Of a DNA stretch of 64,000 nt, positions 1 to 64,000 are shown one piece after another. Position 1 is the stretch's first letter. The number at the start of each line of letters is the position of its first letter. The stretch is from positions 753 to 64,752 of the forward strand of contig PWVH01000050.1 of NCBI GenBank assembly GCA_003563465.1, given 5' to 3'. A program made the position numbers and the translations under genes. The notes beneath the pieces were generated by a model. That model saw only the letters and a program-made list of their open reading frames with translations. It was not told where the DNA came from and made no database searches. This stretch comes from Coriobacteriaceae bacterium. GTDB lineage: Bacteria; Actinomycetota; Coriobacteriia; Anaerosomatales; SLCP01.

Positions 1-390
1 GCCTTTCTCTACCAAAGACGAGATTACGGCCTCGCTGTTCACGCCTCGTACTGCATTGACTCCCGCGCGAGTCACCGGTTGGTGATAGGCGATCACCGCA
101 AGAGCCTCCAACGCAGCTTGGGAGAGACGGCGCGTGTCCCAGGAAAGCACGTGTTCTTCGATTTGGTCGTGGCATGCTGGATGGGTGTACATACGCCATC
201 CACCGGCTATCTCACGGAGTTGGAACCCCCGTTCCTGGTCAAGGTACTCCTTGGCAAGGGAACTGAGCACGTGTTCCACCTCAGCCGTATCGGCATGTAG
301 CACCTTGGCTAACCGCGCCGCAGACACCGGCTCATCGGAAACGAACAGCAGCGCCTCGATCGAGGTCCTAAGATTCAGCTCGACACCCAT
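1..390 (-). CDS. scpB: Segregation and condensation protein B (ScpB), 3' end outside window
   Basis: The minus-strand frame is open to the window edge, with ATG at 390..388. Hand translation MGVELNLRTSIEALLFVSDEPVSAARLAKVL...VIAYHQPVTRAGVNAVRGVNSEAVISSLVEKG looks like the ScpB winged-helix N-terminus. It lies directly downstream of scpA. Confidence 0.8.
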   Translation of the reverse strand, partial: MGVELNLRTSIEALLFVSDEPVSAARLAKVLHADTAEVEHVLSSLAKEYLDQERGFQLREIAGGWRMYTHPACHDQIEEHVLSWDTRRLSQAALEALAVIAYHQPVTRAGVNAVRGVNSEAVISSLVEKG

Positions 391-403
391 CTCAAGATTC
401 CTC

Positions 404-1177
404 TCAGTCCTTTCTGGTGAGAACCAGGATATCGTCGAAGATCCGGTCCTGACGCAGGTCGACCATACCGTCCTTGTAAAGCTCCAGTACCGCAAGGAAG
501 GTCACGACGACGAACTCTGGAGTGGGGTCGTCACCGATCAGCTCCCGGAACTGTGCGCTGCCCTTTCGTCTCAACGTTTCAGACACGCTCTCGGTGTGCG
601 TTTCCAAGCTGATAGGAGCCGCGGCGACGTGCTCCGCCTGCAGTAGAAAGACTTCGCGGCGGTAAACCAGGTCCGCACAGATCACCGCGAGTCCTCGAAG
701 AGTCAGTCCCTCCAGGTAGTCAGGCATCAGCCCCACGAAAGGCTCTTCCAACCCGGCTTGACGCGGATGCATGCGCGTGACCGAATCCATACGTGCGGAG
801 AGTTCTGCGGCCACATTCTTGAACTGCTTGTACGTGAGCAGGCGAGCCATGAGCAGCTCGCGTGCTTCCTCGGGCGAAAGATCATCAATCTCATCTCCGA
901 GGTAGACCTCTTCCGCAGGAAGAAGGCCGGCAGCTTTGATCTCTAGCAACGTAGCCGCAACGAGCAGGAAATCGCTTGCCACCTCGAGATCGAGCTCATG
1001 CATCCGGTCGACGTGCTCGAGATACTGAGTGGTCACGTCCGTGATAGAGATGGCGTTCACGTCCATCTTCTGACGGGCGACCAGGTGCAGAAGAAGGTCG
1101 AAGGGCCCTTCGAACGCGTCAATCTTGACACGGTAAGCCAGCGGGAATCCCCTACCCGTCTTCGTCGATGCGGACAA
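404..1177 (-). CDS. scpA: Segregation and condensation protein A (ScpA kleisin)
   Basis: 257-aa ORF. The motif VKIDAFEGPFDLLLHLV...ISITDVTTQYLEHV is typical of the ScpA N-terminus, and the gene precedes scpB. Confidence 0.9.
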   Translation of the reverse strand: MSASTKTGRGFPLAYRVKIDAFEGPFDLLLHLVARQKMDVNAISITDVTTQYLEHVDRMHELDLEVASDFLLVAATLLEIKAAGLLPAEEVYLGDEIDDLSPEEARELLMARLLTYKQFKNVAAELSARMDSVTRMHPRQAGLEEPFVGLMPDYLEGLTLRGLAVICADLVYRREVFLLQAEHVAAAPISLETHTESVSETLRRKGSAQFRELIGDDPTPEFVVVTFLAVLELYKDGMVDLRQDRIFDDILVLTRKD

Positions 1178-2153
1178 GACGACGGCAAGCTTGTATCACT
1201 TCCGAGGTGACCGGGTGAGCTTTTGCCGCTCCGGACTCGAGAACGTGCCATGCGAATCCGGGTTTGGCTGCAAGTGCAGCCCTGCGGTCGCGAAAGTCCG
1301 AGAGGTAATCGATGAGATCGGTGGCCATCTTCTTCTTGTGATCGACGCACCCGCACTCGGCTGCTCTGCAACACTGGTCCCACCAGGCGAGATCATCTGC
1401 GTCGGGGCTGACGAGCTTGTGTATCTGATGCAGCGGACAGATGTCGGGATCGCCCGGGTCGCTTTTCAGTTTGCGTGCAGGGTCCGTGATCATGCCGCGG
1501 ACTTTGGCGCTTATCTCCTCAGGCGTGTCCGAGATGAAGATCGCGTTGCCATAAGACTTGCTCATCTTGCGTCCGTCGGTACCCGGAACGCGAGCTCCGA
1601 GCTTGGCGATCAGAGCCGCTGGTTCGACCAGGTAATCGCCGAAGGTGTTGTTGAAGCGGCGCACGACTTCGCGTGTCAACTCGAGATGGGGCAGCTGGTC
1701 CTCCCCTACTGGCACGACATCGGCCAGGACGATAGTGATGTCGGCAGCCTGCAGCAGCGGATACATGAAGAAGCCTAGATTCCCAAGATCCTTGTCCGTC
1801 ACCTGCTCCCGCTGCTCCTTGTACGAGGGAACCCTCTCAAGCCAGGGAAGAGGTGTGACCATTGAGAAGTAGAGGGTAAGTTCGGCTACCTCTGGAACAT
1901 CGGACTGCCGGTAGATCGTGCAACGCTCGGGATCCAGTCCTGCAGCGCACCAGTCCAGCACCATATCTTCAGTGTACTCACGAATCCTGGACGTGTCCGC
2001 CCAATCGCTGGTCAGAGCATGCCAATCTGCGATGAAGTAGAACGCATCGTACTCGTCTTGCATCGTGAGCATGTTCTGTAGGTTGCCGAACCAATGCCCG
2101 AGATGAAGCTTGCCCGTGGGACGGTATCCCGTCAGCGCGCGCTTACGTGTCAT
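1152..2153 (-). CDS. trpS: Tryptophan--tRNA ligase (class I), with a C-terminal Cys cluster
   Basis: 333 aa. It carries a HIGH-like GKLHLGH and the KMSKS motif (GRKMSKSYGN). TrpRS-like GYRPTG and YPLLQAADI are also present. Confidence 0.95.
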   Translation of the reverse strand: MTRKRALTGYRPTGKLHLGHWFGNLQNMLTMQDEYDAFYFIADWHALTSDWADTSRIREYTEDMVLDWCAAGLDPERCTIYRQSDVPEVAELTLYFSMVTPLPWLERVPSYKEQREQVTDKDLGNLGFFMYPLLQAADITIVLADVVPVGEDQLPHLELTREVVRRFNNTFGDYLVEPAALIAKLGARVPGTDGRKMSKSYGNAIFISDTPEEISAKVRGMITDPARKLKSDPGDPDICPLHQIHKLVSPDADDLAWWDQCCRAAECGCVDHKKKMATDLIDYLSDFRDRRAALAAKPGFAWHVLESGAAKAHPVTSEVIQACRRLVRIDEDG

Positions 2154-2260
2154 ACGGATTCCTGGTCCTTACCGTGAGTCGGAGTGGCCTTGGATAACGT
2201 GGTTCGGATTGTAGCGCAAGGACTCGGCAGATGAGGCGGGGCGTGCACGACGGGGCAGAC

Positions 2261-2890
2261 TCACCCTAGGCCAGCGAGCAAAAACATCAAAGGAAAAGCG
2301 GTCCGAGAGATGTACCAGCTCAAAGGATTGAAGCCAAGGAAGCTAGGAACCAGCCATACCACCGCAAGAATGATCACGAATCCATACCGCTCGATCTGGT
2401 CATAGATGGCCATGCCTCGATCGGATAGGAACAGCGGCAAGACACGAGAGCCGTCGAGTGGTGGCAACGGTATCAGGTTGAAAAACATCAGTACCAGGTT
2501 CAGCAAACCGAACAGCAGAAGGACGTCCCTGATGATTCCCTGTGCCATCATCCTGAATGCAAGCCCACAGATCACCGCAAGCACCAGATTCGAGGCCGGT
2601 CCCGCGATTCCGGTCAAGAACATGCCCTGACGATAGTTCTTGAACCGGTATGGGTTGATGGGCACGGGTTTAGCGTAACCGAACCCGAATCCTAAGATGG
2701 CGACAAGGAGCAGCGGGAGAAGAATCGTGCCCCATGGGTCGATATGCTGCACCGGGTTGAGGCTGAGTCGCCCCTTGTCCCTGGCCGTCGTATCCCCCAG
2801 TGCCAGTGCGGCCCAACCGTGAGCTACCTCGTGAATCACTATGGCCGGCACAAGTAGGCCGAAACGTAGGGCGATATCGAGAGGGTCCAA
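2261..2890 (-). CDS. Site-2 protease family (peptidase M50) membrane metalloprotease
   Basis: 209 aa and polytopic hydrophobic. It has the HExxH motif HEVAHGWAA and a downstream PLPPLDGSRV (LDG motif). Confidence 0.8.
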   Translation of the reverse strand: MDPLDIALRFGLLVPAIVIHEVAHGWAALALGDTTARDKGRLSLNPVQHIDPWGTILLPLLLVAILGFGFGYAKPVPINPYRFKNYRQGMFLTGIAGPASNLVLAVICGLAFRMMAQGIIRDVLLLFGLLNLVLMFFNLIPLPPLDGSRVLPLFLSDRGMAIYDQIERYGFVIILAVVWLVPSFLGFNPLSWYISRTAFPLMFLLAGLG

Positions 2891-2904
2891 ACTCGCACCA
2901 GATC

Positions 2905-5553
2905 CTAGCGGCCCGCTTCAGGGCCATCGGGTTTCATCCCAGCACGGACGGCAAGTCGCCGAAGGTTTGCCAACTCCGCCTCTCGGCCGACCACTCGCCC
3001 GTCTAACCGAGCATCGAGCGCCTGCGCGAGTATAGCTGAGAACGCTGCCGAAGGTTCAAGCCCCATGGCGATCAGATCCTCACCACTGACCGATGGCTTG
3101 ACCCGCGAGAGCACACGAACGAAGCGATCGACTCGCTTACGGCTGAGTTCGTCACCGACAGCCCAAAGGTATATGAGCGCTTCGGCGGGAACGGGCTCCA
3201 GCAACCGGTACAGGCGGGAATCCCTCATCTTGCGCCTGTCTTTGAGCCGCCTGCTCAGATGGCCTGCTCTCTCTGCCAGCTCCAGCGCGGGCTCGGAGTA
3301 CTCTCTCCCGAAACGCATCCACTTCAGCCACTTGTCTGCAGCCGAACGCCCTACGTCTGCAAGGAGGGGGGCCACGAGTGATACCCGGCGACGCGGGGTG
3401 CGCGTGAACGCATCGGCCAGTGTCCTGTACGCTCGCTCCGCACCGAAGAGCGATTCGATCACCCCGTGCGCGTCCGCTTCTTCGGGAAGTATCAGGCCGA
3501 GGACTCCGAGCTCCGCAAGACGCTCGAAGACAGCTGACGGAGCATCCTCGTCGATTATGTCGAGCATTTCCTCGCGAATTCTTGCGCCACTCACTTCGTC
3601 GAGCATTCCCATCTCCACAGCGCGGTGTGCCAGCTCCTCGGTCGCTCCATCCATGGAGAACCCGAACCTCAGCTCGAAACGAGCGGCGCGCAACACCCGG
3701 GTGGGGTCTTCGACGAAGGAAAGCGAGTGCAACACTCGCAAAACGCCACGTTCCAAGTCCCGAAGGCCTCCGAACGGGTCTGCTATGGCTCCGAACGATT
3801 CCGGATTGACACTTGCAGCCATCGCGTTCACGGTAAAGTCTCTCCGAAAGAGATCCTGTCGCAACGAGGAGCGTTCCACGGTCGGAAGTGCGCCTGGACG
3901 CGTGTAGTATTCCGTTCGAGCGCTGGTTATGTCCACGTGCAGTTCCTTCGAAAGCACGATCACTGCGGTTCCGAAACGCCGATGCACCTTCACGCGGGCG
4001 CCGAGGGGACCCGCGATCTGTTGAGCGAACTCGACACCGTCGCCCTCGATCACGATATCTATGTCGAGGTTGCGACGTCCGAGAAGCATGTCCCGCACGA
4101 AGCCGCCAACGGTATGTGCGCGCAGGCCATGTTCCTCGGCGAAGCGACCTATCTCGCGTAGTGCGTCATTGGCTTCGCCGGGCAGAAGTGACTCAACCGA
4201 CGCAAGGAAGCGCTTCGTCGAACGAGCGCGAGCTTTCGGCAGACGCCGGTCGAGGTATTCGTCGCCGTGTTCGGCGCGCAGGAGATCCTTCCGGCTGACG
4301 ATCCCGACGAGCTGGGCGTCCTCGATCACGGGAAGTCGTCCGATGCCGCGTGTAGCGAGCAGTCGCTCAACCGTTCCTAAATCGGTGTCCGGCTCGATAG
4401 TGACGACGTCTCGAGACATGAAACCACGAACTGGCGCGTGCGAAAGGCGATGTCGGGCAGCTTTGTCCACATCACGACGGGTCACGAGGCCGACTATGCG
4501 CTCGTCGTCGAGTACGGGAAGTCCTCCGTGTCCCCACTTCGACATCAGCTCGCCGGCCTCGGCCATGGTTTGATTCGGGTCGATCGTGTGGACGGGAGCG
4601 GATGCGATGTCCCGGGCGCGAAGTGGCGGACGGACCACAGCCTCGAGGGCTTCTCTGATGCGCCCCAGTACGCCGTCGACGTCGGTGCCGCGAAAGGCAG
4701 CCGAGGCAGCTTGCGCGTGCCCTCCCCCGCCTATTCGACTCATGACTTCGCCAACATCGAGCTCCTGCATGCGACTGCGGGCTACCACCTGCAGGCGATC
4801 CGGCATCCCCACGACGGCGATCGCAGCTCTATATCCCATGTCCTCTACGATGTAGTGTGTGAGCACGCTGGCCGAGTCCACGTATTCGTCAGCCTGCGCA
4901 ACACCTATCGCGACCTCCTGTCCATGGATATCCCAGACCTCCAAAGAGCCGACTAGGTCGTCGAGGAGACGCCGCTGTTCGCTATCCAGAGTACGTGCAA
5001 GGAACTGGTTGAGAACTTCCATGTCGGCGCCTGCAGCCATCAGGTAGGCAACCGCCTCGGCATCGTAGGCGGTCGATCCGGGATAGGTGAGCGAACCGGT
5101 GTCCTCGTGAATGCCGAGAAGAAGAAGGGAGGCCTCTAGCGGTGCAAGAGCGATTCCTTGGCGATGGATCTCGTGAACAAGTATCGATGTTGTGGCGCCG
5201 ACCTCCAGCGATCGGTCATCTATCCCGGTGAGGTCGCCCTCAGCGGGCGGATGATGATCGTAGACGATCACGTCGACATCTGACCTTTGGGTCACGGCCC
5301 CCAGCTCGCCTATGCGTCCCGGGTCGCGAGTGTCCACAATGATCAGCCGCGTGATGGCCTCCAGGTCAAGTCCACGCAAGTCGACAAAGTCCAGGAAGTC
5401 CTCGTGTAAGTTGTGAAAGGCCCTCACGTTACTGTTCTGGGTGCCTAAGAACACCCCTTTCGCACCGGGAAAGAGCTTGGTAGCAGCCACCGTGGCGGCG
5501 TACGCATCGAAGTCAGGGTTTGCATGGCCGACTACGACATCCACTACCATCAC
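2905..5553 (-). CDS. DHH/DHHA1 phosphoesterase - tandem CBS - tRNA nucleotidyltransferase/poly(A) polymerase family fusion (CCA-adding-like)
   Basis: 882 aa. The N-terminus has NPDFDAYAA, VYDHHPP (DHH) and GGGHAQAASA (DHHA1). Two CBS-like repeats follow. The C-terminal part has GGFVRDMLLGRRNLDIDIV (GGxVRD...DxD nucleotidyltransferase head) and RRDFTVNAMA. Confidence 0.85.
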   Translation of the reverse strand: MMVVDVVVGHANPDFDAYAATVAATKLFPGAKGVFLGTQNSNVRAFHNLHEDFLDFVDLRGLDLEAITRLIIVDTRDPGRIGELGAVTQRSDVDVIVYDHHPPAEGDLTGIDDRSLEVGATTSILVHEIHRQGIALAPLEASLLLLGIHEDTGSLTYPGSTAYDAEAVAYLMAAGADMEVLNQFLARTLDSEQRRLLDDLVGSLEVWDIHGQEVAIGVAQADEYVDSASVLTHYIVEDMGYRAAIAVVGMPDRLQVVARSRMQELDVGEVMSRIGGGGHAQAASAAFRGTDVDGVLGRIREALEAVVRPPLRARDIASAPVHTIDPNQTMAEAGELMSKWGHGGLPVLDDERIVGLVTRRDVDKAARHRLSHAPVRGFMSRDVVTIEPDTDLGTVERLLATRGIGRLPVIEDAQLVGIVSRKDLLRAEHGDEYLDRRLPKARARSTKRFLASVESLLPGEANDALREIGRFAEEHGLRAHTVGGFVRDMLLGRRNLDIDIVIEGDGVEFAQQIAGPLGARVKVHRRFGTAVIVLSKELHVDITSARTEYYTRPGALPTVERSSLRQDLFRRDFTVNAMAASVNPESFGAIADPFGGLRDLERGVLRVLHSLSFVEDPTRVLRAARFELRFGFSMDGATEELAHRAVEMGMLDEVSGARIREEMLDIIDEDAPSAVFERLAELGVLGLILPEEADAHGVIESLFGAERAYRTLADAFTRTPRRRVSLVAPLLADVGRSAADKWLKWMRFGREYSEPALELAERAGHLSRRLKDRRKMRDSRLYRLLEPVPAEALIYLWAVGDELSRKRVDRFVRVLSRVKPSVSGEDLIAMGLEPSAAFSAILAQALDARLDGRVVGREAELANLRRLAVRAGMKPDGPEAGR

Positions 5554-6851
5554 ACCTCGTAGAAGAGCGGCGGAGGTTCCACTCGAGCCTTGCCTATGGA
5601 CACGGACGAACGCAAGCGCTCCTCGCCGGCGGCCAGAAGGCTTTCGCTACTAGAGTAAGCCGTGGCCACAATATCGCCGAGGGCAAGCTCGTCGCCGATG
5701 CGTACATGAAGGACAAGACCGGCTCCAGGATCTACGGTGTCATCCTTGGTTGCACGACCAGCGCCGAGAAGCATAGCAGCCCTTCCGATGCCCTCGGCAT
5801 CCATAGCTGTTACGTAGCCCTTCTCGCTGGTCAACACCTCGCGCGAGTATGTGGCTCGAGGCAGCAGAGAGGGATTCTCGGCGACCTTAGGATCGCCACC
5901 CTGTGCCATCACCCATCGTTCGAATCGCTCAAGAGCTGCACCAGTCGAGATCGCCCGCTCGGCAATGTGGAGCCCATCGTCTTCGTCCGAGACGACTTCA
6001 CCCAGGACCAGCATCTTCGCGGAGATACCCAGACAGAAATCCGATAACATCTTGGATCCCTCGCCTTGCAGCGCACGTATAGCCTCGGCAACCTCTAGCG
6101 CGTTGCCGACGGCCATGCCGAGAGGTTGGTTCATGTCACTCGTGACGCAACTGACTCTCTTACCCAAGACATCTCCGACCCTTACGAGCTCGGAGGCGAG
6201 GTGGCGAGCCTGGTCATGCGTCTTCATGAAGGCCCCGGTGCCGGCTTTCACGTCCAATAGAATCGCGTCAGCCCCTCCAGCTATCTTCTTGCTCATTATC
6301 GAGCCGACGATGAGCGGCACGCTGGGCACCGTGGCAGTGGAATCACGCAGGGCGTAGAGCTTCTTGTCGGCAGGGTCGATGTCGGGCGACTGAGCTATCA
6401 CTGCGATGCCGATATCCTTCACCTGTTGGACGAAGCGCGCCGCGGGCAACTCTACCTGCATTCCAGGGATTGCTTCGAGCTTGTCGAGCGTCCCACCGGT
6501 GTGGCCAAGACCGCGGCCGCTCATCTTGGCGACAGCAACGCCGCACGAAGCGACGAGCGGGGCGACGATCAGGGTAGTTGTGTCTGCGACCCCGCCAGTC
6601 GAATGCTTGTCAAGCTTGACTCCCGATATTCCCGAAAGGTCGATCACGCGTCCCGATCGCACCATCGCATCCGTCAGCCATACGGTCTCGTCCGGCCCGA
6701 GACCTTTCAGGTATGCAGCCATAAGCCAAGCGGCCATCTGGTAGTCGGGCATCTCGCCTTCTGTGTAGCCAAGTACCAACCGATCGATGTCCTCAGCGCT
6801 ATGGCTCCCACCGTCACGCTTTGTCTCTATGAGTTCCTCGAAGGTCTTCAT
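5550..6851 (-). CDS. pdp: Pyrimidine-nucleoside (thymidine) phosphorylase
   Basis: 433 aa. MAAWLMAAYLKGL, DKHSTGGVADTTTL and SGRGLGHTGGTLDKLE are hallmark motifs. There are 4-nt overlaps with both neighbours. Confidence 0.92.
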   Translation of the reverse strand: MKTFEELIETKRDGGSHSAEDIDRLVLGYTEGEMPDYQMAAWLMAAYLKGLGPDETVWLTDAMVRSGRVIDLSGISGVKLDKHSTGGVADTTTLIVAPLVASCGVAVAKMSGRGLGHTGGTLDKLEAIPGMQVELPAARFVQQVKDIGIAVIAQSPDIDPADKKLYALRDSTATVPSVPLIVGSIMSKKIAGGADAILLDVKAGTGAFMKTHDQARHLASELVRVGDVLGKRVSCVTSDMNQPLGMAVGNALEVAEAIRALQGEGSKMLSDFCLGISAKMLVLGEVVSDEDDGLHIAERAISTGAALERFERWVMAQGGDPKVAENPSLLPRATYSREVLTSEKGYVTAMDAEGIGRAAMLLGAGRATKDDTVDPGAGLVLHVRIGDELALGDIVATAYSSSESLLAAGEERLRSSVSIGKARVEPPPLFYEV

Positions 6852-8044
6852 GCACTCACTACCTCGGCGAGAAAGGATGTTCCTCGCCCACAGCGGCCTG
6901 CGATGCCGTAGAAGTCGAGAACGGTTTCTCCAATGTCCGCGAAAGTCTCGCGCGTACCCAAGTCAACGCCTCTGTCGACGCCCTTAGAGTATGCGAGGAG
7001 AGGGGTGTACTCGCGGGAGTGGTCTGTTGAGGGTGTCGTCGGATCGCAACCATGGTCGGCAGTGATCACGAGTAGATCACCTTCGATCATGACGTCGAGC
7101 AGCTCCGGAATTCGGGAGTCCACCGCTTCTAGCCCTCGCGCATAACCTTCTGCGTCGTTACGGTGCCCCCATATCATGTCGAAGTCCACGAGGTTGCAGA
7201 AGACGAATCCCGACTCCTCGCTGGCAACACGCTCCACGAGCTTCGAAAACCCATCCATGTTGTCCGTGACATGTGGAGATTCACACACATTCTGCCAGGC
7301 GAAGATCTCACCTATCTTGCCTACTCCATACGTAAGAATCCCAGCCTCGGCAAGACGATCCAGCACGGTCGGCTCGAAAGGTGCCACGGCGAAATCGCGA
7401 CGGCGATGGGTGCGAACGTAGCGGCCATCCGAATCCGGGCCCACGAACGGCCTGGCGATCACCCTGGCCACTGCGTGATCCCCATGCAAGATCTCACGAA
7501 CGGCAGCGCAGATCTCGTAGAGGCGCTCTACCGGAACAACCCTCTCGTGAGTGGCAATTTGAAAGACGCTGTCGGCGCTCGTGTATACGATGGGCTTGCC
7601 GGTGGAGACATGCTCGTCTCCGAGTTCCTGAATGATCTCGGTACCGCTGGCCGGACGATTCCCGAGCCACCCCAGCCCCGTCACGCGCTTGAATTCGGAC
7701 ATGACGTCTTCAGGGAAGCCGTGCGGGTATGTGGGAAACGGGCGATTGAGATGCAGACCCATCATCTCCCAATGACCAGTGGTCGTGTCCTTGCCTGGAG
7801 AGGCCTCGTGGTTCCGGCCCCAAGAAGCTTTCGGCTTTGACACCGGTCCTACACCGAGGATATCGATGATGCTACCCAGTCCCATGGCTTGAAGATTCGG
7901 TAGGGAAAGTCCTCCGACCGCCAAGGCCGTATTGGCGATAGTGTTACTGCCTTCATCACCGTAAGCAGCTGCATCGGGCATCTGGCCGACTCCGACACTG
8001 TCGAGCACGAGCACGATCGCACGCGGCTCGCGATCCAACCTCAC
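6848..8044 (-). CDS. deoB: Phosphopentomutase
   Basis: The ORF is open to 8182, but homology begins at ...RAIVLVLDSVGVG. The GTG at 8044 is preceded by a G-run and lies after the upstream stop at 8106, so the start is uncertain (8044 to 8182). Also present are ADHGCDPT and VFCNLVDFD. Confidence 0.88.
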   Translation of the reverse strand: MRLDREPRAIVLVLDSVGVGQMPDAAAYGDEGSNTIANTALAVGGLSLPNLQAMGLGSIIDILGVGPVSKPKASWGRNHEASPGKDTTTGHWEMMGLHLNRPFPTYPHGFPEDVMSEFKRVTGLGWLGNRPASGTEIIQELGDEHVSTGKPIVYTSADSVFQIATHERVVPVERLYEICAAVREILHGDHAVARVIARPFVGPDSDGRYVRTHRRRDFAVAPFEPTVLDRLAEAGILTYGVGKIGEIFAWQNVCESPHVTDNMDGFSKLVERVASEESGFVFCNLVDFDMIWGHRNDAEGYARGLEAVDSRIPELLDVMIEGDLLVITADHGCDPTTPSTDHSREYTPLLAYSKGVDRGVDLGTRETFADIGETVLDFYGIAGRCGRGTSFLAEVVSA

Positions 8045-8105
8045 ATCACCCCCCGAGCCAGTTCGTGTAGGCTCGTCAGACCTGATCTCTGATCGTCGCG
8101 CATGA

Positions 8106-8393
8106 CTAGGCCCTAGACCTCGCCACGCTGAGAGCCCACTCGAAGAGCAGGAGAAGGACCACTGTGACAGCAGCGTCGACATCGAACACGCCGCCGTAAG
8201 GTGTCCTTACAACCGGAAGTCCGAAGGGAGGCACGAGCAAGTCGGTCACGCGTATGAGTGCGTCGCCGAACGTTGTAGCGGCAATGGCTCCAAAGAACTC
8301 CACTACCAAGCGACCCGTGACTGCTATCGCAACCACAAAGAGAACGTTCATCACGATCGTCAAAAGGAGACGTAGCGAACTCGAGCCGCTCAT
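8106..8393 (-). CDS. Small hypothetical membrane protein (2 predicted TM helices)
   Basis: The ORF is open to 8459. The ATG at 8393 has a GGAG about 7 nt upstream. Hydrophobic stretches LRLLLTIVMNVLFVVAIAV and AAVTVVLLLLFEWAL are present. No family was recognised. Confidence 0.5.
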   Translation of the reverse strand: MSGSSSLRLLLTIVMNVLFVVAIAVTGRLVVEFFGAIAATTFGDALIRVTDLLVPPFGLPVVRTPYGGVFDVDAAVTVVLLLLFEWALSVARSRA

Positions 8394-8472
8394 GATGAAC
8401 TCCGTTCTCTTGTTCGGTTCTTGAGACGGATTATGGGGCGAAGAAGAGATGAGCGCCACCGTGCGGCCGTGG

Positions 8473-8727
8473 CTAGCGCAGGGAATCAGAGATGATTCGT
8501 CCTATCATCATCTGGGCGACCTCATGTGAAGTCGGTGGGGCGACCGCCAGCCTGGCCCTTGCCGCCTCGACACGCTCCTGACGGCACTCGGGCATGCTGT
8601 CGAGGGTCTGCCGGACGCGGTCGATCAGCTCAGCGGACACTTCACAAGGACCTTTGTTTTGGCACAAGGTGTTGTCGTACTGCAGGAAACGCAAGGCGAT
8701 GCGGACCTGCTCTTCTGAGATCATCAT
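8473..8727 (-). CDS. Small hypothetical protein with a weakly FlgM/anti-sigma-like C-terminus
   Basis: 84 aa with GC-rich third codon positions. The C-terminal RVEAARARLAVAPPTSHEVAQMMIGRII loosely follows the FlgM C-terminal pattern. There is no SD; TATCTT lies 7 nt upstream of the ATG, so the mRNA may be leaderless. Confidence 0.45.
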   Translation of the reverse strand: MMISEEQVRIALRFLQYDNTLCQNKGPCEVSAELIDRVRQTLDSMPECRQERVEAARARLAVAPPTSHEVAQMMIGRIISDSLR

Positions 8728-8821
8728 GTTGTGGAAGATATCGGCGGGATTCGCAACGCACTTGACACTTCACAGCCGATCGCGGCATGGCACTCTCTCA
8801 AGACATCGCCTGCGCGAAGGA

Positions 8822-10318
8822 CTACCCGAAGGTGAAGAAACGCATCAGCCCTTCGATGCCGGCGATCAGCGGTACGATTCCGACTCCGAGCAGTACCGCC
8901 GCGCAGAGCACGACGGCAATCTCGGGCCCCCTCCCCGACTCCTCAGGCCCCGAAATGTCAGCCATATCTCTGTCGGGCGGCGAAGACCCTGGCACCTCCG
9001 CTTCTGCGAAAGACTCTTCGGGCTCGTCGAAATAGAGTGACTTCAGTACCGATCCGTAGTATCCGAAAGAGATTACTGACGCAAGCACACCTATCAAGGC
9101 CAACCACCAATGCCCGACGGCAACCGCACTTCCGAAGACCAGGAACTTGCCCCAGAAGCCTGCGGTGAGCGGCATGCCCACGAGGGAGAACATCGCCACT
9201 GCAAGGGCCGCGGAGAGCCAACGTCGCTCTTGTCCGAGCCCCGCCAGACCGGCGATGCTGCCATCCCACCGGGGCCGTGCCGAACGAACCGCGGCGGCTG
9301 CGAGAAACGATGCCGACCCGGCAACGGCATAAGCGGAGACGAGCACCGCAGCCGGAGTCATGGCCACGCTGCCGACGGAAAGCGCGACGAGAGCGTATCC
9401 GACCTGTGCGACTCCCGCATAAGCCAGCATACGTGTGTAGGAGAACTGGGTCAGCCCACCGAGGGAACCGAACACCATAGATGCTACCGCTATAGCGCCA
9501 AAGACCCAGAGCAAGTACTCGGATGCGACGTTAGCGAACACAGCTCGCGTGTATAGCGTCATCATCGCAACGATCGCCGCGATCTTGGGCAATCCGGCCA
9601 GCATAGCTGAGGCATACGGGGGTGCCGTTTCGAATGCGTCGAGCGCCCACGAGTGGAAGGGAAACGCACCAAGCTTGTAGGCGAGCGCGACGCCGATGAG
9701 CACGAAAGCGGTCGTTACCGGTGGACCTGGGGAGCTCACCATAAGAGTGCGGATCCATACATAAGACGTCGTGTTGCCGTGCAGGCCGAAGACGATCGCC
9801 AGGCCCAGTACGAACAGACCGGTCGCGACGGCACCTTGTATGAAATACTTGATCGCCGCCTCTGTGGCAGAAGCGGTTCGGGCGGACCACACGAGGGCAT
9901 ACGCGCAAAGAGCCATCGCTTCGAGTGCTATCAGCAAGACAAGAATGTCTGCAGCGGCGACGATTGTAGCCGCAGAAGCGATGACCACGGCACTCAGAGC
10001 AGCCAGTCCACCGCCGTGATCAGCACGAACCAACCTCGGCCACGACGCGGCCAGCATCAGCGCACCGAGTCCGCAGATGACGGAAACGGTACCTGAGAAT
10101 CCCCCTCCGGACAGCGCCACATCTCCAGTGAGCGCCGTGGGTCGTCCGACTGCCGCGGCTCCTAGGACACACGCCAAAGCAGCGCCGGCTACCGCCGCAA
10201 CTACGGCATGGTGACGACGCTCGAAGGCATCCAACGCAATCGCGACGGCAGCGCCCGTGATGCAGGCGATCTGGGGCGCAAAGGCACTGAGTATAGTGAC
10301 TTCGGCCACGTCAGACAC
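8822..10318 (-). CDS. nuoN: NADH-quinone oxidoreductase subunit N (antiporter-like)
   Basis: 498 aa and polytopic. It is last in the nuo series and overlaps nuoM by 8 nt. Confidence 0.85.
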   Translation of the reverse strand: MSDVAEVTILSAFAPQIACITGAAVAIALDAFERRHHAVVAAVAGAALACVLGAAAVGRPTALTGDVALSGGGFSGTVSVICGLGALMLAASWPRLVRADHGGGLAALSAVVIASAATIVAAADILVLLIALEAMALCAYALVWSARTASATEAAIKYFIQGAVATGLFVLGLAIVFGLHGNTTSYVWIRTLMVSSPGPPVTTAFVLIGVALAYKLGAFPFHSWALDAFETAPPYASAMLAGLPKIAAIVAMMTLYTRAVFANVASEYLLWVFGAIAVASMVFGSLGGLTQFSYTRMLAYAGVAQVGYALVALSVGSVAMTPAAVLVSAYAVAGSASFLAAAAVRSARPRWDGSIAGLAGLGQERRWLSAALAVAMFSLVGMPLTAGFWGKFLVFGSAVAVGHWWLALIGVLASVISFGYYGSVLKSLYFDEPEESFAEAEVPGSSPPDRDMADISGPEESGRGPEIAVVLCAAVLLGVGIVPLIAGIEGLMRFFTFG

Positions 10319-11759
10319 CTCCTGCGATCAACTCGGCAAGTGTCGCGAACGCGTCTCCTGACATGTTGAGCACGATCGCCGGACACACGCCCAAGACGAC
10401 GATGGCTGCAACAAGCAGCATCACCGGCACTAGATCGCCAGCATCCAGGTCGCGAAGGGCTCTCCACTCCTCGGCTGGTGGACCGTGCACGACCTCCCGG
10501 ACAGCGCGCAGGTTGTAGGCTGCGGCGATCACCACCCCGATCATCGCGGGAATCATCGGCCACGACCATGCACCGAACGCCTCGATCACGGAAAGGAACT
10601 CCCCGGGGAAACCGGACAGCCCAGGTAGACCCAGGCTCGCAAGCGCTCCGAAGGTCAACGCCGAGCCCCAGCGTGGAGTGACGACACCCAGTCCTGCGAA
10701 ACGTGAGATCTCACGAGTGTGCGTGCGCACGTACAGTTGCCCCACCAAGAGGAAGAGCAGCGGAGCGACCAGGCCGTGGCTCACCATAACTAGCATCGCT
10801 CCAGCAATTCCACGCTCCGTGCCCGCCGAGATCGCAAGAAGAACGAAGCCCATGTGCGATACGCTCGACAGCGCCACGAGCCGCTTCAAGTCGCTTTGCA
10901 CGAGAGCTAGCGCCGCTCCGTAGATGATTCCGACAATCCCCAGGACTGCGAAGACGATCCCTGCATGCGCAAAACTCCCTGGCGAAATCGGCAGTGCCAG
11001 GCGAAGCAGTCCATATCCGCCCATCTTCAGAAGCACACCAGCTAACAGGATTGAGCCTGCAGTGGGAGCCTCGACGTGCGCGTCGGGTAGCCACGTGTGG
11101 ACAGGAAAAGCGGGAAGTTTGACAAGCATGCCGATAGCGATCAGCCAGAATACGAGCGAGGGCTGTGCCAACGCCGTACGGCCCGAGACGAGCATGGAGA
11201 TGTCGGTCTGCCCGATGCCGAAGACGGCCATGAGTATGCCGACCAGCATAAACGCGCTGCCTGCGAAGGTGTAGATGAAGAACTTCATCGCTGCATGACG
11301 ACGGTTCTCATGTCCCCAGATACCGATCAAGAAGTACATCGGGATGAGAACAGCTTCCCAGAACACGTACAGAAGAACGACATCGGCGGCCAGGAATACC
11401 CCGGTCACCGAAGCTTGAAGTCCGAGCAGAAGCGCATGATGCACGCTGGACCGATTATGTTCCCCCCAAGATGCGAGGACCGCTACCAGCCCGGTTAAGG
11501 CGGTCAGTGCAAGCAGCGGTGCGGATAGACCGTCGATTCGCAAGTCCCAGAAAGGCACCGTATCGCGTGCTACCCGCCAACCTTCAAGCGCTACACCACT
11601 GAAGATGCCCTCAGCGGCCAAGAACGCAAGAACTCCAGCGGAAGCGATAGTGGCACCCAGAGACGCAAGCCTGGAAGCCCGTGCCGACAGGCGGCCGACG
11701 CCAACGCACAAGGCAGCGCCTACAAGGGGTACCAGAATCAGGAGTTCTACAGCGAACAT
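10311..11759 (-). CDS. nuoM: NADH-quinone oxidoreductase subunit M
   Basis: 482 aa. It contains WLPDAHVEAPTAGSILLAGVLLKMGGYG, typical of NuoM/ND4. Confidence 0.9.
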   Translation of the reverse strand: MFAVELLILVPLVGAALCVGVGRLSARASRLASLGATIASAGVLAFLAAEGIFSGVALEGWRVARDTVPFWDLRIDGLSAPLLALTALTGLVAVLASWGEHNRSSVHHALLLGLQASVTGVFLAADVVLLYVFWEAVLIPMYFLIGIWGHENRRHAAMKFFIYTFAGSAFMLVGILMAVFGIGQTDISMLVSGRTALAQPSLVFWLIAIGMLVKLPAFPVHTWLPDAHVEAPTAGSILLAGVLLKMGGYGLLRLALPISPGSFAHAGIVFAVLGIVGIIYGAALALVQSDLKRLVALSSVSHMGFVLLAISAGTERGIAGAMLVMVSHGLVAPLLFLLVGQLYVRTHTREISRFAGLGVVTPRWGSALTFGALASLGLPGLSGFPGEFLSVIEAFGAWSWPMIPAMIGVVIAAAYNLRAVREVVHGPPAEEWRALRDLDAGDLVPVMLLVAAIVVLGVCPAIVLNMSGDAFATLAELIAGGV

Positions 11760-11760
11760 G

Positions 11761-13605
11761 CTAGAACCCCCGTCCCAGGTAAGCGACTAACGCAAGCAAG
11801 GCAACAGCACCGGCGCCGGACATGATGGCATACCATTGCGCGTCGCCTGACTGCAGCGACGTGAAGCCCCGTCCGAGGCGTCGAGCCGCCGGCCCCGTTC
11901 CTTCTGCGATCCTGTTGATCAACGAGCCCTCGACGAATACATCAAGAAGCGCCGAAGCCCGAGTGACAGGCCCTACCAGCATCGCATTGACAAGCGCATC
12001 TCCGCCCCATCCCCCGCGAGCGATAATGATGAGTTTTCCGGTTGACGTCGAGGGTCCAGGGTCGCTGGCAGAAGCCGCAGTGAACCATCCGCTGAGCAAC
12101 CCGACGATGGCTATGCCAGCGGACGCGAGAGCGATTCCTGGGTCGAGATCACCATGATGCCCCCCTATCAACGCTGCAATCACCCCGCCAGTGACACCAA
12201 AGATGGCGGCGCCGACAGCGAGCACCAGAAGCGGCAGCTGCATTTCCGGACCGCCCTCATGAGGATGTCCCGCACCTCGGTAGGTCCCGAAGAACGCGAG
12301 CCGGGTAGTACGAGCGACGTAAAACGCGGTCAGAAGGCTGGCACCGAAGAGTACGGCCGCCCAGAGCGGCTGCACGCCCCAGACACCGTGCAGGATCTCA
12401 TCCTTGCTGAAGAAGCCTGCCAAGGGCGGTACCCCTGCTAGAGCTAGTGCGCCAACAGCCCAAGTCGCACCCGTGATCGGCATTCTCTTGAACAAACCAC
12501 CCATTTCGTAGACATCCTGAACGCCCCCACAACCGTGAATCACGCTGCCGGAGCCAAGGAAGAGCAACGCCTTGAACATGGCATGCGTGACCAGGTGAAA
12601 GAGTGCGGCCTCCCACGCTCCGGCGCCGAGAGCAGCGAACATGAAGCCGAGTTGGCTGATTGTCGAGTAGGCGAGCACCTTCTTGATGTCGCGCTGGGCA
12701 GCTGCGGCGCAAGCAGCTGCAATCGCCGTGAAGCCGCCTATCGCGAGGGTCACCATGGCCGCTGTAGCCGACAGCGAGTAGAGTGGCCATATGCGTACGA
12801 TCAAGAAAACGCCAGCGGCAACCATTGTCGCCGCGTGGATCAAGGCCGAGACGGGTGTGGGACCTTCCATGGCGTCGGGCAGCCATATGTGTAGCGGGAA
12901 CTGAGCGGACTTGCCCACCGCACCAAAGAGTAGCAGCAGACTCACACTGGTGAGAACCGCTCCCGGTAGTGCGCTAGCCATCCCGAAGACCGCAGCATAC
13001 GAGAGGTCGCCGACCTCTCGCCACAGAAGCGCAAGTGCGAGCAGGAGTCCGATATCACCTACGCGAGTCGTCAAGAAGGCCTTCACCGCTGCTTTGGCCG
13101 CGGCGGGTTTCGTGAACCAGAAGCCGATCAGAAGGTAGGAGCAAGCGCCGACAAGCTCCCAGCCTATGAAGAGACCAAGGAACCCATCAGCGAGTACCAG
13201 AAGGCTCATCGATGCTGTGAACAGCGACAGGGTTGCAAAGTAGCGAGGCAGCCCCCTCTCGCCAGCCATGTATCCCGAGGAGAAGACCATGACGAGTAAT
13301 GCCACCATTCCGACAACGACAAGCATGAGCCCAGTCAGTCCGTCGACAGCCCAGCCAACAGCCATCCCGCCGTCTCCAGCTGCGGGCAGCCATACCGCAG
13401 CACCTCGTGCCAGCACGCCGCCTTTCTCTGCCGCGGACAACACCTCGAAGCAAGCCACGATACCGTAGAAGAGAACCCAAGCGGGTGCCAACGCCGAGAC
13501 ATACGCGATTCCTCGTCCGAGGAATCGCCCGACGAGTCCGACCAACAACGCGATCGCAAGAGGCAGCGCGACTACCGACCAGCCGTATGCGAGCACCACG
13601 CTCAC
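11761..13605 (-). CDS. nuoL: NADH-quinone oxidoreductase subunit L
   Basis: 614 aa. It contains WLPDAMEGPTPVSALIHAATMVAAGVFL, typical of NuoL/ND5. Confidence 0.92.
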   Translation of the reverse strand: MSVVLAYGWSVVALPLAIALLVGLVGRFLGRGIAYVSALAPAWVLFYGIVACFEVLSAAEKGGVLARGAAVWLPAAGDGGMAVGWAVDGLTGLMLVVVGMVALLVMVFSSGYMAGERGLPRYFATLSLFTASMSLLVLADGFLGLFIGWELVGACSYLLIGFWFTKPAAAKAAVKAFLTTRVGDIGLLLALALLWREVGDLSYAAVFGMASALPGAVLTSVSLLLLFGAVGKSAQFPLHIWLPDAMEGPTPVSALIHAATMVAAGVFLIVRIWPLYSLSATAAMVTLAIGGFTAIAAACAAAAQRDIKKVLAYSTISQLGFMFAALGAGAWEAALFHLVTHAMFKALLFLGSGSVIHGCGGVQDVYEMGGLFKRMPITGATWAVGALALAGVPPLAGFFSKDEILHGVWGVQPLWAAVLFGASLLTAFYVARTTRLAFFGTYRGAGHPHEGGPEMQLPLLVLAVGAAIFGVTGGVIAALIGGHHGDLDPGIALASAGIAIVGLLSGWFTAASASDPGPSTSTGKLIIIARGGWGGDALVNAMLVGPVTRASALLDVFVEGSLINRIAEGTGPAARRLGRGFTSLQSGDAQWYAIMSGAGAVALLALVAYLGRGF

Positions 13606-13911
13606 CTAACCTCTCACCTTCACGATCTCGTCGATACGTGTGGTCTTAAAGCGTCGTGAGACCGAGATCACGAGAGCGAGACCGACAGCGGCCTCGGCAG
13701 CAGCCAGGACAATCACCATAAGTCCTACGCCTTCGACCATGCCTTCCGAGCCTTGTACGGTCCTTCCGGCAACGGCGAGACCGACGAGGAGCAAAGTAGC
13801 GGACCCCAGCATCACCTCTATGCTCGCTAGAATCGCTACGAGATCACGGCGAGTGAGCACACCGTAGAGCCCTATACAGAACAGTCCTACTGCAATCACA
13901 AGCAGGCTCAC
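13606..13911 (-). CDS. nuoK: NADH-quinone oxidoreductase subunit K
   Basis: 101 aa with 3 TM helices. It has a conserved Glu-containing IEVMLGSATLL and AAAEAAVGLAL. Confidence 0.9.
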   Translation of the reverse strand: MSLLVIAVGLFCIGLYGVLTRRDLVAILASIEVMLGSATLLLVGLAVAGRTVQGSEGMVEGVGLMVIVLAAAEAAVGLALVISVSRRFKTTRIDEIVKVRG

Positions 13912-14405
13912 CGCTCATCACCTCCGCGCATGATCACTACAACGACCACTAGCGCGACAAGAAGGAGGACGCCTGCCATCTCGAAGTGGGCGAGCATCGG
14001 GCCGAGGAGTGCCTCGGCCAGCTCGGTTGTCCCGGTCACGAGTCCGTGATCCACTGTGTCGGGCACTACTCCGCTGAGAGCGGTCACGACCATCACGAAC
14101 AGACCGCCGGCGACTGCGACCGCAGAGACGTCATGGCGGGTCTCGAGTCTCGGAGAGCCATCCGGAGTGCGGTGAACGAGCATGATTGCGAAAAGCATCA
14201 AAACGAGAACGCCGCCCACGTAGACGAAGAGCTGCGCGACACCAAGAAACGTCGCACCCCAGTAAACGAAGAAGCCGGCAACAGCTAGTAGGAACGCTCC
14301 GAGGCCGATCGCCATGCGAGAGACGTCTGCGGCAAAGACCGTCGCGAGGCCTCCAGCCACAGCTACGATTCCCAAGACCGTAAACACCGCGCTCTCGACA
14401 CTCAA
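13908..14405 (-). CDS. nuoJ: NADH-quinone oxidoreductase subunit J
   Basis: 165 aa. It sits between nuoI and nuoK and contains FLGVAQLFVYVGGVLVLMLF. Confidence 0.85.
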   Translation of the reverse strand: MSVESAVFTVLGIVAVAGGLATVFAADVSRMAIGLGAFLLAVAGFFVYWGATFLGVAQLFVYVGGVLVLMLFAIMLVHRTPDGSPRLETRHDVSAVAVAGGLFVMVVTALSGVVPDTVDHGLVTGTTELAEALLGPMLAHFEMAGVLLLVALVVVVVIMRGGDER

Positions 14406-16405
14406 TCCGACACCTCCCCGTTTCCTTCGCGCCCTGAATCGCGTCCAGTCGCTCGTGTGCCCTCGCCACTCCTGAGCATCTCATCGCAATCGAAGACCAT
14501 CAGATCACGATGGAAGAAGGTCAGTTCGTATTGTCCTGTGTGCGTAAGTGCGTCCGTAGGACACTGTTGGGCGCACAAGCCACAGAAGCAGCACTTCGAG
14601 AGATCGAGATCGTAGAGCGTGACTCGTCGCTGACCCGGGTCGTCGATGCGCTCCACCTGTATCGCGTAGTCCGGACACGTCCGGGCGCAGAAGGTGCATC
14701 CCACACACACCTCGGACTGGCACCTCAAACACCTCATCGCCTCGCCCAGGGCCTCCATTTGTGTCAGCCCGAGCTCGACAGGACGGAAGTCAGTGACCCT
14801 TTCCTCGGGTCGGGCCATCGGCACGGTGACGCGACGACGTTCCCCTTCGACTCCATCGAGGAGGGCGGGCTGATACTCCTCGTAGAGGGGAACCGGACGT
14901 ACGACTCTTCCCTCAGTCACGCTCTGCCCCTGCAAGTAGCGATGGATCGACTCTGCTGCCTCGTGACCTGTGGCGATAGAGACGATCGCGCTCCCAGGAC
15001 CGGTCACGACCTCACCGCATGCAAAGACCTGTTCCTGGGCGGTGGTGAACACCGTCCCATCAACAGGTAGCATCCCGCGGTCGGTCAGAGTGAGCTCGGA
15101 GCCCTCGATCACGTCTGCGAGCACCGGCGCCTGGCCGATCGCGAAGACCACAACGTCTGTCGATATGTCCGTGTACTCATCACCGAATTCGGGAGCGAAG
15201 CGGCCCTTCTCGTCGAAAACCGAGATGCACTCGCGCATCCTCATGCCTCGAACCGATCCGATCGCGCTCACCAACACCTCTTCGGGACCCAAAGAGCACA
15301 TCGCAATCACGCCCTCATCGAGGGCTTCTTCGATCTCCCAGGGATGACATGGCATCTCGGCGTCGGACTCGAGGCATGCAAGTCGGACTTCCGTAGCTCC
15401 GGTACGCAGAGCGCAACGCGCAACATCAACGGCTACGTTACCGCCTCCGATAACAAGCACCCTAAGCCCCTTAACGCCCGCATCGCCCTTCCAGTTCGCT
15501 GCGCGCAGAAACGGGAGTGCGCCCTCCACGCCTTCGGCGTCGTGACCAGGAAGCGGCAGTATGCGGCTCTCCTGAAGACCAACGGCTATCAGGACCGCGT
15601 CGTAGACGTCGAGTAGACGGTGCATCGACACATTCTTGCCTACCTCGACCCCAAGCTTGAGATCTAGGCCCATCTTGACGAGGTTTCCTATCTCGTCATG
15701 CAGCACCTCTCGAGGTAGGCGGTAGGCAGGCACACCCGAGTAGAGCGCGCCGCCGGGCTTCTCGTCCTTCTCGTAGACCGTCACGCGGTAGCCGAGTCTC
15801 ATCAAATCGTACGCAGCAGTGAGACCGGACGGCCCGGAGCCTATGATTGCTATGCGCTCATCGTGGTGAACAGTAAAGGGCTTCAACCGCTCGTCGGCCA
15901 CTTTCCGGTATTCCTCGTAGGCGTGTCGATGCAGCGGGCGGATGGCTATGGGCTCGTCATAATAGTTGCGCCTGCATGCTGACTCGCAAGGATGATGACA
16001 GATTCGGCCCAGTACCCCAGGGAATATGTTTCGCTCGCGCACGAGTTCGTACGCCTCAGATGGCTTCCCCTCGCCGAGGAGATAACCCTGGCCGCGCGCG
16101 TCGACGTTAGCGGGGCAGTTTCCTACGCACGCGGGCAGGCGATTCTCACGATAGAGCCCGTCGATCAGGGCATTGTAGGCTGGCGGCCCTGCGGAAAGCA
16201 CGGAGATCTCGTCGCGACCGAGAACGCCGCGAAGTCTCAGCGCACCACGCCACCGGGGTGACAGGACTACCTTCTCCCTCGGGTATCGCACGGTACCGAC
16301 AGGGCGCAGAGCTTGCCTGCCCGTGATGGTCAGACCGGTGAGCAGGGAGCGCACCCGCGCAAAGATGCCTGCTGCGCCAGAGGGGTAGTCATTTGTGGCG
16401 TTCAC
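14402..16405 (-). CDS. nuoI: NuoI (2x[4Fe-4S] subunit) interrupted by a GltD/NfnB/SudA-like NAD(P)H-dependent FAD/Fe-S oxidoreductase module
   Basis: Proposed start is the GTG at 16405, which overlaps the nuoH TGA as GTGA. The NuoI N-terminus is LLTGLTITGRQALRPVGTVRYPREKVVLSPRWRGALRL. The middle carries ACVGNCP...NIFPGVLGRICHHPCESAC, IAIIGSGPSGLTAAYDL, YEKDEKPGG and VLVIGGGNVAVDVARCA. The C-terminus has CVGCTFCARTCP and CCFCGLCAQQCP (NuoI clusters N6a/N6b). It is one uninterrupted frame. Confidence 0.85.
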   Translation of the reverse strand: MNATNDYPSGAAGIFARVRSLLTGLTITGRQALRPVGTVRYPREKVVLSPRWRGALRLRGVLGRDEISVLSAGPPAYNALIDGLYRENRLPACVGNCPANVDARGQGYLLGEGKPSEAYELVRERNIFPGVLGRICHHPCESACRRNYYDEPIAIRPLHRHAYEEYRKVADERLKPFTVHHDERIAIIGSGPSGLTAAYDLMRLGYRVTVYEKDEKPGGALYSGVPAYRLPREVLHDEIGNLVKMGLDLKLGVEVGKNVSMHRLLDVYDAVLIAVGLQESRILPLPGHDAEGVEGALPFLRAANWKGDAGVKGLRVLVIGGGNVAVDVARCALRTGATEVRLACLESDAEMPCHPWEIEEALDEGVIAMCSLGPEEVLVSAIGSVRGMRMRECISVFDEKGRFAPEFGDEYTDISTDVVVFAIGQAPVLADVIEGSELTLTDRGMLPVDGTVFTTAQEQVFACGEVVTGPGSAIVSIATGHEAAESIHRYLQGQSVTEGRVVRPVPLYEEYQPALLDGVEGERRRVTVPMARPEERVTDFRPVELGLTQMEALGEAMRCLRCQSEVCVGCTFCARTCPDYAIQVERIDDPGQRRVTLYDLDLSKCCFCGLCAQQCPTDALTHTGQYELTFFHRDLMVFDCDEMLRSGEGTRATGRDSGREGNGEVSD

Positions 16406-17352
16406 AGCCACGAGATCACCGCCCCTACCAACACGAGTTGAATGAGCGCCATCGGGGTGAGTACCTTCCATGCGGTCGCCATGAGCTGGTCTGGGCGCAT
16501 GCGTGGGAAGGTCCACGACACCCAGAGCATCAGCAGCGCGATGACCAGGGCCTTCAGAACGAATACGATCACTCCGAGCGCTCCAGGAACGCCGAGATAG
16601 CCTCCGAAGAACACGGCGGCGCCGAATAGCGAGGCAGCGACGAGACCACCGTACTCGGCCATCGCGAAGATGGCCCATCGGATTCCCGAGTAGTCAGCGA
16701 ACGGGCCGGCGACGAGCTCGGCCTCAGCCTCTGGTAAGTCGAACGGAACGCGGTTGATCTCGGCAAGTGAAGCGATGAAGTAGACGATGAAGCCTATGAA
16801 GGTCAGTGGTATCCACCACCACTGCCATGCGTCCATGATGTCTAGGGGGCGCATCGAACCAGCGAGCAGCACGACCGGCAGCACCGACAGGGTGCGCGGA
16901 AGCTCGTAAGAGATCATCTGAGCTGCGGCGCGAAGTCCCCCGAGTGTGGCGTAAGTGTTGCGAGAAGACCATCCGGCAAGTAGCACGCCCACCACAGAAA
17001 TTGCGGGCACGGCGACGAAGAAAAGCACGCCGACCCCCGTGTCGATGGGTGCGAACCCGTAGGCGTACGGAATCACAGCGAGCGACATCGCAGCAGGCGC
17101 GAATACGATCAGGGGTGCTACCCGAAAGATGCGTACGTCGACGGCTGCAGGGGTGATGTCTTCTTTGAGCAGGAGCTTCAAAGTGTCGGCGCCGGTCTGG
17201 AGCAGACCGAAGGGACCTAACTCCTGAGGCCCGTAGCGTAACTGTATGCGTCCGGCGATCTTCCGCTCGCCCCACACCCCGATGAAGGCTGCAAGCGAGA
17301 TGACCATACCGGCGGCAAGACCGTATATCGCTCCCCAAATGAGGCCGCTCAC
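16402..17352 (-). CDS. nuoH: NADH-quinone oxidoreductase subunit H
   Basis: 316 aa. It contains GERKIAGRIQLRYGP and EINRVPFDLPEAEAELVAGPFADYSG, typical of NuoH/ND1. Confidence 0.93.
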   Translation of the reverse strand: MSGLIWGAIYGLAAGMVISLAAFIGVWGERKIAGRIQLRYGPQELGPFGLLQTGADTLKLLLKEDITPAAVDVRIFRVAPLIVFAPAAMSLAVIPYAYGFAPIDTGVGVLFFVAVPAISVVGVLLAGWSSRNTYATLGGLRAAAQMISYELPRTLSVLPVVLLAGSMRPLDIMDAWQWWWIPLTFIGFIVYFIASLAEINRVPFDLPEAEAELVAGPFADYSGIRWAIFAMAEYGGLVAASLFGAAVFFGGYLGVPGALGVIVFVLKALVIALLMLWVSWTFPRMRPDQLMATAWKVLTPMALIQLVLVGAVISWL

Positions 17353-18503
17353 CTGTCCACCTCCCCGAACACCGGGTCGAGGCTTCCCAGGATGACGACC
17401 AAGTCGGAAAGAAGGTGTCCTTCTGCGAGCATCGGAAGCAGTGCTAAGTTGCAGAAGGCCGGTGAACGGACTTTCATGCGATAAGGCCGCGGACTACCGT
17501 CGGAGACGAGGTATACACCCAAAGAACCACGAGCAGACTCAATGTGGTCGTATGCGTCCCCGGGTAGCGGAGCAAGCAGACGAGGAACACCGTCTGCCAT
17601 GATCGCGCCAGGCTCTAGCTGTGCGATGGCCTGCTCGATGATACTGCACGACTCGTAGCACTCCAACAGACGAACGCGACCGCGATCGTAGCAATCTCCG
17701 TTGCTGCCTATGGGAACTTCGAAATCCAGGCGCGGATAGACCGAGTAAGGGTCGTGCTTGCGTAGGTCCCACTCGACTCCGGAGCCTCGTGCGACGGGCC
17801 CTGAGGCGCCCCACGCTACCGCTTCCTCTGCCGAAAGGACGCCAACGCCTTTCATGCGACCTCTGGCGATGACGTTTCCGAAGAAGAGCTTGTCCATCAT
17901 GTCGAGGCCTTTGCGATGCGATTCACAGAACGCCAGCAGGCTTTCGATCCATCCCTCGGGCAGGTCGTGGCTCACCCCGCCAGGGCGTACGTAGTTGTAC
18001 GTCAGTCGTGCACCACAGAGTTCCTCGAAATGCTCGATTATGCGTTCTCTCTGGTCGAAGGCGTAGACAAACTGTGTCACGGCGCCGGAGTCGGCCCCGG
18101 CAGACCCGATCGCCATCATGTGGCTTGCAATGCGCTGCATCTCGCAGACGATCACCCTGAGATACTCGGCTCGATCCGGAACTCGAATTGAGGCAAGCCG
18201 TTCGACTGCACGGCAGTACGCCCAGTTCGCATACATCGAGCCGACGTAGTCGAGCCGGTCGGTCAGAGGAACCACCTGCAGATACGTACGGTTCTCAGCC
18301 ATCTTCTCGATGCCGCGGTGCAGATGCCCGATGACAGGCTCGGCCTTGGTGACGATCTCGCTGTCGAGATGAGCGATCACCCTGCATACTCCGTGAGTGG
18401 AAGGGTGCGACGGCCCGACGTTGACCACGAGTTCCTCGACGGTCCCGCCTTCTTCAACTTCGACGACCCGTCTGCTTTCGACATCGAGTCCCAAATCGCA
18501 CAC
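17349..18503 (-). CDS. nuoD: NADH-quinone oxidoreductase subunit D
   Basis: 384 aa. It contains NVGPSHPSTHGV, GHLHRGIEK and a C-terminal LGSLDPVFGEVDR. Confidence 0.93.
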   Translation of the reverse strand: MCDLGLDVESRRVVEVEEGGTVEELVVNVGPSHPSTHGVCRVIAHLDSEIVTKAEPVIGHLHRGIEKMAENRTYLQVVPLTDRLDYVGSMYANWAYCRAVERLASIRVPDRAEYLRVIVCEMQRIASHMMAIGSAGADSGAVTQFVYAFDQRERIIEHFEELCGARLTYNYVRPGGVSHDLPEGWIESLLAFCESHRKGLDMMDKLFFGNVIARGRMKGVGVLSAEEAVAWGASGPVARGSGVEWDLRKHDPYSVYPRLDFEVPIGSNGDCYDRGRVRLLECYESCSIIEQAIAQLEPGAIMADGVPRLLAPLPGDAYDHIESARGSLGVYLVSDGSPRPYRMKVRSPAFCNLALLPMLAEGHLLSDLVVILGSLDPVFGEVDR

Positions 18504-18538
18504 CTCCCCTCACAAGCCGCCTCACGTCGAAACGACTC

Positions 18539-19000
18539 TCAGATGTAGTCAGGTCTACGAATCATTCGCTCATCACGGTAGTCCTTGCGAAGTGGGTGAC
18601 CTTCCCAATCCTCGGGCAGCATGATCCGTCTAAGATCCGGGTGACCATCGAACACGATTCCGAACAAGTCGAAGACCTCGCGTTCCTGCCAAAGCGCAGC
18701 AGGCCACAAATCGACTAGCGACTTGACCCGGGGATTTTCGCGCGGCACCGAACACTTCAGAAAGATGCCCGCCAACATCGAACGTGACTGAAGCCGATAC
18801 ACGAGCTCGAACTCCTCAGCCTGGTCGACAGCCGTCACCATACCGAGACGATCGAAGCCAAGGTCTCTTAAGTCAGACGCTGCATCGAAGAGGTTACCGC
18901 ACGGAACTGCTAGCACCCCGTCGCCGAATTCGATGGAAAACAGAGGACACAGGTCCGGGTAGACCTGGCAGAGATGATCGCGAAGGTCGGTGATCTTCAC
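18539..19000 (-). CDS. nuoC: NADH-quinone oxidoreductase subunit C
   Basis: 153 aa. It contains WQEREVFDLFGIVFDGHPDLRRI and is separate from nuoD. Confidence 0.9.
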   Translation of the reverse strand: MKITDLRDHLCQVYPDLCPLFSIEFGDGVLAVPCGNLFDAASDLRDLGFDRLGMVTAVDQAEEFELVYRLQSRSMLAGIFLKCSVPRENPRVKSLVDLWPAALWQEREVFDLFGIVFDGHPDLRRIMLPEDWEGHPLRKDYRDERMIRRPDYI

Positions 19001-19557
19001 TCGCCGTCACCTTCTGCCGCATCGCGAGGAAGAGTGAACGCGCCCTTGCGCTTGTGTCCGGGAGCTATCGACTCGGTCGCAATGATTTCTCGGAGGCGCA
19101 ACACGCCGTCTTGGAGCGATTCCGGTCTCGGCGGACAGCCGGCAATGTGAACATCCACAGGCAAGATCTCATCGACTCCACGCACGACCGAATAAGTGTC
19201 GTAGTAGAATATGCCGCCTGAGACCGCGCAGTTACCCATGGCGATGACCCACTTGGGATCGGCCATCTGCTCATACAGGCGCTTAATGACAGGCGCCATC
19301 TTATGGGTAATGGTTCCAGCAACGATCATCACGTCAGTGTGCCGAGGATCGAAGAACGGGATAGTGCCATGCCGGTCGAAGTCGAACTTGCTGAAAGATG
19401 CTGCAATGAGCTCCATAGCGCAGCATGCGGTTCCCATCGGCATCGCCCAGAGAGACTTGCCGCGGCAGTAATCCAGCAGCGCATCGACCGAGGTCAGTAT
19501 GACGCTGCCGCCACGTCCCCCATCGAGCTTCTCGCCTAAGCGATCGACTATCGCCAT
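18997..19557 (-). CDS. nuoB: NADH-quinone oxidoreductase subunit B (N2 cluster)
   Basis: 186 aa. It contains GTACCAMEL, the MGNCAVSGG region and GCPPRPE. Confidence 0.93.
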   Translation of the reverse strand: MAIVDRLGEKLDGGRGGSVILTSVDALLDYCRGKSLWAMPMGTACCAMELIAASFSKFDFDRHGTIPFFDPRHTDVMIVAGTITHKMAPVIKRLYEQMADPKWVIAMGNCAVSGGIFYYDTYSVVRGVDEILPVDVHIAGCPPRPESLQDGVLRLREIIATESIAPGHKRKGAFTLPRDAAEGDGE

Positions 19558-19940
19558 TCGAGAATCCCCTTACGCCATGCGTATAGCAGGCCAAGCGTAA
19601 GCAGCCCTACGAAGACACCTACCGCGATCACGCCGGCTGGGAATCCACGCAGGCCGCCGGCAACAGCGAAGAGCATGGCTGCCTCCGCATCGAAGATCAC
19701 TAGCAGCAACGCCAAACCAGTAAAGCGTACGCGCACTGCAGCCCACGGGACGCCTGCCGGCGGCATTCCGCACTCGTATGGCTCAAGCTTTTCCGGAGTG
19801 GGATTGCGAGGCGAGACGACAGCGCTGAGCAAGAACACGATGAGGATGAAGGCTACTGCGGCAAGCGCGAGCCCTATGACAGACAGTACGCTATCGGCGT
19901 ACGCTCCCTCCACGAACTCCCCCTGCCCTGATGCCGCCAC
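19548..19940 (-). CDS. nuoA: NADH-quinone oxidoreductase subunit A
   Basis: 130 aa, first in the operon. It contains EKLEPYECG and FDAEAAMLF. The start codon is GTG and its exact position is uncertain. Confidence 0.85.
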   Translation of the reverse strand: MAASGQGEFVEGAYADSVLSVIGLALAAVAFILIVFLLSAVVSPRNPTPEKLEPYECGMPPAGVPWAAVRVRFTGLALLLVIFDAEAAMLFAVAGGLRGFPAGVIAVGVFVGLLTLGLLYAWRKGILEWR

Positions 19941-19989
19941 CCTCCAGTACGCTCAAGGTTTCCGGCATTCTCCCACGAAAGCAGCAGTA

Positions 19990-20018
19990 TGTAAACATTG
20001 TTACAATCTGTGCTACAA
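19990..20018 (-). promoter_or_regulatory. AT-rich inverted-repeat element upstream of nuoA (candidate operator/promoter; loosely Rex-box-like)
   Basis: The plus strand reads TGTAAACATTGTTACAATCTGTGCTACAA. It has TGTAA-N6-TTACA arms and an overlapping TTGTTAC-N7-GCTACAA. This is the only strongly AT-rich patch in the 102-nt spacer between the ABC-F stop and the nuoA start. Confidence 0.35.
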
Positions 20019-20042
20019 AGTCCGTATGCGCAGCTAGATGGT

Positions 20043-22007
20043 TTATTCTCTGTTCTCCAGCCGTTCCAGCGCATCAGCCAGGGCTATCCACTCCTCCTCC
20101 AGCTGTGCCAGATGTGGCTTGATCTCGGAATACTCTTTCGTAGCTGCTTCGAATGCAGAGGAGTCCGCATAGAACGACGGTTCGGCCATCAGGTCCAAGA
20201 GCTCGTCGCGCCTGACCTGTATGCGCGCCAGCTCGCTTTCAACCCTAGCGAGTCGCTCGCGTGTGGCGCGTGTCTCGCGAAAGGCCAAGTTACGTGCGTC
20301 GGCCTCTGCGCGCCTCTGTTCTCTTCGCGTCGCGGCCCTCGTCGCTTCGCCGCCCGTCTCTGCTCCCACACCGCACCTCTGAGAAGCGTCAGCCTCTGAG
20401 CGTTTGAACAAGTAGTAGTCGTAGTCCCCTGCAAATACCGTTGCTTGTCCCTCTCGCACCTCGACGATTTTGTTGGCAACCTCACGAATCAAATGACGGT
20501 CGTGAGTAATGAGCACGATCGTGCCTTCGAAGTGCGCGAGCGCAGCCTCCAAGACGTCTGAGGATGCAATGTCTAGGTGGTTTGTCGGTTCGTCGAGACA
20601 TAGCAGCGGAGCGGGCTCTACCAGCATCTTGGCGAGTACCAAGCGGCATCGCTCTCCACCCGAGAGAACGCCGACCTTCTTGTCGACATCGGTACCGCTG
20701 AACAGGAAAGCTCCTAGCAGACGCCTGATTTCCGCATTGGTCCACCCTTGAGCGATCCCATCCAGTTCGGTCAAGACCGTCTCGGACGTATCGAGGGCTT
20801 CGAGCTGGTGCTGCGCGAAATAGGCAACGTCCACGTGAGCACCGTAGGCGCGTTCGCCGGCGTCCGGGTCGACGACGCCGGCGAGAATCTTGAGCAGGGT
20901 CGACTTGCCTGCACCGTTCGGTCCGACGAGCGCCACCTTATCTCCCCGGTAGAGCGTAAGATCGAGCGAATCGTAAACAGTGTTGCTGCCGTATGCTTTG
21001 CGAACCCCAGCAAGTCGCACCACCTCGTCTCCCGTGCGCACCGGCTGCGGGAATGCGAACCTCACAGTCTTGCGATGCTCGGGGATTTCCACGAGTTCGG
21101 CTTTGATCTTCTCGATCCGCTTGAGCCTGTCCTGTGCCTGACGCGCTTTCGTGTTCTTGTAGCGAAAACGGTCAACGAAAGCCTGCATATGAGCGATCTC
21201 GCGCTTCTGGCGCTCGTGTGTGGCCCGGCGCTGCTCCATCGCGACCTCTCGCTGGCTGAGATAGCTTGCGTACGTACCCGTGTAAGTTACGACGCGTCGC
21301 TGCTCGATCTCTGCCACGTGATCTGCAAGTCCTTCTATGAAGGCACGGTCGTGACTTACCAGCACGATCGCGCCTTCATACGAATGGAGGAAAGACTCCA
21401 ACCAGTTCACGGTCTCCAGGTCGAGGTGGTTGGTCGGCTCGTCCAAGAGAAGAACATCGGGTTTGGCAAGAAGCAGCTTGGCGAGCGCGAGCCGCATGAG
21501 CCATCCGCCTGAGAGCTCCTCCGTCGGACGAGGCAGGTCAGACTCGCCGAAACCGAGCCCGGTAAGCACGGCTCGGGCCTCGGTCTCGATCGTGTAACCA
21601 CCCGCGTGCTCGAAGCGATCGCGAAGCCGCCCGTACTCCTCAAGCAAGCCGGTTGCATCGGGAGAAGAAGGATCGTCGTGCTCTGCGATATCCGATTCGA
21701 GCAGGCGGATCCTATGTTCGAGTGAGGTGACCTCGTCAGCGGCGCTCAGAGCCTCGGTGAGCACAGTGCGACCGCGCATCTCGATAGCCTCTTGTCTGAG
21801 ATAGCCGACGACAGCGTCTCTCGCTCGAGTGATGCTTCCGTCATCGGGTGTCTGCAGCCCAGCGATTATCTCGAGCAGCGTCGTCTTACCAGATCCGTTA
21901 GGGCCGAGCAGGGCTATCCGATCGCGCACGCCTATGCGCAGCGAAGCATCTTCGAAGAGAACTCGCTCCCCGAAGGTTTTCGTCACGGAGTCGACGGAGA
22001 TAATCAC
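20043..22007 (-). CDS. ABC-F family ATPase (two ABC cassettes, no TMD; Uup/EttA-like) with a C-terminal coiled-coil tail
   Basis: 654 aa. It has two Walker A motifs (GPNGSGKTT, GPNGAGKST) and two signature motifs (LSGGWLMR, LSGGERCR). The tail is Arg/Glu-rich. Confidence 0.9.
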   Translation of the reverse strand: MIISVDSVTKTFGERVLFEDASLRIGVRDRIALLGPNGSGKTTLLEIIAGLQTPDDGSITRARDAVVGYLRQEAIEMRGRTVLTEALSAADEVTSLEHRIRLLESDIAEHDDPSSPDATGLLEEYGRLRDRFEHAGGYTIETEARAVLTGLGFGESDLPRPTEELSGGWLMRLALAKLLLAKPDVLLLDEPTNHLDLETVNWLESFLHSYEGAIVLVSHDRAFIEGLADHVAEIEQRRVVTYTGTYASYLSQREVAMEQRRATHERQKREIAHMQAFVDRFRYKNTKARQAQDRLKRIEKIKAELVEIPEHRKTVRFAFPQPVRTGDEVVRLAGVRKAYGSNTVYDSLDLTLYRGDKVALVGPNGAGKSTLLKILAGVVDPDAGERAYGAHVDVAYFAQHQLEALDTSETVLTELDGIAQGWTNAEIRRLLGAFLFSGTDVDKKVGVLSGGERCRLVLAKMLVEPAPLLCLDEPTNHLDIASSDVLEAALAHFEGTIVLITHDRHLIREVANKIVEVREGQATVFAGDYDYYLFKRSEADASQRCGVGAETGGEATRAATRREQRRAEADARNLAFRETRATRERLARVESELARIQVRRDELLDLMAEPSFYADSSAFEAATKEYSEIKPHLAQLEEEWIALADALERLENRE

Positions 22008-22037
22008 CGTGACAGTCTAGCAGGGAGGATGTGCGAC

Positions 22038-23387
22038 GTGGACTCGCAAGGAAAAGTAGTCGTGATCGGATCAGGGGCGGCAGGTCAGGGCACTGCGCGA
22101 ACGCTTGTCGCAGCGGGATGGCATGTGACGGTCGTCGAGCGCGGTAAGGTAGGAGGTACTTGCCTCTGGTACGGATGCATGCCGAAGAAGGCTCTATACA
22201 ATGCGGCCCGCGCGCGCCGCTTGGGAGTTCGCGCCGAGTTGTTCGGTCTCGATCTCGCAGATGGCTTCGACTGGCAGAGCGTACTCGCATGGAAGTGGCA
22301 CGCTCAGGAGACCTATGCCGGAGATCAGGTCGCCATCATGGCCGACCGAGGTATAGAACTCGTACACGGAGATGCGCGGTTCGTCTCCGCTCTTGAGATC
22401 GCAGTTGAAGACCAGGTGTTCGAATTCGATCACGCCGTCATTGCGACCGGATCACGTCCGGTCATACTCCCTGTCGAAGGCACCGGCCTTGGGGACACGA
22501 GTGACGATGCCTTGAGCTACGGACATGTCCCAACCTCTCTCTTGGTAGTTGGCGCTGGCTTCATTGGCATCGAGATGGCGACGATTTATGCCTCCTTCGG
22601 CAGCGAAGTGACGGTCGTCACTAACGCTCAGCGTCCATTGGATACCCTCGACGAAGACGTGGCTCTGATCGCAGTGCGCCGCCTCGAGCGCATGGGTGTG
22701 CGTTTCTTCTCTTCATGTCGCATGCAGCGCTTGAGTGGGAGCAGAGGTGCTATCGATGTGGAGTTCACCGATGGCGAGAACACGGAGCGCTCAGGCAGGT
22801 GGGAGCGGGTTCTCGTGGCTGCAGGTCGACGGCCCGCTATCGCAGATCTTGCTCTGGAGGCAGCCGCTATCACGATCGATGGCCAGGGGGGAATCGTGTT
22901 GGACGAGAACCAATGCACCACGAATCCTCGTGTCTGGGCAGCGGGAGACGCTGCCGGAGGCGCGATGCACACTCCTGTCGCCAGCTACGAGGGTCGTACC
23001 GTCGCCGCCTCTATCGACTCCGGAGTCCCCGTAGTAATCGACTCCTCGCTAATACCCTCGTGCCTCTACACTTCACCTCAAATCACCCAGGTGGGGCTCA
23101 CCGAAGCCCAAGCGCGCTCCAGCGGGATGTCGGTCGATGTCAGCCGGATGCCCTTCGAGTATCTAGGCGCTGCAGTCATCGAGGACGAGCGGGACGGAAT
23201 CGTTAAACTCGTGTTCGCCGAGGACGACGGGCGACTTGTCGGCGCACAGGTTGCCGGCCCCACCGCAAGCGACCTCATCTACGCCCTCGCTCTGGCAATA
23301 CGTTGCGGAGCAACGCGCGACACTCTGCGTGCGACTGTGGGGATACACCCAGCTTACTCGGAGGCCTTGAACTGGGCAGCCGGCTAG
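22038..23387 (+). CDS. Class I pyridine nucleotide-disulfide oxidoreductase (dihydrolipoyl dehydrogenase / glutathione reductase family)
   Basis: The ORF is open from 21792, but that part overlaps the ABC-F gene. The GTG at 22038 lies 9 nt after GGGAGG. Motifs are VVVIGSGAAGQG (FAD), the GGTCLWYGCMPKK redox CxxxxC, VVGAGFIGIEMA (NAD) and a C-terminal GIHPAYSE. Confidence 0.85.
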   Translation: MDSQGKVVVIGSGAAGQGTARTLVAAGWHVTVVERGKVGGTCLWYGCMPKKALYNAARARRLGVRAELFGLDLADGFDWQSVLAWKWHAQETYAGDQVAIMADRGIELVHGDARFVSALEIAVEDQVFEFDHAVIATGSRPVILPVEGTGLGDTSDDALSYGHVPTSLLVVGAGFIGIEMATIYASFGSEVTVVTNAQRPLDTLDEDVALIAVRRLERMGVRFFSSCRMQRLSGSRGAIDVEFTDGENTERSGRWERVLVAAGRRPAIADLALEAAAITIDGQGGIVLDENQCTTNPRVWAAGDAAGGAMHTPVASYEGRTVAASIDSGVPVVIDSSLIPSCLYTSPQITQVGLTEAQARSSGMSVDVSRMPFEYLGAAVIEDERDGIVKLVFAEDDGRLVGAQVAGPTASDLIYALALAIRCGATRDTLRATVGIHPAYSEALNWAAG

Positions 23388-23434
23388 GCCAACCTCGTAG
23401 ACATGTTTGGGATGACCCTGGGCCGCACTGTCGC

Positions 23435-23464
23435 ATGCTGACCGCCACCATGCTGACCGCCACC
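23435..23464. repeat. Perfect 2 x 15-bp tandem direct repeat (ATGCTGACCGCCACC), followed by ATGATG
   Basis: Read directly from the sequence. It lies in the 91-nt convergent spacer between the oxidoreductase and the lipoprotein gene. Confidence 0.7.
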
Positions 23465-23478
23465 ATGATGTGCGAACG

Positions 23479-23829
23479 CTACTGCGAGGCGAGGTGCTCT
23501 ACTATGATCTCGCGTTCCTCGGCGGTGATCTCTAGGCCGCGACCATCGTGGCGCTCGATCGCCGCACGCCATCCGGCCTCGTCGTAATCCGCAGCTTCCA
23601 CCGTGTCTAGCCCGTGGCACGAAACAGAGCACCTCGCTTCGACCAGAGCGTCAGGCTGCTCCGCCCACTCAACATCGGTTGGCTCGTCAACCAACTCTGG
23701 CGCGGATTCGGGCTCGGGAACGTCAGCGCAACCTGTCAAGCCGAAGGTAAGAACAGCGATAGCGGCAAGAAGCGAAAGTGTCACTCTCCTGGTCCAGTGC
23801 TGTAGAAGACGCTCTCTTCCTGAGATCAT
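23479..23829 (-). CDS. Small putative lipoprotein with a cytochrome-c-like CxxxCH motif
   Basis: The ORF is open to 23880. The ATG at 23829 is preceded by AGAGAGGGG 9 nt upstream. It has a signal peptide plus lipobox LLAAIAVLTFGLTGC and a single CSVSCHG motif. Confidence 0.6.
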   Translation of the reverse strand: MISGRERLLQHWTRRVTLSLLAAIAVLTFGLTGCADVPEPESAPELVDEPTDVEWAEQPDALVEARCSVSCHGLDTVEAADYDEAGWRAAIERHDGRGLEITAEEREIIVEHLASQ

Positions 23830-23951
23830 CTGATAAGACCCCTCTCTGGTCGGGTACACCTGCCCGTCGATGAATCGCACTTACAAGAGGCTCTTACCCA
23901 ACTTCAAGAGTCGTCATAGAAGTCTGTTCAGGATGGTGGGAAGCACTGTGG

Positions 23952-23993
23952 TCAGAAGAAGACAGACCCGCCGAGGAGGCCCTCCCCGGCGGG
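23952..23993 (-). terminator. Intrinsic terminator downstream of tRNA-Val
   Basis: On the minus strand the sequence is CCCGCCG-gggagggcctcct-CGGCGGG, a 7-bp GC stem. It is followed by the T-rich TCTGTCTTCTTCTG. Confidence 0.55.
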
Positions 23994-24005
23994 CGGATGT
24001 GTCGC

Positions 24006-24080
24006 TGGTGGGCGATGCAGGATTTGAACCTGCGACTTCTTCCGTGTGAAGGAAGCGCTCTCCCCCTGAGCTAATCGCCC
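24006..24080 (-). tRNA. tRNA-Val (anticodon CAC), CCA encoded
   Basis: The reverse complement GGGCGATTAGCTCAGGGGGAGAGCGCTTCCTTCACACGGAAGAAGTCGCAGGTTCAAATCCTGCATCGCCCACCA folds into a cloverleaf. The anticodon loop is TTCACAC. Confidence 0.93.
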
Positions 24081-24137
24081 GGATCGAAAGCAAACGATCG
24101 ATGCCTGCCACAGCAACGGCTGCGAGCGGCGACAGAC

Positions 24138-24146
24138 ATTCTACCA
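24138..24146 (-). promoter_or_regulatory. Candidate extended -10 box (TGGTAGAAT) for tRNA-Val
   Basis: The minus strand reads gaTGGTAGAATgtc about 55 nt upstream of the tRNA 5' end. No clear -35 was found. Confidence 0.35.
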
Positions 24147-24282
24147 TCCTCTTGTACTCTGGCTAGACCCTTAGGGCGAGGACCGTCTCTCTAGCCACTA
24201 CATACTGCCGCCAGGCGATCTTGAAGCGTACCTACTGATTGCTCGGATGACAGCGCATCCGTCTGAATCGACAAAGCATCAC

Positions 24283-25281
24283 CTAACCTCCGCATCCGGG
24301 CTTCCCACTGTGCCAGCGCCAGGCGTCGGCGATCATTTCGTGCAACGCACCCCGACCTGGCTTCCAGCCGAGCGCCTCCACTGCGTGGTCAGCCGAGGCT
24401 ACCAGCATCGCGGGATCCCCACTTCTCCGCGGTCCCACACTGACCGCCAGCTCCACTCCAGTGGTTTCTGTACATGCCTTCAAGACCTCCATGTTCGAGT
24501 AGCCACGGCCACTACCGAGATTGAAAACGGTAGTGCAAGGCGAGCGCGAACGCATGGCTTCTTCGGCTAGCCATTCCAAGCCCATCAGATGCGCTCGGGC
24601 AAGATCGTAGACATGGATGTAGTCCCGCACACACGTTCCGTCTTCGGTCGGATAGTCATCCCCGAACACCTCAAAACGGTCCTGTCCGGTCGCAATCGCA
24701 CTCAGTATTCGTGGGATTATGTGCGTCTCCGGGTCGTGGGCTTCTCCTAGAGAACCATCAGGCCATGCACCCGCGACATTGAAGTAACGAAACCTCACCG
24801 ACCGCAACCCGTGGGAGCGTGCGTACCAATCAAGCATCTGCTCGAACATGAGCTTGCTCGCACCGTAGAAGTTCACCGGGCACGTAGGTGCGTCCTCGGT
24901 GATTGGAATACGCTTCGGCTCACCGTAGACAGCGGCGGTCGAAGAGTACACGATTGAATCTACGTCATGGCGAATCATGGCATCGAGCATGCGTACGGGC
25001 TGGGCAACATTGGAGTCGAAGTAGACTCCGGGCATGCGTTGCGATTCAGCGACTTCTATCAAACCAGCGAGATGCACCACTGCGTCACAACCGGGAAGAA
25101 CCTCCTCTAATGCGCCAGCATCCCCCACCGGAGCGCAAACGAACTCGGCCCGCTTGTCGACAGCGCTGCGTACGCCGCGAGCCAACGAGTCCAGAACGAC
25201 GACCTCGTGGCCGTTATCGAGCAGGTAGCGTGTCGTGATTGCACCGATATAGCCGGCGCCACCCGTCACGAGAATGCGCAC
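24283..25281 (-). CDS. galE: UDP-glucose 4-epimerase
   Basis: 332 aa. It has MRILVTGGAGYIG (Rossmann), SSTAAVYG and YGASKLM (the SDR YxxxK). Confidence 0.9.
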   Translation of the reverse strand: MRILVTGGAGYIGAITTRYLLDNGHEVVVLDSLARGVRSAVDKRAEFVCAPVGDAGALEEVLPGCDAVVHLAGLIEVAESQRMPGVYFDSNVAQPVRMLDAMIRHDVDSIVYSSTAAVYGEPKRIPITEDAPTCPVNFYGASKLMFEQMLDWYARSHGLRSVRFRYFNVAGAWPDGSLGEAHDPETHIIPRILSAIATGQDRFEVFGDDYPTEDGTCVRDYIHVYDLARAHLMGLEWLAEEAMRSRSPCTTVFNLGSGRGYSNMEVLKACTETTGVELAVSVGPRRSGDPAMLVASADHAVEALGWKPGRGALHEMIADAWRWHSGKPGCGG

Positions 25282-25308
25282 GCGAGTCCTCCGCTCTTTC
25301 TCGCTAGC

Positions 25309-26418
25309 CTACTCTAGTGGAAGAATGCCACGCTTGAGCGCCCTTACGACCCTCTGTGTGACGGCTTTGTCCCAACGCTTTGGGGTGAGCCACTTCTGGG
25401 AACCCTCCATAGCAGCTCTGACGCCGCTCAGCACGCCCTCGGCAGTGTCTTCGGCAAGCCTGTTCGCGCCGACCTCGATGGTAGCCATACGCTCCGTGCA
25501 GTCCCGGACCGTGACGCACGGCGTGCCAAGTACGCACGCTTCTTCTTGAACATCGCCGGAGTCCGTCACGACCACAGCGGCGTCGCGCATCAAAGCAAGC
25601 ACGTCCCTGTAGTCGACAGGCCCGACTTCCCTCACACTCTCCGGTATCCTCAGTCCGAAGTCCTCAACGCAGCCGCTGAGGCCGTCTGCTCCGAGAATCA
25701 GCACGCTGATACCGGTCGCTCCCAAACCGTCGAGCAGCTCTTGGCAGCAAAGAGGGTCCTTGACGTTCTCCGGGCGTCGGAAGCACGCTGCTGCATACTC
25801 CCCACGTCTCAAGGCGTAAGCGGCAGCAGCATCGAGCTTTCGGATCTCTTCTGCGCGTCTTATGACTGACTCCGCAAGGATACTGCCGACCAGAACGATT
25901 CGTGCAGAATCGACACCTTCCGCAGTCAGATTCGAGATGCTCATTTCTTCTGATGCCAGATGCATCGCAGCGATACGTGAGATGACGACCCTGTTGACCT
26001 CATCAGGAACGCTGAGGCTACCGCACCGTAATCCGGCCTCGAGGTGCACCGCTGGAATACCGAGCTTACCCGCAGCTAGAAACAATGCGAGTGCGGGGTT
26101 CGAGTCCCCTGTAGCGAACACGGCATCCGGACGTTCGGTCCCTAGCAACTCTTCAAGAGCAATCAAGGCTGCAGCGGTCTGAGAACCGTCTGTTCCCTCT
26201 GAGGCATTGAGAAACCACTGAGGAGCAGGGATGCCGACACCGGATAAGGACGCGATATCTCCGTACGAAGTTGCTGATGAAGCCTCGAAGGAACTCAGTG
26301 TCTCACCAGATCCCGCAAAGGCTATATCGACTTGGAAGCTCGCACGAGTCAGAGCGGGAAGAAGCGGTGCCATCTTAACGGTATCGGGCCGATCGCCCGC
26401 GAGAACAATCATTCGCAC
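25309..26418 (-). CDS. UDP-N-acetylglucosamine 2-epimerase-like paralog with degenerate active-site/UDP-binding motifs
   Basis: 369 aa and collinear with the upstream paralog. HTGQHYD is replaced by FAGSGE plus an insertion of roughly 15-20 aa, and HRPEN is replaced by FRRPEN. GDSNPA, HLEAGLR and TDSGDVQEE are retained. Confidence 0.8.
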   Translation of the reverse strand: MRMIVLAGDRPDTVKMAPLLPALTRASFQVDIAFAGSGETLSSFEASSATSYGDIASLSGVGIPAPQWFLNASEGTDGSQTAAALIALEELLGTERPDAVFATGDSNPALALFLAAGKLGIPAVHLEAGLRCGSLSVPDEVNRVVISRIAAMHLASEEMSISNLTAEGVDSARIVLVGSILAESVIRRAEEIRKLDAAAAYALRRGEYAAACFRRPENVKDPLCCQELLDGLGATGISVLILGADGLSGCVEDFGLRIPESVREVGPVDYRDVLALMRDAAVVVTDSGDVQEEACVLGTPCVTVRDCTERMATIEVGANRLAEDTAEGVLSGVRAAMEGSQKWLTPKRWDKAVTQRVVRALKRGILPLE

Positions 26419-26578
26419 GTGACTCTCTCGCTCTCCTCAGATCTCGCGGGCAACGCCTGACGCACTCAGGAAATGCGAAGAACGTCGCCCGAGGATGCAC
26501 AGCTCTACGATTACACCTTTCCCATTATCCCTTCAGGATTCAACGCTGGCCCGAGATTCGCGGCTGCAACGGAGATTC

Positions 26579-27673
26579 TCAGCCGCATCCACTGAGAGGC
26601 ACGATTCCGCTACCGAGCGCCCCAACGATCCGTTCGGACACTGACGTATCCCAACGCTCAGGAAACTCCCACGTCCGAGACGAATCCAGTGCCTCACCGA
26701 TACCGGCGAATATGGCGCTCGTGTCAGCGGGCACGAGCCTGTTGGCGCCTACCTCGATAGTGATCGAGCGCTCAGTATTGCGGCGCACGGTAACGCACGG
26801 AGTCCGAACCATGCACGACTCCTCCTGCATGCCACCGGAATCGGTGACGACCGTGGCTGCGTAGCGTTGAAGAGCAAGCATGTCCAGATAGCCTACGGGA
26901 TCGGTCAGATGCACTCCGTCGGCCTCACTGTGAACGAGACCAGCATCGGCAAGCAGTGGACGCGTGCGCGGATGCACCGGAAACAGAACGGGTAGGTCGG
27001 TCGCACGAAAGGCAGTCGCGATCGCAGCGAGTCGGTCGGGATGGTCGGTATTCTCCGGCCTGTGAATCGTTGCCAGTATGTATCCCTCAAGGTCAAGCCC
27101 GAACCTCTCGCACACCGAAGGGTTTGCAATCTTTTCAAGATGTTGCAGTACCGACTCGGCCATAATGTTGCCTGTGAAGTGTATTCGCTCGTGTTCCACG
27201 CCTTCAGTCATCAGATTCCTGTCTGCCTCCCGACATGTGGTCAGGTGCATCGCAGAGAGTTGATCGGCTACAAGCCGGTTGACCTCCTCGGGCATGGACA
27301 TATCGCCTGAACGCAAGCCCGCCTCCAGGTGCACGACCGGAATACTGAGTTTGCTGGCTGCGAGAGCACCGGCAAGCGTCGAGTTAACGTCGCCCACAAC
27401 GAGTACCGCGTCAGGTCGCTCGCTCACGAATAGATCCTCGAGCGCAATCATAGCCTTGCCGGTCTGCACCGCATGCGTGCCCGAACCGACACCGAGGAAC
27501 CAGGTCGGGTCTGGAATCTCGAGGTCTGTGAAGAACACGTCGGACATGATGGCATCGTAGTGCTGACCCGTGTGCGCGATGTCGGCGTCATACCCTGCCT
27601 TCTCAAGCGCAGGCAGCAGAGGTCCGATCTTGATGAAATTGGGGCGCGCACCGACGACCACGATCAGTCGCAT
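26579..27673 (-). CDS. wecB: UDP-N-acetylglucosamine 2-epimerase (non-hydrolysing)
   Basis: 364 aa with the canonical motifs GARPNFIK, HTGQHYD, GDVNSTLAG, HLEAGLRS, PEEVNR, HRPENTD and TDSGGMQEE. Confidence 0.9.
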   Translation of the reverse strand: MRLIVVVGARPNFIKIGPLLPALEKAGYDADIAHTGQHYDAIMSDVFFTDLEIPDPTWFLGVGSGTHAVQTGKAMIALEDLFVSERPDAVLVVGDVNSTLAGALAASKLSIPVVHLEAGLRSGDMSMPEEVNRLVADQLSAMHLTTCREADRNLMTEGVEHERIHFTGNIMAESVLQHLEKIANPSVCERFGLDLEGYILATIHRPENTDHPDRLAAIATAFRATDLPVLFPVHPRTRPLLADAGLVHSEADGVHLTDPVGYLDMLALQRYAATVVTDSGGMQEESCMVRTPCVTVRRNTERSITIEVGANRLVPADTSAIFAGIGEALDSSRTWEFPERWDTSVSERIVGALGSGIVPLSGCG

Positions 27674-27773
27674 GTGTGTCCTTTCCGCGTTCGAAGTATG
27701 CTGAGGAGGACCGCGACTATGCTATCAGACCTCAGGCCACGGCGAACACCGCGGGAAAGCAGTCTGTCACTGC

Positions 27774-28946
27774 TCACTCTCCAAGGTACCTGATGATTCC
27801 GGCCGTCATTCCTTCAGCAAGCTTGTCCTGGTAGTGGGGACTGGAAAGCAGCTTGTCCTCTACCGAATTCGTAAGGAATCCGCACTCCACGAGTATTGCT
27901 GGGACCTTGGACCAGTTGAAGCCCGACAAATCCGTTCGAGCTGTGATGCCGAGGTCAGTCGCCCCTGTCGCCGCAACCATCGATTCTTGCACTAGTGTCG
28001 CAGCCCGCTTGCTCCGAGCCACTATCGGAGTGGTCCAGCGATTCTCACCTGGGTAGAGAGTTGCGATACCACAGCGCGTGCTGTCGGTCGAGCCGTCAGC
28101 GTGGACTCGGACGAAGAGGTCGGCGCGAGCTTCGTTGGCCATCAACGCCCGCTCGGAGTTGGAGATGTTCACATCGTTGGTCGTGCGGGTCATGATCACA
28201 TTGACTCCTGCTGCCTCTAGACGTGTCTTCAGGTTCATCGAGATCTGCAACGCAACCTCGTATTCAGGCACCCGTGTCGAGACTCCGGTCGTACCGCCGG
28301 TCACACGCGGTTTGGTCTCAGTGGCTCCCGGGCCGATCGGCTCGTGAGTAGGATCTCCCCTGGATTGATGTCCCGGGTCGATGACCACCGTGGAACCCGA
28401 GCCGGCGTCTCCGGCGCGAGTTCGCGTAACCGTGCGTCCACCGTCGGGTTCTGCCGCTACCGTCAGTCCGATCTTGGCTCCAGCCCGGACGACAGCGCCC
28501 TCTTCCGGATTCTGAGCGATCACCGACCGGTCATCGCCTTGGATATCGGATTCACGATTCCGGTCTTCTATCAGCTCGACACCGAGTCCTACGGCCTCTA
28601 GTAGAGCCTTAGCTTCCGCGATGCTCTTTCCGACGACGTCCGGCACCTCAATAGCTTCTTGAACATCTACCTCGGCGGCAGCAGGTGCTTCCGAGGAATC
28701 ACTAGAGTCTCCCAGCTCTGTGCGAATCCTGTCCGGAAGAAGCTGAAGCGACGCACGCGCAGCTTGGTTCCTGCCGAAGATCCCCCCGCGGTCACCCTCT
28801 CCGCCACCGGTCCCGCTAGTCTTGATGGCTCCCAGAGCAGCGGCGGTGGTGATCGCCGCTAGACCCACTGCTGTGACGGTCACCAGCAGCACCTGCTTGC
28901 GCCGCTCGCGAATGCTTTCGGCCCTCTGTCGCCTAGTGGCAATCAT
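27774..28946 (-). CDS. Membrane-anchored PASTA-domain N-acetylmuramoyl-L-alanine amidase (Amidase_3)
   Basis: 390 aa. It has an N-terminal TM helix (LLVTVTAVGLAAITTAAALGA). The PASTA-like segment is VPDVVGKSIAEAKALLEAVGLGVELI...IAQNPEEGAVVRAGAKIGLTV. Amidase_3 motifs are VVIDPGHQ, LFVRVHADG and PAILVECGFLTN. Confidence 0.85.
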   Translation of the reverse strand: MIATRRQRAESIRERRKQVLLVTVTAVGLAAITTAAALGAIKTSGTGGGEGDRGGIFGRNQAARASLQLLPDRIRTELGDSSDSSEAPAAAEVDVQEAIEVPDVVGKSIAEAKALLEAVGLGVELIEDRNRESDIQGDDRSVIAQNPEEGAVVRAGAKIGLTVAAEPDGGRTVTRTRAGDAGSGSTVVIDPGHQSRGDPTHEPIGPGATETKPRVTGGTTGVSTRVPEYEVALQISMNLKTRLEAAGVNVIMTRTTNDVNISNSERALMANEARADLFVRVHADGSTDSTRCGIATLYPGENRWTTPIVARSKRAATLVQESMVAATGATDLGITARTDLSGFNWSKVPAILVECGFLTNSVEDKLLSSPHYQDKLAEGMTAGIIRYLGE

Positions 28947-28966
28947 GGGTCATTCTGAAGTGGTGA

Positions 28967-29041
28967 TGGTGGGCCCGGCAGGACTCGAACCTGCAACCAA
29001 GGGATTATGAGTCCCCTGCTCCGCCATTGAGCTACGGGCCC
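28967..29041 (-). tRNA. tRNA with CAT anticodon (elongator tRNA-Met type; tRNA-Ile2/lysidine not excluded), CCA encoded
   Basis: The reverse complement GGGCCCGTAGCTCAATGGCGGAGCAGGGGACTCATAATCCCTTGGTTGCAGGTTCGAGTCCTGCCGGGCCCACCA folds into a cloverleaf. Positions 1:72 form a G-C pair, so it is not an initiator. Confidence 0.9.
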
Positions 29042-29275
29042 GTTTGAGGCTTTGAGATGGCCTGCTATGTCACTCGCCTCGTCTCGTACCACTATCTCGT
29101 GTCCGAGCTGCTTGAAGGCTGGTTGCGAATCCCTCACCCGATTCGACACTCCCACGCTTCCAGCTTTCAGCACGGACCTTCCGGCGCAACCTCCGACACG
29201 GGCCCTGACATGATAGCAGCACCAAGGCCCTCGGCGCGATGCGCGAGAGTTCGCGATCTCTCCCGCTTTGAGCAG

Positions 29276-29304
29276 TTGCGCGCGCCTGAACCTGGGTGTA
29301 TCAT
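29276..29304 (+). promoter_or_regulatory. Candidate sigma-70-type promoter for tRNA-Asn
   Basis: TTGCGC, a 17-nt spacer, then TATCAT. It ends about 35 nt upstream of the tRNA 5' end. Confidence 0.4.
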
Positions 29305-29339
29305 CGCGTGGTGCCGCACCCATCCGCGGCACTCCTCAT

Positions 29340-29414
29340 TCCTCGGTAGCTCAATGGTAGAGCATCCGGCTGTTAACCGGAGGGTTGTAGGTTCGAGTCC
29401 TACCCGAGGAGCCA
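29340..29414 (+). tRNA. tRNA-Asn (anticodon GTT), CCA encoded
   Basis: TCCTCGGTAGCTCAATGGTAGAGCATCCGGCTGTTAACCGGAGGGTTGTAGGTTCGAGTCCTACCCGAGGAGCCA folds into a cloverleaf. The anticodon loop is CTGTTAA. Confidence 0.93.
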
Positions 29415-29425
29415 TGAACTCCTCC

Positions 29426-29447
29426 AAGCCGCCCGGTCAGGCGGCTT
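29426..29447. terminator. Stem-loop between convergent tRNA-Asn and rpoD (candidate bidirectional terminator)
   Basis: AAGCCGCC-cggtca-GGCGGCTT is a perfect 8-bp stem. On the plus strand it is followed by GTGCTTT. Confidence 0.5.
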
Positions 29448-29513
29448 GTGCTTTAGGCAAGGATTGTGGCGGATTCAGGCATGGCCGCCTTGTCTTGCGA
29501 AGCCAACCAGCCC

Positions 29514-30884
29514 TTACTCCAAGTAATCTTTCAAGCGGTTGCTGCGCGAGGGATGCCTCAACTTACACAGAGTCTTGGACTCTATCTGCCTTATCCTCTC
29601 CCGCGTAACCCCGAACTCCCTGCCGACTTCCTCGAGCGTGCGAGGGTGACCGTCAGTGAGGCCGAAACGCAGTTCGATTACCTTACGCTCGCGTTCGGAG
29701 AGCCCATCCAGCACCTTGGACAGCTGCTCCTGTAGCATCGAGAAGGAAGCGGCTTCCGGAGGCACTATGGCCTCCCCGTCTTCGATGAAGTCACCAAGCT
29801 GACTGTCCTCTTCCTCCCCGATCGGTGTCTCGAGAGAGACCGGCTCCTGGCTGATCTTGAGAATCTCGCGCACGCGCTCAGCACTCATCTCCATCTTCTC
29901 GCCAATCTCCTCTGGGGTAGGTTCGCGACCTAACTCCTGGAGAAGACTGCGCTGGACTCGAATGAGCTTGTTGATAGTCTCGACCATGTGAACCGGGATG
30001 CGGATGGTGCGAGCTTGGTCGGCGATGGCGCGTGTGATCGCCTGGCGAATCCACCACGTGGCATAAGTAGAGAACTTGTAACCCTTGGTATAGTCGAACT
30101 TCTCCACGGCGCGAATGAGACCGAGGTTGCCCTCTTGTATCAAGTCGAGGAAAAGCATCCCTCGACCCACATAACGCTTGGCGATAGACACCACGAGTCG
30201 CAGGTTTGCCTCAACTAGTTGCTGCTTCGCCTCAACGCCCACCGCTTCGATACGGTGCAAGCGACGGCGCTCGGCACGGTCCAAGTCGATCTCTTCGCGC
30301 TCAGCGGCCTCGAGCTTAGCCGTGGCTTCAAGACCGGCCTCGATCTTCATCGCGAGGTCCACCTCTTGCGCAGCCGTCAGCAGAGGCACCTTGCCGATCT
30401 CCTTGAGATACATGCGCACCGGATCGCCGGTCAGCGGAGCAAGCACGGCGGCATCGGCACGGCGCTTGGTCTTCTTCTTGTTGGTCTTCACGGGCTTAGG
30501 GAGTGGAATGTTGATGTGTTCCTTCTCCGCATCGACATTTATCACGTCATCACCATCATCGTCATCATCGCTATCGCGGTCACGTCCAGCGGTATCGTCG
30601 CCTACCAAACCCGATTCACTACCATCCAGGCCCATAGCCTCCAGCGGCTCGTCGAGCACCTCGATGCCTTCTTCCCGGAAGAAGGAGTAGATGCTTTCAA
30701 CCTGATCATCACTGAGCTCGATGTCCCCTATTGCACCCTGAATCTCGTCTTCGGTGAGGTTACCCTTGGAGACGCCGATCTTCACAAGGATCTTGACCTC
30801 GGCGAGTTCCAGTTCAGGTGAGCGCTTAGGTTTGGGCTCGGGCTTCTTCACTCTTGCTGTCGGTGTCTCGGACGTCTTAGCCAC
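29514..30884 (-). CDS. rpoD: Primary RNA polymerase sigma factor (sigma-70 group 1)
   Basis: 456 aa. It has an acidic N-terminal region, region 2 [27 protein letters not shown], and region 4 [20 protein letters not shown]. Confidence 0.95.
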
Positions 30885-32755
30885 TACTTATCCCACGCCT
30901 CCAGTCCTGGTGGCACGGCAGCGCCACGAATCGCCTCGTGCTCCAGTTGCATCGCTGCTATCTCCTGGAACAGAGCGTCTGCGGCAGTCCTGTCACCCGC
31001 CGCTTCCAGTTCTTTGTATCGGGCCTTACCCTGTATGATTTGACGTTCGATTGCGAGTTCCTTGAGCTTCTTCAATGTCTCGCGCGCCGCAGGGAGGCGC
31101 TCTTCGGGAGGCGGGACTTCCATCAGCAAGCCCGCTAGCAGGGCCGATGCACGCTCATCGTTATCGGCGACCACCCTTATCAGTTCACCTTCTACTGTCT
31201 TGCCCGCTGCGGTGATGGTTTCTAACAGCTTGCGTGCGGATGGGTCGTTGAGCAGATCTGTTTCAAGCAAGGACCGTGCCCTCTCGCGCAATTCGGGACT
31301 TGCGGCCACCAAGCCGACAAGAGCGCGTTCCGCCCGCGTACCAGCGTCGAGCATCTCCGGCGTATCATCGGCTGCGGCTGTGGTAGTGCCGTCGGTGGCA
31401 CCGGGAACGCCGGGCGAGGTTCCGCTATCCTCTCGATAACGCGGTCGGACCCTTGCCTTGTCCACCGCTGCACGAGCCACGGCGAAGTCCACCGACAGCC
31501 GATCGGCGAGATAGTTCGCATAATCGTGGCCGAGAATAGACGTCCTTACGGGCGCCACTACCTCGGCGGCTTCGGCGAGAGCTTTTGCGCGGCCCCCAGG
31601 CGTGGTCAAGTCGTTAGCGGCCAAGCGCCGCTCTATCGCGAATCGCAACAAAGGCTCGGCTGCAGCGATGAGCTCGTTCGTGGCTTCCGCACCGCGAGCA
31701 GCAACGTAGTCAGCGGGGTCGAGTCCTTCGGGAATGACCGCCACGAACAGTTCTACCTGTGATGAGCCCGCCTCTGGGGTGACACTTGCGTCAATGAACT
31801 CCCCTGCTCGGTCAGCAGCACGAAGCCCTGCTTCATCCCCATCGAAGAGGTAGACGACTCGCTTCGCAAATCGTCCTAACAGCTTCACGTGCCGATCCGT
31901 CAACGCCGTACCCAACGTGGCTACAACATTGCTGATGCTTGCTTCGTGCAAGGCGATAACATCCGTATAGCCTTCTACGACCACCGCCTGCTGACTCGCG
32001 ACGATTGAAGCCTTAGCCTTCTCGATCCCGTATAGATGTGCAGACTTCTGAAATACCGGCGTGTCCGTGGAGTTAAGGTATTTGGGCTCACCCTCGCCGA
32101 TGATTCTCCCTCCGAAGGCAATGGTGCGCCCGTGTAGGTCGCGAATCGGAAACATCAGTCGACGGTAGAAGCGGTCCTTGAGTGGCTCGGACGAATATGC
32201 CAGATTCGCATCGATCAGCTCTTTCGCTGTGAAGCCTTTCCCGGTGAGTTCTCGGGCGAGGGACTTCCTATCTCCTGGCGCATAGCCCAACGTGAAGCGT
32301 CTCGCAGCCTCTATGCCCATTCCGCGCGATCTCAGGTATTCACGCGCCTCCGAGACCTCCTTGTGCTTCGAGTGGGTAAGAGTGTGGTGGTAGAACTCAG
32401 CGGCGGCCTTGCACGCTTCCGTCAGACGCTCCCGTTTGCCATGCGGTACGCTTTCCCCTTCTTCACGCAGCTCGATTCGCGCCCGATCGGCAAGCATCCG
32501 AACGGCCTCGGGAAACTCTAGGTGTTCGCGCTGCATCGCATAACCGAACACGTCTCCTCCTGCACCACAACCGAAGCAATGCCAAAGCTGAGTGGCAGGA
32601 TCGACCTTGAACGAAGGCGTCTTCTCGGCATGGAAGGGACACAGTCCCCAGTAGAGGCGACCCTTCTTCTTAAGCATGACGCTTTCAGATACGAAAGAGA
32701 CGATTTCGATGGCGTCGCGCACCCTAGCGATGTCTTCCTCGGGAATGCGCCCCAC
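30884..32755 (-). CDS. dnaG: DNA primase
   Basis: 623 aa. It has the zinc ribbon [13 protein letters not shown]...[12 protein letters not shown] and the TOPRIM segment [11 protein letters not shown]...YLFDGDEAG. Confidence 0.95.
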
Positions 32756-32781
32756 ATTACCTCCTTCGCCCGATGGGCCGT

Positions 32782-32896
32782 GCTTGCGCTGCAGCGCTTC
32801 GACGCAAGCCTGGCGACTTTCTCCTTGATGAAGTGTACTCCCGGAACGCTACAGCGCTCCGGGAGCCTCTGGCGTTAACCGTCCACTGAACGCCAG
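32782..32896 (-). terminator. Cluster of three GC-rich stem-loops downstream of hppA (candidate terminator region, no U-tracts)
   Basis: The three stem-loops are GCTTGCG-N14-CGCAAGC (32782..32809), CTCCCGGA-N12-TCCGGGAG (32838..32865) and CTGGCGTT-N12-AACGCCAG (32869..32896). Confidence 0.35.
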
Positions 32897-32938
32897 CCCA
32901 CTATCCGAGACAACAAGCGATTCGCGCTACTGGGGATT

Positions 32939-35038
32939 CTACCCGTGGATGCGTTGGAACAGTGGCACGAATACCAAGCTTACGATGGTCATCAGCTTGA
33001 TTAGTATGTTCATCGACGGGCCGGACGTGTCTTTGAACGGGTCACCGACGGTGTCACCTACCACGGCAGCGTGATGCGCATCGGAACCCTTGCCGCCGTG
33101 TTTGCCGCCCTCGATATACTTCTTCGCGTTGTCCCATGCCCCACCCGCGTTCGCCATGTAGACTGCGAGCAGGAACCCGCTGACCAACGCACCGGCCAGA
33201 AGTCCGGTGAGCATGTCGACGTTCACTATGCCGACTATGATCGGAGCTGAGACAGCAATCGCACCAGGAACGACCATCTCTCTGAGCGCACCTCTCGTGG
33301 AGATGTCGACGCAAGCGGCGTAATCGGGACGGCCTGTGCCCTCCATGATTCCGGGAATCTCACGGAACTGCCTGCGCACTTCGTTGATCATTGCAAAGGC
33401 TGCGCGCCCTACAGCACCCATCGTCAACGCACCGAACAGATACGGCAGCATCGCCCCGAGGAAGAGCCCGATAATCACCATGTGGTTGTCCAGGCTCATG
33501 TTGAGCGTGATCGCACTGTCGCCGGACTGGACTGACTGTCGGAACGCAACGAAGAGCGCCAGCGCGGTCAGTCCCGCAGAGCCGATAGCGAAGCCCTTGG
33601 CGATCGCCGCAGTGGTGTTGCCGACCGAATCGAGACTGTCGGTAATCTTGCGGATGTCGGCTCCCATCTCGGCCATCTCGGCGATTCCGCCTGCGTTGTC
33701 TGCGACAGGACCGTAGGCGTCGACGCCCACCGTGATCGCGGTGATCGAAAGCATGCCTAACGCTGCCAGAGCGATTCCGTAGATGCCTGAGAGCGGATCA
33801 TCGGGGACCGCGTTGTTGCCAGCCCAGTAGGCAACGAAGATGCCAGATGTCACTACCAGGATCGGGAGCGCGGTCGAGCGCATACCCGTCCCAATACCCT
33901 CGATGATGTTGGTCGCCGTGCCGGTCTCCGAGGCCGCGGCGATCTTCTTGACGGGATTGAAGTGGTCAGAGGTGTAGTACTCGGTGATCTTGCCGATGGC
34001 GATACCGGCGATCAGACCCGCGACCACCGAGCCCAGATACCACAGGCGAGCCGGGTCGGCCTCGGCACGAGTCGACCAGTGGTAGAAGAGCCACCCCATC
34101 GCTCCTACCTGCAGGGTGGCAGCTACGTAGGTGCCGCGGTTGAGCGTCTCGTGCAGGTTGCCACCCTCTTTGGCACGCACGGCGAAAAGGCCCACCACCG
34201 ATGTAAGGATTCCGATTCCTGCAATGATCAGCGGTGCGGTGACCCCGTACTTGAAGTCTATCGATTGGACGGATGGACCTGCTACGTACCATAGGCTCAC
34301 GGCGAGTACCATCGGTGCCAGGATCGAGCCTACGTATGACTCGAACAGGTCGGCACCCATACCGGCCACGTCACCGACGTTGTCACCGACGTTGTCGGCT
34401 ATCACGGCGGGATTACGGGGATCGTCCTCGGGAATACCTGCTTCGACCTTACCGACCAGGTCGGCGCCCACATCCGCTGCCTTCGTGTAGATACCGCCAC
34501 CGACACGCGCGAAGAGCGCGATCGAGCTTGCTCCCATCGCGAAGCCGTTCACCACTTCCGGTCGAGGAACCTCACTTGTCACGATCAACGTTATGGCCCA
34601 AAGGCTCAGTCCGCCGAGGCCGAAAGCTGCAACGGTCAGACCCATCGTGAGTCCAGAGCGGAAAGCGACGTTGAGCGCCTTGGCTACACCTTCAGTAGCC
34701 GCCTGTGCCGTGCGGCTGTTGGCTCGCGTGGCGATGTACATGCCGAAGAAACCCGCCGAGCCGGAGAGAAGCGCACCGGTGATGAACGCCACGGCGGTGA
34801 GGACTTGGACGGTCAGCGCCAAGACCACCGCCACAACCAGGGCGAAGACGATAAGCACTCGGTACTCGCGCATCAGAAACGCCATAGCGCCCTCTTGTGT
34901 TGCTTTCGAAATCTCTCGCATCTTCTCGGTCCCCTGGTCTTGCTTGAGAACCCACGATGCGAGGTAGATTGCGACCCCGAAACCGAGCAGCGCGGCCAAG
35001 GGCGCCGTCCAAGCTATCCAGTCAGCCATGCCAGCCAT
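32939..35038 (-). CDS. hppA: Membrane-bound ion-translocating pyrophosphatase (K+-dependent-type signature)
   Basis: 699 aa with about 16 TM helices. Motifs are [46 protein letters not shown] (Ala rather than Lys in GNTT-A/K) and GGAWDNAKK. Confidence 0.93.
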
Positions 35039-35083
35039 ATACAGGCCTCCCCTTCCTGGTCTGGTCTGCGAAACGCTGCGGTG

Positions 35084-35112
35084 ATTCTATGCGAACGTGG
35101 CGGGTGCAGCAA
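35084..35112 (-). promoter_or_regulatory. Candidate sigma-70-type promoter for hppA
   Basis: The minus strand reads TTGCTG, a 17-nt spacer, then TAGAAT. It lies about 45 nt upstream of the hppA ATG. Confidence 0.45.
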
Positions 35113-35153
35113 CAGCGCTGGAGTCCTCAGAGAGAGGCCCGCGATCTGTTCAC

Positions 35154-36221
35154 TTACACCTTCCATGCGCTAGGAACGAACAACCGCTGAAACATTCGGA
35201 TCGCGAAACGATCCGTCATTCCGGCGATGTAGTCGGTGACCATCTGGGCAAGCCTGGCTGTAGCTTCGGCGCTTTCGGAACCAGGCTCCATCTCTAAACG
35301 ATACTCCGAAGGCAAGTCCTCAGGATGCTCAAGGTAGTGCTGGAAGAGTGAGCGAACCACGCGGTATGCCTTCGGATCCTCGGCCTTTGCCTCTCCGCAA
35401 AGATACACGCGATCGAAAAGGAACTGCCGAAGCTCCATCATCGCTTCCCAGACTTCCGGCGACATCTGAATCACCTCGGCTCCGTGCGAACTCTCTACCA
35501 TGTCGGTGACCATCGTCATGATTCGCGCCCCGTGGTTGTGACCGAGAACATCTGTGGGGCCTTTGGGAAGCTCCACCTCGCAGAGAACGCCACCGCGCAT
35601 AGCATCGTCGATATCGTGATTCACATACGCGATGCGGTCGGCGATAGCTACAATCTGGCCTTCTAGGGTCGCGGCACGCCCTGATCCCGTGTGGTGCTTT
35701 ATTCCGTCGCGTACCTCCCACGTTAGGTTGAGGCCCTTGCCTTCGTACTCAAGGCGCTCGACAATCCGCAGCGACTGAGTGTTGTGTTCGAATCGCTCGG
35801 GTATCCCGGCACCAGGGCAGCGCGCGGCGATCTCGCTCAAGCACTCGCTGAGCGCATCCTCTCCCTTATGTCCGAAGGGAGTGTGGCCCAGGTCATGGGA
35901 GAGGGCGATGGCTTCGGTCAGGTCCTCGTTCAAACGCAGCGCTCGTGCGATCGACCGAGCGATCTGCGCGACCTCTAAGGTGTGCGTCAGGCGAGTTCGG
36001 TAGTGGTCGCCTTCGGGCGCCAGGAACACCTGTGTCTTGTGGGACAGACGTCTGAACGCCTTGCAGTGGATCACCCGGTCACGATCGCGCTGGTATTCGG
36101 TGCGGTATGGGTCGAGCGAAAGCGACCGGACGCGTCCACGCGTCGAATCCGCGAAGGCCGCCCGCGGCTGCAGCCTGGAGCGCTCCTGCACCTCGTAGTC
36201 TTCGCGTGTCATTATGCTCAC
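35154..36221 (-). CDS. dgt: dGTP triphosphohydrolase-like HD-domain protein
   Basis: 355 aa. It contains FRRLSHKTQVF, RLTHTLEVAQIAR, HDLGHTPFGH and NHDIDD. Confidence 0.88.
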   Translation of the reverse strand: MSIMTREDYEVQERSRLQPRAAFADSTRGRVRSLSLDPYRTEYQRDRDRVIHCKAFRRLSHKTQVFLAPEGDHYRTRLTHTLEVAQIARSIARALRLNEDLTEAIALSHDLGHTPFGHKGEDALSECLSEIAARCPGAGIPERFEHNTQSLRIVERLEYEGKGLNLTWEVRDGIKHHTGSGRAATLEGQIVAIADRIAYVNHDIDDAMRGGVLCEVELPKGPTDVLGHNHGARIMTMVTDMVESSHGAEVIQMSPEVWEAMMELRQFLFDRVYLCGEAKAEDPKAYRVVRSLFQHYLEHPEDLPSEYRLEMEPGSESAEATARLAQMVTDYIAGMTDRFAIRMFQRLFVPSAWKV

Positions 36222-36237
36222 TTACGCCTGCCGCCTC

Positions 36238-36609
36238 TCAACGTCCGAGCAACCCGACAACAACCAAGGCCGCATACCATACGCCGACCCCACCTATCGT
36301 CCCAACGAGCCAGCGATGCCTGAAGCCCCATGCGCCCGCAAGGGTCACCCCTATAGCGGCGCCGACCAATACCGCCGGTAAGAGTATCGGAAGTCCGGAG
36401 ACCCATGTTCTCAGCGTCTCAGCGAGTGCAGCGCCTATACCTGCCCGATTCGAATCGGCGACCTCCATCGGGAGAATCGTCAACCAGGGCCATGCGACGC
36501 CCGCCGCCACCGCACCAGCAAGCGGTTGCCACCACGGCCGTTGCAGACGCGAACGTCCCTGTATCAGCGGTGAGCCCGCCGCCTGGTAAAGCTTGGTGCC
36601 TCTGGACAC
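36238..36609 (-). CDS. Hypothetical small membrane protein
   Basis: 123 aa with three hydrophobic segments. It fills the gap between ppdK and dgt on the coding strand. No family was recognised. Confidence 0.45.
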   Translation of the reverse strand: MSRGTKLYQAAGSPLIQGRSRLQRPWWQPLAGAVAAGVAWPWLTILPMEVADSNRAGIGAALAETLRTWVSGLPILLPAVLVGAAIGVTLAGAWGFRHRWLVGTIGGVGVWYAALVVVGLLGR

Positions 36610-36621
36610 GCGCCTACTCCA

Positions 36622-39327
36622 TCATCGGTTATCCGAGCCTTCGGTGTCTTCTTCCGCGATGGTCGATTGAGCGGCCGCAAGACGCGCGAGTGGCACGCGA
36701 TAGGGTGAGCAGGACACGTAGTCGAGCCCGATCTCGTCGAACACCTTCACCGACTCGGGGTCTCCGCCGTGTTCGCCGCAGACTCCCAACTTGATGTCCG
36801 CGTTCGATTCGCGACCCAGTTCGCATCCTTTCTCCACGAGTTTGGCCACGCCTACATCGATGGTCTCGAAAGGATTGCGAAGGAGTATCTTGCGATCCAG
36901 GTATCGCGGCAAGAACTTCCCCTCTATGTCGTCACGCGAAAAACCGAAGGTCGTCTGCGTGAGATCGTTCGTGCCGAAAGAGAAGAAGTCCGCAACCTCG
37001 GCGATACGATCCGCCATCACCGCCGCCCGAGGCAGTTCGATCATGGTGCCGATCGGTACCGAGACTTCCGTGCCGCATTCCTCCGATACCTCCGAAAGAA
37101 CGGCCTCGGTCTCGGCACGCAACGTCTCCAGCTCGGCCTTGATGGCCACGAGTGGGATCATGATCTCGGGCATCGGGTTCTTCCCCGCCTGCTTGAGCTG
37201 ACAGGCGGCCCTCGCGATTGCACGCACCTGCATGGCGTATATCTCTGGGTACATCAGGCCGAGACGGCAACCGCGCAAGCCCAGCATGGGGTTGGCCTCT
37301 ACCATCTGATCGATCTGACTCAGCAGCTTGCGCTTGGACTCAAGCTCGCTCTCAGGTGCGCCCTCACATTCCGCTCGTGCGATCTCGACCGCCAGCTCGC
37401 GCGGAGCGTCAAGAAACTCGTGGAGCGGAGGATCGAGCAGCCGAATCGTCACTGGCAGGCCGTCCATCGCTTCCAAGATGCCGAGGTAGTCCTCGGTCTG
37501 CACCTCTAGAAGCTTCGCCAGCGCAGTATCCCGCGCAGAGTCGTCCTCGGCTAGGATCATATCCTGGACGATAGATTTCCGGGTTCCGAGGAACATGTGC
37601 TCCGTCCGACAAAGCCCGATTCCAGCTGCGCCGAACTTGCGGCCCAAGGCTGCGTCGTCCGGCGTGTCGGCGTTGGCGCGCACGCCCATGCGACGGAAGT
37701 CGTCTGCCCAGCTCAAGATAGTGTCGAAATCCCCGGATACCTCTGGTGAGACCAGTTCGACTGCCCCAAGGACGACCACACCCGTGGTGCCGTTGATCGA
37801 AATGACCGTTCCTTCGGAAAGCACCGCGTCCGACCCCGAGACCACAGCCTGCTTCTTGGTCGAATCGATCTTGAGCTCCTCCGCCCCGCACACGCACGGC
37901 TTCCCCATTCCGCGCGCTACGACGGCAGCATGCGAGGTCTTCCCTCCGTGCGAGGTGAGGATGCCATCGGCAGCGATCATACCGTGCAGGTCGTCTGGAG
38001 TCGTCTCCCAGCGCACGAGAATCGCATTGCGGCCGGAGCTGGCGGCTTCTTCGGCATCCTCGGCTGTGAAAACCACCTCACCGACGGCCGCACCAGGAGA
38101 GGCGTTCAGGCCCTTCACGAGTGTCTCGTACGTCGCATTCTCGTCGAACTGAGGATGCAAGAGCTGGTCGAGTTGCTCTGGATCGATGCGTAATACGGCC
38201 TCCTCACGGCTGATGAGGCCCTCATCCACCATTTCGACCGCGATCCTGAGTGCCGCCTTCGCGGTGCGCTTGCCGACACGTGTCTGCAGCATCCAAAGCT
38301 TACCCTGTTCGATCGTGAACTCTATGTCGCACATGTCGCGATAATGGTTCTCCAGCTTGGTAAAGACCGTCTCGAGTTCTTGTGCCACTTCTGGCAGCTC
38401 GTTGTGGAGTTCGGCTATCGGTGTCGTGTTTCTGATACCAGCTACGACATCTTCTCCCTGTGCATTTAGAAGGTAATCGCCGTAGAACTCCTTTGTGCCG
38501 TCCGCGGGATTACGAGTGAAGGCTACGCCGGTCCCGCTGGTCTCGCCCTTATTGCCGAAGACCATCGCCTGCACGTTGACCGCGGTGCCAAGGTCGTCGG
38601 GAATCCGATACAGCCTCCGATAGTCTATCGCGCGACGGTTCATCCACGACTTGAAGACCGCCTCGATGGCCAGACGGAGCTGTGACTGGACGTCCTGGGG
38701 AAAGCTGACTTTGCCGTCTTCGGCGAGCTCGGGAAACTCCTCGGCAGAAACGTGCGTGGCCACAATCTCTTCGAACTGTCCTACCAGCTTTTCAAGATCC
38801 GCTGCGGAGAGTTCCGTATCGCTTTTCACACCCCTGGCCTGGCGCATAGTAGACAGCGCGTTCTCGAACAGTTCGCCCTCGACACCAAGCACTACCTTGG
38901 AGAACATCTGTATGAAACGACGGTAAGAATCCCATGCGAATCGCTCGTTGCCGGTCTGCTCGATGAGTCCACGAACCGAAGTCTCGTTCAGCCCGAGGTT
39001 TAAGATGGTGTCCATCATTCCGGGCATCGAAAAGGCCGCACCGGAGCGCACGGAGACAAGCAAAGGGTCCTCGGCGTCTCCGAGACGCTTGCTCATCTCC
39101 TCTTCCAGGTCGGCCACGTGTGCGGCGATCTCGGCCTCCAGGTTCTCCGGAAACCGATTGCCCGCTTCGTAGTACTCCACACACGCCTGGCAGGTGATCG
39201 TGAATCCAGGAGGCACCGGCAAACCAAGCTTGGTCATCTCGGCTAGGTTGGCGCCCTTTCCACCGAGGACATACTTCATCGAGGCGTCGCCCTCACGAAA
39301 CCCGTATACACGCTTCTGCTCGGACAT
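36622..39327 (-). CDS. ppdK: Pyruvate, phosphate dikinase
   Basis: 901 aa. It starts with GGKGANLAEM, has the phospho-His/regulatory Thr segment GGKTSHAAVVARGMGKPCV, and has FFSFGTNDLTQ in the PEP-utiliser TIM barrel. Confidence 0.95.
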   Translation of the reverse strand: MSEQKRVYGFREGDASMKYVLGGKGANLAEMTKLGLPVPPGFTITCQACVEYYEAGNRFPENLEAEIAAHVADLEEEMSKRLGDAEDPLLVSVRSGAAFSMPGMMDTILNLGLNETSVRGLIEQTGNERFAWDSYRRFIQMFSKVVLGVEGELFENALSTMRQARGVKSDTELSAADLEKLVGQFEEIVATHVSAEEFPELAEDGKVSFPQDVQSQLRLAIEAVFKSWMNRRAIDYRRLYRIPDDLGTAVNVQAMVFGNKGETSGTGVAFTRNPADGTKEFYGDYLLNAQGEDVVAGIRNTTPIAELHNELPEVAQELETVFTKLENHYRDMCDIEFTIEQGKLWMLQTRVGKRTAKAALRIAVEMVDEGLISREEAVLRIDPEQLDQLLHPQFDENATYETLVKGLNASPGAAVGEVVFTAEDAEEAASSGRNAILVRWETTPDDLHGMIAADGILTSHGGKTSHAAVVARGMGKPCVCGAEELKIDSTKKQAVVSGSDAVLSEGTVISINGTTGVVVLGAVELVSPEVSGDFDTILSWADDFRRMGVRANADTPDDAALGRKFGAAGIGLCRTEHMFLGTRKSIVQDMILAEDDSARDTALAKLLEVQTEDYLGILEAMDGLPVTIRLLDPPLHEFLDAPRELAVEIARAECEGAPESELESKRKLLSQIDQMVEANPMLGLRGCRLGLMYPEIYAMQVRAIARAACQLKQAGKNPMPEIMIPLVAIKAELETLRAETEAVLSEVSEECGTEVSVPIGTMIELPRAAVMADRIAEVADFFSFGTNDLTQTTFGFSRDDIEGKFLPRYLDRKILLRNPFETIDVGVAKLVEKGCELGRESNADIKLGVCGEHGGDPESVKVFDEIGLDYVSCSPYRVPLARLAAAQSTIAEEDTEGSDNR

Positions 39328-39434
39328 CTATAACCCCCTCACAAGCTGGGACCGACAACTTCGGGCCGGACTCGAACGGCGAAACGCGAAGAACTCCACA
39401 CCCAGGCAGCGACAAGAAGGTTCGCCGCTGGCTC

Positions 39435-40295
39435 TCACAACTCAAGATAGCGGATTATCTCCTGCGCTGTCTCCTCTACCGCCCGGTTTCCCGTGTCCAC
39501 GATGGCGCAACCGATACGTCGCATCACAGCTCGAGCTGAATCGAGTTCCCGAGCCACCGCGTCAGGCTCGGCGTACTGCTTCGCATAGCCGCCTAGTTCG
39601 CTCAGCCGCTGATTCCGAACGGACACCAGAAGGTCCGAATCGCTAACCAGTCCGAACACGCGCCTTCTATCGACTTCGAACAGCTGCGGGGGTGGATCCA
39701 CCTCGGGCAGCAGAGGGATGTTTGCGGCTTTGTACCCCTTGAATGCCAGATACATCGACAGCGGGGTCTTTCCGATACGGGAAACCCCGATCAGCACGAT
39801 CTCAGCCTCGGCGAGTCCTCCGATGTTACGTCCGTCATCGTGCTTGACGGCGAACTCCCACGCCTCGATGCGTTGGAAGTATCCCCGATCGGTTCTGCGA
39901 ATAGCCCCTGCTTCCCCTCTGGGCTTCACTCCAGAAGCTTGGTAAAGCACGCTCACAGCGCTGCCAAGGATGTCGACCGCGGGTAGATCGACTGCGGACA
40001 CGACCTCGTGCATACGATCACGCAGCCTCGCATCCGCCAGCGTGTAGAACAGCACGCACCTGTGCTCGCGGACCGAACGCACGACTTCTTCGAGCGATCC
40101 CGCCGAAGCGACCTTCGGAAAACGCACTACCTTGAAGGTCTCGGGTGGGAACTGACTCGCCGCAGCACGCGCGACTAGATCCGCCGTCTCGCCCAGCGAG
40201 TCCGACAGGATGTAAATCCGCACCGGCTCGTGACCTTCCACGAACCCCTCCCATGTCCGAGGCTTGGGCAACAAAGCTCTACTGAAGGCGGCCAA
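39435..40295 (-). CDS. Bifunctional kinase/pyrophosphorylase regulatory protein (PDRP/PSRP, DUF299)
   Basis: 286 aa. It has a P-loop-like LIGVSRIGKTPLSMYLA. It lies immediately upstream of ppdK. Confidence 0.85.
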   Translation of the reverse strand: MAAFSRALLPKPRTWEGFVEGHEPVRIYILSDSLGETADLVARAAASQFPPETFKVVRFPKVASAGSLEEVVRSVREHRCVLFYTLADARLRDRMHEVVSAVDLPAVDILGSAVSVLYQASGVKPRGEAGAIRRTDRGYFQRIEAWEFAVKHDDGRNIGGLAEAEIVLIGVSRIGKTPLSMYLAFKGYKAANIPLLPEVDPPPQLFEVDRRRVFGLVSDSDLLVSVRNQRLSELGGYAKQYAEPDAVARELDSARAVMRRIGCAIVDTGNRAVEETAQEIIRYLEL

Positions 40296-40330
40296 TTCGC
40301 CTCTCTGCGGCGCCGAACTCTCTCGCCACC

Positions 40331-42400
40331 CTAACCAGCCAATCTCCTGAAGTCGGCAAAACTCTCGAAGAGCGCCACGAATCTATTCAGCAACCGGAGA
40401 CGGTTGACACGCAATTCTTCCTCGGGAGCCATCACGAGCACGTTGTCGAAGAACGCATCGATCGGGCCTCTGAGCGATGCAAGCACCCCGAGGGTTGACG
40501 CGTGATCTCCCGCTGCAAGAGACTTCGCTGCACGCTCCTCGGCATCTGCGAGAGCTTCGGTGAGCGCAGCCTCCTCGGTGCCCATCAGATTCGGATCGGC
40601 TGCGGTGCCCAAAGTCTCCTCGGCAAGGTTCTTCGCACGAGTGAACGCGATCGACAGATTCTCCATGACATCGCTTTCGGCACGTAGAGCACTGAGCGCT
40701 TCACAACGTGCAAGCGCATCGGCAGGGTCGTCCGCAGCCACGCCGAGGATGGCGGCAACGGTATCGTAGGCATGGCCCTTGTCACGAAGGATGCCTTCGA
40801 AACGTCCGGTGATGAACTCCTTGACAGCAGGACCTACCGTGTTCCTATCGATATCCAGCGTCACCGAGTATCCGTCAAAGGCCGCACTGATGGCCTCATC
40901 CAGGGTAAGCGGCATACCGTCAAGCACGATGCCGAGAATACCCAACGCTCCTCGGCGTAATGCGTATGGATCCGCAGAACCTGTCGGCACCATTCCGATC
41001 GCGAATATCCCGCAGATGATATCGAGCTTGTCGGCGATCGAGACCAGGCGGCCTGCTGAGCTCTGCGGAAGCGCGTCACCGGCAAAGCGCGGCTGGTAGT
41101 GCTCCGGAATAGCGTTGGCGACGGACTCGCTTTCCCCGGCAGCCAACGCATAGTAGCGGCCCATCACCCCCTGTAGACTCGGGAACTCCACGACAACCTG
41201 AGTCACCAAGTCGGCTTTGCATAGATGGGCGGCTCGCACGGCCTCGGCGGTTGATGCATGATCGGCGCCCGTCAGCTCGGCCAGACGCGCAGTCAACGCC
41301 TCGACACGAGCGACCCTTGCTCCCAACGTGCCTAGCCTCTCCTGGAAGACGATCGTCTCCAAGTCGGCCACGTATGATTCGAAAGGCCTGGCGAGATCCT
41401 CTTGATAGAAGAAAGCCGCATCCGCGAGACGGGCGCGAATCACACGCTCATGGCCGGCCACGATCTCCTTCGTACGCTCGGGATCTCCGTTGTGTACGAC
41501 GACGAAGTCAGGCAAGAGATCGCCGCCGGGTCCTTCCACAGGAAAGTAGCGCTGGTGGGACTCCATGGCAGTCTCGAGCACCTCACGCGGAACGTCCAAG
41601 AATTCCTCGTCGAAACGCCCGATACCCACAGTGGGCCACTCCACTAGATTGACGACCTCCGCAAAGACCGTCTCGGGAACCACTGCGCTCGCGCCCTGTT
41701 CGGCCACGGCTGAATCGATGCCTTCACGAACGAGCGCAGCCCGCTCGGTGTGGTCGTAGAGGACCAATCCGCGTCTGCATGCCGAGTCGTACTCCGCGAC
41801 AGAACCGACCTCGATAGGTCCGGGGGTAAGGAAGCGATGCCCGTAAGTCGTCCTCCCGGCTTCTAGTCCTGCAAAAGTCACCGGAAGCACCTCTGAGCCG
41901 AAAAGGGCCAGCAGCCAACGGACCGGGCGGCTGAAGCGCGTCTCACCAGAGCCCCATCGCATCGACTTGGACCAGTCGAGACCTGCCACCAGATTGCCAA
42001 GAATGCCCGGAAGCACTTCGATCGCTTCTTGCCCGGGGCTCTCCACGACCGCGTACACGTACGCGCCGCTTTCATCCTCGACACTCTCGAGGTCGGCCAC
42101 GCTAACACCTTTGCCATGAGCGAACCCCTCTGCCGCCTTGGTCGGGTTTCCCTCGGAGTCGAACGCAGCCTTGATGGCGGGACCTCTCACACGCATTGCC
42201 TGGTCGGTCTGCTTCTCAGCCAGGTCCGTTACACGCAAGACGAGACGCCTTGGCGAACCGAACACGTCGACCACACCGTAATCCAGGCGGGCCGCGCTCA
42301 GCATCTCTTCGGCATCTGCCTTCAGCTGCGAGATCGCCTGGTAGAGAGGGTCCGAGGGAATCTCTTCGGCGCCTATCTCAAAGAGCAGCCCTCGCTTCAT
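40331..42400 (-). CDS. glyS: Glycine--tRNA ligase beta subunit
   Basis: 689 aa. It begins [15 protein letters not shown], follows glyQ with a 4-nt overlap, and contains YATPRRL-like GSPRRLVL. Confidence 0.92.
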
Positions 42401-43377
42401 GAAACCGCACCGCCCCCCGCAGCAGCGGCGTCTTCTGCAGGTGCATCGACCTCTCCGGCAGGAAGAATCGACCGCAGATAAGCTTCACAACACGTCTTGG
42501 CTAGGGTGCGCACCCGCCCGATGAAGCTCACTCGTTCGGCTACGGCGATCGCACCACGCGCATCTAGGAGGTTGAAGGCGTGCGAGCACTTGAGAACGTA
42601 GTCGTATGCCGGCAGCGGCGCACCTGCCTCCAGTAGCCTCTTGCACTCGGCCTCGTAGGCATCGAACAGCTTGTAGAGCATCCCGATGTCAGCGAGCTCG
42701 AAGTTGTGTCGCGAGTACTCGAACTCGTTACGCTTGAACACGTCGCCATACGTCACAGGCGGACAGCCATCGGAGCCCTCTACCCACAGCAGGTCGTAGA
42801 CACTGTCCACGCCCTGGATGTACATCGCCAACCGCTCCAAACCATACGTGATCTCCGCAGGAACAGGTCGGCAGTCAAAGCCTCCTACCTGTTGGAAATA
42901 CGTGAATTGAGTGACCTCCATGCCATCGAGCCACACTTCCCAGCCCAAACCCCATGCGCCGAGGGTGGGCGACTCCCAGTCGTCCTCTACCAGGCGGACA
43001 TCGTGATGAGCAGGCTCGATTCCCATAGCCCGCAGCGACTCCCAATAGATGTCCAGTACGTCATCAGGACTCGGCTTCAAGATCACCTGATACTGGTAGT
43101 AGTGTTGAAGACGATTCGGGTTGTCACCATACCTGCCGTCGGTAGGGCGTCGGCTCGGTTGGACGTAAGCGGTCCGCCACGGATCGGGACCCAACGACTT
43201 CAGCGTGGTCGCAGGATGGAACGTGCCCGCTCCAACCTCGGTATCGTACGGCTGCAAGACAACGCATCCCTGATCCGCCCAGTAGTGCGACAGCGAAAGA
43301 ACGATTTCTTGAAAGGTGGTCCCCTCCATCGGCGTGGCGTCTCCTTTCGGGGCGCTTCTGCGCCGGGTCGAAGTCAC
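42397..43377 (-). CDS. glyQ: Glycine--tRNA ligase alpha subunit
   Basis: 326 aa. It contains [24 protein letters not shown] and [19 protein letters not shown]. The start may instead be the internal Met at 43329. Confidence 0.93.
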
Positions 43378-43383
43378 CGTATA

Positions 43384-43947
43384 TTACCGCAATGCGCCTG
43401 CATCTCGTGCAGGGACGTGCACCTTGTCGCTGAGAACGCCCTCCACTGCAGCCTGCGTCTCTTCTGCAAGCCCATCTACCACCAGCAGCAGATAGCGCGA
43501 CGAACTCACGTACAGCAGTAAGTGGCCAGCCGCCTTACGCCAGCGCACCACCTCACTCCAGGCCAACTCGCCATCGCCTTCTGCCGAGGAATAGCAGACT
43601 CCGTCTGGGTTCAGCGAATAGCGCACCGGTACGTAGAGCTGACGCGCAGAGGGAGAGCCGGAGAGCCAGGAAACGTAACCCCACACGACGAGAGGAACCG
43701 CCAGCAGCGTACCGAAGAGACCCAGCGCCTCGGTTCGCAAACCTGACCCGTAGGCTATGAACGCTGCCGCACCTACGATCGCCGGAGCAAAGCGTAGGCG
43801 ACGCGCCGCTAGCTGAATCAACACCCTACGGTATCCGTCCTCCGTGAGAGCGCTTTCGAACTCCACAGAGGCATCCTCCGGCAGACTCTCCGTACGCTTC
43901 TGAGACTTCTCCGGCGTCGTGTCAGCCGGCAGTTCTCCTGACGTCAA
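43384..43947 (-). CDS. YcxB-like membrane protein (two TM helices plus a PH-like C-terminal domain)
   Basis: The ORF is open to 44034, but that part overlaps recO. The TTG at 43947 overlaps the recO TGA as TTGA. It has TM segments and a C-terminal ELAWSEVVRWRKAAGHLLLYVSSSRYLLL. Confidence 0.55.
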   Translation of the reverse strand: MTSGELPADTTPEKSQKRTESLPEDASVEFESALTEDGYRRVLIQLAARRLRFAPAIVGAAAFIAYGSGLRTEALGLFGTLLAVPLVVWGYVSWLSGSPSARQLYVPVRYSLNPDGVCYSSAEGDGELAWSEVVRWRKAAGHLLLYVSSSRYLLLVVDGLAEETQAAVEGVLSDKVHVPARDAGALR

Positions 43948-44711
43948 GATCCCGCACCGTCCGCATAGAAATCCAACGCCTTTATGCGTGCCGACAGATG
44001 ATATCCCACGAACGCCCGGATGAGATCGAAGCATTCCTCGACCGTCCCCTTGGGCCAGTCAGTCTCTGCGATCTCGGCCATTCTAGACCTCAGCATCCAG
44101 CCCAACATCTCGTTGCCCCGCTTCGACAGTCGCGCCACTCCACCAGGACCTGAAGGAATGCCGCACGCGGGACAGAGGACGCCACCGGCCTCAAGCGAGA
44201 AACCCCCTCCCCTGCCGGCGGCCGCATCGCGAGCGCACGAGACACAGGAGTCAAGGTGGGGCCTGTAGCCATGCATTGCCATCGCTTTGAGCAGAAAGGC
44301 CGTCAGGACCGTGTGTACGCGTTCCGTTCTCTCCGTGTGCTCGATAGCACTGAGCGTCGCGTCTGCCAGACCGAACAGCCTCTCCTCTGCCTGACCTTCG
44401 AGAGCGATCTTGTCGAGAACGTCGACGACTACCGATGCTGCGGTCGAACGCTCGTAGTCGTGACGCAACCCGGGATGAAGATTCACCGAACGTGCATCGG
44501 AGATTACCTCAAGATTCCGTCCGGTGTTGAGCATGAGATCCGCCACACATCCGGGTTCGAGTCGGCCAGCGAAGCGCGAGGTGGGCTTACGCATGCCTTT
44601 GGCTACGGCTCGCACGATCCGTCCGTCGGCAGCAAGCAGGGTCAGGATAAGGTCAGCCTCACCGAGCTTGGTCTTCCGAAGCACGAGGGCGCGAAGAGGG
44701 TAAGACGGCAC
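43944..44711 (-). CDS. recO: DNA repair protein RecO
   Basis: 255 aa. It begins ALVLRKTKLGEADLILTLL and has a C4 zinc motif CVSC...CPAC. It lies downstream of era, as in many Gram-positives. Confidence 0.9.
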   Translation of the reverse strand: MPSYPLRALVLRKTKLGEADLILTLLAADGRIVRAVAKGMRKPTSRFAGRLEPGCVADLMLNTGRNLEVISDARSVNLHPGLRHDYERSTAASVVVDVLDKIALEGQAEERLFGLADATLSAIEHTERTERVHTVLTAFLLKAMAMHGYRPHLDSCVSCARDAAAGRGGGFSLEAGGVLCPACGIPSGPGGVARLSKRGNEMLGWMLRSRMAEIAETDWPKGTVEECFDLIRAFVGYHLSARIKALDFYADGAGS

Positions 44712-44720
44712 GGCGCTCCG

Positions 44721-45401
44721 TTACCTCCGATGCTCCAGAGCCTCCAGAATCTCGAGCCCCGAAGAGGAACCAAGACGATCCGCGCCAGCCGCAAGCATCT
44801 CTAAGGCGCCTTCAACGTCACGAATCCCACCCGCGGCCTTCACGCCGACATCCGGTCCTACAGCAGCACGGATTATCTCCACATCCCGCACGCTCGCGCC
44901 ACGCGGCCCGAACCCGCTCGACGTCTTGATGTAGTGTGCTCCGGCCGCAACCGAGATGCGGCTTGCACGATCGACCTCCGCTTCGGACATGTAGCCCGTC
45001 TCCAAGATGACCTTCACGAGCCCCGACCCGCCCGACGAGCGTGCGACCGAATCCACTACCGCGCGGATATCATCTTCGACGAACAAATCCTCGCCTTCCA
45101 AGAAGGCAGCGATGTTCAAGACCATGTCGATCTCAGAACAGCCAAGGTCAAGGAGCAATCGAGCCTCTTCGGCTTTAGTCTCCGTGTTCATGTAGCCGAG
45201 AGGGAAACCGCATACCGAACAGACGACCGTACCGCTTCCGGCCAACTTCTGCGCTGCAAGCGGTACCAGGAAAGGCGATACACAAAGAGCAGCGAACTCC
45301 CGTCCCCTAGAGGCGTCCATCCACTCGGCCGCCTCCGCGAAACCCGCTGTAGGCTTCAGCAGTGTCTGGTCGATCGCCGATGCCAGCTTTGCGACATCCA
45401 T
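44721..45401 (-). CDS. deoC: Deoxyribose-phosphate aldolase
   Basis: It contains IDQTLLKP and has the catalytic Lys context YIKTSSGF and VGVKAAGGIR. The ATG at 45401 has GGAGAGGGG about 10 nt upstream. The ORF is open to 45422. Confidence 0.88.
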   Translation of the reverse strand: MDVAKLASAIDQTLLKPTAGFAEAAEWMDASRGREFAALCVSPFLVPLAAQKLAGSGTVVCSVCGFPLGYMNTETKAEEARLLLDLGCSEIDMVLNIAAFLEGEDLFVEDDIRAVVDSVARSSGGSGLVKVILETGYMSEAEVDRASRISVAAGAHYIKTSSGFGPRGASVRDVEIIRAAVGPDVGVKAAGGIRDVEGALEMLAAGADRLGSSSGLEILEALEHRR

Positions 45402-45405
45402 CACT

Positions 45406-46335
45406 TCAGAGCCCCTCTCCATATCCGAAGCGGCGAACCTGGCTAGCGTCGCGTCGCCAGTTCTGCCTCACCTTGACCATCAGGTCCAGATAGACACTCG
45501 AGCCGAGGAGCCGCTCGAGATCCTTGCGCGCTTCTGTGCCTATGCGCTTGATCATCTCTCCGCCTCTACCCACGATGATTCCCTTCTGGGACTCGCGCTC
45601 AACGTACACGAGTGCCTGCACTCGGGCGAGGTCGGCCTGTTGGTCGAAACTCATGCCCTCTACCGAAACCCCCACCGCGTGAGGAATCTCATCGAAGGTC
45701 GAGCGGAGGATCTTCTCCCGAATGAATTCAGCGACCATGACCTCGAGGGGCTGATCTGTGGCCATATCTGCCGGGAAGTAGCGCGGTCCTGGCGGAAGAT
45801 AGCTCGTCACGACGGTGAGAAAGCCGTCTATGTTGAAACCGGTAAGCGCGGAAACAACGATCTCGTCGTCGAAGCTTCCTAGACCGCGGGCTTGGCTGAG
45901 CTGACTCGGAATCTTTGCGGCGTCGGCGAGATCCGCCTTCGTCAGCACGAGTAGTTTTACCGGTGCTGAGGAGGCCAGTACATGAGCAGCGACCCATCTG
46001 TCACCGGCGCCGACCGCCGCCGTTGAATCGATAAGCAAGCATGCAACGTCTACGTCGGACAGCGCAGCAAGGCTAGAGCGGTTGAGTTCCTCACCCAAAG
46101 CATCCTGAGGCTTGTGCAGGCCTGGAGTGTCAATCAGAACAACCTGTGCGGCATCGGTGTCTACGATCGCACGCAGGCGATGACGAGTGGTCTGAGGGGT
46201 GTCGGAGGTGATCGCTACCTTGGTGCCCATGACTGCGTTCACCAGCGTGGACTTTCCAGAGTTCGGCCGCCCTATCAGAGCGACAAACCCGCTCTTGAAC
46301 AACGGGCCGTTCTCTCTTGTCCCATGCTCATCCAC
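45406..46335 (-). CDS. era: GTPase Era
   Basis: 309 aa. GTPase motifs are GRPNSGKST, DTPG and TKAD. A C-terminal KH domain is present (VERESQKGIIVGRGGEMIKRIG). Confidence 0.95.
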   Translation of the reverse strand: MDEHGTRENGPLFKSGFVALIGRPNSGKSTLVNAVMGTKVAITSDTPQTTRHRLRAIVDTDAAQVVLIDTPGLHKPQDALGEELNRSSLAALSDVDVACLLIDSTAAVGAGDRWVAAHVLASSAPVKLLVLTKADLADAAKIPSQLSQARGLGSFDDEIVVSALTGFNIDGFLTVVTSYLPPGPRYFPADMATDQPLEVMVAEFIREKILRSTFDEIPHAVGVSVEGMSFDQQADLARVQALVYVERESQKGIIVGRGGEMIKRIGTEARKDLERLLGSSVYLDLMVKVRQNWRRDASQVRRFGYGEGL

Positions 46336-46355
46336 TCGGGCGAATCCCGGCTCGA

Positions 46356-46769
46356 CTAGTCATCCTGGTCGAGATAGCCGCGGACGAAGGCCTCAGGCAA
46401 CAGTTCATCGAGGCCGAACACGAGCACTTCGTCCCTTCGCCCACCGATGATCACACGCATGCTGGGGTTGAACTCCGCAAGTGCCTGTCGGCACGCACCG
46501 CAAGGAACCGTAGGTGACTCCGAATCGCCTACCACCGCAACGGCATCGATCTGCGTACAGCCGGCTGCCACCGCGGCCATAAGCGCTCCCCTCTCGGCGC
46601 ACAGACTGGAGCCGTACGCGGCGTTCTCGACGTTTACGCCCTGGAATATCTCGCCAGAGGCATAGACCGCAGCCCCGACGCGGAAATCAGAATATGGCGC
46701 GTACGCGTTGTTCTTGGCCTCCCGCGCAAATGCCAGAAGCGCGAGATCGGGCTGGCTGGGGCTACGCAT
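46356..46769 (-). CDS. cdd: Cytidine deaminase
   Basis: 137 aa with zinc motifs CAERGA and PCGACRQ. Confidence 0.92.
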   Translation of the reverse strand: MRSPSQPDLALLAFAREAKNNAYAPYSDFRVGAAVYASGEIFQGVNVENAAYGSSLCAERGALMAAVAAGCTQIDAVAVVGDSESPTVPCGACRQALAEFNPSMRVIIGGRRDEVLVFGLDELLPEAFVRGYLDQDD

Positions 46770-48042
46770 CGGGAGCCTCCCTGCGTTCGGCCGGGCTTAC
46801 CGCACGGACGGTGAGCTTGATGATGCGCGTTCCCTGCATCTCCTCCACCGTCAAACACAGACCTTCGATCTCCACTCTCTCTCCCACATCCGGAATGTGA
46901 CCTGCAACCTCAGTGAAGACACCACCTACCGTATCGGCATCCAGGTCGATCGCTGTGTCGAAGAGGCCGTTCAGATCATCGACAGGCAGCCTCGCATCCA
47001 CGAGCAAGCTCCCGTTCCCCTGATCGACGACCAGGGCAACCTCGGAGTCGTACTCGTCGAAGATCTCACCGACAATCTCCTCAAGAAGATCTTCGATGGT
47101 GACCAGACCTGCAGTGCCACCGTACTCGTCAGCTACCATCGCGATGTGCGCACGCGAACGCATCTCCGCCAACAGCTCTTGAACCGGTTTGGTCTCCGGG
47201 ACGAAGAAAGCAGGGCGCGCGATTCGTGCGGGCACTACCGCCGGGTCGCGCGCTATCGCGGCAAGCAAGTCCTTGGCATAGAGAACGCCGTGGATGTCGT
47301 CGAGGGTGTCGTGATAGACAGGCAGACGAGAATATCCTTGGTCCTCGATGACCTCTATTGCTTCTGCGGCGGTCGCGGTGTCTGGCAAACAGGTCATATC
47401 GGTTCGCGGAACCATGACCTCTCGAACTATCTTCTCCCCGAATCCGCTGACCGCTTCGAGAAGGGCCTCCTCGGTTTCTTCGCGGACACCTTCCTCATCG
47501 TCTGTTCCGCCGTTAGCCCGCAGCTCGCTGTCACCGGCCCATGTCGAATAAGCCGGACCCTCGCCTATCGCAAGACGCATCGCCCAACGCCACGGGGCAT
47601 TCAAGGCTCTGGCCAGCGGATAGAGAAGCGGAACGATACGCGTCACTACCGGGGCGAAGGCAAGTGCAACTCCCTCAGGGTTCTGCGCAGCGAGAGTACG
47701 TGGAAGCGCATCTCCGAAAGCGAAGAAGACGACAAGCCCGATCGCAGCACCCGTTGCGGCAGCGATCCAATCGGGCCATGTATCGTACGCGACAAGCACG
47801 CTGATAGCAGAAAGCGCGGCGCCGACTGTATACGCAAGTGCAGTAGCCATGGATGCCGAAGCATGCATGCGACCGGGATTCTCGAAGAGCTTCTCCAGCG
47901 CCACGGCGCCCTTGCGTTCCGACTCGACAAGACGGAGCACACGCCCACGACTTATGTGTGAAGCCGCAGCCTCCTCGGCTGACATTATCGCCTTGACCGC
48001 CAGGACCGAGACGATGGAGAAGACTATGATCGCTACTAGCAA
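46762..48042 (-). CDS. CNNM/HlyC-CorC family transporter (DUF21 - CBS pair - CorC_HlyC)
   Basis: 426 aa. It has an N-terminal 4-TM region, VMVPRTDM, a CBS pair, the [25 protein letters not shown] motif and a C-terminal transporter-associated domain. Confidence 0.88.
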
Positions 48043-48067
48043 GGATATCTCCTGTGAGATTCAGTTC

Positions 48068-48769
48068 TCAGAAGAAGAATACCTGAAACACAGCGGTCGT
48101 GATGAGGAATCCTACAAGGATTCCGAACACTACCTGCGGAACGGTATGCGTCTCGTTCTCCACACGACTCTGTGCGACCAACGCCGTGATGAACAGCGCG
48201 AGCACCGCTGCAGCAGGTTCTCGAGTCGCATATCCGATGGCAGCCGCCGCAGCTGCTGCCAACGCCGTATGGCCGGATGGCCAGCCTCCACGCAAGAAGG
48301 TGCCCTCGTGCGTAAGCGCCTTGACGACCACGACTGCAAGTGCAGTGAGTCCCAAGGATATCACCGTCAGATGCACCGAGGACTGGCTTACGATCTCGAA
48401 GCCTTCGGCGACCAACGCACGCATCGGATCGAAGAACACAAGGTAGCCGACTGACAGGGCGATTAACGAGGCCACCAGCACGCCGCCCGCCGCGACGTCC
48501 TTTGCTATCTTGGCCTTCGGGTCGAAACGCTCCACGGTCAGATCGATGGTGTTCTCTATGGCGGTGTTGACCAACTCCGCCGTCAACACGAATCCGATAG
48601 CGAACAGAAGGGCTACCATCTCCAGCCGCGAAACGTCCAGCAACACCGCGACGACCAGGACTCCGATGGCCGCGGACACGTGAACGCGCATGTTGCGCTG
48701 GGTGCGCAGCGTATGAGCGATCCCTTCGATCGCGTAGTGGAAACTCCAAAACAGTGACCGGCTTCTCAC
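48068..48769 (-). CDS. dgkA: Fusion of prokaryotic diacylglycerol/undecaprenol kinase (DgkA) and a PAP2 phosphatase domain
   Basis: The ORF is open to 48928, but the GTG at 48769 (GAGGGGG 4 nt upstream) follows the ybeY stop. The DgkA part has FHYAIEGIAHTLRTQRNMRVH...TAELVNTAIENTIDL. The PAP2 part has WPSGH and SRVENETHTVPQV. Confidence 0.8.
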   Translation of the reverse strand: MRSRSLFWSFHYAIEGIAHTLRTQRNMRVHVSAAIGVLVVAVLLDVSRLEMVALLFAIGFVLTAELVNTAIENTIDLTVERFDPKAKIAKDVAAGGVLVASLIALSVGYLVFFDPMRALVAEGFEIVSQSSVHLTVISLGLTALAVVVVKALTHEGTFLRGGWPSGHTALAAAAAAAIGYATREPAAAVLALFITALVAQSRVENETHTVPQVVFGILVGFLITTAVFQVFFF

Positions 48770-48779
48770 CGGTTCCCCC

Positions 48780-49226
48780 TCATAGGCTCTCTGCGTATGC
48801 CTCGAGGAGCCCTTGTTCGCGTGCGCGCATGACTTCTGCATCTTCTTCGGTGTCGTGCGTGTAGCCGAGAAGATGCAGTACACCGTGCACGAGCAGGAGA
48901 TTGAGTTCCTCCTCGATCGTATGGCCATGTTCGGACGCTTGCTGCTCGGCCATCTCTGGCGCGATGACCACGTCTCCCAAAGTTACCGGCTCGTCGCTCT
49001 CTGTGGCACACGGATCGTCACAGCCGAAGGAGAGCACGTCCGTCGGACCCTCCACGCCTCGGAAACGCTCGTTCAAAGAAGCCATCTCCTCTATGTCCAC
49101 CACAGCGAGCGAAAGCTCTGCCGCTAGAGGCACGTCCTCGCGATCGAGCACGAACTCCGCGATGCGCTCAAAAGCCGTGAGATCAAGTGGTTCAGGATCC
49201 CTGTGACTAGTGATGCTGATGTGCAT
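48780..49226 (-). CDS. ybeY: Endoribonuclease YbeY (rRNA maturation)
   Basis: It has the metal site HGVLHLLGYTHD. The ATG at 49226 has GGAGG upstream. The ORF is open to 49328. Confidence 0.9.
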   Translation of the reverse strand: MHISITSHRDPEPLDLTAFERIAEFVLDREDVPLAAELSLAVVDIEEMASLNERFRGVEGPTDVLSFGCDDPCATESDEPVTLGDVVIAPEMAEQQASEHGHTIEEELNLLLVHGVLHLLGYTHDTEEDAEVMRAREQGLLEAYAESL

Positions 49227-51312
49227 ACACTTGCCTCCGCGGCTTCGTCTCTGGGTAATCGACGCGACGATGGTACACGCTTGCAAGCATCTTGGAGTAG
49301 ACCTGCATGACCTTCTCAAGATCGGCAAGGGTCAATTCCGAGTCGTGCAGCTGGCCGTCGGCCATCTTGTCCTCAACCACTCTGCGAACCGCCGTCTCGA
49401 TGCGAGTCGGGGATGGCTTCTTCAGTGAGCGCACGGTGGCTTCTGCCGCATCCGCCAACATCACCAAGGCGGCTTCACGAGATTGCGGACGTGAGAACGT
49501 ATACCTGTAGTCCGTCTCGACCACGGCGACATCGGTCTCAGACTCCGCGGCCTTGTTGTAGAAGTAGCTCACTAGCGAGTCGCCATGATGCTGTTCGATG
49601 ATGTCGACGACTTCGGGAGGTAGGCGATACTCCTTCGCAAGCTCGAGACCCTCTCGTACATGAGCGGTGATGATGATCGCAGACAGGCTTGGCGTGGTCG
49701 AATCATGCGGGTTCTCCGGCCCGGTCTGGTTTTCGATGAAGAATTCGGGGCGCCGGAGCTTACCGACATCGTGGTAGTAAGCGCCCACACGAGCTAGAAG
49801 CGGGTTCGCGCCGACTTCTTCTGCAGCCGCTTCCGCAAGGTTGCCTGCCAGAACCGAATGGCTGTACGTGCCGGGAGCTTCCATCATCAGGCGACGTATC
49901 AGCGAATGAGCGGGGCTTGCCAGTTCCAACAGCCGCACGTCGGAGGTCACTCCGAACACGTGCTCGAAGAGCGGCAACAGGCCGTAGCCTGCTACCACGG
50001 CAAAGACACCGCCCAAAGCCCCGTTTCCGGCTGCGCTAAGCGCCTCTCGTGCTCCCGAACCTCCCGCCAGCGTCGCCACACCGGCAAGAACAGCTCCTGA
50101 AGCGACCAGGAACACCCCCACGTGGAAGAAGCGAGGGCGGTCAGTCATGAACGACATGGCCACCACTGCAAGCACAGCCCAAAGCAGCATGGCTATGATG
50201 CTGGCGCCACCGGAGAAACCCAGCAGGACGCCAACCACCGTAGTGAGCACCGCAGTAAGCAGCCCTGCCCGCGCATCCACGAGCAAGGTTGCAAGCATCG
50301 CGGGCAAAGGTACCGGCAACAGATAGAGGGACACCTCGGGGAAGAACCACAAAATCGCACGCGTGACCCAGGCGGCGCCTAGTAGAAGTACTGCGACAAG
50401 AACAACGTCTCGCGTGCGGTCGAACACAGGGCGGTCGAAGCGCCAGAGATATGCAAGAGCAGCGCCGACGGCCACGCACGCCAGAAGGACTGCAGCTGCC
50501 AGCGAGGGGAACGATCCACCCTGATCGAGCAAACCCAGGCGGCGGATGATCTCCAGGTGGTCTGAGGTGACGATCTCGCCGCGCTGAACGATGTTGTCAC
50601 CAACCTGCTTAATGATCACGGTCGGGTCGATGCTCTCGGCAGCTGCAGCCCTTGCTGCCTCCGTGGCGACGGCGTCAAGTGATAGGGTCGGCCGGACACT
50701 GGCCGAAACGATTTCCTCCATGGCGTTGCGAATAGGTGGGCTCATCGGCAAACTCTGAGCGCTCTCGTTCACCTGTTCGTAGACCGAATCCATCTCTTCA
50801 ACCGAAAAGCGTCGCGACAGCACGGTCGTCGCCAGCTGCTCAGACGCACGGGCCGAGCGGTTGAAGGTGGTCTCATCCGCCGCAAGCAAAGCCTCTATCC
50901 ATTCGGAATCCAGATGCGGGTACTCCGCGGATAGCGTGACCAGAGTGGCTGTAGGCTCCTCCGAATAGGCACCACGCACGGACCTGAAACTCTCGAAGAC
51001 CGATGATACGTCGCCACGTGCCTCGGCCAGCACGGTGGGATCGAAAACCGTCACAGGCTCGACGGATTCTGCAGCCTCCGCACGGGCCCTCTCGGTAGCC
51101 TCCTCGTCGACAAACTGCACAGTTCGATTCGCACGGAAGGTGCGGGGTGCGGGTTCTCCTTCGGTCAGCCCAACCGGCGGTGTTTGCAGCACCAACGGGA
51201 AGGAGATCAGCACGAGAGTAACCAGCGCGAGTCCGGCTCTCATAATCAAGGCTTTGCGGCGGCGGTCACCCTGGAACACAGAGTGCCGAACGCGATCCAG
51301 AATCTTACTCAT
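49207..51312 (-). CDS. pgpH: 7TM-receptor HD-domain phosphohydrolase (PgpH/YqfF-like)
   Basis: About 700 aa. It has an extracellular N-terminal domain, 7 TM helices, and the C-terminal HD domain HSVLAGNLAEAAA...YYHDVGK. The ATG at 51312 overlaps the phoH stop. Confidence 0.85.
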   Translation of the reverse strand: MSKILDRVRHSVFQGDRRRKALIMRAGLALVTLVLISFPLVLQTPPVGLTEGEPAPRTFRANRTVQFVDEEATERARAEAAESVEPVTVFDPTVLAEARGDVSSVFESFRSVRGAYSEEPTATLVTLSAEYPHLDSEWIEALLAADETTFNRSARASEQLATTVLSRRFSVEEMDSVYEQVNESAQSLPMSPPIRNAMEEIVSASVRPTLSLDAVATEAARAAAAESIDPTVIIKQVGDNIVQRGEIVTSDHLEIIRRLGLLDQGGSFPSLAAAVLLACVAVGAALAYLWRFDRPVFDRTRDVVLVAVLLLGAAWVTRAILWFFPEVSLYLLPVPLPAMLATLLVDARAGLLTAVLTTVVGVLLGFSGGASIIAMLLWAVLAVVAMSFMTDRPRFFHVGVFLVASGAVLAGVATLAGGSGAREALSAAGNGALGGVFAVVAGYGLLPLFEHVFGVTSDVRLLELASPAHSLIRRLMMEAPGTYSHSVLAGNLAEAAAEEVGANPLLARVGAYYHDVGKLRRPEFFIENQTGPENPHDSTTPSLSAIIITAHVREGLELAKEYRLPPEVVDIIEQHHGDSLVSYFYNKAAESETDVAVVETDYRYTFSRPQSREAALVMLADAAEATVRSLKKPSPTRIETAVRRVVEDKMADGQLHDSELTLADLEKVMQVYSKMLASVYHRRVDYPETKPRRQVYAHQHH

Positions 51313-52276
51313 CGCCAGTTGTCTTTCCCAGCTCTTCATACTCGTGATACGCGGTCACGATACGCTGCACCAACTTGTGGCGAACCACATCTCTCGATCC
51401 CAGTTCACAGAAGGTGACCCCCGGCACACTCGCGAGCACCTCACGCACCTGCTTCAGTCCCGAGACACCTCTAGGCAGGTCTATCTGAGTGACATCACCG
51501 GTGACCACGACTTTGGAGCCGAAGCCAAGACGAGTAAGGAACATCTTCATCTGCTCGGGAGAGGTGTTCTGCGCCTCATCGAGAACAATGAAACTGTCAT
51601 TCAAAGTGCGGCCGCGCATGAATGCCAACGGCGCCACTTCGATGACACCACGCTCCATGAGCTGTTGGGACTTTTCAATGTCCATCATGTCGAACAGCGC
51701 ATCGTAGAGCGGGCGTAGGTAGGGGTCCACTTTCTCGAACAGCGTCCCAGGAAGGTATCCCAGATTCTCCCCGGCCTCAACCGCCGGGCGCGTCAGGATG
51801 ATTCGACCCACCTCGCGCTTCTTAAGCGCATCGACAGCCATCGCCATGGCAAGATAGGTCTTCCCGGTACCTGCAGGGCCGATGGCGAAAGTCACCGTGC
51901 TACTACGTATGGCGTCCACATAACGCTTCTGACCGGCCGTCTTCGGTCTTAGCGCCTTACCCTTGTGCGTCAGCAGGACGTCCGAGTACAGTGCACTCGG
52001 ACTACATTCGCCGCTCTTCAGCATGTCGATAGTGCGCTCGAGGTTCTCAGGCGTCAGGCTCTCGCCCTTCTCCACCAACGCGATCATCTCGGTGAACAGC
52101 GAAGAAACTGCCTGGCCCTCTGTGGATTGGCCTGAGATTGTTATCTGGTTGCCACGCACGGAGATTTCGGACTCGAACTGGTCCTCGATGAGCCGCAGGA
52201 GCCCGTCGCCCTGGCCCAGGAGGTCCATCATATTCAGCTCCGGCGGGACGACGAGACGTATCTGGGTCGGTTCCAC
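51305..52276 (-). CDS. phoH: PhoH-like ATPase
   Basis: 323 aa. It has Walker A GPAGTGKTYLA, and also FIVLDEAQN and VVTGDVTQIDLP. Confidence 0.93.
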   Translation of the reverse strand: MEPTQIRLVVPPELNMMDLLGQGDGLLRLIEDQFESEISVRGNQITISGQSTEGQAVSSLFTEMIALVEKGESLTPENLERTIDMLKSGECSPSALYSDVLLTHKGKALRPKTAGQKRYVDAIRSSTVTFAIGPAGTGKTYLAMAMAVDALKKREVGRIILTRPAVEAGENLGYLPGTLFEKVDPYLRPLYDALFDMMDIEKSQQLMERGVIEVAPLAFMRGRTLNDSFIVLDEAQNTSPEQMKMFLTRLGFGSKVVVTGDVTQIDLPRGVSGLKQVREVLASVPGVTFCELGSRDVVRHKLVQRIVTAYHEYEELGKTTGDE

Positions 52277-52368
52277 CTATCGTGCACCTTCTGTCGTATC
52301 GTCGTGCCGGGCGTTCCCCGGCATCAGCGGGAGGGTCACTCTGACTCCTGCCGCACTTCATGATTCTA

Positions 52369-53697
52369 TCACGCAAGGCTATTCGCACCTGGGAAAACGA
52401 CCTTCCCGACTACATGATCCGGCCGCTTGGACGAAAGCCTGACTTCCACCAAATCACCGGGTGGATAACCCATGCCAGCGAAGCGAACTCTCAGATAGTC
52501 CTCGGTCGTTCCCTCGGCCACCGACTCCTCATCCTCGGTCAACACCTTCTCGACCAAAACCTCTGCAGTGCCTCCCAAACGCGAGTCAGTATACTCGTCC
52601 GAAAGCCGCCTGCCAGCCTCGCGTAGCCGGGCTGCGCGCTTGGAGATCACGTTCGGCTTCACCTGATCGGGCATCGCAGCTGCCCGAGTTCCCTTCCGGC
52701 GCGAGTAGCGGAAGACATGCAGCCGTGCGAAACGGAGTCTTTCCACGGCATCGAGGGTGGCAATCGCGTCCGAGTGCCTCTCGCCGGGAAACCCTGCGAT
52801 AACGTCCGTCGTGACAGCCACACCTGGAAGAGCCTGGCGTAGCATCTCTATCCGCGCTGAAAACTCTCCGACCTCGTAGCCCCTCCCCATAGCAGCGAGA
52901 ACCGCGTCGGAGCCGGACTGCAGCGGAACATGAAGATGAGGGCAGAGCGCTGAAATCATCGATAAGGTCTCGATTAGGCGCTCGGTTAAATCTGGCGGTT
53001 CTATGCTGGACAAACGTAATCGCCTGACCCCGGTGGCCGCAACCGCGCACAGCAGTTCCGGTAAGTCCGAGCTGTCGTCCGCATACCTTCCGAGGTTGAT
53101 TCCGGATAACACCACCTCGGCCGCGTCTGCCGCCACAAGGTCTTCGACCTGACGCACAACCTCTCTTGCGGGCACTGACTGCGGAAGTCCTCGAACTAGA
53201 GGGACTATGCAGTATGCGCAGAAGCGGTCGCATCCGTCCTCGACCTTGATCACGACCCGGCTGCGGAAACCCTCACCCGTACTCCTCGTGGCGCAAGAAC
53301 GGTCGCACACATTGTCGATCCCCAGCAGAGAACCTACTGCGCCAGGTACCCGTGACTTGTCGGGCTCGACCCGCACTTTCCTGCCGAGAGCTGCTAGCCC
53401 GTCGGGGTCCCTAACCGCAAGGCAACCGGTGACGACCACCGTCGGCCGCCTGGGCAGACTGAGTGCGCGGCGAACCTCTTTTCGCGCCTTGCGATCAGCC
53501 TCAGCAGTGACCGTACAAGTGTTCACGACCACAGCGTCGGCTTCCTTCTCCGGCACCAGGTTGGCACCGGCTTCAAGGAGCATCGCTGCGATTCCATCGC
53601 TCTCCGCACGGTTCACCTTGCAGCCGAGGGTCCGAAATGCAACGGCCCAGGATGTCGCCGAACGCACCGTAACGTCCTCAGCCACGCTCGCGACCAC
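52369..53697 (-). CDS. mtaB: Radical-SAM methylthiotransferase, MtaB-type (MiaB family)
   Basis: 442 aa. It has the N-terminal UPF0004 cysteines (GCKVN...NTCTVT...TGC), the radical SAM CDRFCAYCIVP motif and a C-terminal TRAM domain. Synteny is after rsmE, as for B. subtilis yqeV. Confidence 0.85.
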   Translation of the reverse strand: MVASVAEDVTVRSATSWAVAFRTLGCKVNRAESDGIAAMLLEAGANLVPEKEADAVVVNTCTVTAEADRKARKEVRRALSLPRRPTVVVTGCLAVRDPDGLAALGRKVRVEPDKSRVPGAVGSLLGIDNVCDRSCATRSTGEGFRSRVVIKVEDGCDRFCAYCIVPLVRGLPQSVPAREVVRQVEDLVAADAAEVVLSGINLGRYADDSSDLPELLCAVAATGVRRLRLSSIEPPDLTERLIETLSMISALCPHLHVPLQSGSDAVLAAMGRGYEVGEFSARIEMLRQALPGVAVTTDVIAGFPGERHSDAIATLDAVERLRFARLHVFRYSRRKGTRAAAMPDQVKPNVISKRAARLREAGRRLSDEYTDSRLGGTAEVLVEKVLTEDEESVAEGTTEDYLRVRFAGMGYPPGDLVEVRLSSKRPDHVVGKVVFPGANSLA

Positions 53698-54454
53698 CCA
53701 GTGCGCCGAGCTCGTATAGGCACAGCGCCACCGCTACGATCCCTGCAGTCTCCGACCGCAGGACCGTGCGACCCAAGGTGACGGCCCTGGCTCCAACTGC
53801 CTCGAGAGCGTACACTTCTTCGGCGGTCAGCCCTCCCTCGGGGCCGACCACTACAGCTACACGGCTGCCGCTGGTGACACCCATCTCATCCAACGCCTCG
53901 CCGATTCCCGGACCCGTCGCTGACGCTTCTTCCCAGGGGACCAGTACGGTGTCGAATGCCTCCGCTTCTTTGAGGATGTCTTTCAAGGGGACGGGATCGG
54001 CTATCTTCGGAATGCTGGTTCGCTCGGACTGTTTCGCTGCAGCTCGTGCGACACGCTGCCATCGCTCCGAACGCTTCAGACCCTTCTCGCCAGAGAGGCG
54101 AACCACGGACCGCTCGGTGATCACCGGCCGTATAGCCTCCACCCCGAGTTCGGTGACCTTCTCTACAACGAGATCCACTTTGTGCCCCTTAGAGACGCCC
54201 ATGACCAGTGTGAGTTGGAGCGTTTCCCCCTTACGCAGCGGCTCCCACAGTTCGGCAAAGACAGCACCCGTCTCTGTCCCGCTTACGCGCATAAGCCATG
54301 CATCACCCTCCGGCTCCACAACGGCGATCATATCCCCCGCCTTCATGCGAAGAACGGTCAACGCATGGTGGACGTCTGAAGCCGAAAGCGAAAGCTCGTG
54401 CGGGCCTCTTCCCTCAGGAAGGGGGGCGGTCAAGAAGAACCTGTTTTGTGACAT
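53678..54454 (-). CDS. rsmE: 16S rRNA (uracil1498-N3)-methyltransferase RsmE
   Basis: It begins MSQNRFFL... and has a C-terminal VVVGPEGGLTAEE...LGRTVLRSETAGI. The ATG at 54454 has GGAGGAG upstream. Confidence 0.88.
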   Translation of the reverse strand: MSQNRFFLTAPLPEGRGPHELSLSASDVHHALTVLRMKAGDMIAVVEPEGDAWLMRVSGTETGAVFAELWEPLRKGETLQLTLVMGVSKGHKVDLVVEKVTELGVEAIRPVITERSVVRLSGEKGLKRSERWQRVARAAAKQSERTSIPKIADPVPLKDILKEAEAFDTVLVPWEEASATGPGIGEALDEMGVTSGSRVAVVVGPEGGLTAEEVYALEAVGARAVTLGRTVLRSETAGIVAVALCLYELGALGGRERG

Positions 54455-54480
54455 CGCAGTCTCCTCCGCAGGTCCGACTT

Positions 54481-55602
54481 CTACCCGGAGAGCCAATCTT
54501 TGACTTTGTCGAAAGCTGTCGGACGTGCCTGCTCGCCCAAGGACTCAGCAAGTTCGCTCAGGACCTCGCGCTGGCGCTTGTTCAGCTTCCGAGGCACTTC
54601 CACTGCCGCATGAACTATCAAGTCCCCACGGCCAGAGCCTCGTAGCCTCGGCATGCCACCACCACGAACTCTGATGGTGTCACCGAACTGGGTACCCGAT
54701 GGCACCTTGACTTGCACGTCGCCGTTCAATCCTGGGAGGGTGATCTCGCCGCCCAATGCGGCCTCTGTCACCGAGATGGACACCCGTGCATGGAGATCGG
54801 TGCTTTCACGATGCAGGTAGTCGTGAGACGCGACGCGCACAGTCACGATCAAATCGCCTGAGCGGGCGCCTAGCATCCCAGCCTCTCCGCGTCCAGACAC
54901 CCCGATTTGCATGCCATCTTCGATCCCAGCGGGAATCTCCACCTCGACATGGTCCCGGTCAGGGACGCGTCCTTGGCCTTGGCATTCCCCACACGGGGAA
55001 GTTGCCACACGACCTGTCGCACCGCAGCGCTCGCAGGGGGAGAGGGTCTGCATGACGCCGATGAAGGTACGTCGTTCGGTACGTCGTTGACCGGCACCGC
55101 CACAGTCAGGGCAAGAAGACGGCGCGCTGCCGTCAGCCGATCCGGTGGCGCCGCATTCCTCGCACGGGACGAGACGATTCACCACCATATCCTTTGTGAC
55201 CCCAGCTGCCGCCTCCTCCAAGGTGATCGAGATCTGTACACCCATGTCGCGACCCTCGGTGCGTACCCGCCGCGATCCAGCGCCGCTCATGCCACCGAAG
55301 AACACGCTGAACAGGTCCTCCATGCCGAAGCCGCCGAAGAAGTCGCCCATATCGGCGCCAAAGCCACCGCTCATGCGTGGGTCGACCGTTCCGTACCGGT
55401 CGTACATCTCACGTTTGGCGGGGTCGGAGAGCACGTCATATGCCTCGTTGACGGCCTTGAAGCGCTCCTCCGCGTCGCCGTCGGAGCATACGTCTGGATG
55501 ACACTCCCGTGCACGACGGCGAAACGCCTTCTTGATCTCGTTGTCTGAAGCGTTGCGCTCCAGTCCTAGTATCGCGTAGTAGTCCTTGGTACCTGTGGAC
55601 AA
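54481..55602 (-). CDS. dnaJ: Chaperone DnaJ
   Basis: It has the J-domain KDYYAILGL...ECHPD, a G/F region and four CxxCxGxG zinc motifs. The TTG at 55602 has GGGAGGAG upstream. The ORF is open to 55650. Confidence 0.93.
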   Translation of the reverse strand: MSTGTKDYYAILGLERNASDNEIKKAFRRRARECHPDVCSDGDAEERFKAVNEAYDVLSDPAKREMYDRYGTVDPRMSGGFGADMGDFFGGFGMEDLFSVFFGGMSGAGSRRVRTEGRDMGVQISITLEEAAAGVTKDMVVNRLVPCEECGATGSADGSAPSSCPDCGGAGQRRTERRTFIGVMQTLSPCERCGATGRVATSPCGECQGQGRVPDRDHVEVEIPAGIEDGMQIGVSGRGEAGMLGARSGDLIVTVRVASHDYLHRESTDLHARVSISVTEAALGGEITLPGLNGDVQVKVPSGTQFGDTIRVRGGGMPRLRGSGRGDLIVHAAVEVPRKLNKRQREVLSELAESLGEQARPTAFDKVKDWLSG

Positions 55603-55662
55603 TGTTCTCCTCCCGGTTTGCTCACAGCTGCATCGGGACTCAGCGCGCACAGCGCGTATACG

Positions 55663-56691
55663 TTAGTCTCTCCCCGTACGGCCGCCCAGAGCCTCCGATA
55701 GGCCCTCGGCCACACAGTGCACCGCGCCTATCGAGCGCGAATAGTCCATTCGCGTGGGTCCTATGACGCCTACGATCCCGTCCGCGTTCTTCGAACCGTA
55801 CTTCGAGGCGACCAGGCTCATACGCCCCAGTTCACTCAATCGGTTCTCGCTGCCTATCCGCACGGTCAATCCCCCCGAACGGACTACCTCGGATAGCGCC
55901 TCGAGCATCACGAGACCGTCCTCCAGCATCAAGAGCAAAGGGCGTGCGACAGACGCGTCCGAGAACTCCGGCAAGTCGAGTAGTTCCGGCACTCCCACGT
56001 GATACAGGCGATCGCGGTCGGCCTCCTCGAGACAACCGATCACGTGCTCCATGATTTCGGCGAGCAGCCCGTCCTCCGGTCTCCCGGCCTCAGCGGCAGC
56101 GTGTAGGGGGCGGACATCACTTGCGCGCTTGTCGCTGAGCGCTGCGTTAAGCGCCCGTTCCACTTCAGCCAAACGTTCCGGTGTCACCTCACCGACCAGA
56201 TCCACATGCCGATTCACGACCTGTCCGCTCTCCGTGATTACGACCACCAGCGCTCGGTGCGCACTCATCGACAGCAAATCGACGCGGCGTATTCGCGAGA
56301 GCTCCAACGTGGGCGCCATCACCACTGCTACGTAGTGCGTCAGTTGCGAAAGCAGCATCGATGTTTGCCTCATCAGGCCATCGATCTCGCTTGCAAGATC
56401 CAGGTAGCGGTCTCTGATCTCAATAGCTTCCTCACTAAGCGGAAACTCGGAATCCAAGATGTCGTCGACGAAGGCACGGTACCCGGAATCGGTCGGTACC
56501 CTGCCTGAAGACACGTGGGGCTGATACACGTAGCCGGTTTCTTCGAGTGCAGCAAGCTCGTTCCGCGCCGTCGCGGGGCTGCAACCTAGTCTGTAGCACT
56601 CCACTAGGTGCTTGGAACCAACAGGTTGGCCACTGCTTATATACTCCTCCACCAGCGCTTTTAGCACCCGGCGCCTGCGGTCACTCAGCAT
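55663..56691 (-). CDS. hrcA: Heat-inducible transcription repressor HrcA
   Basis: It begins MLSDRRRRVLKALVEEYISSGQPVGSK. A CIRCE element lies upstream. The ORF is open to 56724. Confidence 0.92.
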   Translation of the reverse strand: MLSDRRRRVLKALVEEYISSGQPVGSKHLVECYRLGCSPATARNELAALEETGYVYQPHVSSGRVPTDSGYRAFVDDILDSEFPLSEEAIEIRDRYLDLASEIDGLMRQTSMLLSQLTHYVAVVMAPTLELSRIRRVDLLSMSAHRALVVVITESGQVVNRHVDLVGEVTPERLAEVERALNAALSDKRASDVRPLHAAAEAGRPEDGLLAEIMEHVIGCLEEADRDRLYHVGVPELLDLPEFSDASVARPLLLMLEDGLVMLEALSEVVRSGGLTVRIGSENRLSELGRMSLVASKYGSKNADGIVGVIGPTRMDYSRSIGAVHCVAEGLSEALGGRTGRD

Positions 56692-56749
56692 CGTCCTATC
56701 AACTCCGTATGGTACACGCACCACTTGTCGACTAGGGTATTCGGTCTCA

Positions 56750-56776
56750 TCAGCACTCGATTATAGCGAGTGCTAG
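56750..56776. promoter_or_regulatory. CIRCE operator (HrcA binding site), with a TATAAT box in its spacer on the minus strand
   Basis: TCAGCACTC-gattatagc-GAGTGCTAG matches the consensus TTAGCACTC-N9-GAGTGCTAA at 16/18 positions. The minus-strand spacer reads GCTATAATC. The element overlaps the hemW stop codon. Confidence 0.85.
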
Positions 56777-58059
56777 GCCAGGCCGCGACGCACGGCCGCG
56801 TTCCAAACCGCTCCAAACACCTCGTTGCCGATCAGCCAGCCCGCCTGAGAGATCTTCCATCGGCCGCCTTCGTGCTCCACCAGGCCCCGCGAAGCAAGCT
56901 CGCCGAGTGTCGCCGACGCTCCGGCAGCATCAGCCAGGTCCTCGTCGATGCCCTCTGTGAGGCGCAGCCCGAGTATTGCGTCCTCGGCAGCAGCCTGATA
57001 CGCAGTCGCGTACTCTACGTTGACAGGCGGGCCTACCGGGTTGCGCAAGAAATCCTCCGTATCGGCTGAACGTCTAAACCTCACCCTTACCGCGCCCACA
57101 GGAGCGGGCTCTATCGTACGCCCCACTCCTGCAACACCCGGCTTATCCCAACACTCCCGCGAAACCCAGGCAGAGAACTCGCTCGCAGGAATCATACTCG
57201 CTGCCGACGGGCCAATCCCGAGAAACGGCCTGCCCGTCCAATAACCGCAGTTGTGAACGCTTTCCTCGCCGGCTCTAGCGTAATTCGCTATCTCGTAGTG
57301 CTCGAACCCGGCTTCTTCAAGCATCTCCTGAGCGATCTCCATCATCTCCGCAGCCAGGTCAGAATCGGGCGCATCCCCTGGCTTCTCCGCAATCCTTGCC
57401 GCGAGTGGGGTCGAACCCTCGACCGTCAGCGGGTACACGCTTACATGACCAACACCCGAATCTATCGCGCACTCCAGGGTTTGCAGCCATGAAGCGCAAT
57501 CCTGGCCCGGAACGCCGCACATCAAATCTACCGAGACTCGAGATTCCGTGGCGATCAGGTCTGCTAGTGCCCTGCGAGCCCGTGCGCCGTCATGGCGGCG
57601 ACCCAGACTAGCTAGAACCCGATCGTCGAATGATTGCACGCCGAGAGAGAAGCGATTCACCCCGCTCTCCGTTAAACGGCTAGCCGCCAACGCGTCCGTC
57701 GTATCGGGATTCGTTTCGACGGTGAGCTCGATCGTGTCGTCCAACCCGGCGCGAGTCCTCAGTCCGTCTATCATAGCTCGAAGCCCCTCACCGAGAATCG
57801 TCGGGGTACCGCCACCTATGTAGACGCTCAGTACATCATCGAGGGCTCCCACGCAAGACCAGTTGACAACGCTCTCGTCCACCGCCCAGCAGAAGTGCTC
57901 CGCGACATCCGTATCCATGTTGCTGGTACCTCGAGGAAGCGAAGTAGAGTAGAAGTCGCAGTAGTCGCACTTCACAAGACAGAACGGCACGTGAACGTAG
58001 AGCGAGACGGGCCCGAATGCCTCTCGCGGAGACTGTGGCGTTTCGCCGAAGTCACTCAT
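56773..58059 (-). CDS. hemW: Radical-SAM heme chaperone HemW (HemN-like, oxygen-independent coproporphyrinogen oxidase family)
   Basis: 428 aa. It has [16 protein letters not shown] (CxxxCxxC) and GGGTPT. It lies between lepA and hrcA. Confidence 0.88.
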
Positions 58060-59860
58060 CGACCTTGAGAATCGCCATGAACGCTTCCTGGGGAATCTCG
58101 ACGTTTCCGACGGACTTCATCCGCTTCTTGCCGGCCTTCTGCCTTTCGAGCAGCTTGCGCTTGCGTGTGACATCGCCGCCGTAACACTTCGCCAGGACGT
58201 CTTTGCGCTTAGCACGCACTGTCTCACGTGCGAGAATCTTGCCACCTATCGCAGCTTGGATGGGTACTTCGAACATCTGTCTGGGGATGATTTCTCTGAG
58301 CTTCTCCGTGATGGCACGCCCGCGATAATAGGCCTTGTCGCGGTGCACGATGACACTCAGAGCGTCGACTGGCTTACCTGCGAGCAGAATATCGAGTTTG
58401 ACAAGCCTGCTGGCCTTGTAGCCGATGTACTCGTAGTCCAAGCTCGCGTACCCGCGCGTGCGGCTCTTCAGTTGGTCGAAGAAGTCCATTATCAATTCGG
58501 ACAGTGGAATCTCGTAGTGAATCTCCACGGTCGTGGCCGAAAGGTACTGCATGTCTTTGAAGGTACCGCGCTTCCCCTCAGCGAGTTCCATCACCGCTCC
58601 CACATAGTCGGGCGGCACGAGCACGGTGGCCTTCAGGTAAGGTTCCTCGATTCGTTCGATCTTGCCGGGATCGGGCATGTCTTGGGGTGAGTGCACAATC
58701 ACCTGTTCCCCGTCGTTAGCGTAGACGTGATATTCGACGCTGGGAGCAGTAGCCAACAGCTCCAGATCGAACTCCCTCTCTAGTCGTTCCTTGATGACCT
58801 CCATGTGGAGTAGGCCGAGGAAACCCACTCGATATCCGAAGCCGAGCGCGTGACTCGACTCTGCTTCGTAGACGAGAGCCGGGTCGTTCAAACTCAGCTT
58901 CTCCAGTGCGTCGCGAAGGTCGGGGTACTGGTCGCCGTCTATCGGGTACAGACCAGTGAACACCATCGGCTTGACTTCGCGATAGCCCGGCAACGGTTTA
59001 GCTGCACCCTGCTTAGCAAGGGTCACTGTGTCTCCCACCTTAACCAGAGCCGGGTCCTTGAGCCCTGTGATCAGGTAGCCGACCTCTCCCACTCCGAGTG
59101 AGTCCACCGGAGTGTTGGCCGGCCGGCGTACGCCGACCTCCTCCACATCGGTGACAGTGTTGGTAGCCATCATTCGAATCCTCAGACCTTTTCTGACACT
59201 CCCATCGATCACACGAATCAGCGCCACGACCCCGCGATAAAGGTCGAAGTACGAGTCGAAGATCAGGGCTTTGAGCGGTGCTTCGGCGTCGCCCGCGGGA
59301 GGCTGGATCCGCGCTATGACCGCTTCCAGCGCATCCCGGACGCCCTCTCCTGTCTTTCCGCTCACCAGGACAGCGTTGTCGGCTGGGATAGCAAGCCCCT
59401 CTTCTATCTCGAGGCGGACCCGCTCGGGATCGGCGGCGGGCAGGTCGATCTTGTTGATCACAGGGATGACTTCGAGTTCGGCGTTAATCGCCATCATGGC
59501 GTTGGCAACCGTCTGGGCCTCCACGCCCTGAGCCGCGTCGACGACGAGCAGGACGCCTTCACACGCCTGAAGCGACCGAGACACCTCGTAGGTGAAATCG
59601 ACGTGACCAGGAGTGTCGATAAGATTTAATTGGTAAGTCTGCCCATCATCGGCAGTGTATAGAACTCGCACCGCCTGGGCCTTTATCGTGATACCGCGCT
59701 CGCGCTCGATGTCCATCGAGTCCAGGACCTGCTCGACCATATCGCGATCGGCCACAGTGTGCGTCAGCTCGAGAATGCGATCGGCGATCGTCGACTTCCC
59801 GTGGTCGATATGCGCGATGATAGAGAAGTTGCGGATGTGGGATGGCTCGCTGCTGCTCAT
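58052..59860 (-). CDS. lepA: Translation elongation factor 4 (LepA)
   Basis: 602 aa. It contains [24 protein letters not shown] and NKID, and has the LepA C-terminal domain. Confidence 0.96.
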
Positions 59861-59910
59861 ATCGGCGAAAGTGTACCAGGCCTAGCCACCCAAGGGCGCA
59901 TGTTTCGGTT

Positions 59911-59940
59911 TTGCCCGCCCTCGATGTGCTGTGCTAGACT
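59911..59940 (+). promoter_or_regulatory. Candidate promoter for rpsT
   Basis: TTGCCC, an 18-nt spacer, then TAGACT. It lies about 65 nt upstream of the rpsT start. Confidence 0.4.
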
Positions 59941-60007
59941 CACCGGGTTCGTGGACACGGCGACATGACGACGGTTACGACACTGGTCCGTGAGAGGAAA
60001 GACATCA

Positions 60008-60274
60008 TTGGCTAACATCAAGAGCCAGAAGAAGCGCGTCCTGACCAACGCCAAGGCGCGCGAGCGCAACATGGCTGTCAAGTCAGAGATCAAGACCGCA
60101 CTCAACAAGACCGAGGCAGCAATCGCCGAGGGCGACGCTGCCGCCGCCGACGAAGCGGCACGACAGGCCGGCCGTCTGCTCGATAGGGCAGTCGCCAAAG
60201 GTGCTATCCATAAGAACCAGGCTGCCAACCGCAAGTCTGGAATCGCCAGGCGCATCGCGCAGATGGACCGCTGA
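60008..60274 (+). CDS. rpsT: 30S ribosomal protein S20
   Basis: The product begins (M)ANIKSQKKRVLTNAKARERN. The TTG at 60008 is preceded by GAGAGGAAAG. The ORF is open from 59990. Confidence 0.92.
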   Translation: MANIKSQKKRVLTNAKARERNMAVKSEIKTALNKTEAAIAEGDAAAADEAARQAGRLLDRAVAKGAIHKNQAANRKSGIARRIAQMDR

Positions 60275-61261
60275 TTACGCCGATTCGCAAGTCTCCAGTA
60301 TCCAACGCTCGAAGGCGAGCCGTGAGTCTCTGCTCGTCTTCATCCTTGTCTCGGTCGAAGCGGCACTGTCCAGGGCATAAACGAGTTCGACTGCACTGAA
60401 TCTCCCTGCTTGCCGATCGAGACGCTTCACCTGCCAGTCTGGCACACCGACCTCACGTGCGACAACTCCTGGCGAGTTCACACCCTCTTTTCGCGCCCGC
60501 AATGCAGAGATGGAAATGAGCTTGCGGATATGGCGCACGCTCATCGCATGGATTCCATGCACCGACTCGCCTTGAGAGAGAAGTGCTTCGAGCATACGCA
60601 GTGCCGAGCGAGCGTCTCGCGAACCAAGAGCGTCGAGAAAATCGAAAACCGATGTGGGTGCAGTGGTAGACACGACATCATCGATATCGTGACGTGAGAG
60701 TGTTGTCTTCGCGGCACCGGTGTAAGAGACGATCTTTTCGGTCTCGATAGCGAGACGGCTGAGATCGTAGCCTACGGCTTGAATCAACCCTTCTGCGGCA
60801 TCGAGGTCAACGGTCTTGCCTCTGTCGGCGAACATCCCTATCACCGTGCGCGGGTACTCCCGTCTGGCCGGGGGCTTGTATTCGGCGACACCTCCGAGTG
60901 CATCGACCGCCTTGTACACCCGCAGGTTCTTAGCCATCTTCGTCGCAACGAGCACAAGAGTGGTGCCAGGGTTAGGATCGCCGGCGTAGTCAGCCAACAA
61001 GTGAAGCCCATCAAGCGGCATCCGATCGGCTCTTCGCACAATCACCAGGCGGCGATCGGACATGAAGGGCAATGTGTTCGCTGCGGTCACCACGTCGGCA
61101 GCATCCGCAGTCTCTCCGTCGAAGACATCCAGATTGAAATCCATGTCTGCAACGGCGGCAAGCCGACCCTTGAGACGGTTCACAGCCTGCTCCAACAGCA
61201 AGTCTTCGGAGCCGTGAATCAAGTAGACGGGCTTGAGGTCTGACAGGTCTGAGACGGTCAT
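60275..61261 (-). CDS. holA: DNA polymerase III delta subunit
   Basis: It begins MTVSDLSDLKPVYLIHGSEDLLLEQAV, a typical HolA N-terminus. The ORF is open to 61357. It lies downstream of comEC, as in Bacillus. Confidence 0.85.
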   Translation of the reverse strand: MTVSDLSDLKPVYLIHGSEDLLLEQAVNRLKGRLAAVADMDFNLDVFDGETADAADVVTAANTLPFMSDRRLVIVRRADRMPLDGLHLLADYAGDPNPGTTLVLVATKMAKNLRVYKAVDALGGVAEYKPPARREYPRTVIGMFADRGKTVDLDAAEGLIQAVGYDLSRLAIETEKIVSYTGAAKTTLSRHDIDDVVSTTAPTSVFDFLDALGSRDARSALRMLEALLSQGESVHGIHAMSVRHIRKLISISALRARKEGVNSPGVVAREVGVPDWQVKRLDRQAGRFSAVELVYALDSAASTETRMKTSRDSRLAFERWILETCESA

Positions 61262-63704
61262 GGACTCCCCATCGTGCCGATACCACAGGGCGAGGACGCC
61301 GGGTGCACGTCGCAGATGAGATTGTCGCACAGGCGACTTCCCTTGAAACATATCCACGCGAAGTTCTCAAGCGAAAACCTCCAGAGCGGATCTCCACTAT
61401 AAGATCTCCGCTTTCATCGGTTCGCGCGATGCGAGAGCCGCTCTCTTCCAGGAGTGCCAACGTCGCCGACGCGGGGTGCCCGTGGTCGTTCGGCTGCCCG
61501 ACACTGATGAGAGCGAGCTTGGGTCGCCACACGTCCAGCGCCTCGGCGGTAAGTCCGTTAACGCTGCCGTGATGCGGGACCTTCAGTACATCGACTCTTC
61601 TCAGAGTCCCATCCCGCTCCATCCCTCGCCACACCGCTTCCTCGGCGTCACCGGTAAGCAACGCCGAAAAGTCTCCTCGGCTCACTTCGAGCACAACACT
61701 CGTGTCGTTGGTCGAAAGTGCCTTATCCGGCCCGCGCGGCCATACCACGTTCAAACGCATGGACCCGACCGACAAGACATCGCCCGACCGAAGAGGTTCG
61801 ATCGCCACCGTGCTCTCTGAGTGCCGAAGTATGCGTGACAAGTAGCGGTCGCATGACGTGAACGCTTCCGAATCGGCGAGCACAGGTCCGAAGACGCGTT
61901 GTACCCGAACAAGTCCAAGCAGCCCACCCAGACCTCCTGTATGATCCGCGTGATCATGAGTGAGAATGACGGCATCCAGCCGTCGGACTCCGTGACGTGT
62001 GAGTGCTGTCCGCAGCACCGTGGGGTCCGGGCCAGTGTCGACCAGAACGGCAGATGCTCGGTCTCGCACAAGGATGGCATCCCCTTGCCCCACGTCCAGA
62101 ACCACAACCACTGGGCCCGTTTGCAGCCCTGGCACAAGTGTGGCCACGAGCAAAAACCCAGCTAACGCGACAGTTACTACTCTGGCTTGGCAGCGAGACT
62201 TGGGCAAAGGCCACCAGGCCCAGATCACTCCCGCGAGCAGGAGGGTCGCCCCTCCTGCGAATGCCGCACTGGCATCTAGGCCGACCGCTGCGCCTGGGAC
62301 CGATGACAGATGCGACGCAAGGGTCGTCACCCAAGCGAGTGGAACGGCTGCTGCGGTAAGCACTACGCCACCGGCTCCTGGAGCGAAGAGTCCCACTGCC
62401 GCGCCACATAGTCCTGCGACAAGACCGACAGTGATCAGCGGAACCGCGATGACGTTCGCTAACGGAGAAACGAGCGAAAGAAGGTTGAACGCCGGAAGTG
62501 CGACCGGAAGTGTAGAGGCCTGTGCGACGATCGTCAGTCCTACGGGCGCTGCTATGACGCTCCTCTTGCGACCCAAAGCATGCTCAACCCAGCGGGTCGC
62601 AAGAGCAGCGAACACCACCAATCCCCCCACAGCGCACACAGACAGCCGGTATCCGAGATCGAACGCGACGTAAGGATCGACAATCAGCATCCCTCCGGCG
62701 GCGATGGCAAGTGCAGAGAGGCCATCGGACCTGCGACCTGATACAGCTGCGACTCCTGCCATCGCTCCCATCACGAGCGCTCGTACCGACGAGGGCTGGA
62801 CGCCGGTCACCACTACGTAGAGCGTGGCCGCTGAGGAGATTACGGCTGCTCGGGTTGCAACCCCACGCTTGGTCGCAGCGGCAATCCGCGCGAACAACAG
62901 CGCTACGATGCCGAGATGGGTTCCGGAGACGGCCAGCAAGTGTGACAGGCCACATATCCGCAAGTTCTCTTCGGCCACGGAACCGCGTATTCTCGTGCGG
63001 TCCCCGATCAAGACCCCCTGGAGGAGGTCGCCCCCAGGACCTTGAACCGAGTCGAGCAGACCGCGTACTCGCGAACGGACCGGTCCGGCTACACCCTGTG
63101 GGGAGCGTGACCATCCCAGCGACACAACAGAGCGTGACCTCAAGCTGCCAATCTCACCGCGACGGTGCGCCCTTCGAGCCCACTCGTCAGACGTATCCAC
63201 AGGGCGGACCGAACCGGTCACCACCAATCGCTCACCGGCTTTTGGCGGAACCGATGTCTCGGGCAACATCACGCGCACGCTCAAAGGACTGCCGTCCCGT
63301 ACCCTCAGAGAGAGTGCCCATCCAGCTCGGCTCTTCTGCGCATCACGCGAGACCACGCCCTCGACCTGCTCTCGGAGGCCTGATGCGCTCCGGTATCCGG
63401 CGTGCCATCCCGACCAGTGTGCCGAGCCGATACAGACTCCGGCAAGAAGGCTCAGTAGCAGGAGTGCGGTTACGGACATTCCGCTGTGACCGGCTCTTCC
63501 TGCACCGGTCTTGCCCTTCAGATAGACCCCTGTCGCTCCGAGCGCTGCTCCCAGCGCAGCGGCCACGGTAACGAGGCGCATATCGAGCGCAGTTCCTTGA
63601 AAGACTCGCCACGAGAGTCCCTCGGCCATTAGAATCCCGCAGAAGAGACCTGCCGCACCCCAAGCGAGAGGAGGTATCGACGGACGTGTCACCTGCTTGC
63701 TCAT
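61011..63704 (-). CDS. comEC: DNA internalisation competence protein ComEC/Rec2 (DUF4131 - competence - metallo-beta-lactamase)
   Basis: 897-aa ORF with a polytopic core and a C-terminal MBL domain (ILTHDHADHTGG, VPHHGS). Homology appears to end near 61352. The last 113 codons are an Arg/Cys-rich tail in an alternate frame of holA. Confidence 0.88.
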   Translation of the reverse strand: MSKQVTRPSIPPLAWGAAGLFCGILMAEGLSWRVFQGTALDMRLVTVAAALGAALGATGVYLKGKTGAGRAGHSGMSVTALLLLSLLAGVCIGSAHWSGWHAGYRSASGLREQVEGVVSRDAQKSRAGWALSLRVRDGSPLSVRVMLPETSVPPKAGERLVVTGSVRPVDTSDEWARRAHRRGEIGSLRSRSVVSLGWSRSPQGVAGPVRSRVRGLLDSVQGPGGDLLQGVLIGDRTRIRGSVAEENLRICGLSHLLAVSGTHLGIVALLFARIAAATKRGVATRAAVISSAATLYVVVTGVQPSSVRALVMGAMAGVAAVSGRRSDGLSALAIAAGGMLIVDPYVAFDLGYRLSVCAVGGLVVFAALATRWVEHALGRKRSVIAAPVGLTIVAQASTLPVALPAFNLLSLVSPLANVIAVPLITVGLVAGLCGAAVGLFAPGAGGVVLTAAAVPLAWVTTLASHLSSVPGAAVGLDASAAFAGGATLLLAGVIWAWWPLPKSRCQARVVTVALAGFLLVATLVPGLQTGPVVVVLDVGQGDAILVRDRASAVLVDTGPDPTVLRTALTRHGVRRLDAVILTHDHADHTGGLGGLLGLVRVQRVFGPVLADSEAFTSCDRYLSRILRHSESTVAIEPLRSGDVLSVGSMRLNVVWPRGPDKALSTNDTSVVLEVSRGDFSALLTGDAEEAVWRGMERDGTLRRVDVLKVPHHGSVNGLTAEALDVWRPKLALISVGQPNDHGHPASATLALLEESGSRIARTDESGDLIVEIRSGGFRLRTSRGYVSREVACATISSATCTRRPRPVVSARWGVHDRLRPVRPQARLLDSRLRRLAVGAGCEPSQGSACRRCRHGFQSGCLRRRDCGCCRRGDRSEHIALHVRSPPGDCAKSRSDAA

Positions 63705-64000
63705 CGGACCGTGATGAGATCGCGTATCGCCTCGAACTTCTTCTCGCCTATCCCTGTGACGCGCATGATGTCTTCAGGACTGGTGAACGGGCCGTTGGTT
63801 TCGCGATCGGTGACGATCTTGTCCGCTGTGGCTGGACCTACTCCGGGCAGCGCTACCAGCTCTGAAGCGCTGGCTGTGTTGATGTCGATGCTTGTCCCGT
63901 TCGCACTTTCGCCTCCGGCCGACGCTTGTCCCTCGACACCCGCCCCAGATATGCTGCCGACCGCCACTTCCTCTGCCGTAGGAACGTAGACCTGCTCGCC
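63701..64000 (-). CDS. comEA: Competence protein ComEA (helix-hairpin-helix DNA-binding), 5' end outside window
   Basis: The frame is open to the window edge (…GEQVYVPTAEE…). The C-terminus is IDINTASASELVALPGVGPATADKIV...ITGIGEKKFEAI, which gives two HhH motifs. Confidence 0.88.
   Translation of the reverse strand, partial: GEQVYVPTAEEVAVGSISGAGVEGQASAGGESANGTSIDINTASASELVALPGVGPATADKIVTDRETNGPFTSPEDIMRVTGIGEKKFEAIRDLITVR

Follow-up and report, generated by a model that had tools for sequence, protein, structure and literature searches.

Electrons enter 14-subunit complex I through NuoEFG and the F420H2 dehydrogenase through FpoF; in both, a flavin oxidises a two-electron carrier and feeds cluster N6a via Fe-S clusters. 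In canonical NuoI (Nqo9, TYKY or NDUFS8), the N-terminal segment, which includes a YP.EK..PR(F/W)RG sequence, packs against NuoH and NuoD. It is followed by two CxxCxxCxxxCP motifs separated by a long spacer and by a C-terminal tail, and the gene is found in the nuoH-nuoJ interval.

What donates electrons to the widespread 11-subunit complex I, which lacks NuoEFG, is a long-standing question. Ferredoxin or unknown partners are still discussed, including for the cultured Anaerosomatales, which carry nuoNMLKJIHDCBA and have no nuoEFG genome-wide and for which the authors proposed ferredoxin (PMC9686372). Respiratory quinones were reportedly not detected in either of the two cultured Anaerosomatales, and complexes II and III are also missing (PMC9686372), so the terminal acceptor of the complex is uncertain.

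GltD (small subunit of glutamate synthase), NfnB/NfnI-L and the N-terminal half of dihydropyrimidine dehydrogenase (DPD) combine a Fer4_20 domain, in the normal N-terminal order, with a Pyr_redox_2 domain, and have FAD, a nicotinamide site and two [4Fe-4S] clusters. All are NADPH-specific (YRR), and none is part of a membrane pump. In the modules of StnC, GltS and DPD, electrons from NAD(P)H pass through two [4Fe-4S] clusters to a further Fe-S chain (PMC10482914, PMC8097209), which in DPD is an 8Fe-ferredoxin-like domain (PMC8097209). StnC, from the Stn transhydrogenase, contains a GltD-like module inserted in a NuoG-like, complex-I-type Fe-S subunit, and its NADPH electrons reach the cluster chain via two [4Fe-4S] clusters with no bifurcation (PMC10482914).

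No description of a fusion of NuoI with a GltD-type module in nuo operons was found in the full-text literature searched, nor in surveys of complex I, genome papers on OPB41/Anaerosomatales and a review of Fe-S flavoenzymes; the reading made earlier from the DNA letters alone (the sequence-only reading) had likewise not recognised it as a described architecture. The nearest statement is about mbx-like operons, which occur in Thermotoga and some proteobacteria: a gltD-related flavoprotein takes the place of NuoI there and was interpreted as a site of NAD(P)+ reduction (Degli Esposti 2015, PMC4758237). Those clusters, compared here by their description only, are of the Mbx/Mrp type and their NuoD homologue has vestigial hydrogenase cysteines, whereas the gene examined here belongs to a genuine nuoA-N set, in which the quinone-site residues are present, and it keeps both ends of NuoI.

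The nuoI* gene and its operon

In the window (the whole stretch of 64,000 nt that was analysed), an uninterrupted frame of 667 codons, referred to here as nuoI*, occupies the interval between nuoH and nuoJ. The frame and its position had been reported in the sequence-only reading, and its strand is minus: the minus-strand frame is open across 14402-16405, and a plus-strand reading of the interval was rejected, as that frame is riddled with stops. The genes of the operon are as follows.

19548-19940, minus strand, nuoA
18997-19557, minus strand, nuoB, N2 cysteines kept
18539-19000, minus strand, nuoC
17349-18503, minus strand, nuoD, quinone-site His and Tyr kept
16402-17352, minus strand, nuoH
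14402..16405, minus strand, nuoI*, a 667-codon NuoI-GltD-NuoI fusion gene (ORF, domain matches, homologues)
13908-14405, minus strand, nuoJ
13606-13911, minus strand, nuoK
11761-13605, minus strand, nuoL
10311-11759, minus strand, nuoM
8822-10318, minus strand, nuoN

The probable start of nuoI* is either the GTG at 16405, where there is a 4-base overlap with the nuoH stop, or the GTG at 16411, which gives a 669-aa form; P0001, an identical protein in the database, has this length. The longest ORF, 758 aa from 16678, was rejected. With that start the overlap with nuoH would be 277 nt, and the homologues and P0001 begin near 16405/16411. A promoter and terminator scan gave signals at chance level.

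The gene order is nuoABCDH-I*-JKLMN, with the upstream set at 16402..19940 and the downstream set at 8822..14405. No nuoEFG was found in the operon and, because nuoD abuts nuoH, there is no space for these genes, confirming the earlier claim that nuoE, nuoF and nuoG are absent from it. NuoD contains PSTHGV, RLDY and a C-terminal DPVFGEVDR, and NuoB contains CC, GNC and GCPP (N2 ligands). The His of PSTHGV and the Tyr of RLDY are the quinone-site residues of NuoD, the numbering of which we take to follow T. thermophilus Nqo4, and the NiFe cysteines are absent. These features mark a quinone-reducing complex I and not a relative of the Mbh/Mbx/FHL type. The flanks of the operon in the window hold only housekeeping genes, and no quinone-biosynthesis genes were found within the 64,000 nt. 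A pyridine-nucleotide disulfide oxidoreductase (21792-23387) was considered as a partner and rejected, as it is on the opposite strand and an ABC-F gene lies between it and the operon.

Composition of the nuoI* product

The nuoI* product was divided into the following parts, listed from the N-terminus.

16208..16405, minus strand, residues 1-66, the N-terminal segment of NuoI, with a helix followed by YPREK...SPRWRGALRLRG (spliced-construct alignment)
15881..16207, minus strand, linker and main part of the permuted Fer4_20, residues 67-175 (Fer4_20 profile positions 30-109)
14966..15856, minus strand, FAD and NAD(P)H core, residues 184-480 (Pyr_redox_2 at 84.9 bits, AF2, Foldseek)
15365..15376, minus strand, C344-L-E-S347, at the Y-R-R-(T/S) position of NADPH-binding relatives (alignment to five solved NADPH enzymes)
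14720..14800, minus strand, displaced N-terminal Fer4_20 element, residues 536-562, ...LGEAMRCLRC (permuted-construct match)
14402..14719, minus strand, residues 563-667 and the stop, the 2x[4Fe-4S] ferredoxin domain of NuoI with its C-terminal tail (domain and structure-chain alignments)

Judged by its sequence, the product is a divergent NuoI that falls slightly under the curated cut-off. The N-terminal segment (helix plus YP.EK..PR.RG) is conserved, with Y41, P42, R53 and G54 invariant among relatives, yet it lies ~495 residues away from the ferredoxin core, and the two become contiguous only on in silico splicing. The spliced residues 1-66 + 561-667 align as a single stretch (20-155) to TYKY/NuoI chains (E = 6.6e-25) and span positions 1-120 of the 121 in TIGR01971. 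With that model, the intact product scores 89.7 bits, in two stretches, and the spliced construct 105.9 bits, both below the cut-off of 113.05. The break is in the loop immediately ahead of the first N6a cysteine; this loop is ~10 residues long in canonical NuoI, and the extra ~495 residues of the nuoI* product are all placed there. That the RG..L segment and the first cysteine are normally ~10 residues apart, that NuoI models (here those of NCBIfam) would match in two separated segments and that Fer4_20 and Pyr_redox_2 would be found between them had each been put forward before, and all three were seen.

The two CxxCxxCxxxCP motifs, C567/570/573/577 and C605/608/611/615, are invariant and are separated by a NuoI-type spacer of ~26 residues. 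The predicted ligands are C567, C570, C573 and C615 for N6a, and C577, C605, C608 and C611 for N6b; we infer that the cluster of the first motif is N6a from PMC9783039 and from the table on the E. coli structure given in PMC8357420.

Residues ~67-560 are a module of the GltD/NfnB type with FAD and NAD(P)H as its predicted cofactors. Pfam finds Fer4_20 at 91-167 (57.3 bits against a cut-off of 25.8), Pyr_redox_2 at 184-480 (its score given above, against 26.1) and Fer4_7 at 567-619, all above the curated cut-offs. The core includes the motifs GSGPSG (FAD), GGGNVAVD (nicotinamide nucleotide) and GE..TG, and also ACGEVVTGPGSAI. The earlier description of the middle segment as GltD-related stands at the level of the family, but the type is not plain GltD: the closest matches are to StnC and NfnABC. 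In sequence, the insert matches the NfnABC large subunit (9bov_A; E = 7.2e-92), StnC (E = 6.8e-84) and NfnB (E = 3.2e-71), and the best Foldseek matches of the core are StnC (E = 5e-46), NfnABC, NfnI and GltD. These make StnC (8oh5_C) and the NfnABC large subunit (9bov_A, 9n5u_A) the nearest solved relatives in both sequence and fold.

The Fer4_20 domain is circularly permuted, which the sequence-only reading overlooked. Profile positions 1 to ~29, to which EAMRCLRC belongs, follow C-terminal of the flavin domain, and a permuted construct (525-563 + 89-175) matches Fer4_20 positions 1-109 with 75.9 bits, compared with 48.9 bits for the native order. StnC and NfnABC also have a permuted order (...CP.../flavin domain/EA.RCL.C), unlike GltD, NfnB/NfnI-L and DPD. 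Only the module is shared with StnC and NfnABC: their scaffold is NuoG/FdhF-like with a [2Fe-2S] N-terminus and soluble, and that of nuoI* is the NuoI of a membrane complex, in which Pfam found no Fer2, Molybdopterin or NuoG domain.

The cluster residues of the Fer4_20 region are C93, C97, C136, C140, C144 and H159, with C559 and C562 contributed by the displaced element; the seven insert cysteines and His159 are conserved. H159 aligns with Lys170 of StnC, which is the fourth ligand of the proximal cluster in the StnC structure (PMC10482914). C559 and C562 (RCLRC) would help to supply the distal [4Fe-4S] cluster. As a consequence of the permutation, they lie beside the N6a ligand C567, the second of the pair being four residues ahead of it, and the distance from the distal cluster to N6a would therefore be covalently limited.

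An insert that is inert, as a structural cap or a decayed remnant, or a long frame that is an artefact of assembly or annotation, is very improbable. It would fit the AF2 monomer (54-sequence alignment), which is poor over the NuoI part (residues 38-66 and 559-667 have pLDDT < 50 and are unreliable, and the core is > 90), and the scores below threshold with the curated NuoI model and with NCBIfam PRK12771 (NF009410, 'NAD(P)-binding protein'). The latter gave 439.7 bits against a cut-off of 516, over residues 88-621 only, so that the NuoI N-terminal segment and the C-terminal tail fall outside the model. Against an inert insert, the cofactor ligands and nucleotide motifs are all invariant in homologues down to 36 % identity; against an artefact, the frame recurs in >120 protein clusters, in the genomes of 49 species and in one closed genome of 2.5 Mb, and GC content is uniform along the gene.

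Distribution and conservation

More than 120 full-length homologues share 66-100 % identity with the nuoI* product, and 49 species-representative genomes of Coriobacteriia/Anaerosomatales share the gene order of the operon. The fusion was additionally found in at least 11 more divergent lineages, and is thus not limited to the source genome. In every representative with an inspected context, it lies within a nuo cluster. Adjacency of nuoD and nuoH and the order H-I*-J are shared by the 49 species genomes, by the complete 2.5-Mb genome and by those distant representatives with contigs that reach that far. Long NuoI homologues proved to be common, and their predicted co-occurrence with the absence of nuoEFG is matched by all cases examined, which have nuoD directly before nuoH.

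Across 12 representatives with 36-66 % identity, and also among 54 close relatives, none of the 15 cluster cysteines varies, and neither do the FAD and NAD motifs. Mis-assembly, which had been raised as a concern, and recent transfer are contradicted by conservation in independent genomes (the frame is kept in dozens of independent assemblies) and by an even GC content. Chance or assembly artefact as the source of the fusion is excluded. Genes of this type carry only the labels 'FAD-dependent oxidoreductase' or 'glutamate synthase beta subunit-like', and with such generic labels operon surveys could overlook NuoI or call the donor unknown.

The nucleotide motif divides the fusions into two subtypes, YRR (NADPH-like) and LE (NADH-like). 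StnC keeps the NADPH-type YRR, and so do other fusion lineages, whereas nuoI* and all members of its clade have C-L-E-S, with E346 invariant in the clade. Arg325 of PfNfnI-B contacts NADP(H) (PMC12221290). Because YRR is replaced by CLE, NADH would be favoured over NADPH in the clade, and C344-L-E-S347 is the probable determinant of this preference; a single motif and an approximate residue mapping suggest that NADH is the likelier nucleotide in the Coriobacteriia/Anaerosomatales clade.

Proposed electron path, donor and direction

We consider nuoI* to be, quite probably, the NuoI of an 11-subunit complex I in which a GltD/NfnB-type module replaces the missing NuoEFG input. With the module inserted in a surface loop ahead of the first N6a ligand, NAD(P)H would deliver a hydride to FAD, and from FAD electrons would go one at a time to the proximal [4Fe-4S] cluster (C97, C136, C140, H159). 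From there, electrons would move to the distal cluster (C93, C144, C559, C562), to N6a (C567, C570, C573, C615), to N6b and to N2 in NuoB, and finally to the quinone site (NuoD, NuoB, NuoH), which would drive NuoL, M and N to pump protons. The architecture, the conserved cofactor motifs, the operon context and the distribution are observed, whereas we infer which ligands belong to which cluster, that the module is in electrical contact with N6a, which way the electrons flow, which nucleotide is preferred and what the acceptor is. A link from NAD(P)H into the N6a/N6b-N2 chain, as first suggested by the sequence-only reading, is supported by an insertion that adjoins N6a and by putative distal-cluster ligands near C567. 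The wiring logic would be that of DPD. NuoEFG and FpoF are the proposed functional equivalents of the insert; they are separate subunits, and NuoEFG uses FMN, whereas the insert would have FAD, is covalently part of NuoI and would place two clusters in between.

Complex I is reversible, and the same wire could run backwards, reducing NAD(P)+ at the cost of membrane potential. A structure identical to the one proposed but working mainly in reverse, with the membrane potential pushing electrons from quinol to FAD and on to NAD(P)H that CO2 fixation and biosynthesis would use, is unlikely in our view. The quinol would come from quinone-reducing H2 or formate dehydrogenases in lithoautotrophs, and the cultured relatives are lithotrophic on H2 or formate and have both the Wood-Ljungdahl pathway and a [NiFe] hydrogenase of group 1i together with cytochrome b (PMC9686372). 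Retention of the NADPH-type YRR in several distant fusion lineages would also fit a biosynthetic role, but the loss of YRR in the clade of nuoI* points to NADH, a catabolic carrier. Direction cannot be read from sequence, and the undetected quinones of the isolates (PMC9686372) weaken the reverse and forward readings equally.

Alternatively, reduced ferredoxin may still donate the electrons by docking near N6a, as it does in photosynthetic NDH-1, with the flavin module as a second port; the arm could then be a ferredoxin:NAD(P)+ oxidoreductase, feed ferredoxin and NAD(P)H jointly to the quinone site, or bifurcate. This is doubtful in each of its variants. It draws on stand-alone proteins with Fer4_20 and Pyr_redox_2, which are ferredoxin:NADP+ oxidoreductases, and on NfnB, which bifurcates (PMC12221290, PMC10482914), as well as on the donor suggested for the Anaerosomatales complex (PMC9686372) and the NAD(P)+-reducing role given to the gltD-related protein of mbx-like operons (PMC4758237). 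However, there is no second electron exit from FAD, as the nuoI* product has no further conserved Cys/His cluster motif and, whereas NfnB bifurcates together with NfnA, no nfnA-like partner gene was found in the operon. Bifurcating NfnB alone has a conserved Arg after EMPA, near the flavin (Arg333 of PfNfnI-B, PMC12221290); this Arg corresponds, with an approximate mapping, to His354 in nuoI*, a position that varies in the family, and StnC, the nearest solved relative, is non-bifurcating (PMC10482914). A ferredoxin-to-NAD(P)+ shunt within the arm would skip N2 and the coupling site, and the insert would probably cover the donor-docking surface over N6a.

With NAD(P)H as the donor through the insert, we lean towards an undescribed class of respiratory complex I, in which an FAD domain inserted in NuoI oxidises NAD(P)H and which would be a second, independent evolutionary answer to NuoEFG. 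The quinone and pump core could then accept a flavoprotein unrelated to NuoF, in parallel with the insertion of the same GltD-like cassette in the NuoG-like protein of Stn and NfnABC. The input module would be a minimal one, made of a single polypeptide in which no more than two clusters separate the flavin from N6a, and such a compact FAD-based input would be useful for structural and engineering work. A donor module fused to NuoI offers a concrete answer for a whole set of lineages, and as cultured Anaerosomatales exist, the prediction is directly testable. If it is true, the feeder of the 11-subunit complex would be settled for the Coriobacteriia/Anaerosomatales and for several uncultivated lineages.

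Gene frame, operon and the split NuoI

The fusion gene nuoI* is open on the minus strand only. Its GTG start at 16405 has four bases in common with the nuoH stop codon, and it ends with a stop codon at 14402-14404. An alternative start is the GTG at 16411, two codons upstream, and the product, I*, is 667 aa (start 16405) or 669 aa (start 16411) long. A 669-aa database protein (P0001) is identical to it. A longer ORF, to 16678, was rejected as it overlaps nuoH by 277 nt and homologues give no support for it. By NCBIfam models, the genes that precede nuoI* are nuoA, B, C, D and H and those that follow it are nuoJ, K, L, M and N; the strand is minus throughout. As nuoH begins where nuoD ends, there is no space for nuoE, F or G, and the large ORFs in the rest of the 64-kb window are housekeeping genes, with none similar to nuoE, F or G. 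Other genes in the window include:

32939-35038 (-), a membrane pyrophosphatase that translocates H+/Na+ (H_PPase, 896 bits), 13 kb away from the nuo genes; an ion pump additional to complex I in the small genome of an anaerobe
21792-23387 (+), longest ORF of a pyridine-nucleotide disulfide oxidoreductase (Pyr_redox_2 and dimerisation domain)
20043-22007 (-), divergent ABC-F gene, its start overlapped by the oxidoreductase ORF (~215 nt)

The true start of the oxidoreductase is probably further downstream, because the Pfam match starts at residue 88.

Pfam matches in I* above the curated threshold (residues)
91-167, Fer4_20
184-480, Pyr_redox_2
567-619, 2x[4Fe-4S] domain

The sequence-only reading had described a NuoI split by an insert, and this anatomy is correct. 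The NCBIfam NuoI models match two separate stretches of the 667-aa product, with Fer4_20 and Pyr_redox_2 between them. When I* residues 1-66 were joined to 561-667, positions 20-155 of the resulting 173 aa construct aligned in a single stretch to mitochondrial TYKY and bacterial NuoI chains (E = 6.6e-25). The construct scored 105.9 bits against TIGR01971 (positions 1-120 of 121), just below the cut-off of 113.05. The splice position is in the loop 'RRYPxGEER|C', and the same loop in canonical NuoI leads from the RG..L strand into motif 1, at its first cysteine. I* is a NuoI of divergent sequence: its two NuoI parts are not contiguous, and its score is a little under the curated cut-off.

The flavoprotein insert and its nucleotide site

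The proposal that the insert is GltD/NfnB-like was borne out by its best solved relatives in sequence searches:

NfnABC large subunit, 9bov_A (E = 7.2e-92)
StnC of the Stn transhydrogenase, 8oh5_C (E = 6.8e-84)
Thermococcus NfnABC, 9n5u_A
NfnB, 4ylf_B
NfnI-L, 5jca_L
GltD, 2vdc_G and 6s6s_G

Foldseek recovered the same relatives in the same order with an AF2 model of I* that is confident at residues ~170-500 (pLDDT > 90) and unreliable in the NuoI parts. The insert's nearest non-NuoI relatives (~40 % identity) are very large StnC-like ORFs of 1100-1500 aa, at 2653-5985 of locus L067 and 4929-9485 of locus L050, from an Actinomycetota MAG and an Anaerolineae MAG. I* was rejected as a member of PRK12771 (439.7 bits, cut-off 516) and as StnC itself, as only the StnC-type module is shared.

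The Fe-S domain of the insert is circularly permuted, a feature absent from the earlier reading. In its native order, I* matched only Fer4_20 profile positions 30-109 (48.9 bits), and placing residues 525-563 before 89-175 recovered positions 1-109 (75.9 bits). The 'EA.RCL.C' helix therefore lies after the flavin domain, and with it C559 and C562, the predicted first two cysteines of the distal cluster; the other predicted Fe-S ligands (C93, C97, C136, C140 and C144) precede it. StnC and 9bov_A share the permuted order, because both align through the same region. His159 of I* aligns with Lys170 of StnC, a non-cysteine ligand of the flavin-proximal cluster (PMC10482914), and NfnB has Glu there. 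The insert is a permuted StnC-type GltD/NfnB-like module, but without the NADPH motif.

That motif, Y-R-R-(T/S/G), follows the second strand of the nicotinamide fold in all five solved NADPH-binding relatives aligned. I* has C-L-E-S in its place (residues 344-347, nt 15365-15376), with Glu346 invariant within the window clade. An acidic residue at the YRR position is the classical sign of NAD over NADP. Arg325 of P. furiosus NfnI-B, which maps approximately to the YRR motif, is among the listed NADP(H) contacts (PMC12221290). Given these residues, we think that the window clade probably uses NADH.

In the alignment of fusion representatives (A3), the L-E subtype comprises the window protein and database proteins P0124-P0127, with P0128 as M-L-E, and the YRR subtype comprises P0129-P0131, P0154, P0161 and P0162. 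L-E is found in the window clade and nearer relatives and canonical Y-R-R in more distant fusion lineages, and the nicotinamide 2'-phosphate site is where the two subtypes part. The proximal-cluster ligand also varies across the family, and is His or Lys.

Conservation and distribution of the fusion

More than 120 protein clusters share 66-100 % full-length identity with I*, and those that are named are all from Coriobacteriia; database names of the fusion proteins are generic. A scan of one genome per species yielded 49 full-length fusion loci (65-79 % identity), including Anaerosomatales MAGs and strain EMTCatB1. As far as the contigs reach, the order nuoABCDH-I*-JKLMN, with nuoD adjoining nuoH, was found in 49/49, and a closed 2.5-Mb genome carries the window's operon together with its flanking genes. 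Long NuoI homologues, which the sequence-only reading had proposed surveying, are thus widespread. When 1.84 billion 50 %-identity representatives were searched exhaustively, at least 12 full-length fusion clusters emerged, at identities down to 36-38 %; all nine distant clusters looked up are within nuo clusters. Across 12 representatives, none of the 15 cluster cysteines varies, nor do the glycine motifs for FAD and NAD, and the GC content is even along the gene.

Mis-assembly of the long frame was ruled out by the same fusion in the 49 species-level loci and the closed genome. Because frame, context and motifs are conserved across genomes and GC is uniform, we regard the fusion as a conserved architecture under selection rather than as an artefact. 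The possibility that the insert is inert is contradicted by this conservation.

Three distant loci differ in detail. On a short metagenome contig (L081, 1-2584), the fusion gene (P0128) directly follows nuoD, with nuoH not between, unlike every other fusion locus examined. At L078, a 1389-aa StnC/formate-dehydrogenase-like gene (132-4301; Fer2_4, Fer4_20, Pyr_redox_2 and Molybdopterin domains) lies right before nuoA (4433), and this locus therefore has two GltD-like modules. The operon at L077 (11196-17962) has four antiporter-like genes (Proton_antipo_M), and its nuoK is followed by an additional small ORF; the membrane arm would be longer than the usual L, M, N set.

Predicted electron path and precedents

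The best-supported reading is that the insert is a built-in electron-input module of complex I, and the earlier interpretation to this effect is supported as far as sequence and comparative genomics reach. Electrons would pass from NAD(P)H to FAD on the insert, through the proximal and then the distal [4Fe-4S] cluster to N6a, N6b, N2 and the quinone site, making the insert the functional equivalent of NuoEFG. The same wire could run in reverse, with pmf-driven reduction of NAD(P)+, and sequence does not separate the two directions. We consider a role linked to ferredoxin or to bifurcation less likely: the operon encodes no NfnA partner, a second exit path is absent, the Arg that marks bifurcating NfnB (PMC12221290) varies in the fusion family, and StnC, the closest solved relative, is non-bifurcating (PMC10482914).

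The entry cluster, N6a, probably has four cysteine ligands: the first three of motif 1 and the one in the CP of motif 2. In a clinical table, human A159 is 'next to Cys126 coordinating cluster N6a' (PMC9783039), and by our derivation Cys126, in mature numbering, is the motif 2 CP cysteine. For the E. coli structure, Phe92 is listed as close to N6a, and Leu48 and Cys74 as close to N6b (PMC8357420), which would fit the usual pseudo-twofold ferredoxin geometry. Four residues separate C562, a proposed ligand of the distal cluster, from C567, the first N6a ligand. The five peptide bonds can stretch to ~19 Å at most, and usually cover much less, so the distal cluster and N6a are not far apart if the ligand assignment is right. 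In the 14-subunit complex I, NuoG covers the N6a-side face of NuoI; the same face is free in the I* complex.

As to the electron acceptor, NuoD retains the His (PSTHGV) and Tyr (RLDY) of the quinone site and is without the hydrogenase cysteines, and NuoB keeps the N2 ligands. These residues point to a quinone reductase. Cytochrome-b hydrogenases and formate-dehydrogenase-like enzymes normally require quinones. In two cultured Anaerosomatales, Anaerosoma tenue M08DHB (NuoI within MCK8114634-44) and Parvivirga hydrogeniphila Es71-Z0120 (NuoI within MCL4079286-96), respiratory quinones were reported as undetected and complexes II and III as absent (PMC9686372), and both are evidence against the quinone-reductase reading. 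Yet both isolates encode a cytochrome-b-linked hydrogenase and a formate-dehydrogenase-like enzyme (PMC9686372), and have a dihaem-b molybdoenzyme anchor and a complex I with intact quinone-site residues.

A full-text literature search and targeted reading found no account of a NuoI-GltD fusion in nuo operons. The paper on Anaerosomatales gives the genes as nuoNMLKJIHDCBA and suggests ferredoxin as the donor, with the insert unmentioned (PMC9686372), and in a 2020 paper on OPB41-related genomes the abbreviations explained for a gene-cluster figure include both gltD and nuo. The nearest precedent is the mbx-like operons of Thermotoga and proteobacteria, in which Degli Esposti (2015) described NuoI as 'substituted by a flavoprotein related to gltD' (PMC4758237). 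In StnC, glutamate synthase and DPD, Fe-S chains receive electrons from GltD-like modules (PMC10482914, PMC8097209), and the path proposed for I* resembles this. With the fusion, one class of complex I with 11 subunits, the form without NuoEFG, has a predicted donor module; this is of real interest to bioenergetics, and the prediction is testable in cultured organisms.

Follow-up and report, generated by a model that had tools for sequence, protein, structure and literature searches.

Eleven-subunit, complex I-like cores that lack NuoEFG use different electron entry devices (PMC6616624, PMC11238625), and the electron donor of such enzymes is an acknowledged open question (PMC11238625). Cores without NuoEFG are known with FpoF in F420H2 dehydrogenase, with NdhS/ferredoxin in photosynthetic NDH-1, and in 11-subunit complexes whose donors are unknown. 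For the operon type described below, ferredoxin or some other external donor was assumed in a study of cultivated Anaerosomatales, in which a flavin domain in NuoI was unmentioned (PMC9686372). In mbx-like operons of Thermotoga and proteobacteria, NuoI was reported to be 'substituted by a flavoprotein related to gltD' (Degli Esposti 2015, PMC4758237). Besides this remark, the searchable literature offered the legend of a gene map showing 'PF07992' beside nuo genes, and no description of a NuoI-GltD fusion was found in it.

The GltD-type flavin module occurs as the N-terminal module of GltD, NfnB (NfnL, SudA) and DPD, and as a cassette in StnC/NfnA of the Bfu-type NfnABC transhydrogenases (8oh5_C, 9bov_A, 9n5u_A). 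In solved relatives, its FAD-proximal cluster is held by three Cys and one other residue, which is Glu in NfnB/NfnL and GltS, Gln in DPD, and Lys in StnC/NfnA (PMC8097209, PMC10482914, PMC11829005). For example, cluster A7 of 9bov_A is held by Cys108, Cys147, Cys151 and Lys170 (PMC11829005). The full GltD complement is therefore seven Cys and one non-Cys ligand, and the eight Cys that the original prediction for this locus took as its GltD reference overstated the ligand number.

The window, meaning the whole stretch of DNA that was analysed, is 64,000 nucleotides long and contains an operon in which nuoI is fused to such a module. Its features are as follows, with residue numbers referring to the 669-aa fusion protein and coordinates to the whole window, minus strand.

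8822..19940, minus strand: 11-gene operon nuoA-B-C-D-H-I(fusion)-J-K-L-M-N (ORFs and Pfam)
14402..16411, minus strand: NuoI-GltD fusion gene, 669 aa and stop codon (Pfam and NCBIfam domain matches)
16214..16411, minus strand: NuoI N-terminal segment, aa 1-66, ...TVRYPREK...RWRGALRLRG... (joined-flank match to TIGR01971)
15905..16135, minus strand: N-side part of the permuted GltD Fe-S domain, aa 93-169 (Pfam Fer4_20 positions 30-109 only)
16127-16129 and 16115-16117, minus strand: C95 and C99 (the latter followed by Pro) of ACVGNCP
15974-16000, minus strand: RICHHPCESAC with C138, C142 and C146
15929-15931, minus strand: His161, aligned with a known non-Cys ligand position
14966..15856, minus strand: FAD and NAD(P)H Rossmann domains, aa 186-482 (Pfam Pyr_redox_2)
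14708..14800, minus strand: C-side piece of the permuted Fe-S domain, aa 538-568, helix ...TQMEALGEAMRCLRC (Fer4_20 positions 1-33)
14729-14731 (C561) to 14672-14674 (Pro after C579), minus strand: RCLRCQSEVCVGCTFCARTCP
14720-14722, minus strand: C564
14405..14707, minus strand: NuoI 2x[4Fe-4S] ferredoxin domain, aa 569-669, with motif 1 at C569/C572/C575/C579(P) and motif 2 at C607/C610/C613/C617(P) (NCBIfam NuoI models; PDB NuoI/TYKY/Nqo9)

The operon includes nuoA, nuoJ and nuoK and is not an Mbx/Mrp-type operon with a hydrogenase-like large subunit, and neither the operon nor the rest of the window contains nuoE, nuoF or nuoG according to ORFs and Pfam. The top matches of NuoD were NDUFS2/NuoD (E 1e-104), with membrane-bound hydrogenase and Mbs subunits far behind (1e-55 to 1e-60). 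NuoD retains GPxHPxxHG, DRLDY and DPVFGEVDR, and NuoB retains the tandem CC. From these sequences, the Q-module looks intact and the complex I looks to be of the quinone-reducing type rather than the Mbx type. The fusion gene sits between nuoH and nuoJ, and this position and the gene order nuoABCDH-[fusion]-JKLMN without nuoEFG were shared by all 20 related loci examined (17 genome loci and 3 further contigs), which came from Anaerosomatales/Coriobacteriia, Geothermocultor, Aquicultor, Elusimicrobia and others. No HydBC-like genes were found in the neighbourhood of the fusion gene in the window or in the related loci. Mbx-like operons resemble this arrangement by description, having a GltD-related flavoprotein at the NuoI position that supplies an NAD(P)(H) site, whereas the present operon is genuinely nuoABCDHIJKLMN, its NuoD and NuoB being of the complex I type; the name Thermotoga was absent among the relatives retrieved for the fusion. 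The start codon of the fusion gene is GTG at 16409-16411, overlapping the end of nuoH, with an alternative GTG at 16403-16405. Its translation is identical to a database protein (P0001), and the closest named genome with a homolog is an Anaerosomatales MAG (77% identity).

Pfam matches on the fusion were Fer4_20, Pyr_redox_2 (E 8e-24, with both GxGxxG/A motifs present) and Fer4_7, and matches to NuoI/TYKY/Nqo9 in the PDB and to NuoI models in NCBIfam span aa 553-650. The hallmarks of NuoI (TIGR01971/PRK05888), namely two C-x2-C-x2-C-x3-CP motifs and an N-terminal YPxEK...RxRG segment, are present and conserved. These features, the C-terminal part and a gene location between nuoH and nuoJ are shared with NuoI/Nqo9/TYKY (NDUFS8), from which the fusion differs by an insert of ~500 residues between the RxRG segment and the first NuoI Cys, and by HMM scores lying just under the curated cutoffs. 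Joining the two flanks (aa 1-66 and aa 565-669) gave a single-stretch match to TIGR01971 over profile positions 1-120 of 121 with 110 bits; scores were 89.7 bits for the native protein and 110.0 bits for the insert-deleted construct, both missing the curated cutoff of 113.05, and the fusion likewise fell under the cutoffs of the NuoI equivalog models. The match to PRK12771 'NAD(P)-binding protein' covers profile positions 45-561 of 566 and scores 439.7 bits against a cutoff of 516, and the fusion is a relative of PRK12771, not a member. Alignment with the GltD/NfnB/DPD and NuoI families, which the original prediction had proposed as a check, found both identities in the fusion. The top PDB matches were 9bov_A (NfnA) and 8oh5_C (StnC), aligned over aa 79-616 including EAxRCLxC, and Foldseek with the AF2 model ranked the matches alike, with these two first; NfnB, NfnL and GltD were strong PDB matches too. 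The AF2 model has a helix at residues 551-562 with pLDDT of ~80, and pLDDT is <50 across most of the NuoI ferredoxin part. We are fairly confident that the fusion is the NuoI of a quinone-reducing 11-subunit complex I that carries a complete permuted GltD/NfnB-type module (FAD, NAD(P)H site and two [4Fe-4S] clusters) directly before its first NuoI Cys.

The Fer4_20 domain is not contiguous at the N-terminal side of the insert; its elements, namely C-x2-C-x4-C-x3-CP, the C-x(3-5)-C-x3-C that comes after it and a non-Cys ligand, are all there, split to either side of the flavin domain. The C-side piece, aa 538-568, alone matched Fer4_20 positions 1-33 (E 6e-5) and aligned with NfnB residues 5-45, RCLQC included, and the match of this piece in 9bov_A is a separate one at residues 527-567. 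A construct de-permuted in silico matched Fer4_20 positions 2-109 with 75.8 bits, a gain of 30 bits over the native N-side (45.2 bits). Its top PDB match was canonical T. maritima NfnB (4ylf_B) over contiguous residues 5-217 (E 8e-46), and in this alignment the join between RCLRCQSEV and CVGNCP falls on RCLQCPTHPCVSGCP. Joining the halves in this way restores the canonical C-x2-C-x4-C-x3-CP. Judged from these alignments, the Fe-S domain of the inserted module is circularly permuted, the initial helix and the first two Cys (EAxRCLxC) having moved behind the flavin domain, and by the same comparison this permutation is common to a large family that includes the solved StnC/NfnA structures. The fusion has the motifs of the permuted StnC/NfnA cassette, with C-x3-CP...C-x3-C-x3-C on the N-side and EAxRCLxC after the flavin domain. 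The wording 'permut' does not occur in the StnC and NfnABC papers. In comparison with canonical GltD/NfnB/DPD, the de-permuted fusion aligns with NfnB end to end, but in the native order the first helix with Cys1 and Cys2 lies behind the flavin domain, there is no Cys before GRxC, and a partner subunit such as NfnA or GltB is lacking. The N-side motif, which had been called reduced, would thus be an ordinary one, as the Fer4_20 and NfnB alignments identify C561 and C564 with Cys1 and Cys2 of the ordinary distal GltD cluster, relocated by the permutation. The proposal that the C-side Cys complement the N-side set where the ends of the inserted domain meet is supported by the de-permuted Fer4_20 match and by the family comparison.

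The quoted cysteine strings were confirmed at the minus-strand positions listed above, and the distance between C95 and C561 is 466 residues, in agreement with the earlier estimate of about 460. Of the C-x2-C-x4-C triplet described as extra, C561 and C564 are indeed additional, whereas the canonical NuoI motif begins with the third Cys, C569; the fused string contains six Cys, not seven. None of the 15 Cys varies in 120 homologs at 66-85% identity, and 11 NuoI-type cluster representatives, with identities down to 38%, all keep the spacing C-x2-C-x4-C-x2-C-x2-C-x3-CP unchanged; all eight NuoI-motif Cys are invariant. Variation of the triplet among homologs, named beforehand as part of what would refute the original prediction, was not seen in these 120 homologs and 11 representatives. 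In the wider family, 131-138 of 139 further representatives have Cys at the positions of C95, C99, C138, C142, C146, C561 and C564, the rest being alignment gaps. This conservation across homologs shows that the cysteine pattern is not due to chance. The five N-side and two C-side Cys are kept in ~150 representatives and 80 genome loci regardless of what lies downstream, and the EAxRCLxC element is also found in relatives without any NuoI part. Two relatives terminate 8-12 residues past RCLxC, and therefore the RCLxC Cys pair cannot build a cluster of its own.

Such family-wide retention also bears on the suggestion that RCLRC is a leftover, duplicated NuoI half-motif (E-K/R-C-x2-C) that binds no cofactor. 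R-C-x2-C superficially resembles the start of NuoI motif 1. However, RCLRC and the 30 residues preceding it correspond to the N-terminal end of the GltD/DPD Fe-S domain (Fer4_20 1-33, NfnB 5-45), EAxRCLxC is present in StnC/NfnA, HdrA-like and other NuoI-less fusions, and C561 and C564 stay invariant down to 38% identity. On this evidence, we reject a leftover half-motif.

C99, C138 and C142 align with Cys108, Cys147 and Cys151 of 9bov_A, and H161 aligns with its Lys170 and with the Glu ligand of NfnB. His161 is invariant, and across the family this position is H, K or E, with Lys in 4 of 11 NuoI-type representatives. From this correspondence we infer the ligand geometry and cofactor occupancy of the fusion: C99, C138, C142 and His161 are the predicted ligands of the FAD-proximal cluster, and N-side C95 and C146 together with C-side C561 and C564 are those predicted for the distal cluster. 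The roles of C561 and C564 are predicted from homology to canonical NfnB/GltD/DPD and from conservation. With 5 + 2 Cys and His161, the fusion has exactly the seven Cys and one non-Cys ligand of the GltD complement. The chain would enter the Fe-S domain at the third canonical Cys and exit after the second, and the first NuoI cluster would start only four residues further on, at C569. Together, 15 Cys and His161 make exactly 16 ligands and so are enough for four clusters, and we predict four [4Fe-4S] in one subunit, the two usual GltD clusters and the two NuoI clusters. This is consistent with the earlier expectation of more than the canonical two.

Taken literally, the original prediction would mean an additional bridging cluster between the flavin module and the NuoI clusters, a non-canonical [4Fe-4S] or [3Fe-4S] held by C561, C564 and C569, which would bring the number to five or leave C95 spare. 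The C-x2-C-x4-C spacing is indeed invariant in all NuoI-type fusions and equals the canonical Cys1-Cys3 spacing of GltD/NfnB. However, C569 is required as the first Cys of the canonical, invariant NuoI motif, and C95 is kept family-wide, even in proteins without any Cys past RCLxC. A fourth ligand is also wanting, with no other Cys conserved family-wide and C372 and C395 subtype-specific, and the 16 available ligands are already matched by four clusters. We consider a bridging cluster very unlikely; with C561 and C564 assigned to the ordinary distal GltD cluster, as predicted here, it is not needed. C569 could conceivably ligate the distal cluster, the spacing C564-x4-C569 being that of canonical Cys2-Cys3. 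C372 and C395 were also tried as partners of C561/C564 and were ruled out, being conserved within the Leu-Glu subtype only.

StnC/NfnA, the best sequence and fold matches of the fusion, contain the same permuted GltD-like cassette: an N-side C-x3-CP...GR[IV]C-x3-C-x3-C with a non-Cys ligand, the flavin domain, and then EAxRCLxC. In both, the cassette lies inside a host Fe-S protein, so that the distal cluster adjoins the next cluster of the host, and FAD begins a single electron path. The hosts differ, being NuoI with its 2x[4Fe-4S] ferredoxin fold here and a NuoG/FdhF-like subunit in StnC/NfnA, and so do the partners, a membrane complex I here in contrast to the soluble HydBC-like bifurcating core (StnAB/NfnBC). 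Moreover, His161 replaces a Lys that is strictly conserved in StnC/NfnA, the extra N-side Cys of StnC (C100, C114) are missing from the fusion, and Leu-Glu takes the place of the YRR NADPH motif. This last difference concerns Leu347-Glu348 (15368-15373, minus strand), which stand where NADPH-dependent relatives have Arg-Arg; the alignment shows CLES in the fusion against YRRT in 9bov_A, 8oh5_C and NfnB, and E348 is invariant in alignment A1. In the NAD(P)H domain of the fusion, beta2 thus does not end in YRR, while a sister subtype of NuoI fusions retains this motif. By the general Rossmann-fold rule, the exchange of Arg-Arg for Leu347-Glu348 makes NADH the probable nucleotide. The genomic context of the YRR/Lys subtype was taken from the 3 further contigs mentioned above; a metagenome scan for this subtype with generic FAD-binding patterns returned 80 loci that were ordinary GltD/NfnB/HdrA relatives without nuo neighbours.

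In the four-cluster reading, electrons would pass from NAD(P)H to FAD, the proximal cluster, the distal cluster, the two NuoI clusters, N2 in NuoB and finally quinone, and the insert would take over the job of the absent NuoEFG module. In contrast to FpoF and NdhS/ferredoxin, the entry device would be covalently part of NuoI, with its own flavin and two clusters. We infer this direction of electron flow, and with unchanged anatomy the flavin module could also serve as the output, in which case reduced ferredoxin or quinol and the proton-motive force would drive NAD(P)+ reduction and the enzyme would be an ion-coupled Fd:NAD(P)+ or quinol:NAD(P)+ oxidoreductase. Modules of the GltD type work in both directions in Nfn/Stn enzymes (PMC10482914), NAD(P)+ reduction was proposed for the GltD-related subunit of mbx-like operons (Degli Esposti 2015, PMC4758237), and the hosts are strict anaerobes for whose Nuo complex ferredoxin was suggested as the donor (PMC9686372). 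However, the Q-module belongs to the quinone-reducing complex I type, not to Mbx, and no ferredoxin-docking subunit was seen in the operon, either in the window or in the 3 further contigs. Sequence alone cannot give direction, and we regard reverse operation as unlikely.

Returning to NAD(P)H oxidation, we lean towards a broader reading, which taken as a whole seems somewhat better than even. In it, a lineage of 11-subunit complex I swapped the three-subunit NuoEFG for a single FAD-containing, permuted GltD cassette spliced into NuoI, with hosts in Anaerosomatales/Coriobacteriia, Geothermincolia-like and Aquicultor-like Actinomycetota, Elusimicrobia, and MAGs of Anaerolineae and Firmicutes. 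As a minimal NAD(P)H:quinone oxidoreductase complete in itself, the enzyme would contain only five Fe-S clusters, and it would exist in two cofactor subtypes, one with Leu-Glu and a His ligand (possibly for NADH) and one with Arg-Arg and a Lys ligand (possibly for NADPH).

Proteins of this kind now carry only the name "FAD-dependent oxidoreductase", and the present analysis corrects this annotation. The GltD module would be a circularly permuted, portable "plug-in" with both termini coming together at the distal cluster, which would explain how it could be spliced into NuoG-like (StnC/NfnA), HdrA-like and now NuoI hosts with an unbroken electron wire. If the inserted module is functional, the donor is encoded within the complex itself, which is directly testable as cultivated relatives exist. 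If the lineage reading is true, the donor question of 'headless' complex I would be settled for these organisms, and NAD(P)H oxidation would be coupled to the complex I core in a second, independent way.

The cysteine pattern lies in one long ORF, whose translation was an exact match to a database protein of 669 aa (P0001), from which the residue numbers are taken.

16411 to 14402, minus strand: NuoI-GltD fusion gene in its most likely extent, with a GTG start overlapping the end of nuoH
8822 to 19940, minus strand: 11-gene operon nuoA-B-C-D-H-[fusion gene]-J-K-L-M-N

There are two in-frame GTG start candidates at 16403-16411, one at 16409-16411, which is the start of the database protein, and one at 16403-16405, whose GTGA overlaps the nuoH stop codon; no obvious Shine-Dalgarno sequence was found in this region to choose between them. 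Every string quoted in the original prediction was present in the protein. C95 and C99 are in ACVGNCP, and C138, C142 and C146 in RICHHPCESAC (together the N-side); 466 residues downstream, RCLRCQSEVCVGCTFCARTCP contains six cysteines (C561, C564, C569, C572, C575, and C579), and the interval 14672-16129 runs exactly from C95 through the Pro after C579. The canonical first NuoI motif is formed by C569-x2-C572-x2-C575-x3-C579-P, therefore the third cysteine of what had been described as an extra C-x2-C-x4-C is also part of NuoI, which leaves C561 and C564 (the C-side) as the only additional cysteines. The observation is thus real, but its count is off by one cysteine. All 15 of 15 cysteines were invariant among 120 homologs (66-85% identity), and the full cysteine spacing was the same in all 11 NuoI-type cluster representatives, at identities as low as 38%; the pattern is no chance feature.

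Pfam and NCBIfam models assigned three domains to the fusion protein.

Fer4_20 half-domain
Pyr_redox_2 FAD/NAD(P)H domain
2x[4Fe-4S] ferredoxin domain, matching NuoI models

When the flanks were joined without aa 67-564, they gave a single full-length TIGR01971 NuoI match (positions 1-120 of 121), with 110 bits, below the cutoff of 113. The word insert is therefore correct: judged by these matches, a GltD-like module of about 500 residues is located between the NuoI RxRG segment and the first NuoI cysteine.

The closest solved relatives of this module were not GltD itself but Caldicellulosiruptor NfnA (9bov_A), Sporomusa StnC (8oh5_C), and Thermococcus NfnA (9n5u_A), which aligned from aa 79 to 616, including the EAxRCLxC motif behind the flavin domain. 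Their ranking was unchanged in a Foldseek search with an AF2 model of the protein (mean pLDDT 76.7, below 50 across most of the NuoI ferredoxin part). In canonical GltD/NfnB proteins, EAxRCLxC is the hallmark of the N-terminus. The native N-side matched only positions 30-109 of Fer4_20 (45 bits), and the 51-residue C-side piece alone matched positions 1-33 (E 6e-5). A de-permuted synthetic sequence, consisting of aa 520-568 followed by aa 95-500, matched Fer4_20 contiguously over positions 2-109 (75.8 bits), and its top PDB match was the canonical NfnB of T. maritima (4ylf_B), contiguous over residues 5-217 (E 8e-46). The artificial junction, RCLRCQSEV|CVGNCP, falls exactly on RCLQCPTHPCVSGCP in the NfnB alignment. 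Against 9bov_A and 9n5u_A, the same query aligned in two separate pieces, the N-terminal one corresponding to residues 527-567 of 9bov_A. Thus, the solved NfnA/StnC proteins share the permutation; no description of it as such was found in their structure papers. The N-side motif, which had been regarded as reduced, has its missing Cys1 and Cys2 moved to the C-side by circular permutation.

The permuted cassette was widespread and had many fusion partners, according to 80 loci from a scan of species-representative genomes and 150 proteins from an HMMER search of 1.8 billion cluster representatives. Partners included HdrA-like proteins of 1400-1500 aa, PRK12771-like proteins of about 700 aa, NuoG-like StnC/NfnA, and NuoI. 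Among loci L017-L080, which span several phyla (L020, L021, L038, L050, and L056 are examples), the HdrA-like polyferredoxin fusions occurred in Moorellaceae and Desulfobacterales, while Planctomycetota and Nitrospirota had the proteins of about 700 aa, and some proteins stopped directly behind RCLxC; Leu-Glu, not Arg-Arg, was found at the nucleotide site in most cases. The five N-side and two C-side cysteines were each kept in 131-138 of 139 non-NuoI representatives, with the remainder being alignment gaps, while the sequence after RCLxC was freely variable. It had been proposed that the C-side cysteines could equally be a leftover of a duplicated NuoI half-motif. This is ruled out by their family-wide conservation, also in proteins without NuoI, and by the presence of RCLxC in the L050 and L056 proteins. 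Since these two proteins end 8-12 residues after RCLxC, their two C-side cysteines are unable to build a separate site and have to complete the N-side set. No other cysteine conserved across the family was found as a partner for C561/C564; C372 and C395 were confined to one subtype. The proposal that C-side and N-side cysteines complete one cluster is supported both by conservation and by the de-permuted alignment to NfnB.

In Caldicellulosiruptor NfnA, the proximal cluster near FAD (A7) is ligated by Cys108, Cys147, Cys151, and Lys170 (PMC11829005). The equivalent non-cysteine ligand is K170 in StnC and Glu in NfnB/NfnL (PMC10482914 and its supplement), Gln in DPD, and Glu in GltS (PMC8097209). 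The A7 positions align with C99, C138, C142, and His161, which are the probable proximal ligands here; residue 161 was invariantly His in the close family and His, Lys, or Glu across the wider family. C95 corresponds to the canonical Cys3, C146 to the last canonical cysteine, and C561/C564 to Cys1/Cys2, and these four would ligate the distal cluster (A6 in NfnA, C6 in StnC). With this assignment, the normal set of the family is seven cysteines and one non-cysteine residue, and the fusion protein appears to hold it in full, with none reduced and none surplus. Instead of the new additional site that had been suggested, the C-side would thus contribute to the usual distal cluster of GltD, which is divided by a permutation that solved relatives also have. 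Fifteen cysteines, including the eight of NuoI, and one His add up to the 16 ligands that four [4Fe-4S] clusters require.

Both termini of the permuted cassette would meet at the distal cluster; with the cassette inserted ahead of the first NuoI cysteine, only four residues of sequence would separate this cluster from the first ligand of the NuoI clusters. The same principle is seen in StnC/NfnA, where the distal cluster of the cassette adjoins the next cluster of the host: electrons follow the path FAD-A7-A6-A3, and the cysteines after RCLEC are ligands of the next cluster (PMC12018979). The spacing from the second C-side cysteine to the first NuoI cysteine was invariantly four residues in all NuoI-type fusions (compare 14705-14722 with 16118-16129), which is the canonical GltD Cys2-Cys3 spacing; it was 1, 2, or about 10 residues in other hosts. 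Val-Gly follows both C95 and C569. The spacing may be a trace of fusion-creating recombination at the Cys3 position, or a geometric constraint.

In this protein, beta2 of the NAD(P)H Rossmann fold ends with Leu347-Glu348, of which Glu348 was invariant; the NADPH-dependent StnC, NfnA, and NfnB have Tyr-Arg-Arg in this position. By the general rule for Rossmann folds, Leu347-Glu348 suggests NADH.

NuoI-type fusions were always located between nuoH and nuoJ in operons without nuoEFG. Such a fusion was carried by 13 Anaerosomatales/Coriobacteriia genomes, and also by Elusimicrobia UBA5214, Ca. Geothermocultor, and another Actinomycetota MAG. A second subtype (YRR with a Lys ligand) had the same operon context in Ca. 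Aquicultor and two metagenomic contigs, with relatives labelled as Anaerolineae, Firmicutes, and Actinobacteria MAGs. The subtype of the window has Leu-Glu at the beta2 end (15368-15373), the His ligand (H161, 15929-15931), and an 'ECxSVFD' loop; the other (P0126-P0128, P0151, P0158, P0159, and P0286) combines Tyr-Arg-Arg with the canonical 'GEPDxSGRRRP' loop and, in most members, a Lys ligand. Both occur in nuoABCDH-I-JKLMN operons, and they may differ in using NADH or NADPH. In one YRR/Lys operon on an ENA metagenome contig (L163, 11876-20043), five consecutive Proton_antipo_M antiporter-like genes after nuoK replace nuoL, nuoM, and nuoN.

No nuoE, nuoF, or nuoG was found within the whole 64-kb window. 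For NuoD, the matches to NDUFS2 of mitochondria and to bacterial NuoD reached about E 1e-104, compared to only 1e-55 to 1e-60 for large subunits of membrane-bound hydrogenase/Mbs. NuoD retains GPxHPxxHG, DRLDY, and the cysteine-free C-terminus DPVFGEVDR, and NuoB has the tandem-cysteine N2 motif; by these features, the Q-module resembles the one in a normal complex I that reduces quinone. In the NuoD N-terminus (THGVCRV, region of 18407-18409), Cys replaces the canonical Leu of HGVLRL, a motif adjoining the quinone-site His. Downstream on the minus strand, a membrane H+-translocating pyrophosphatase (32939-35038) and a pyruvate phosphate dikinase (36622-39327) are consistent with a PPi-economising anaerobe. 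An 882-aa ORF (2905-5553, minus strand) with DHH, two CBS, PolyA_pol head, and RNA-binding domains resembles an enzyme of the CCA-adding/poly(A) polymerase type joined to a DHH-CBS module.

For cultivated Anaerosomatales, a nuoNMLKJIHDCBA locus without NuoEFG has been reported and alternative donors such as ferredoxin proposed, with no mention of a flavin domain (PMC9686372), and the electron donor of 11-subunit complexes has been called an open question (PMC11238625). The closest published idea is that of Degli Esposti (2015), in which a gltD-related flavoprotein substitutes NuoI in mbx-like operons of Thermotoga and proteobacteria (PMC4758237); it differs in the type of complex, which is mbx-like and not encoded by a true nuo operon. 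No description of a NuoI-GltD fusion in a true nuo operon was found in the openly searchable literature. In a gene map of WL-pathway Actinobacteria, the figure legend lists 'PF07992 (pyridine nucleotide-disulphide oxidoreductase)' among the ndh/nuo genes (PMC7325909); the map may thus show a fusion of this kind without interpreting it.

With the predicted cofactor content and direction of electron flow, electrons would pass from NAD(P)H to FAD, the proximal and distal clusters, the two NuoI clusters, N2, and quinone, and the cassette would substitute for NuoEFG. The main interest, beyond the cysteine pattern originally pointed out, is a complex I in which NuoI itself bears a flavin module predicted to oxidise NAD(P)H.
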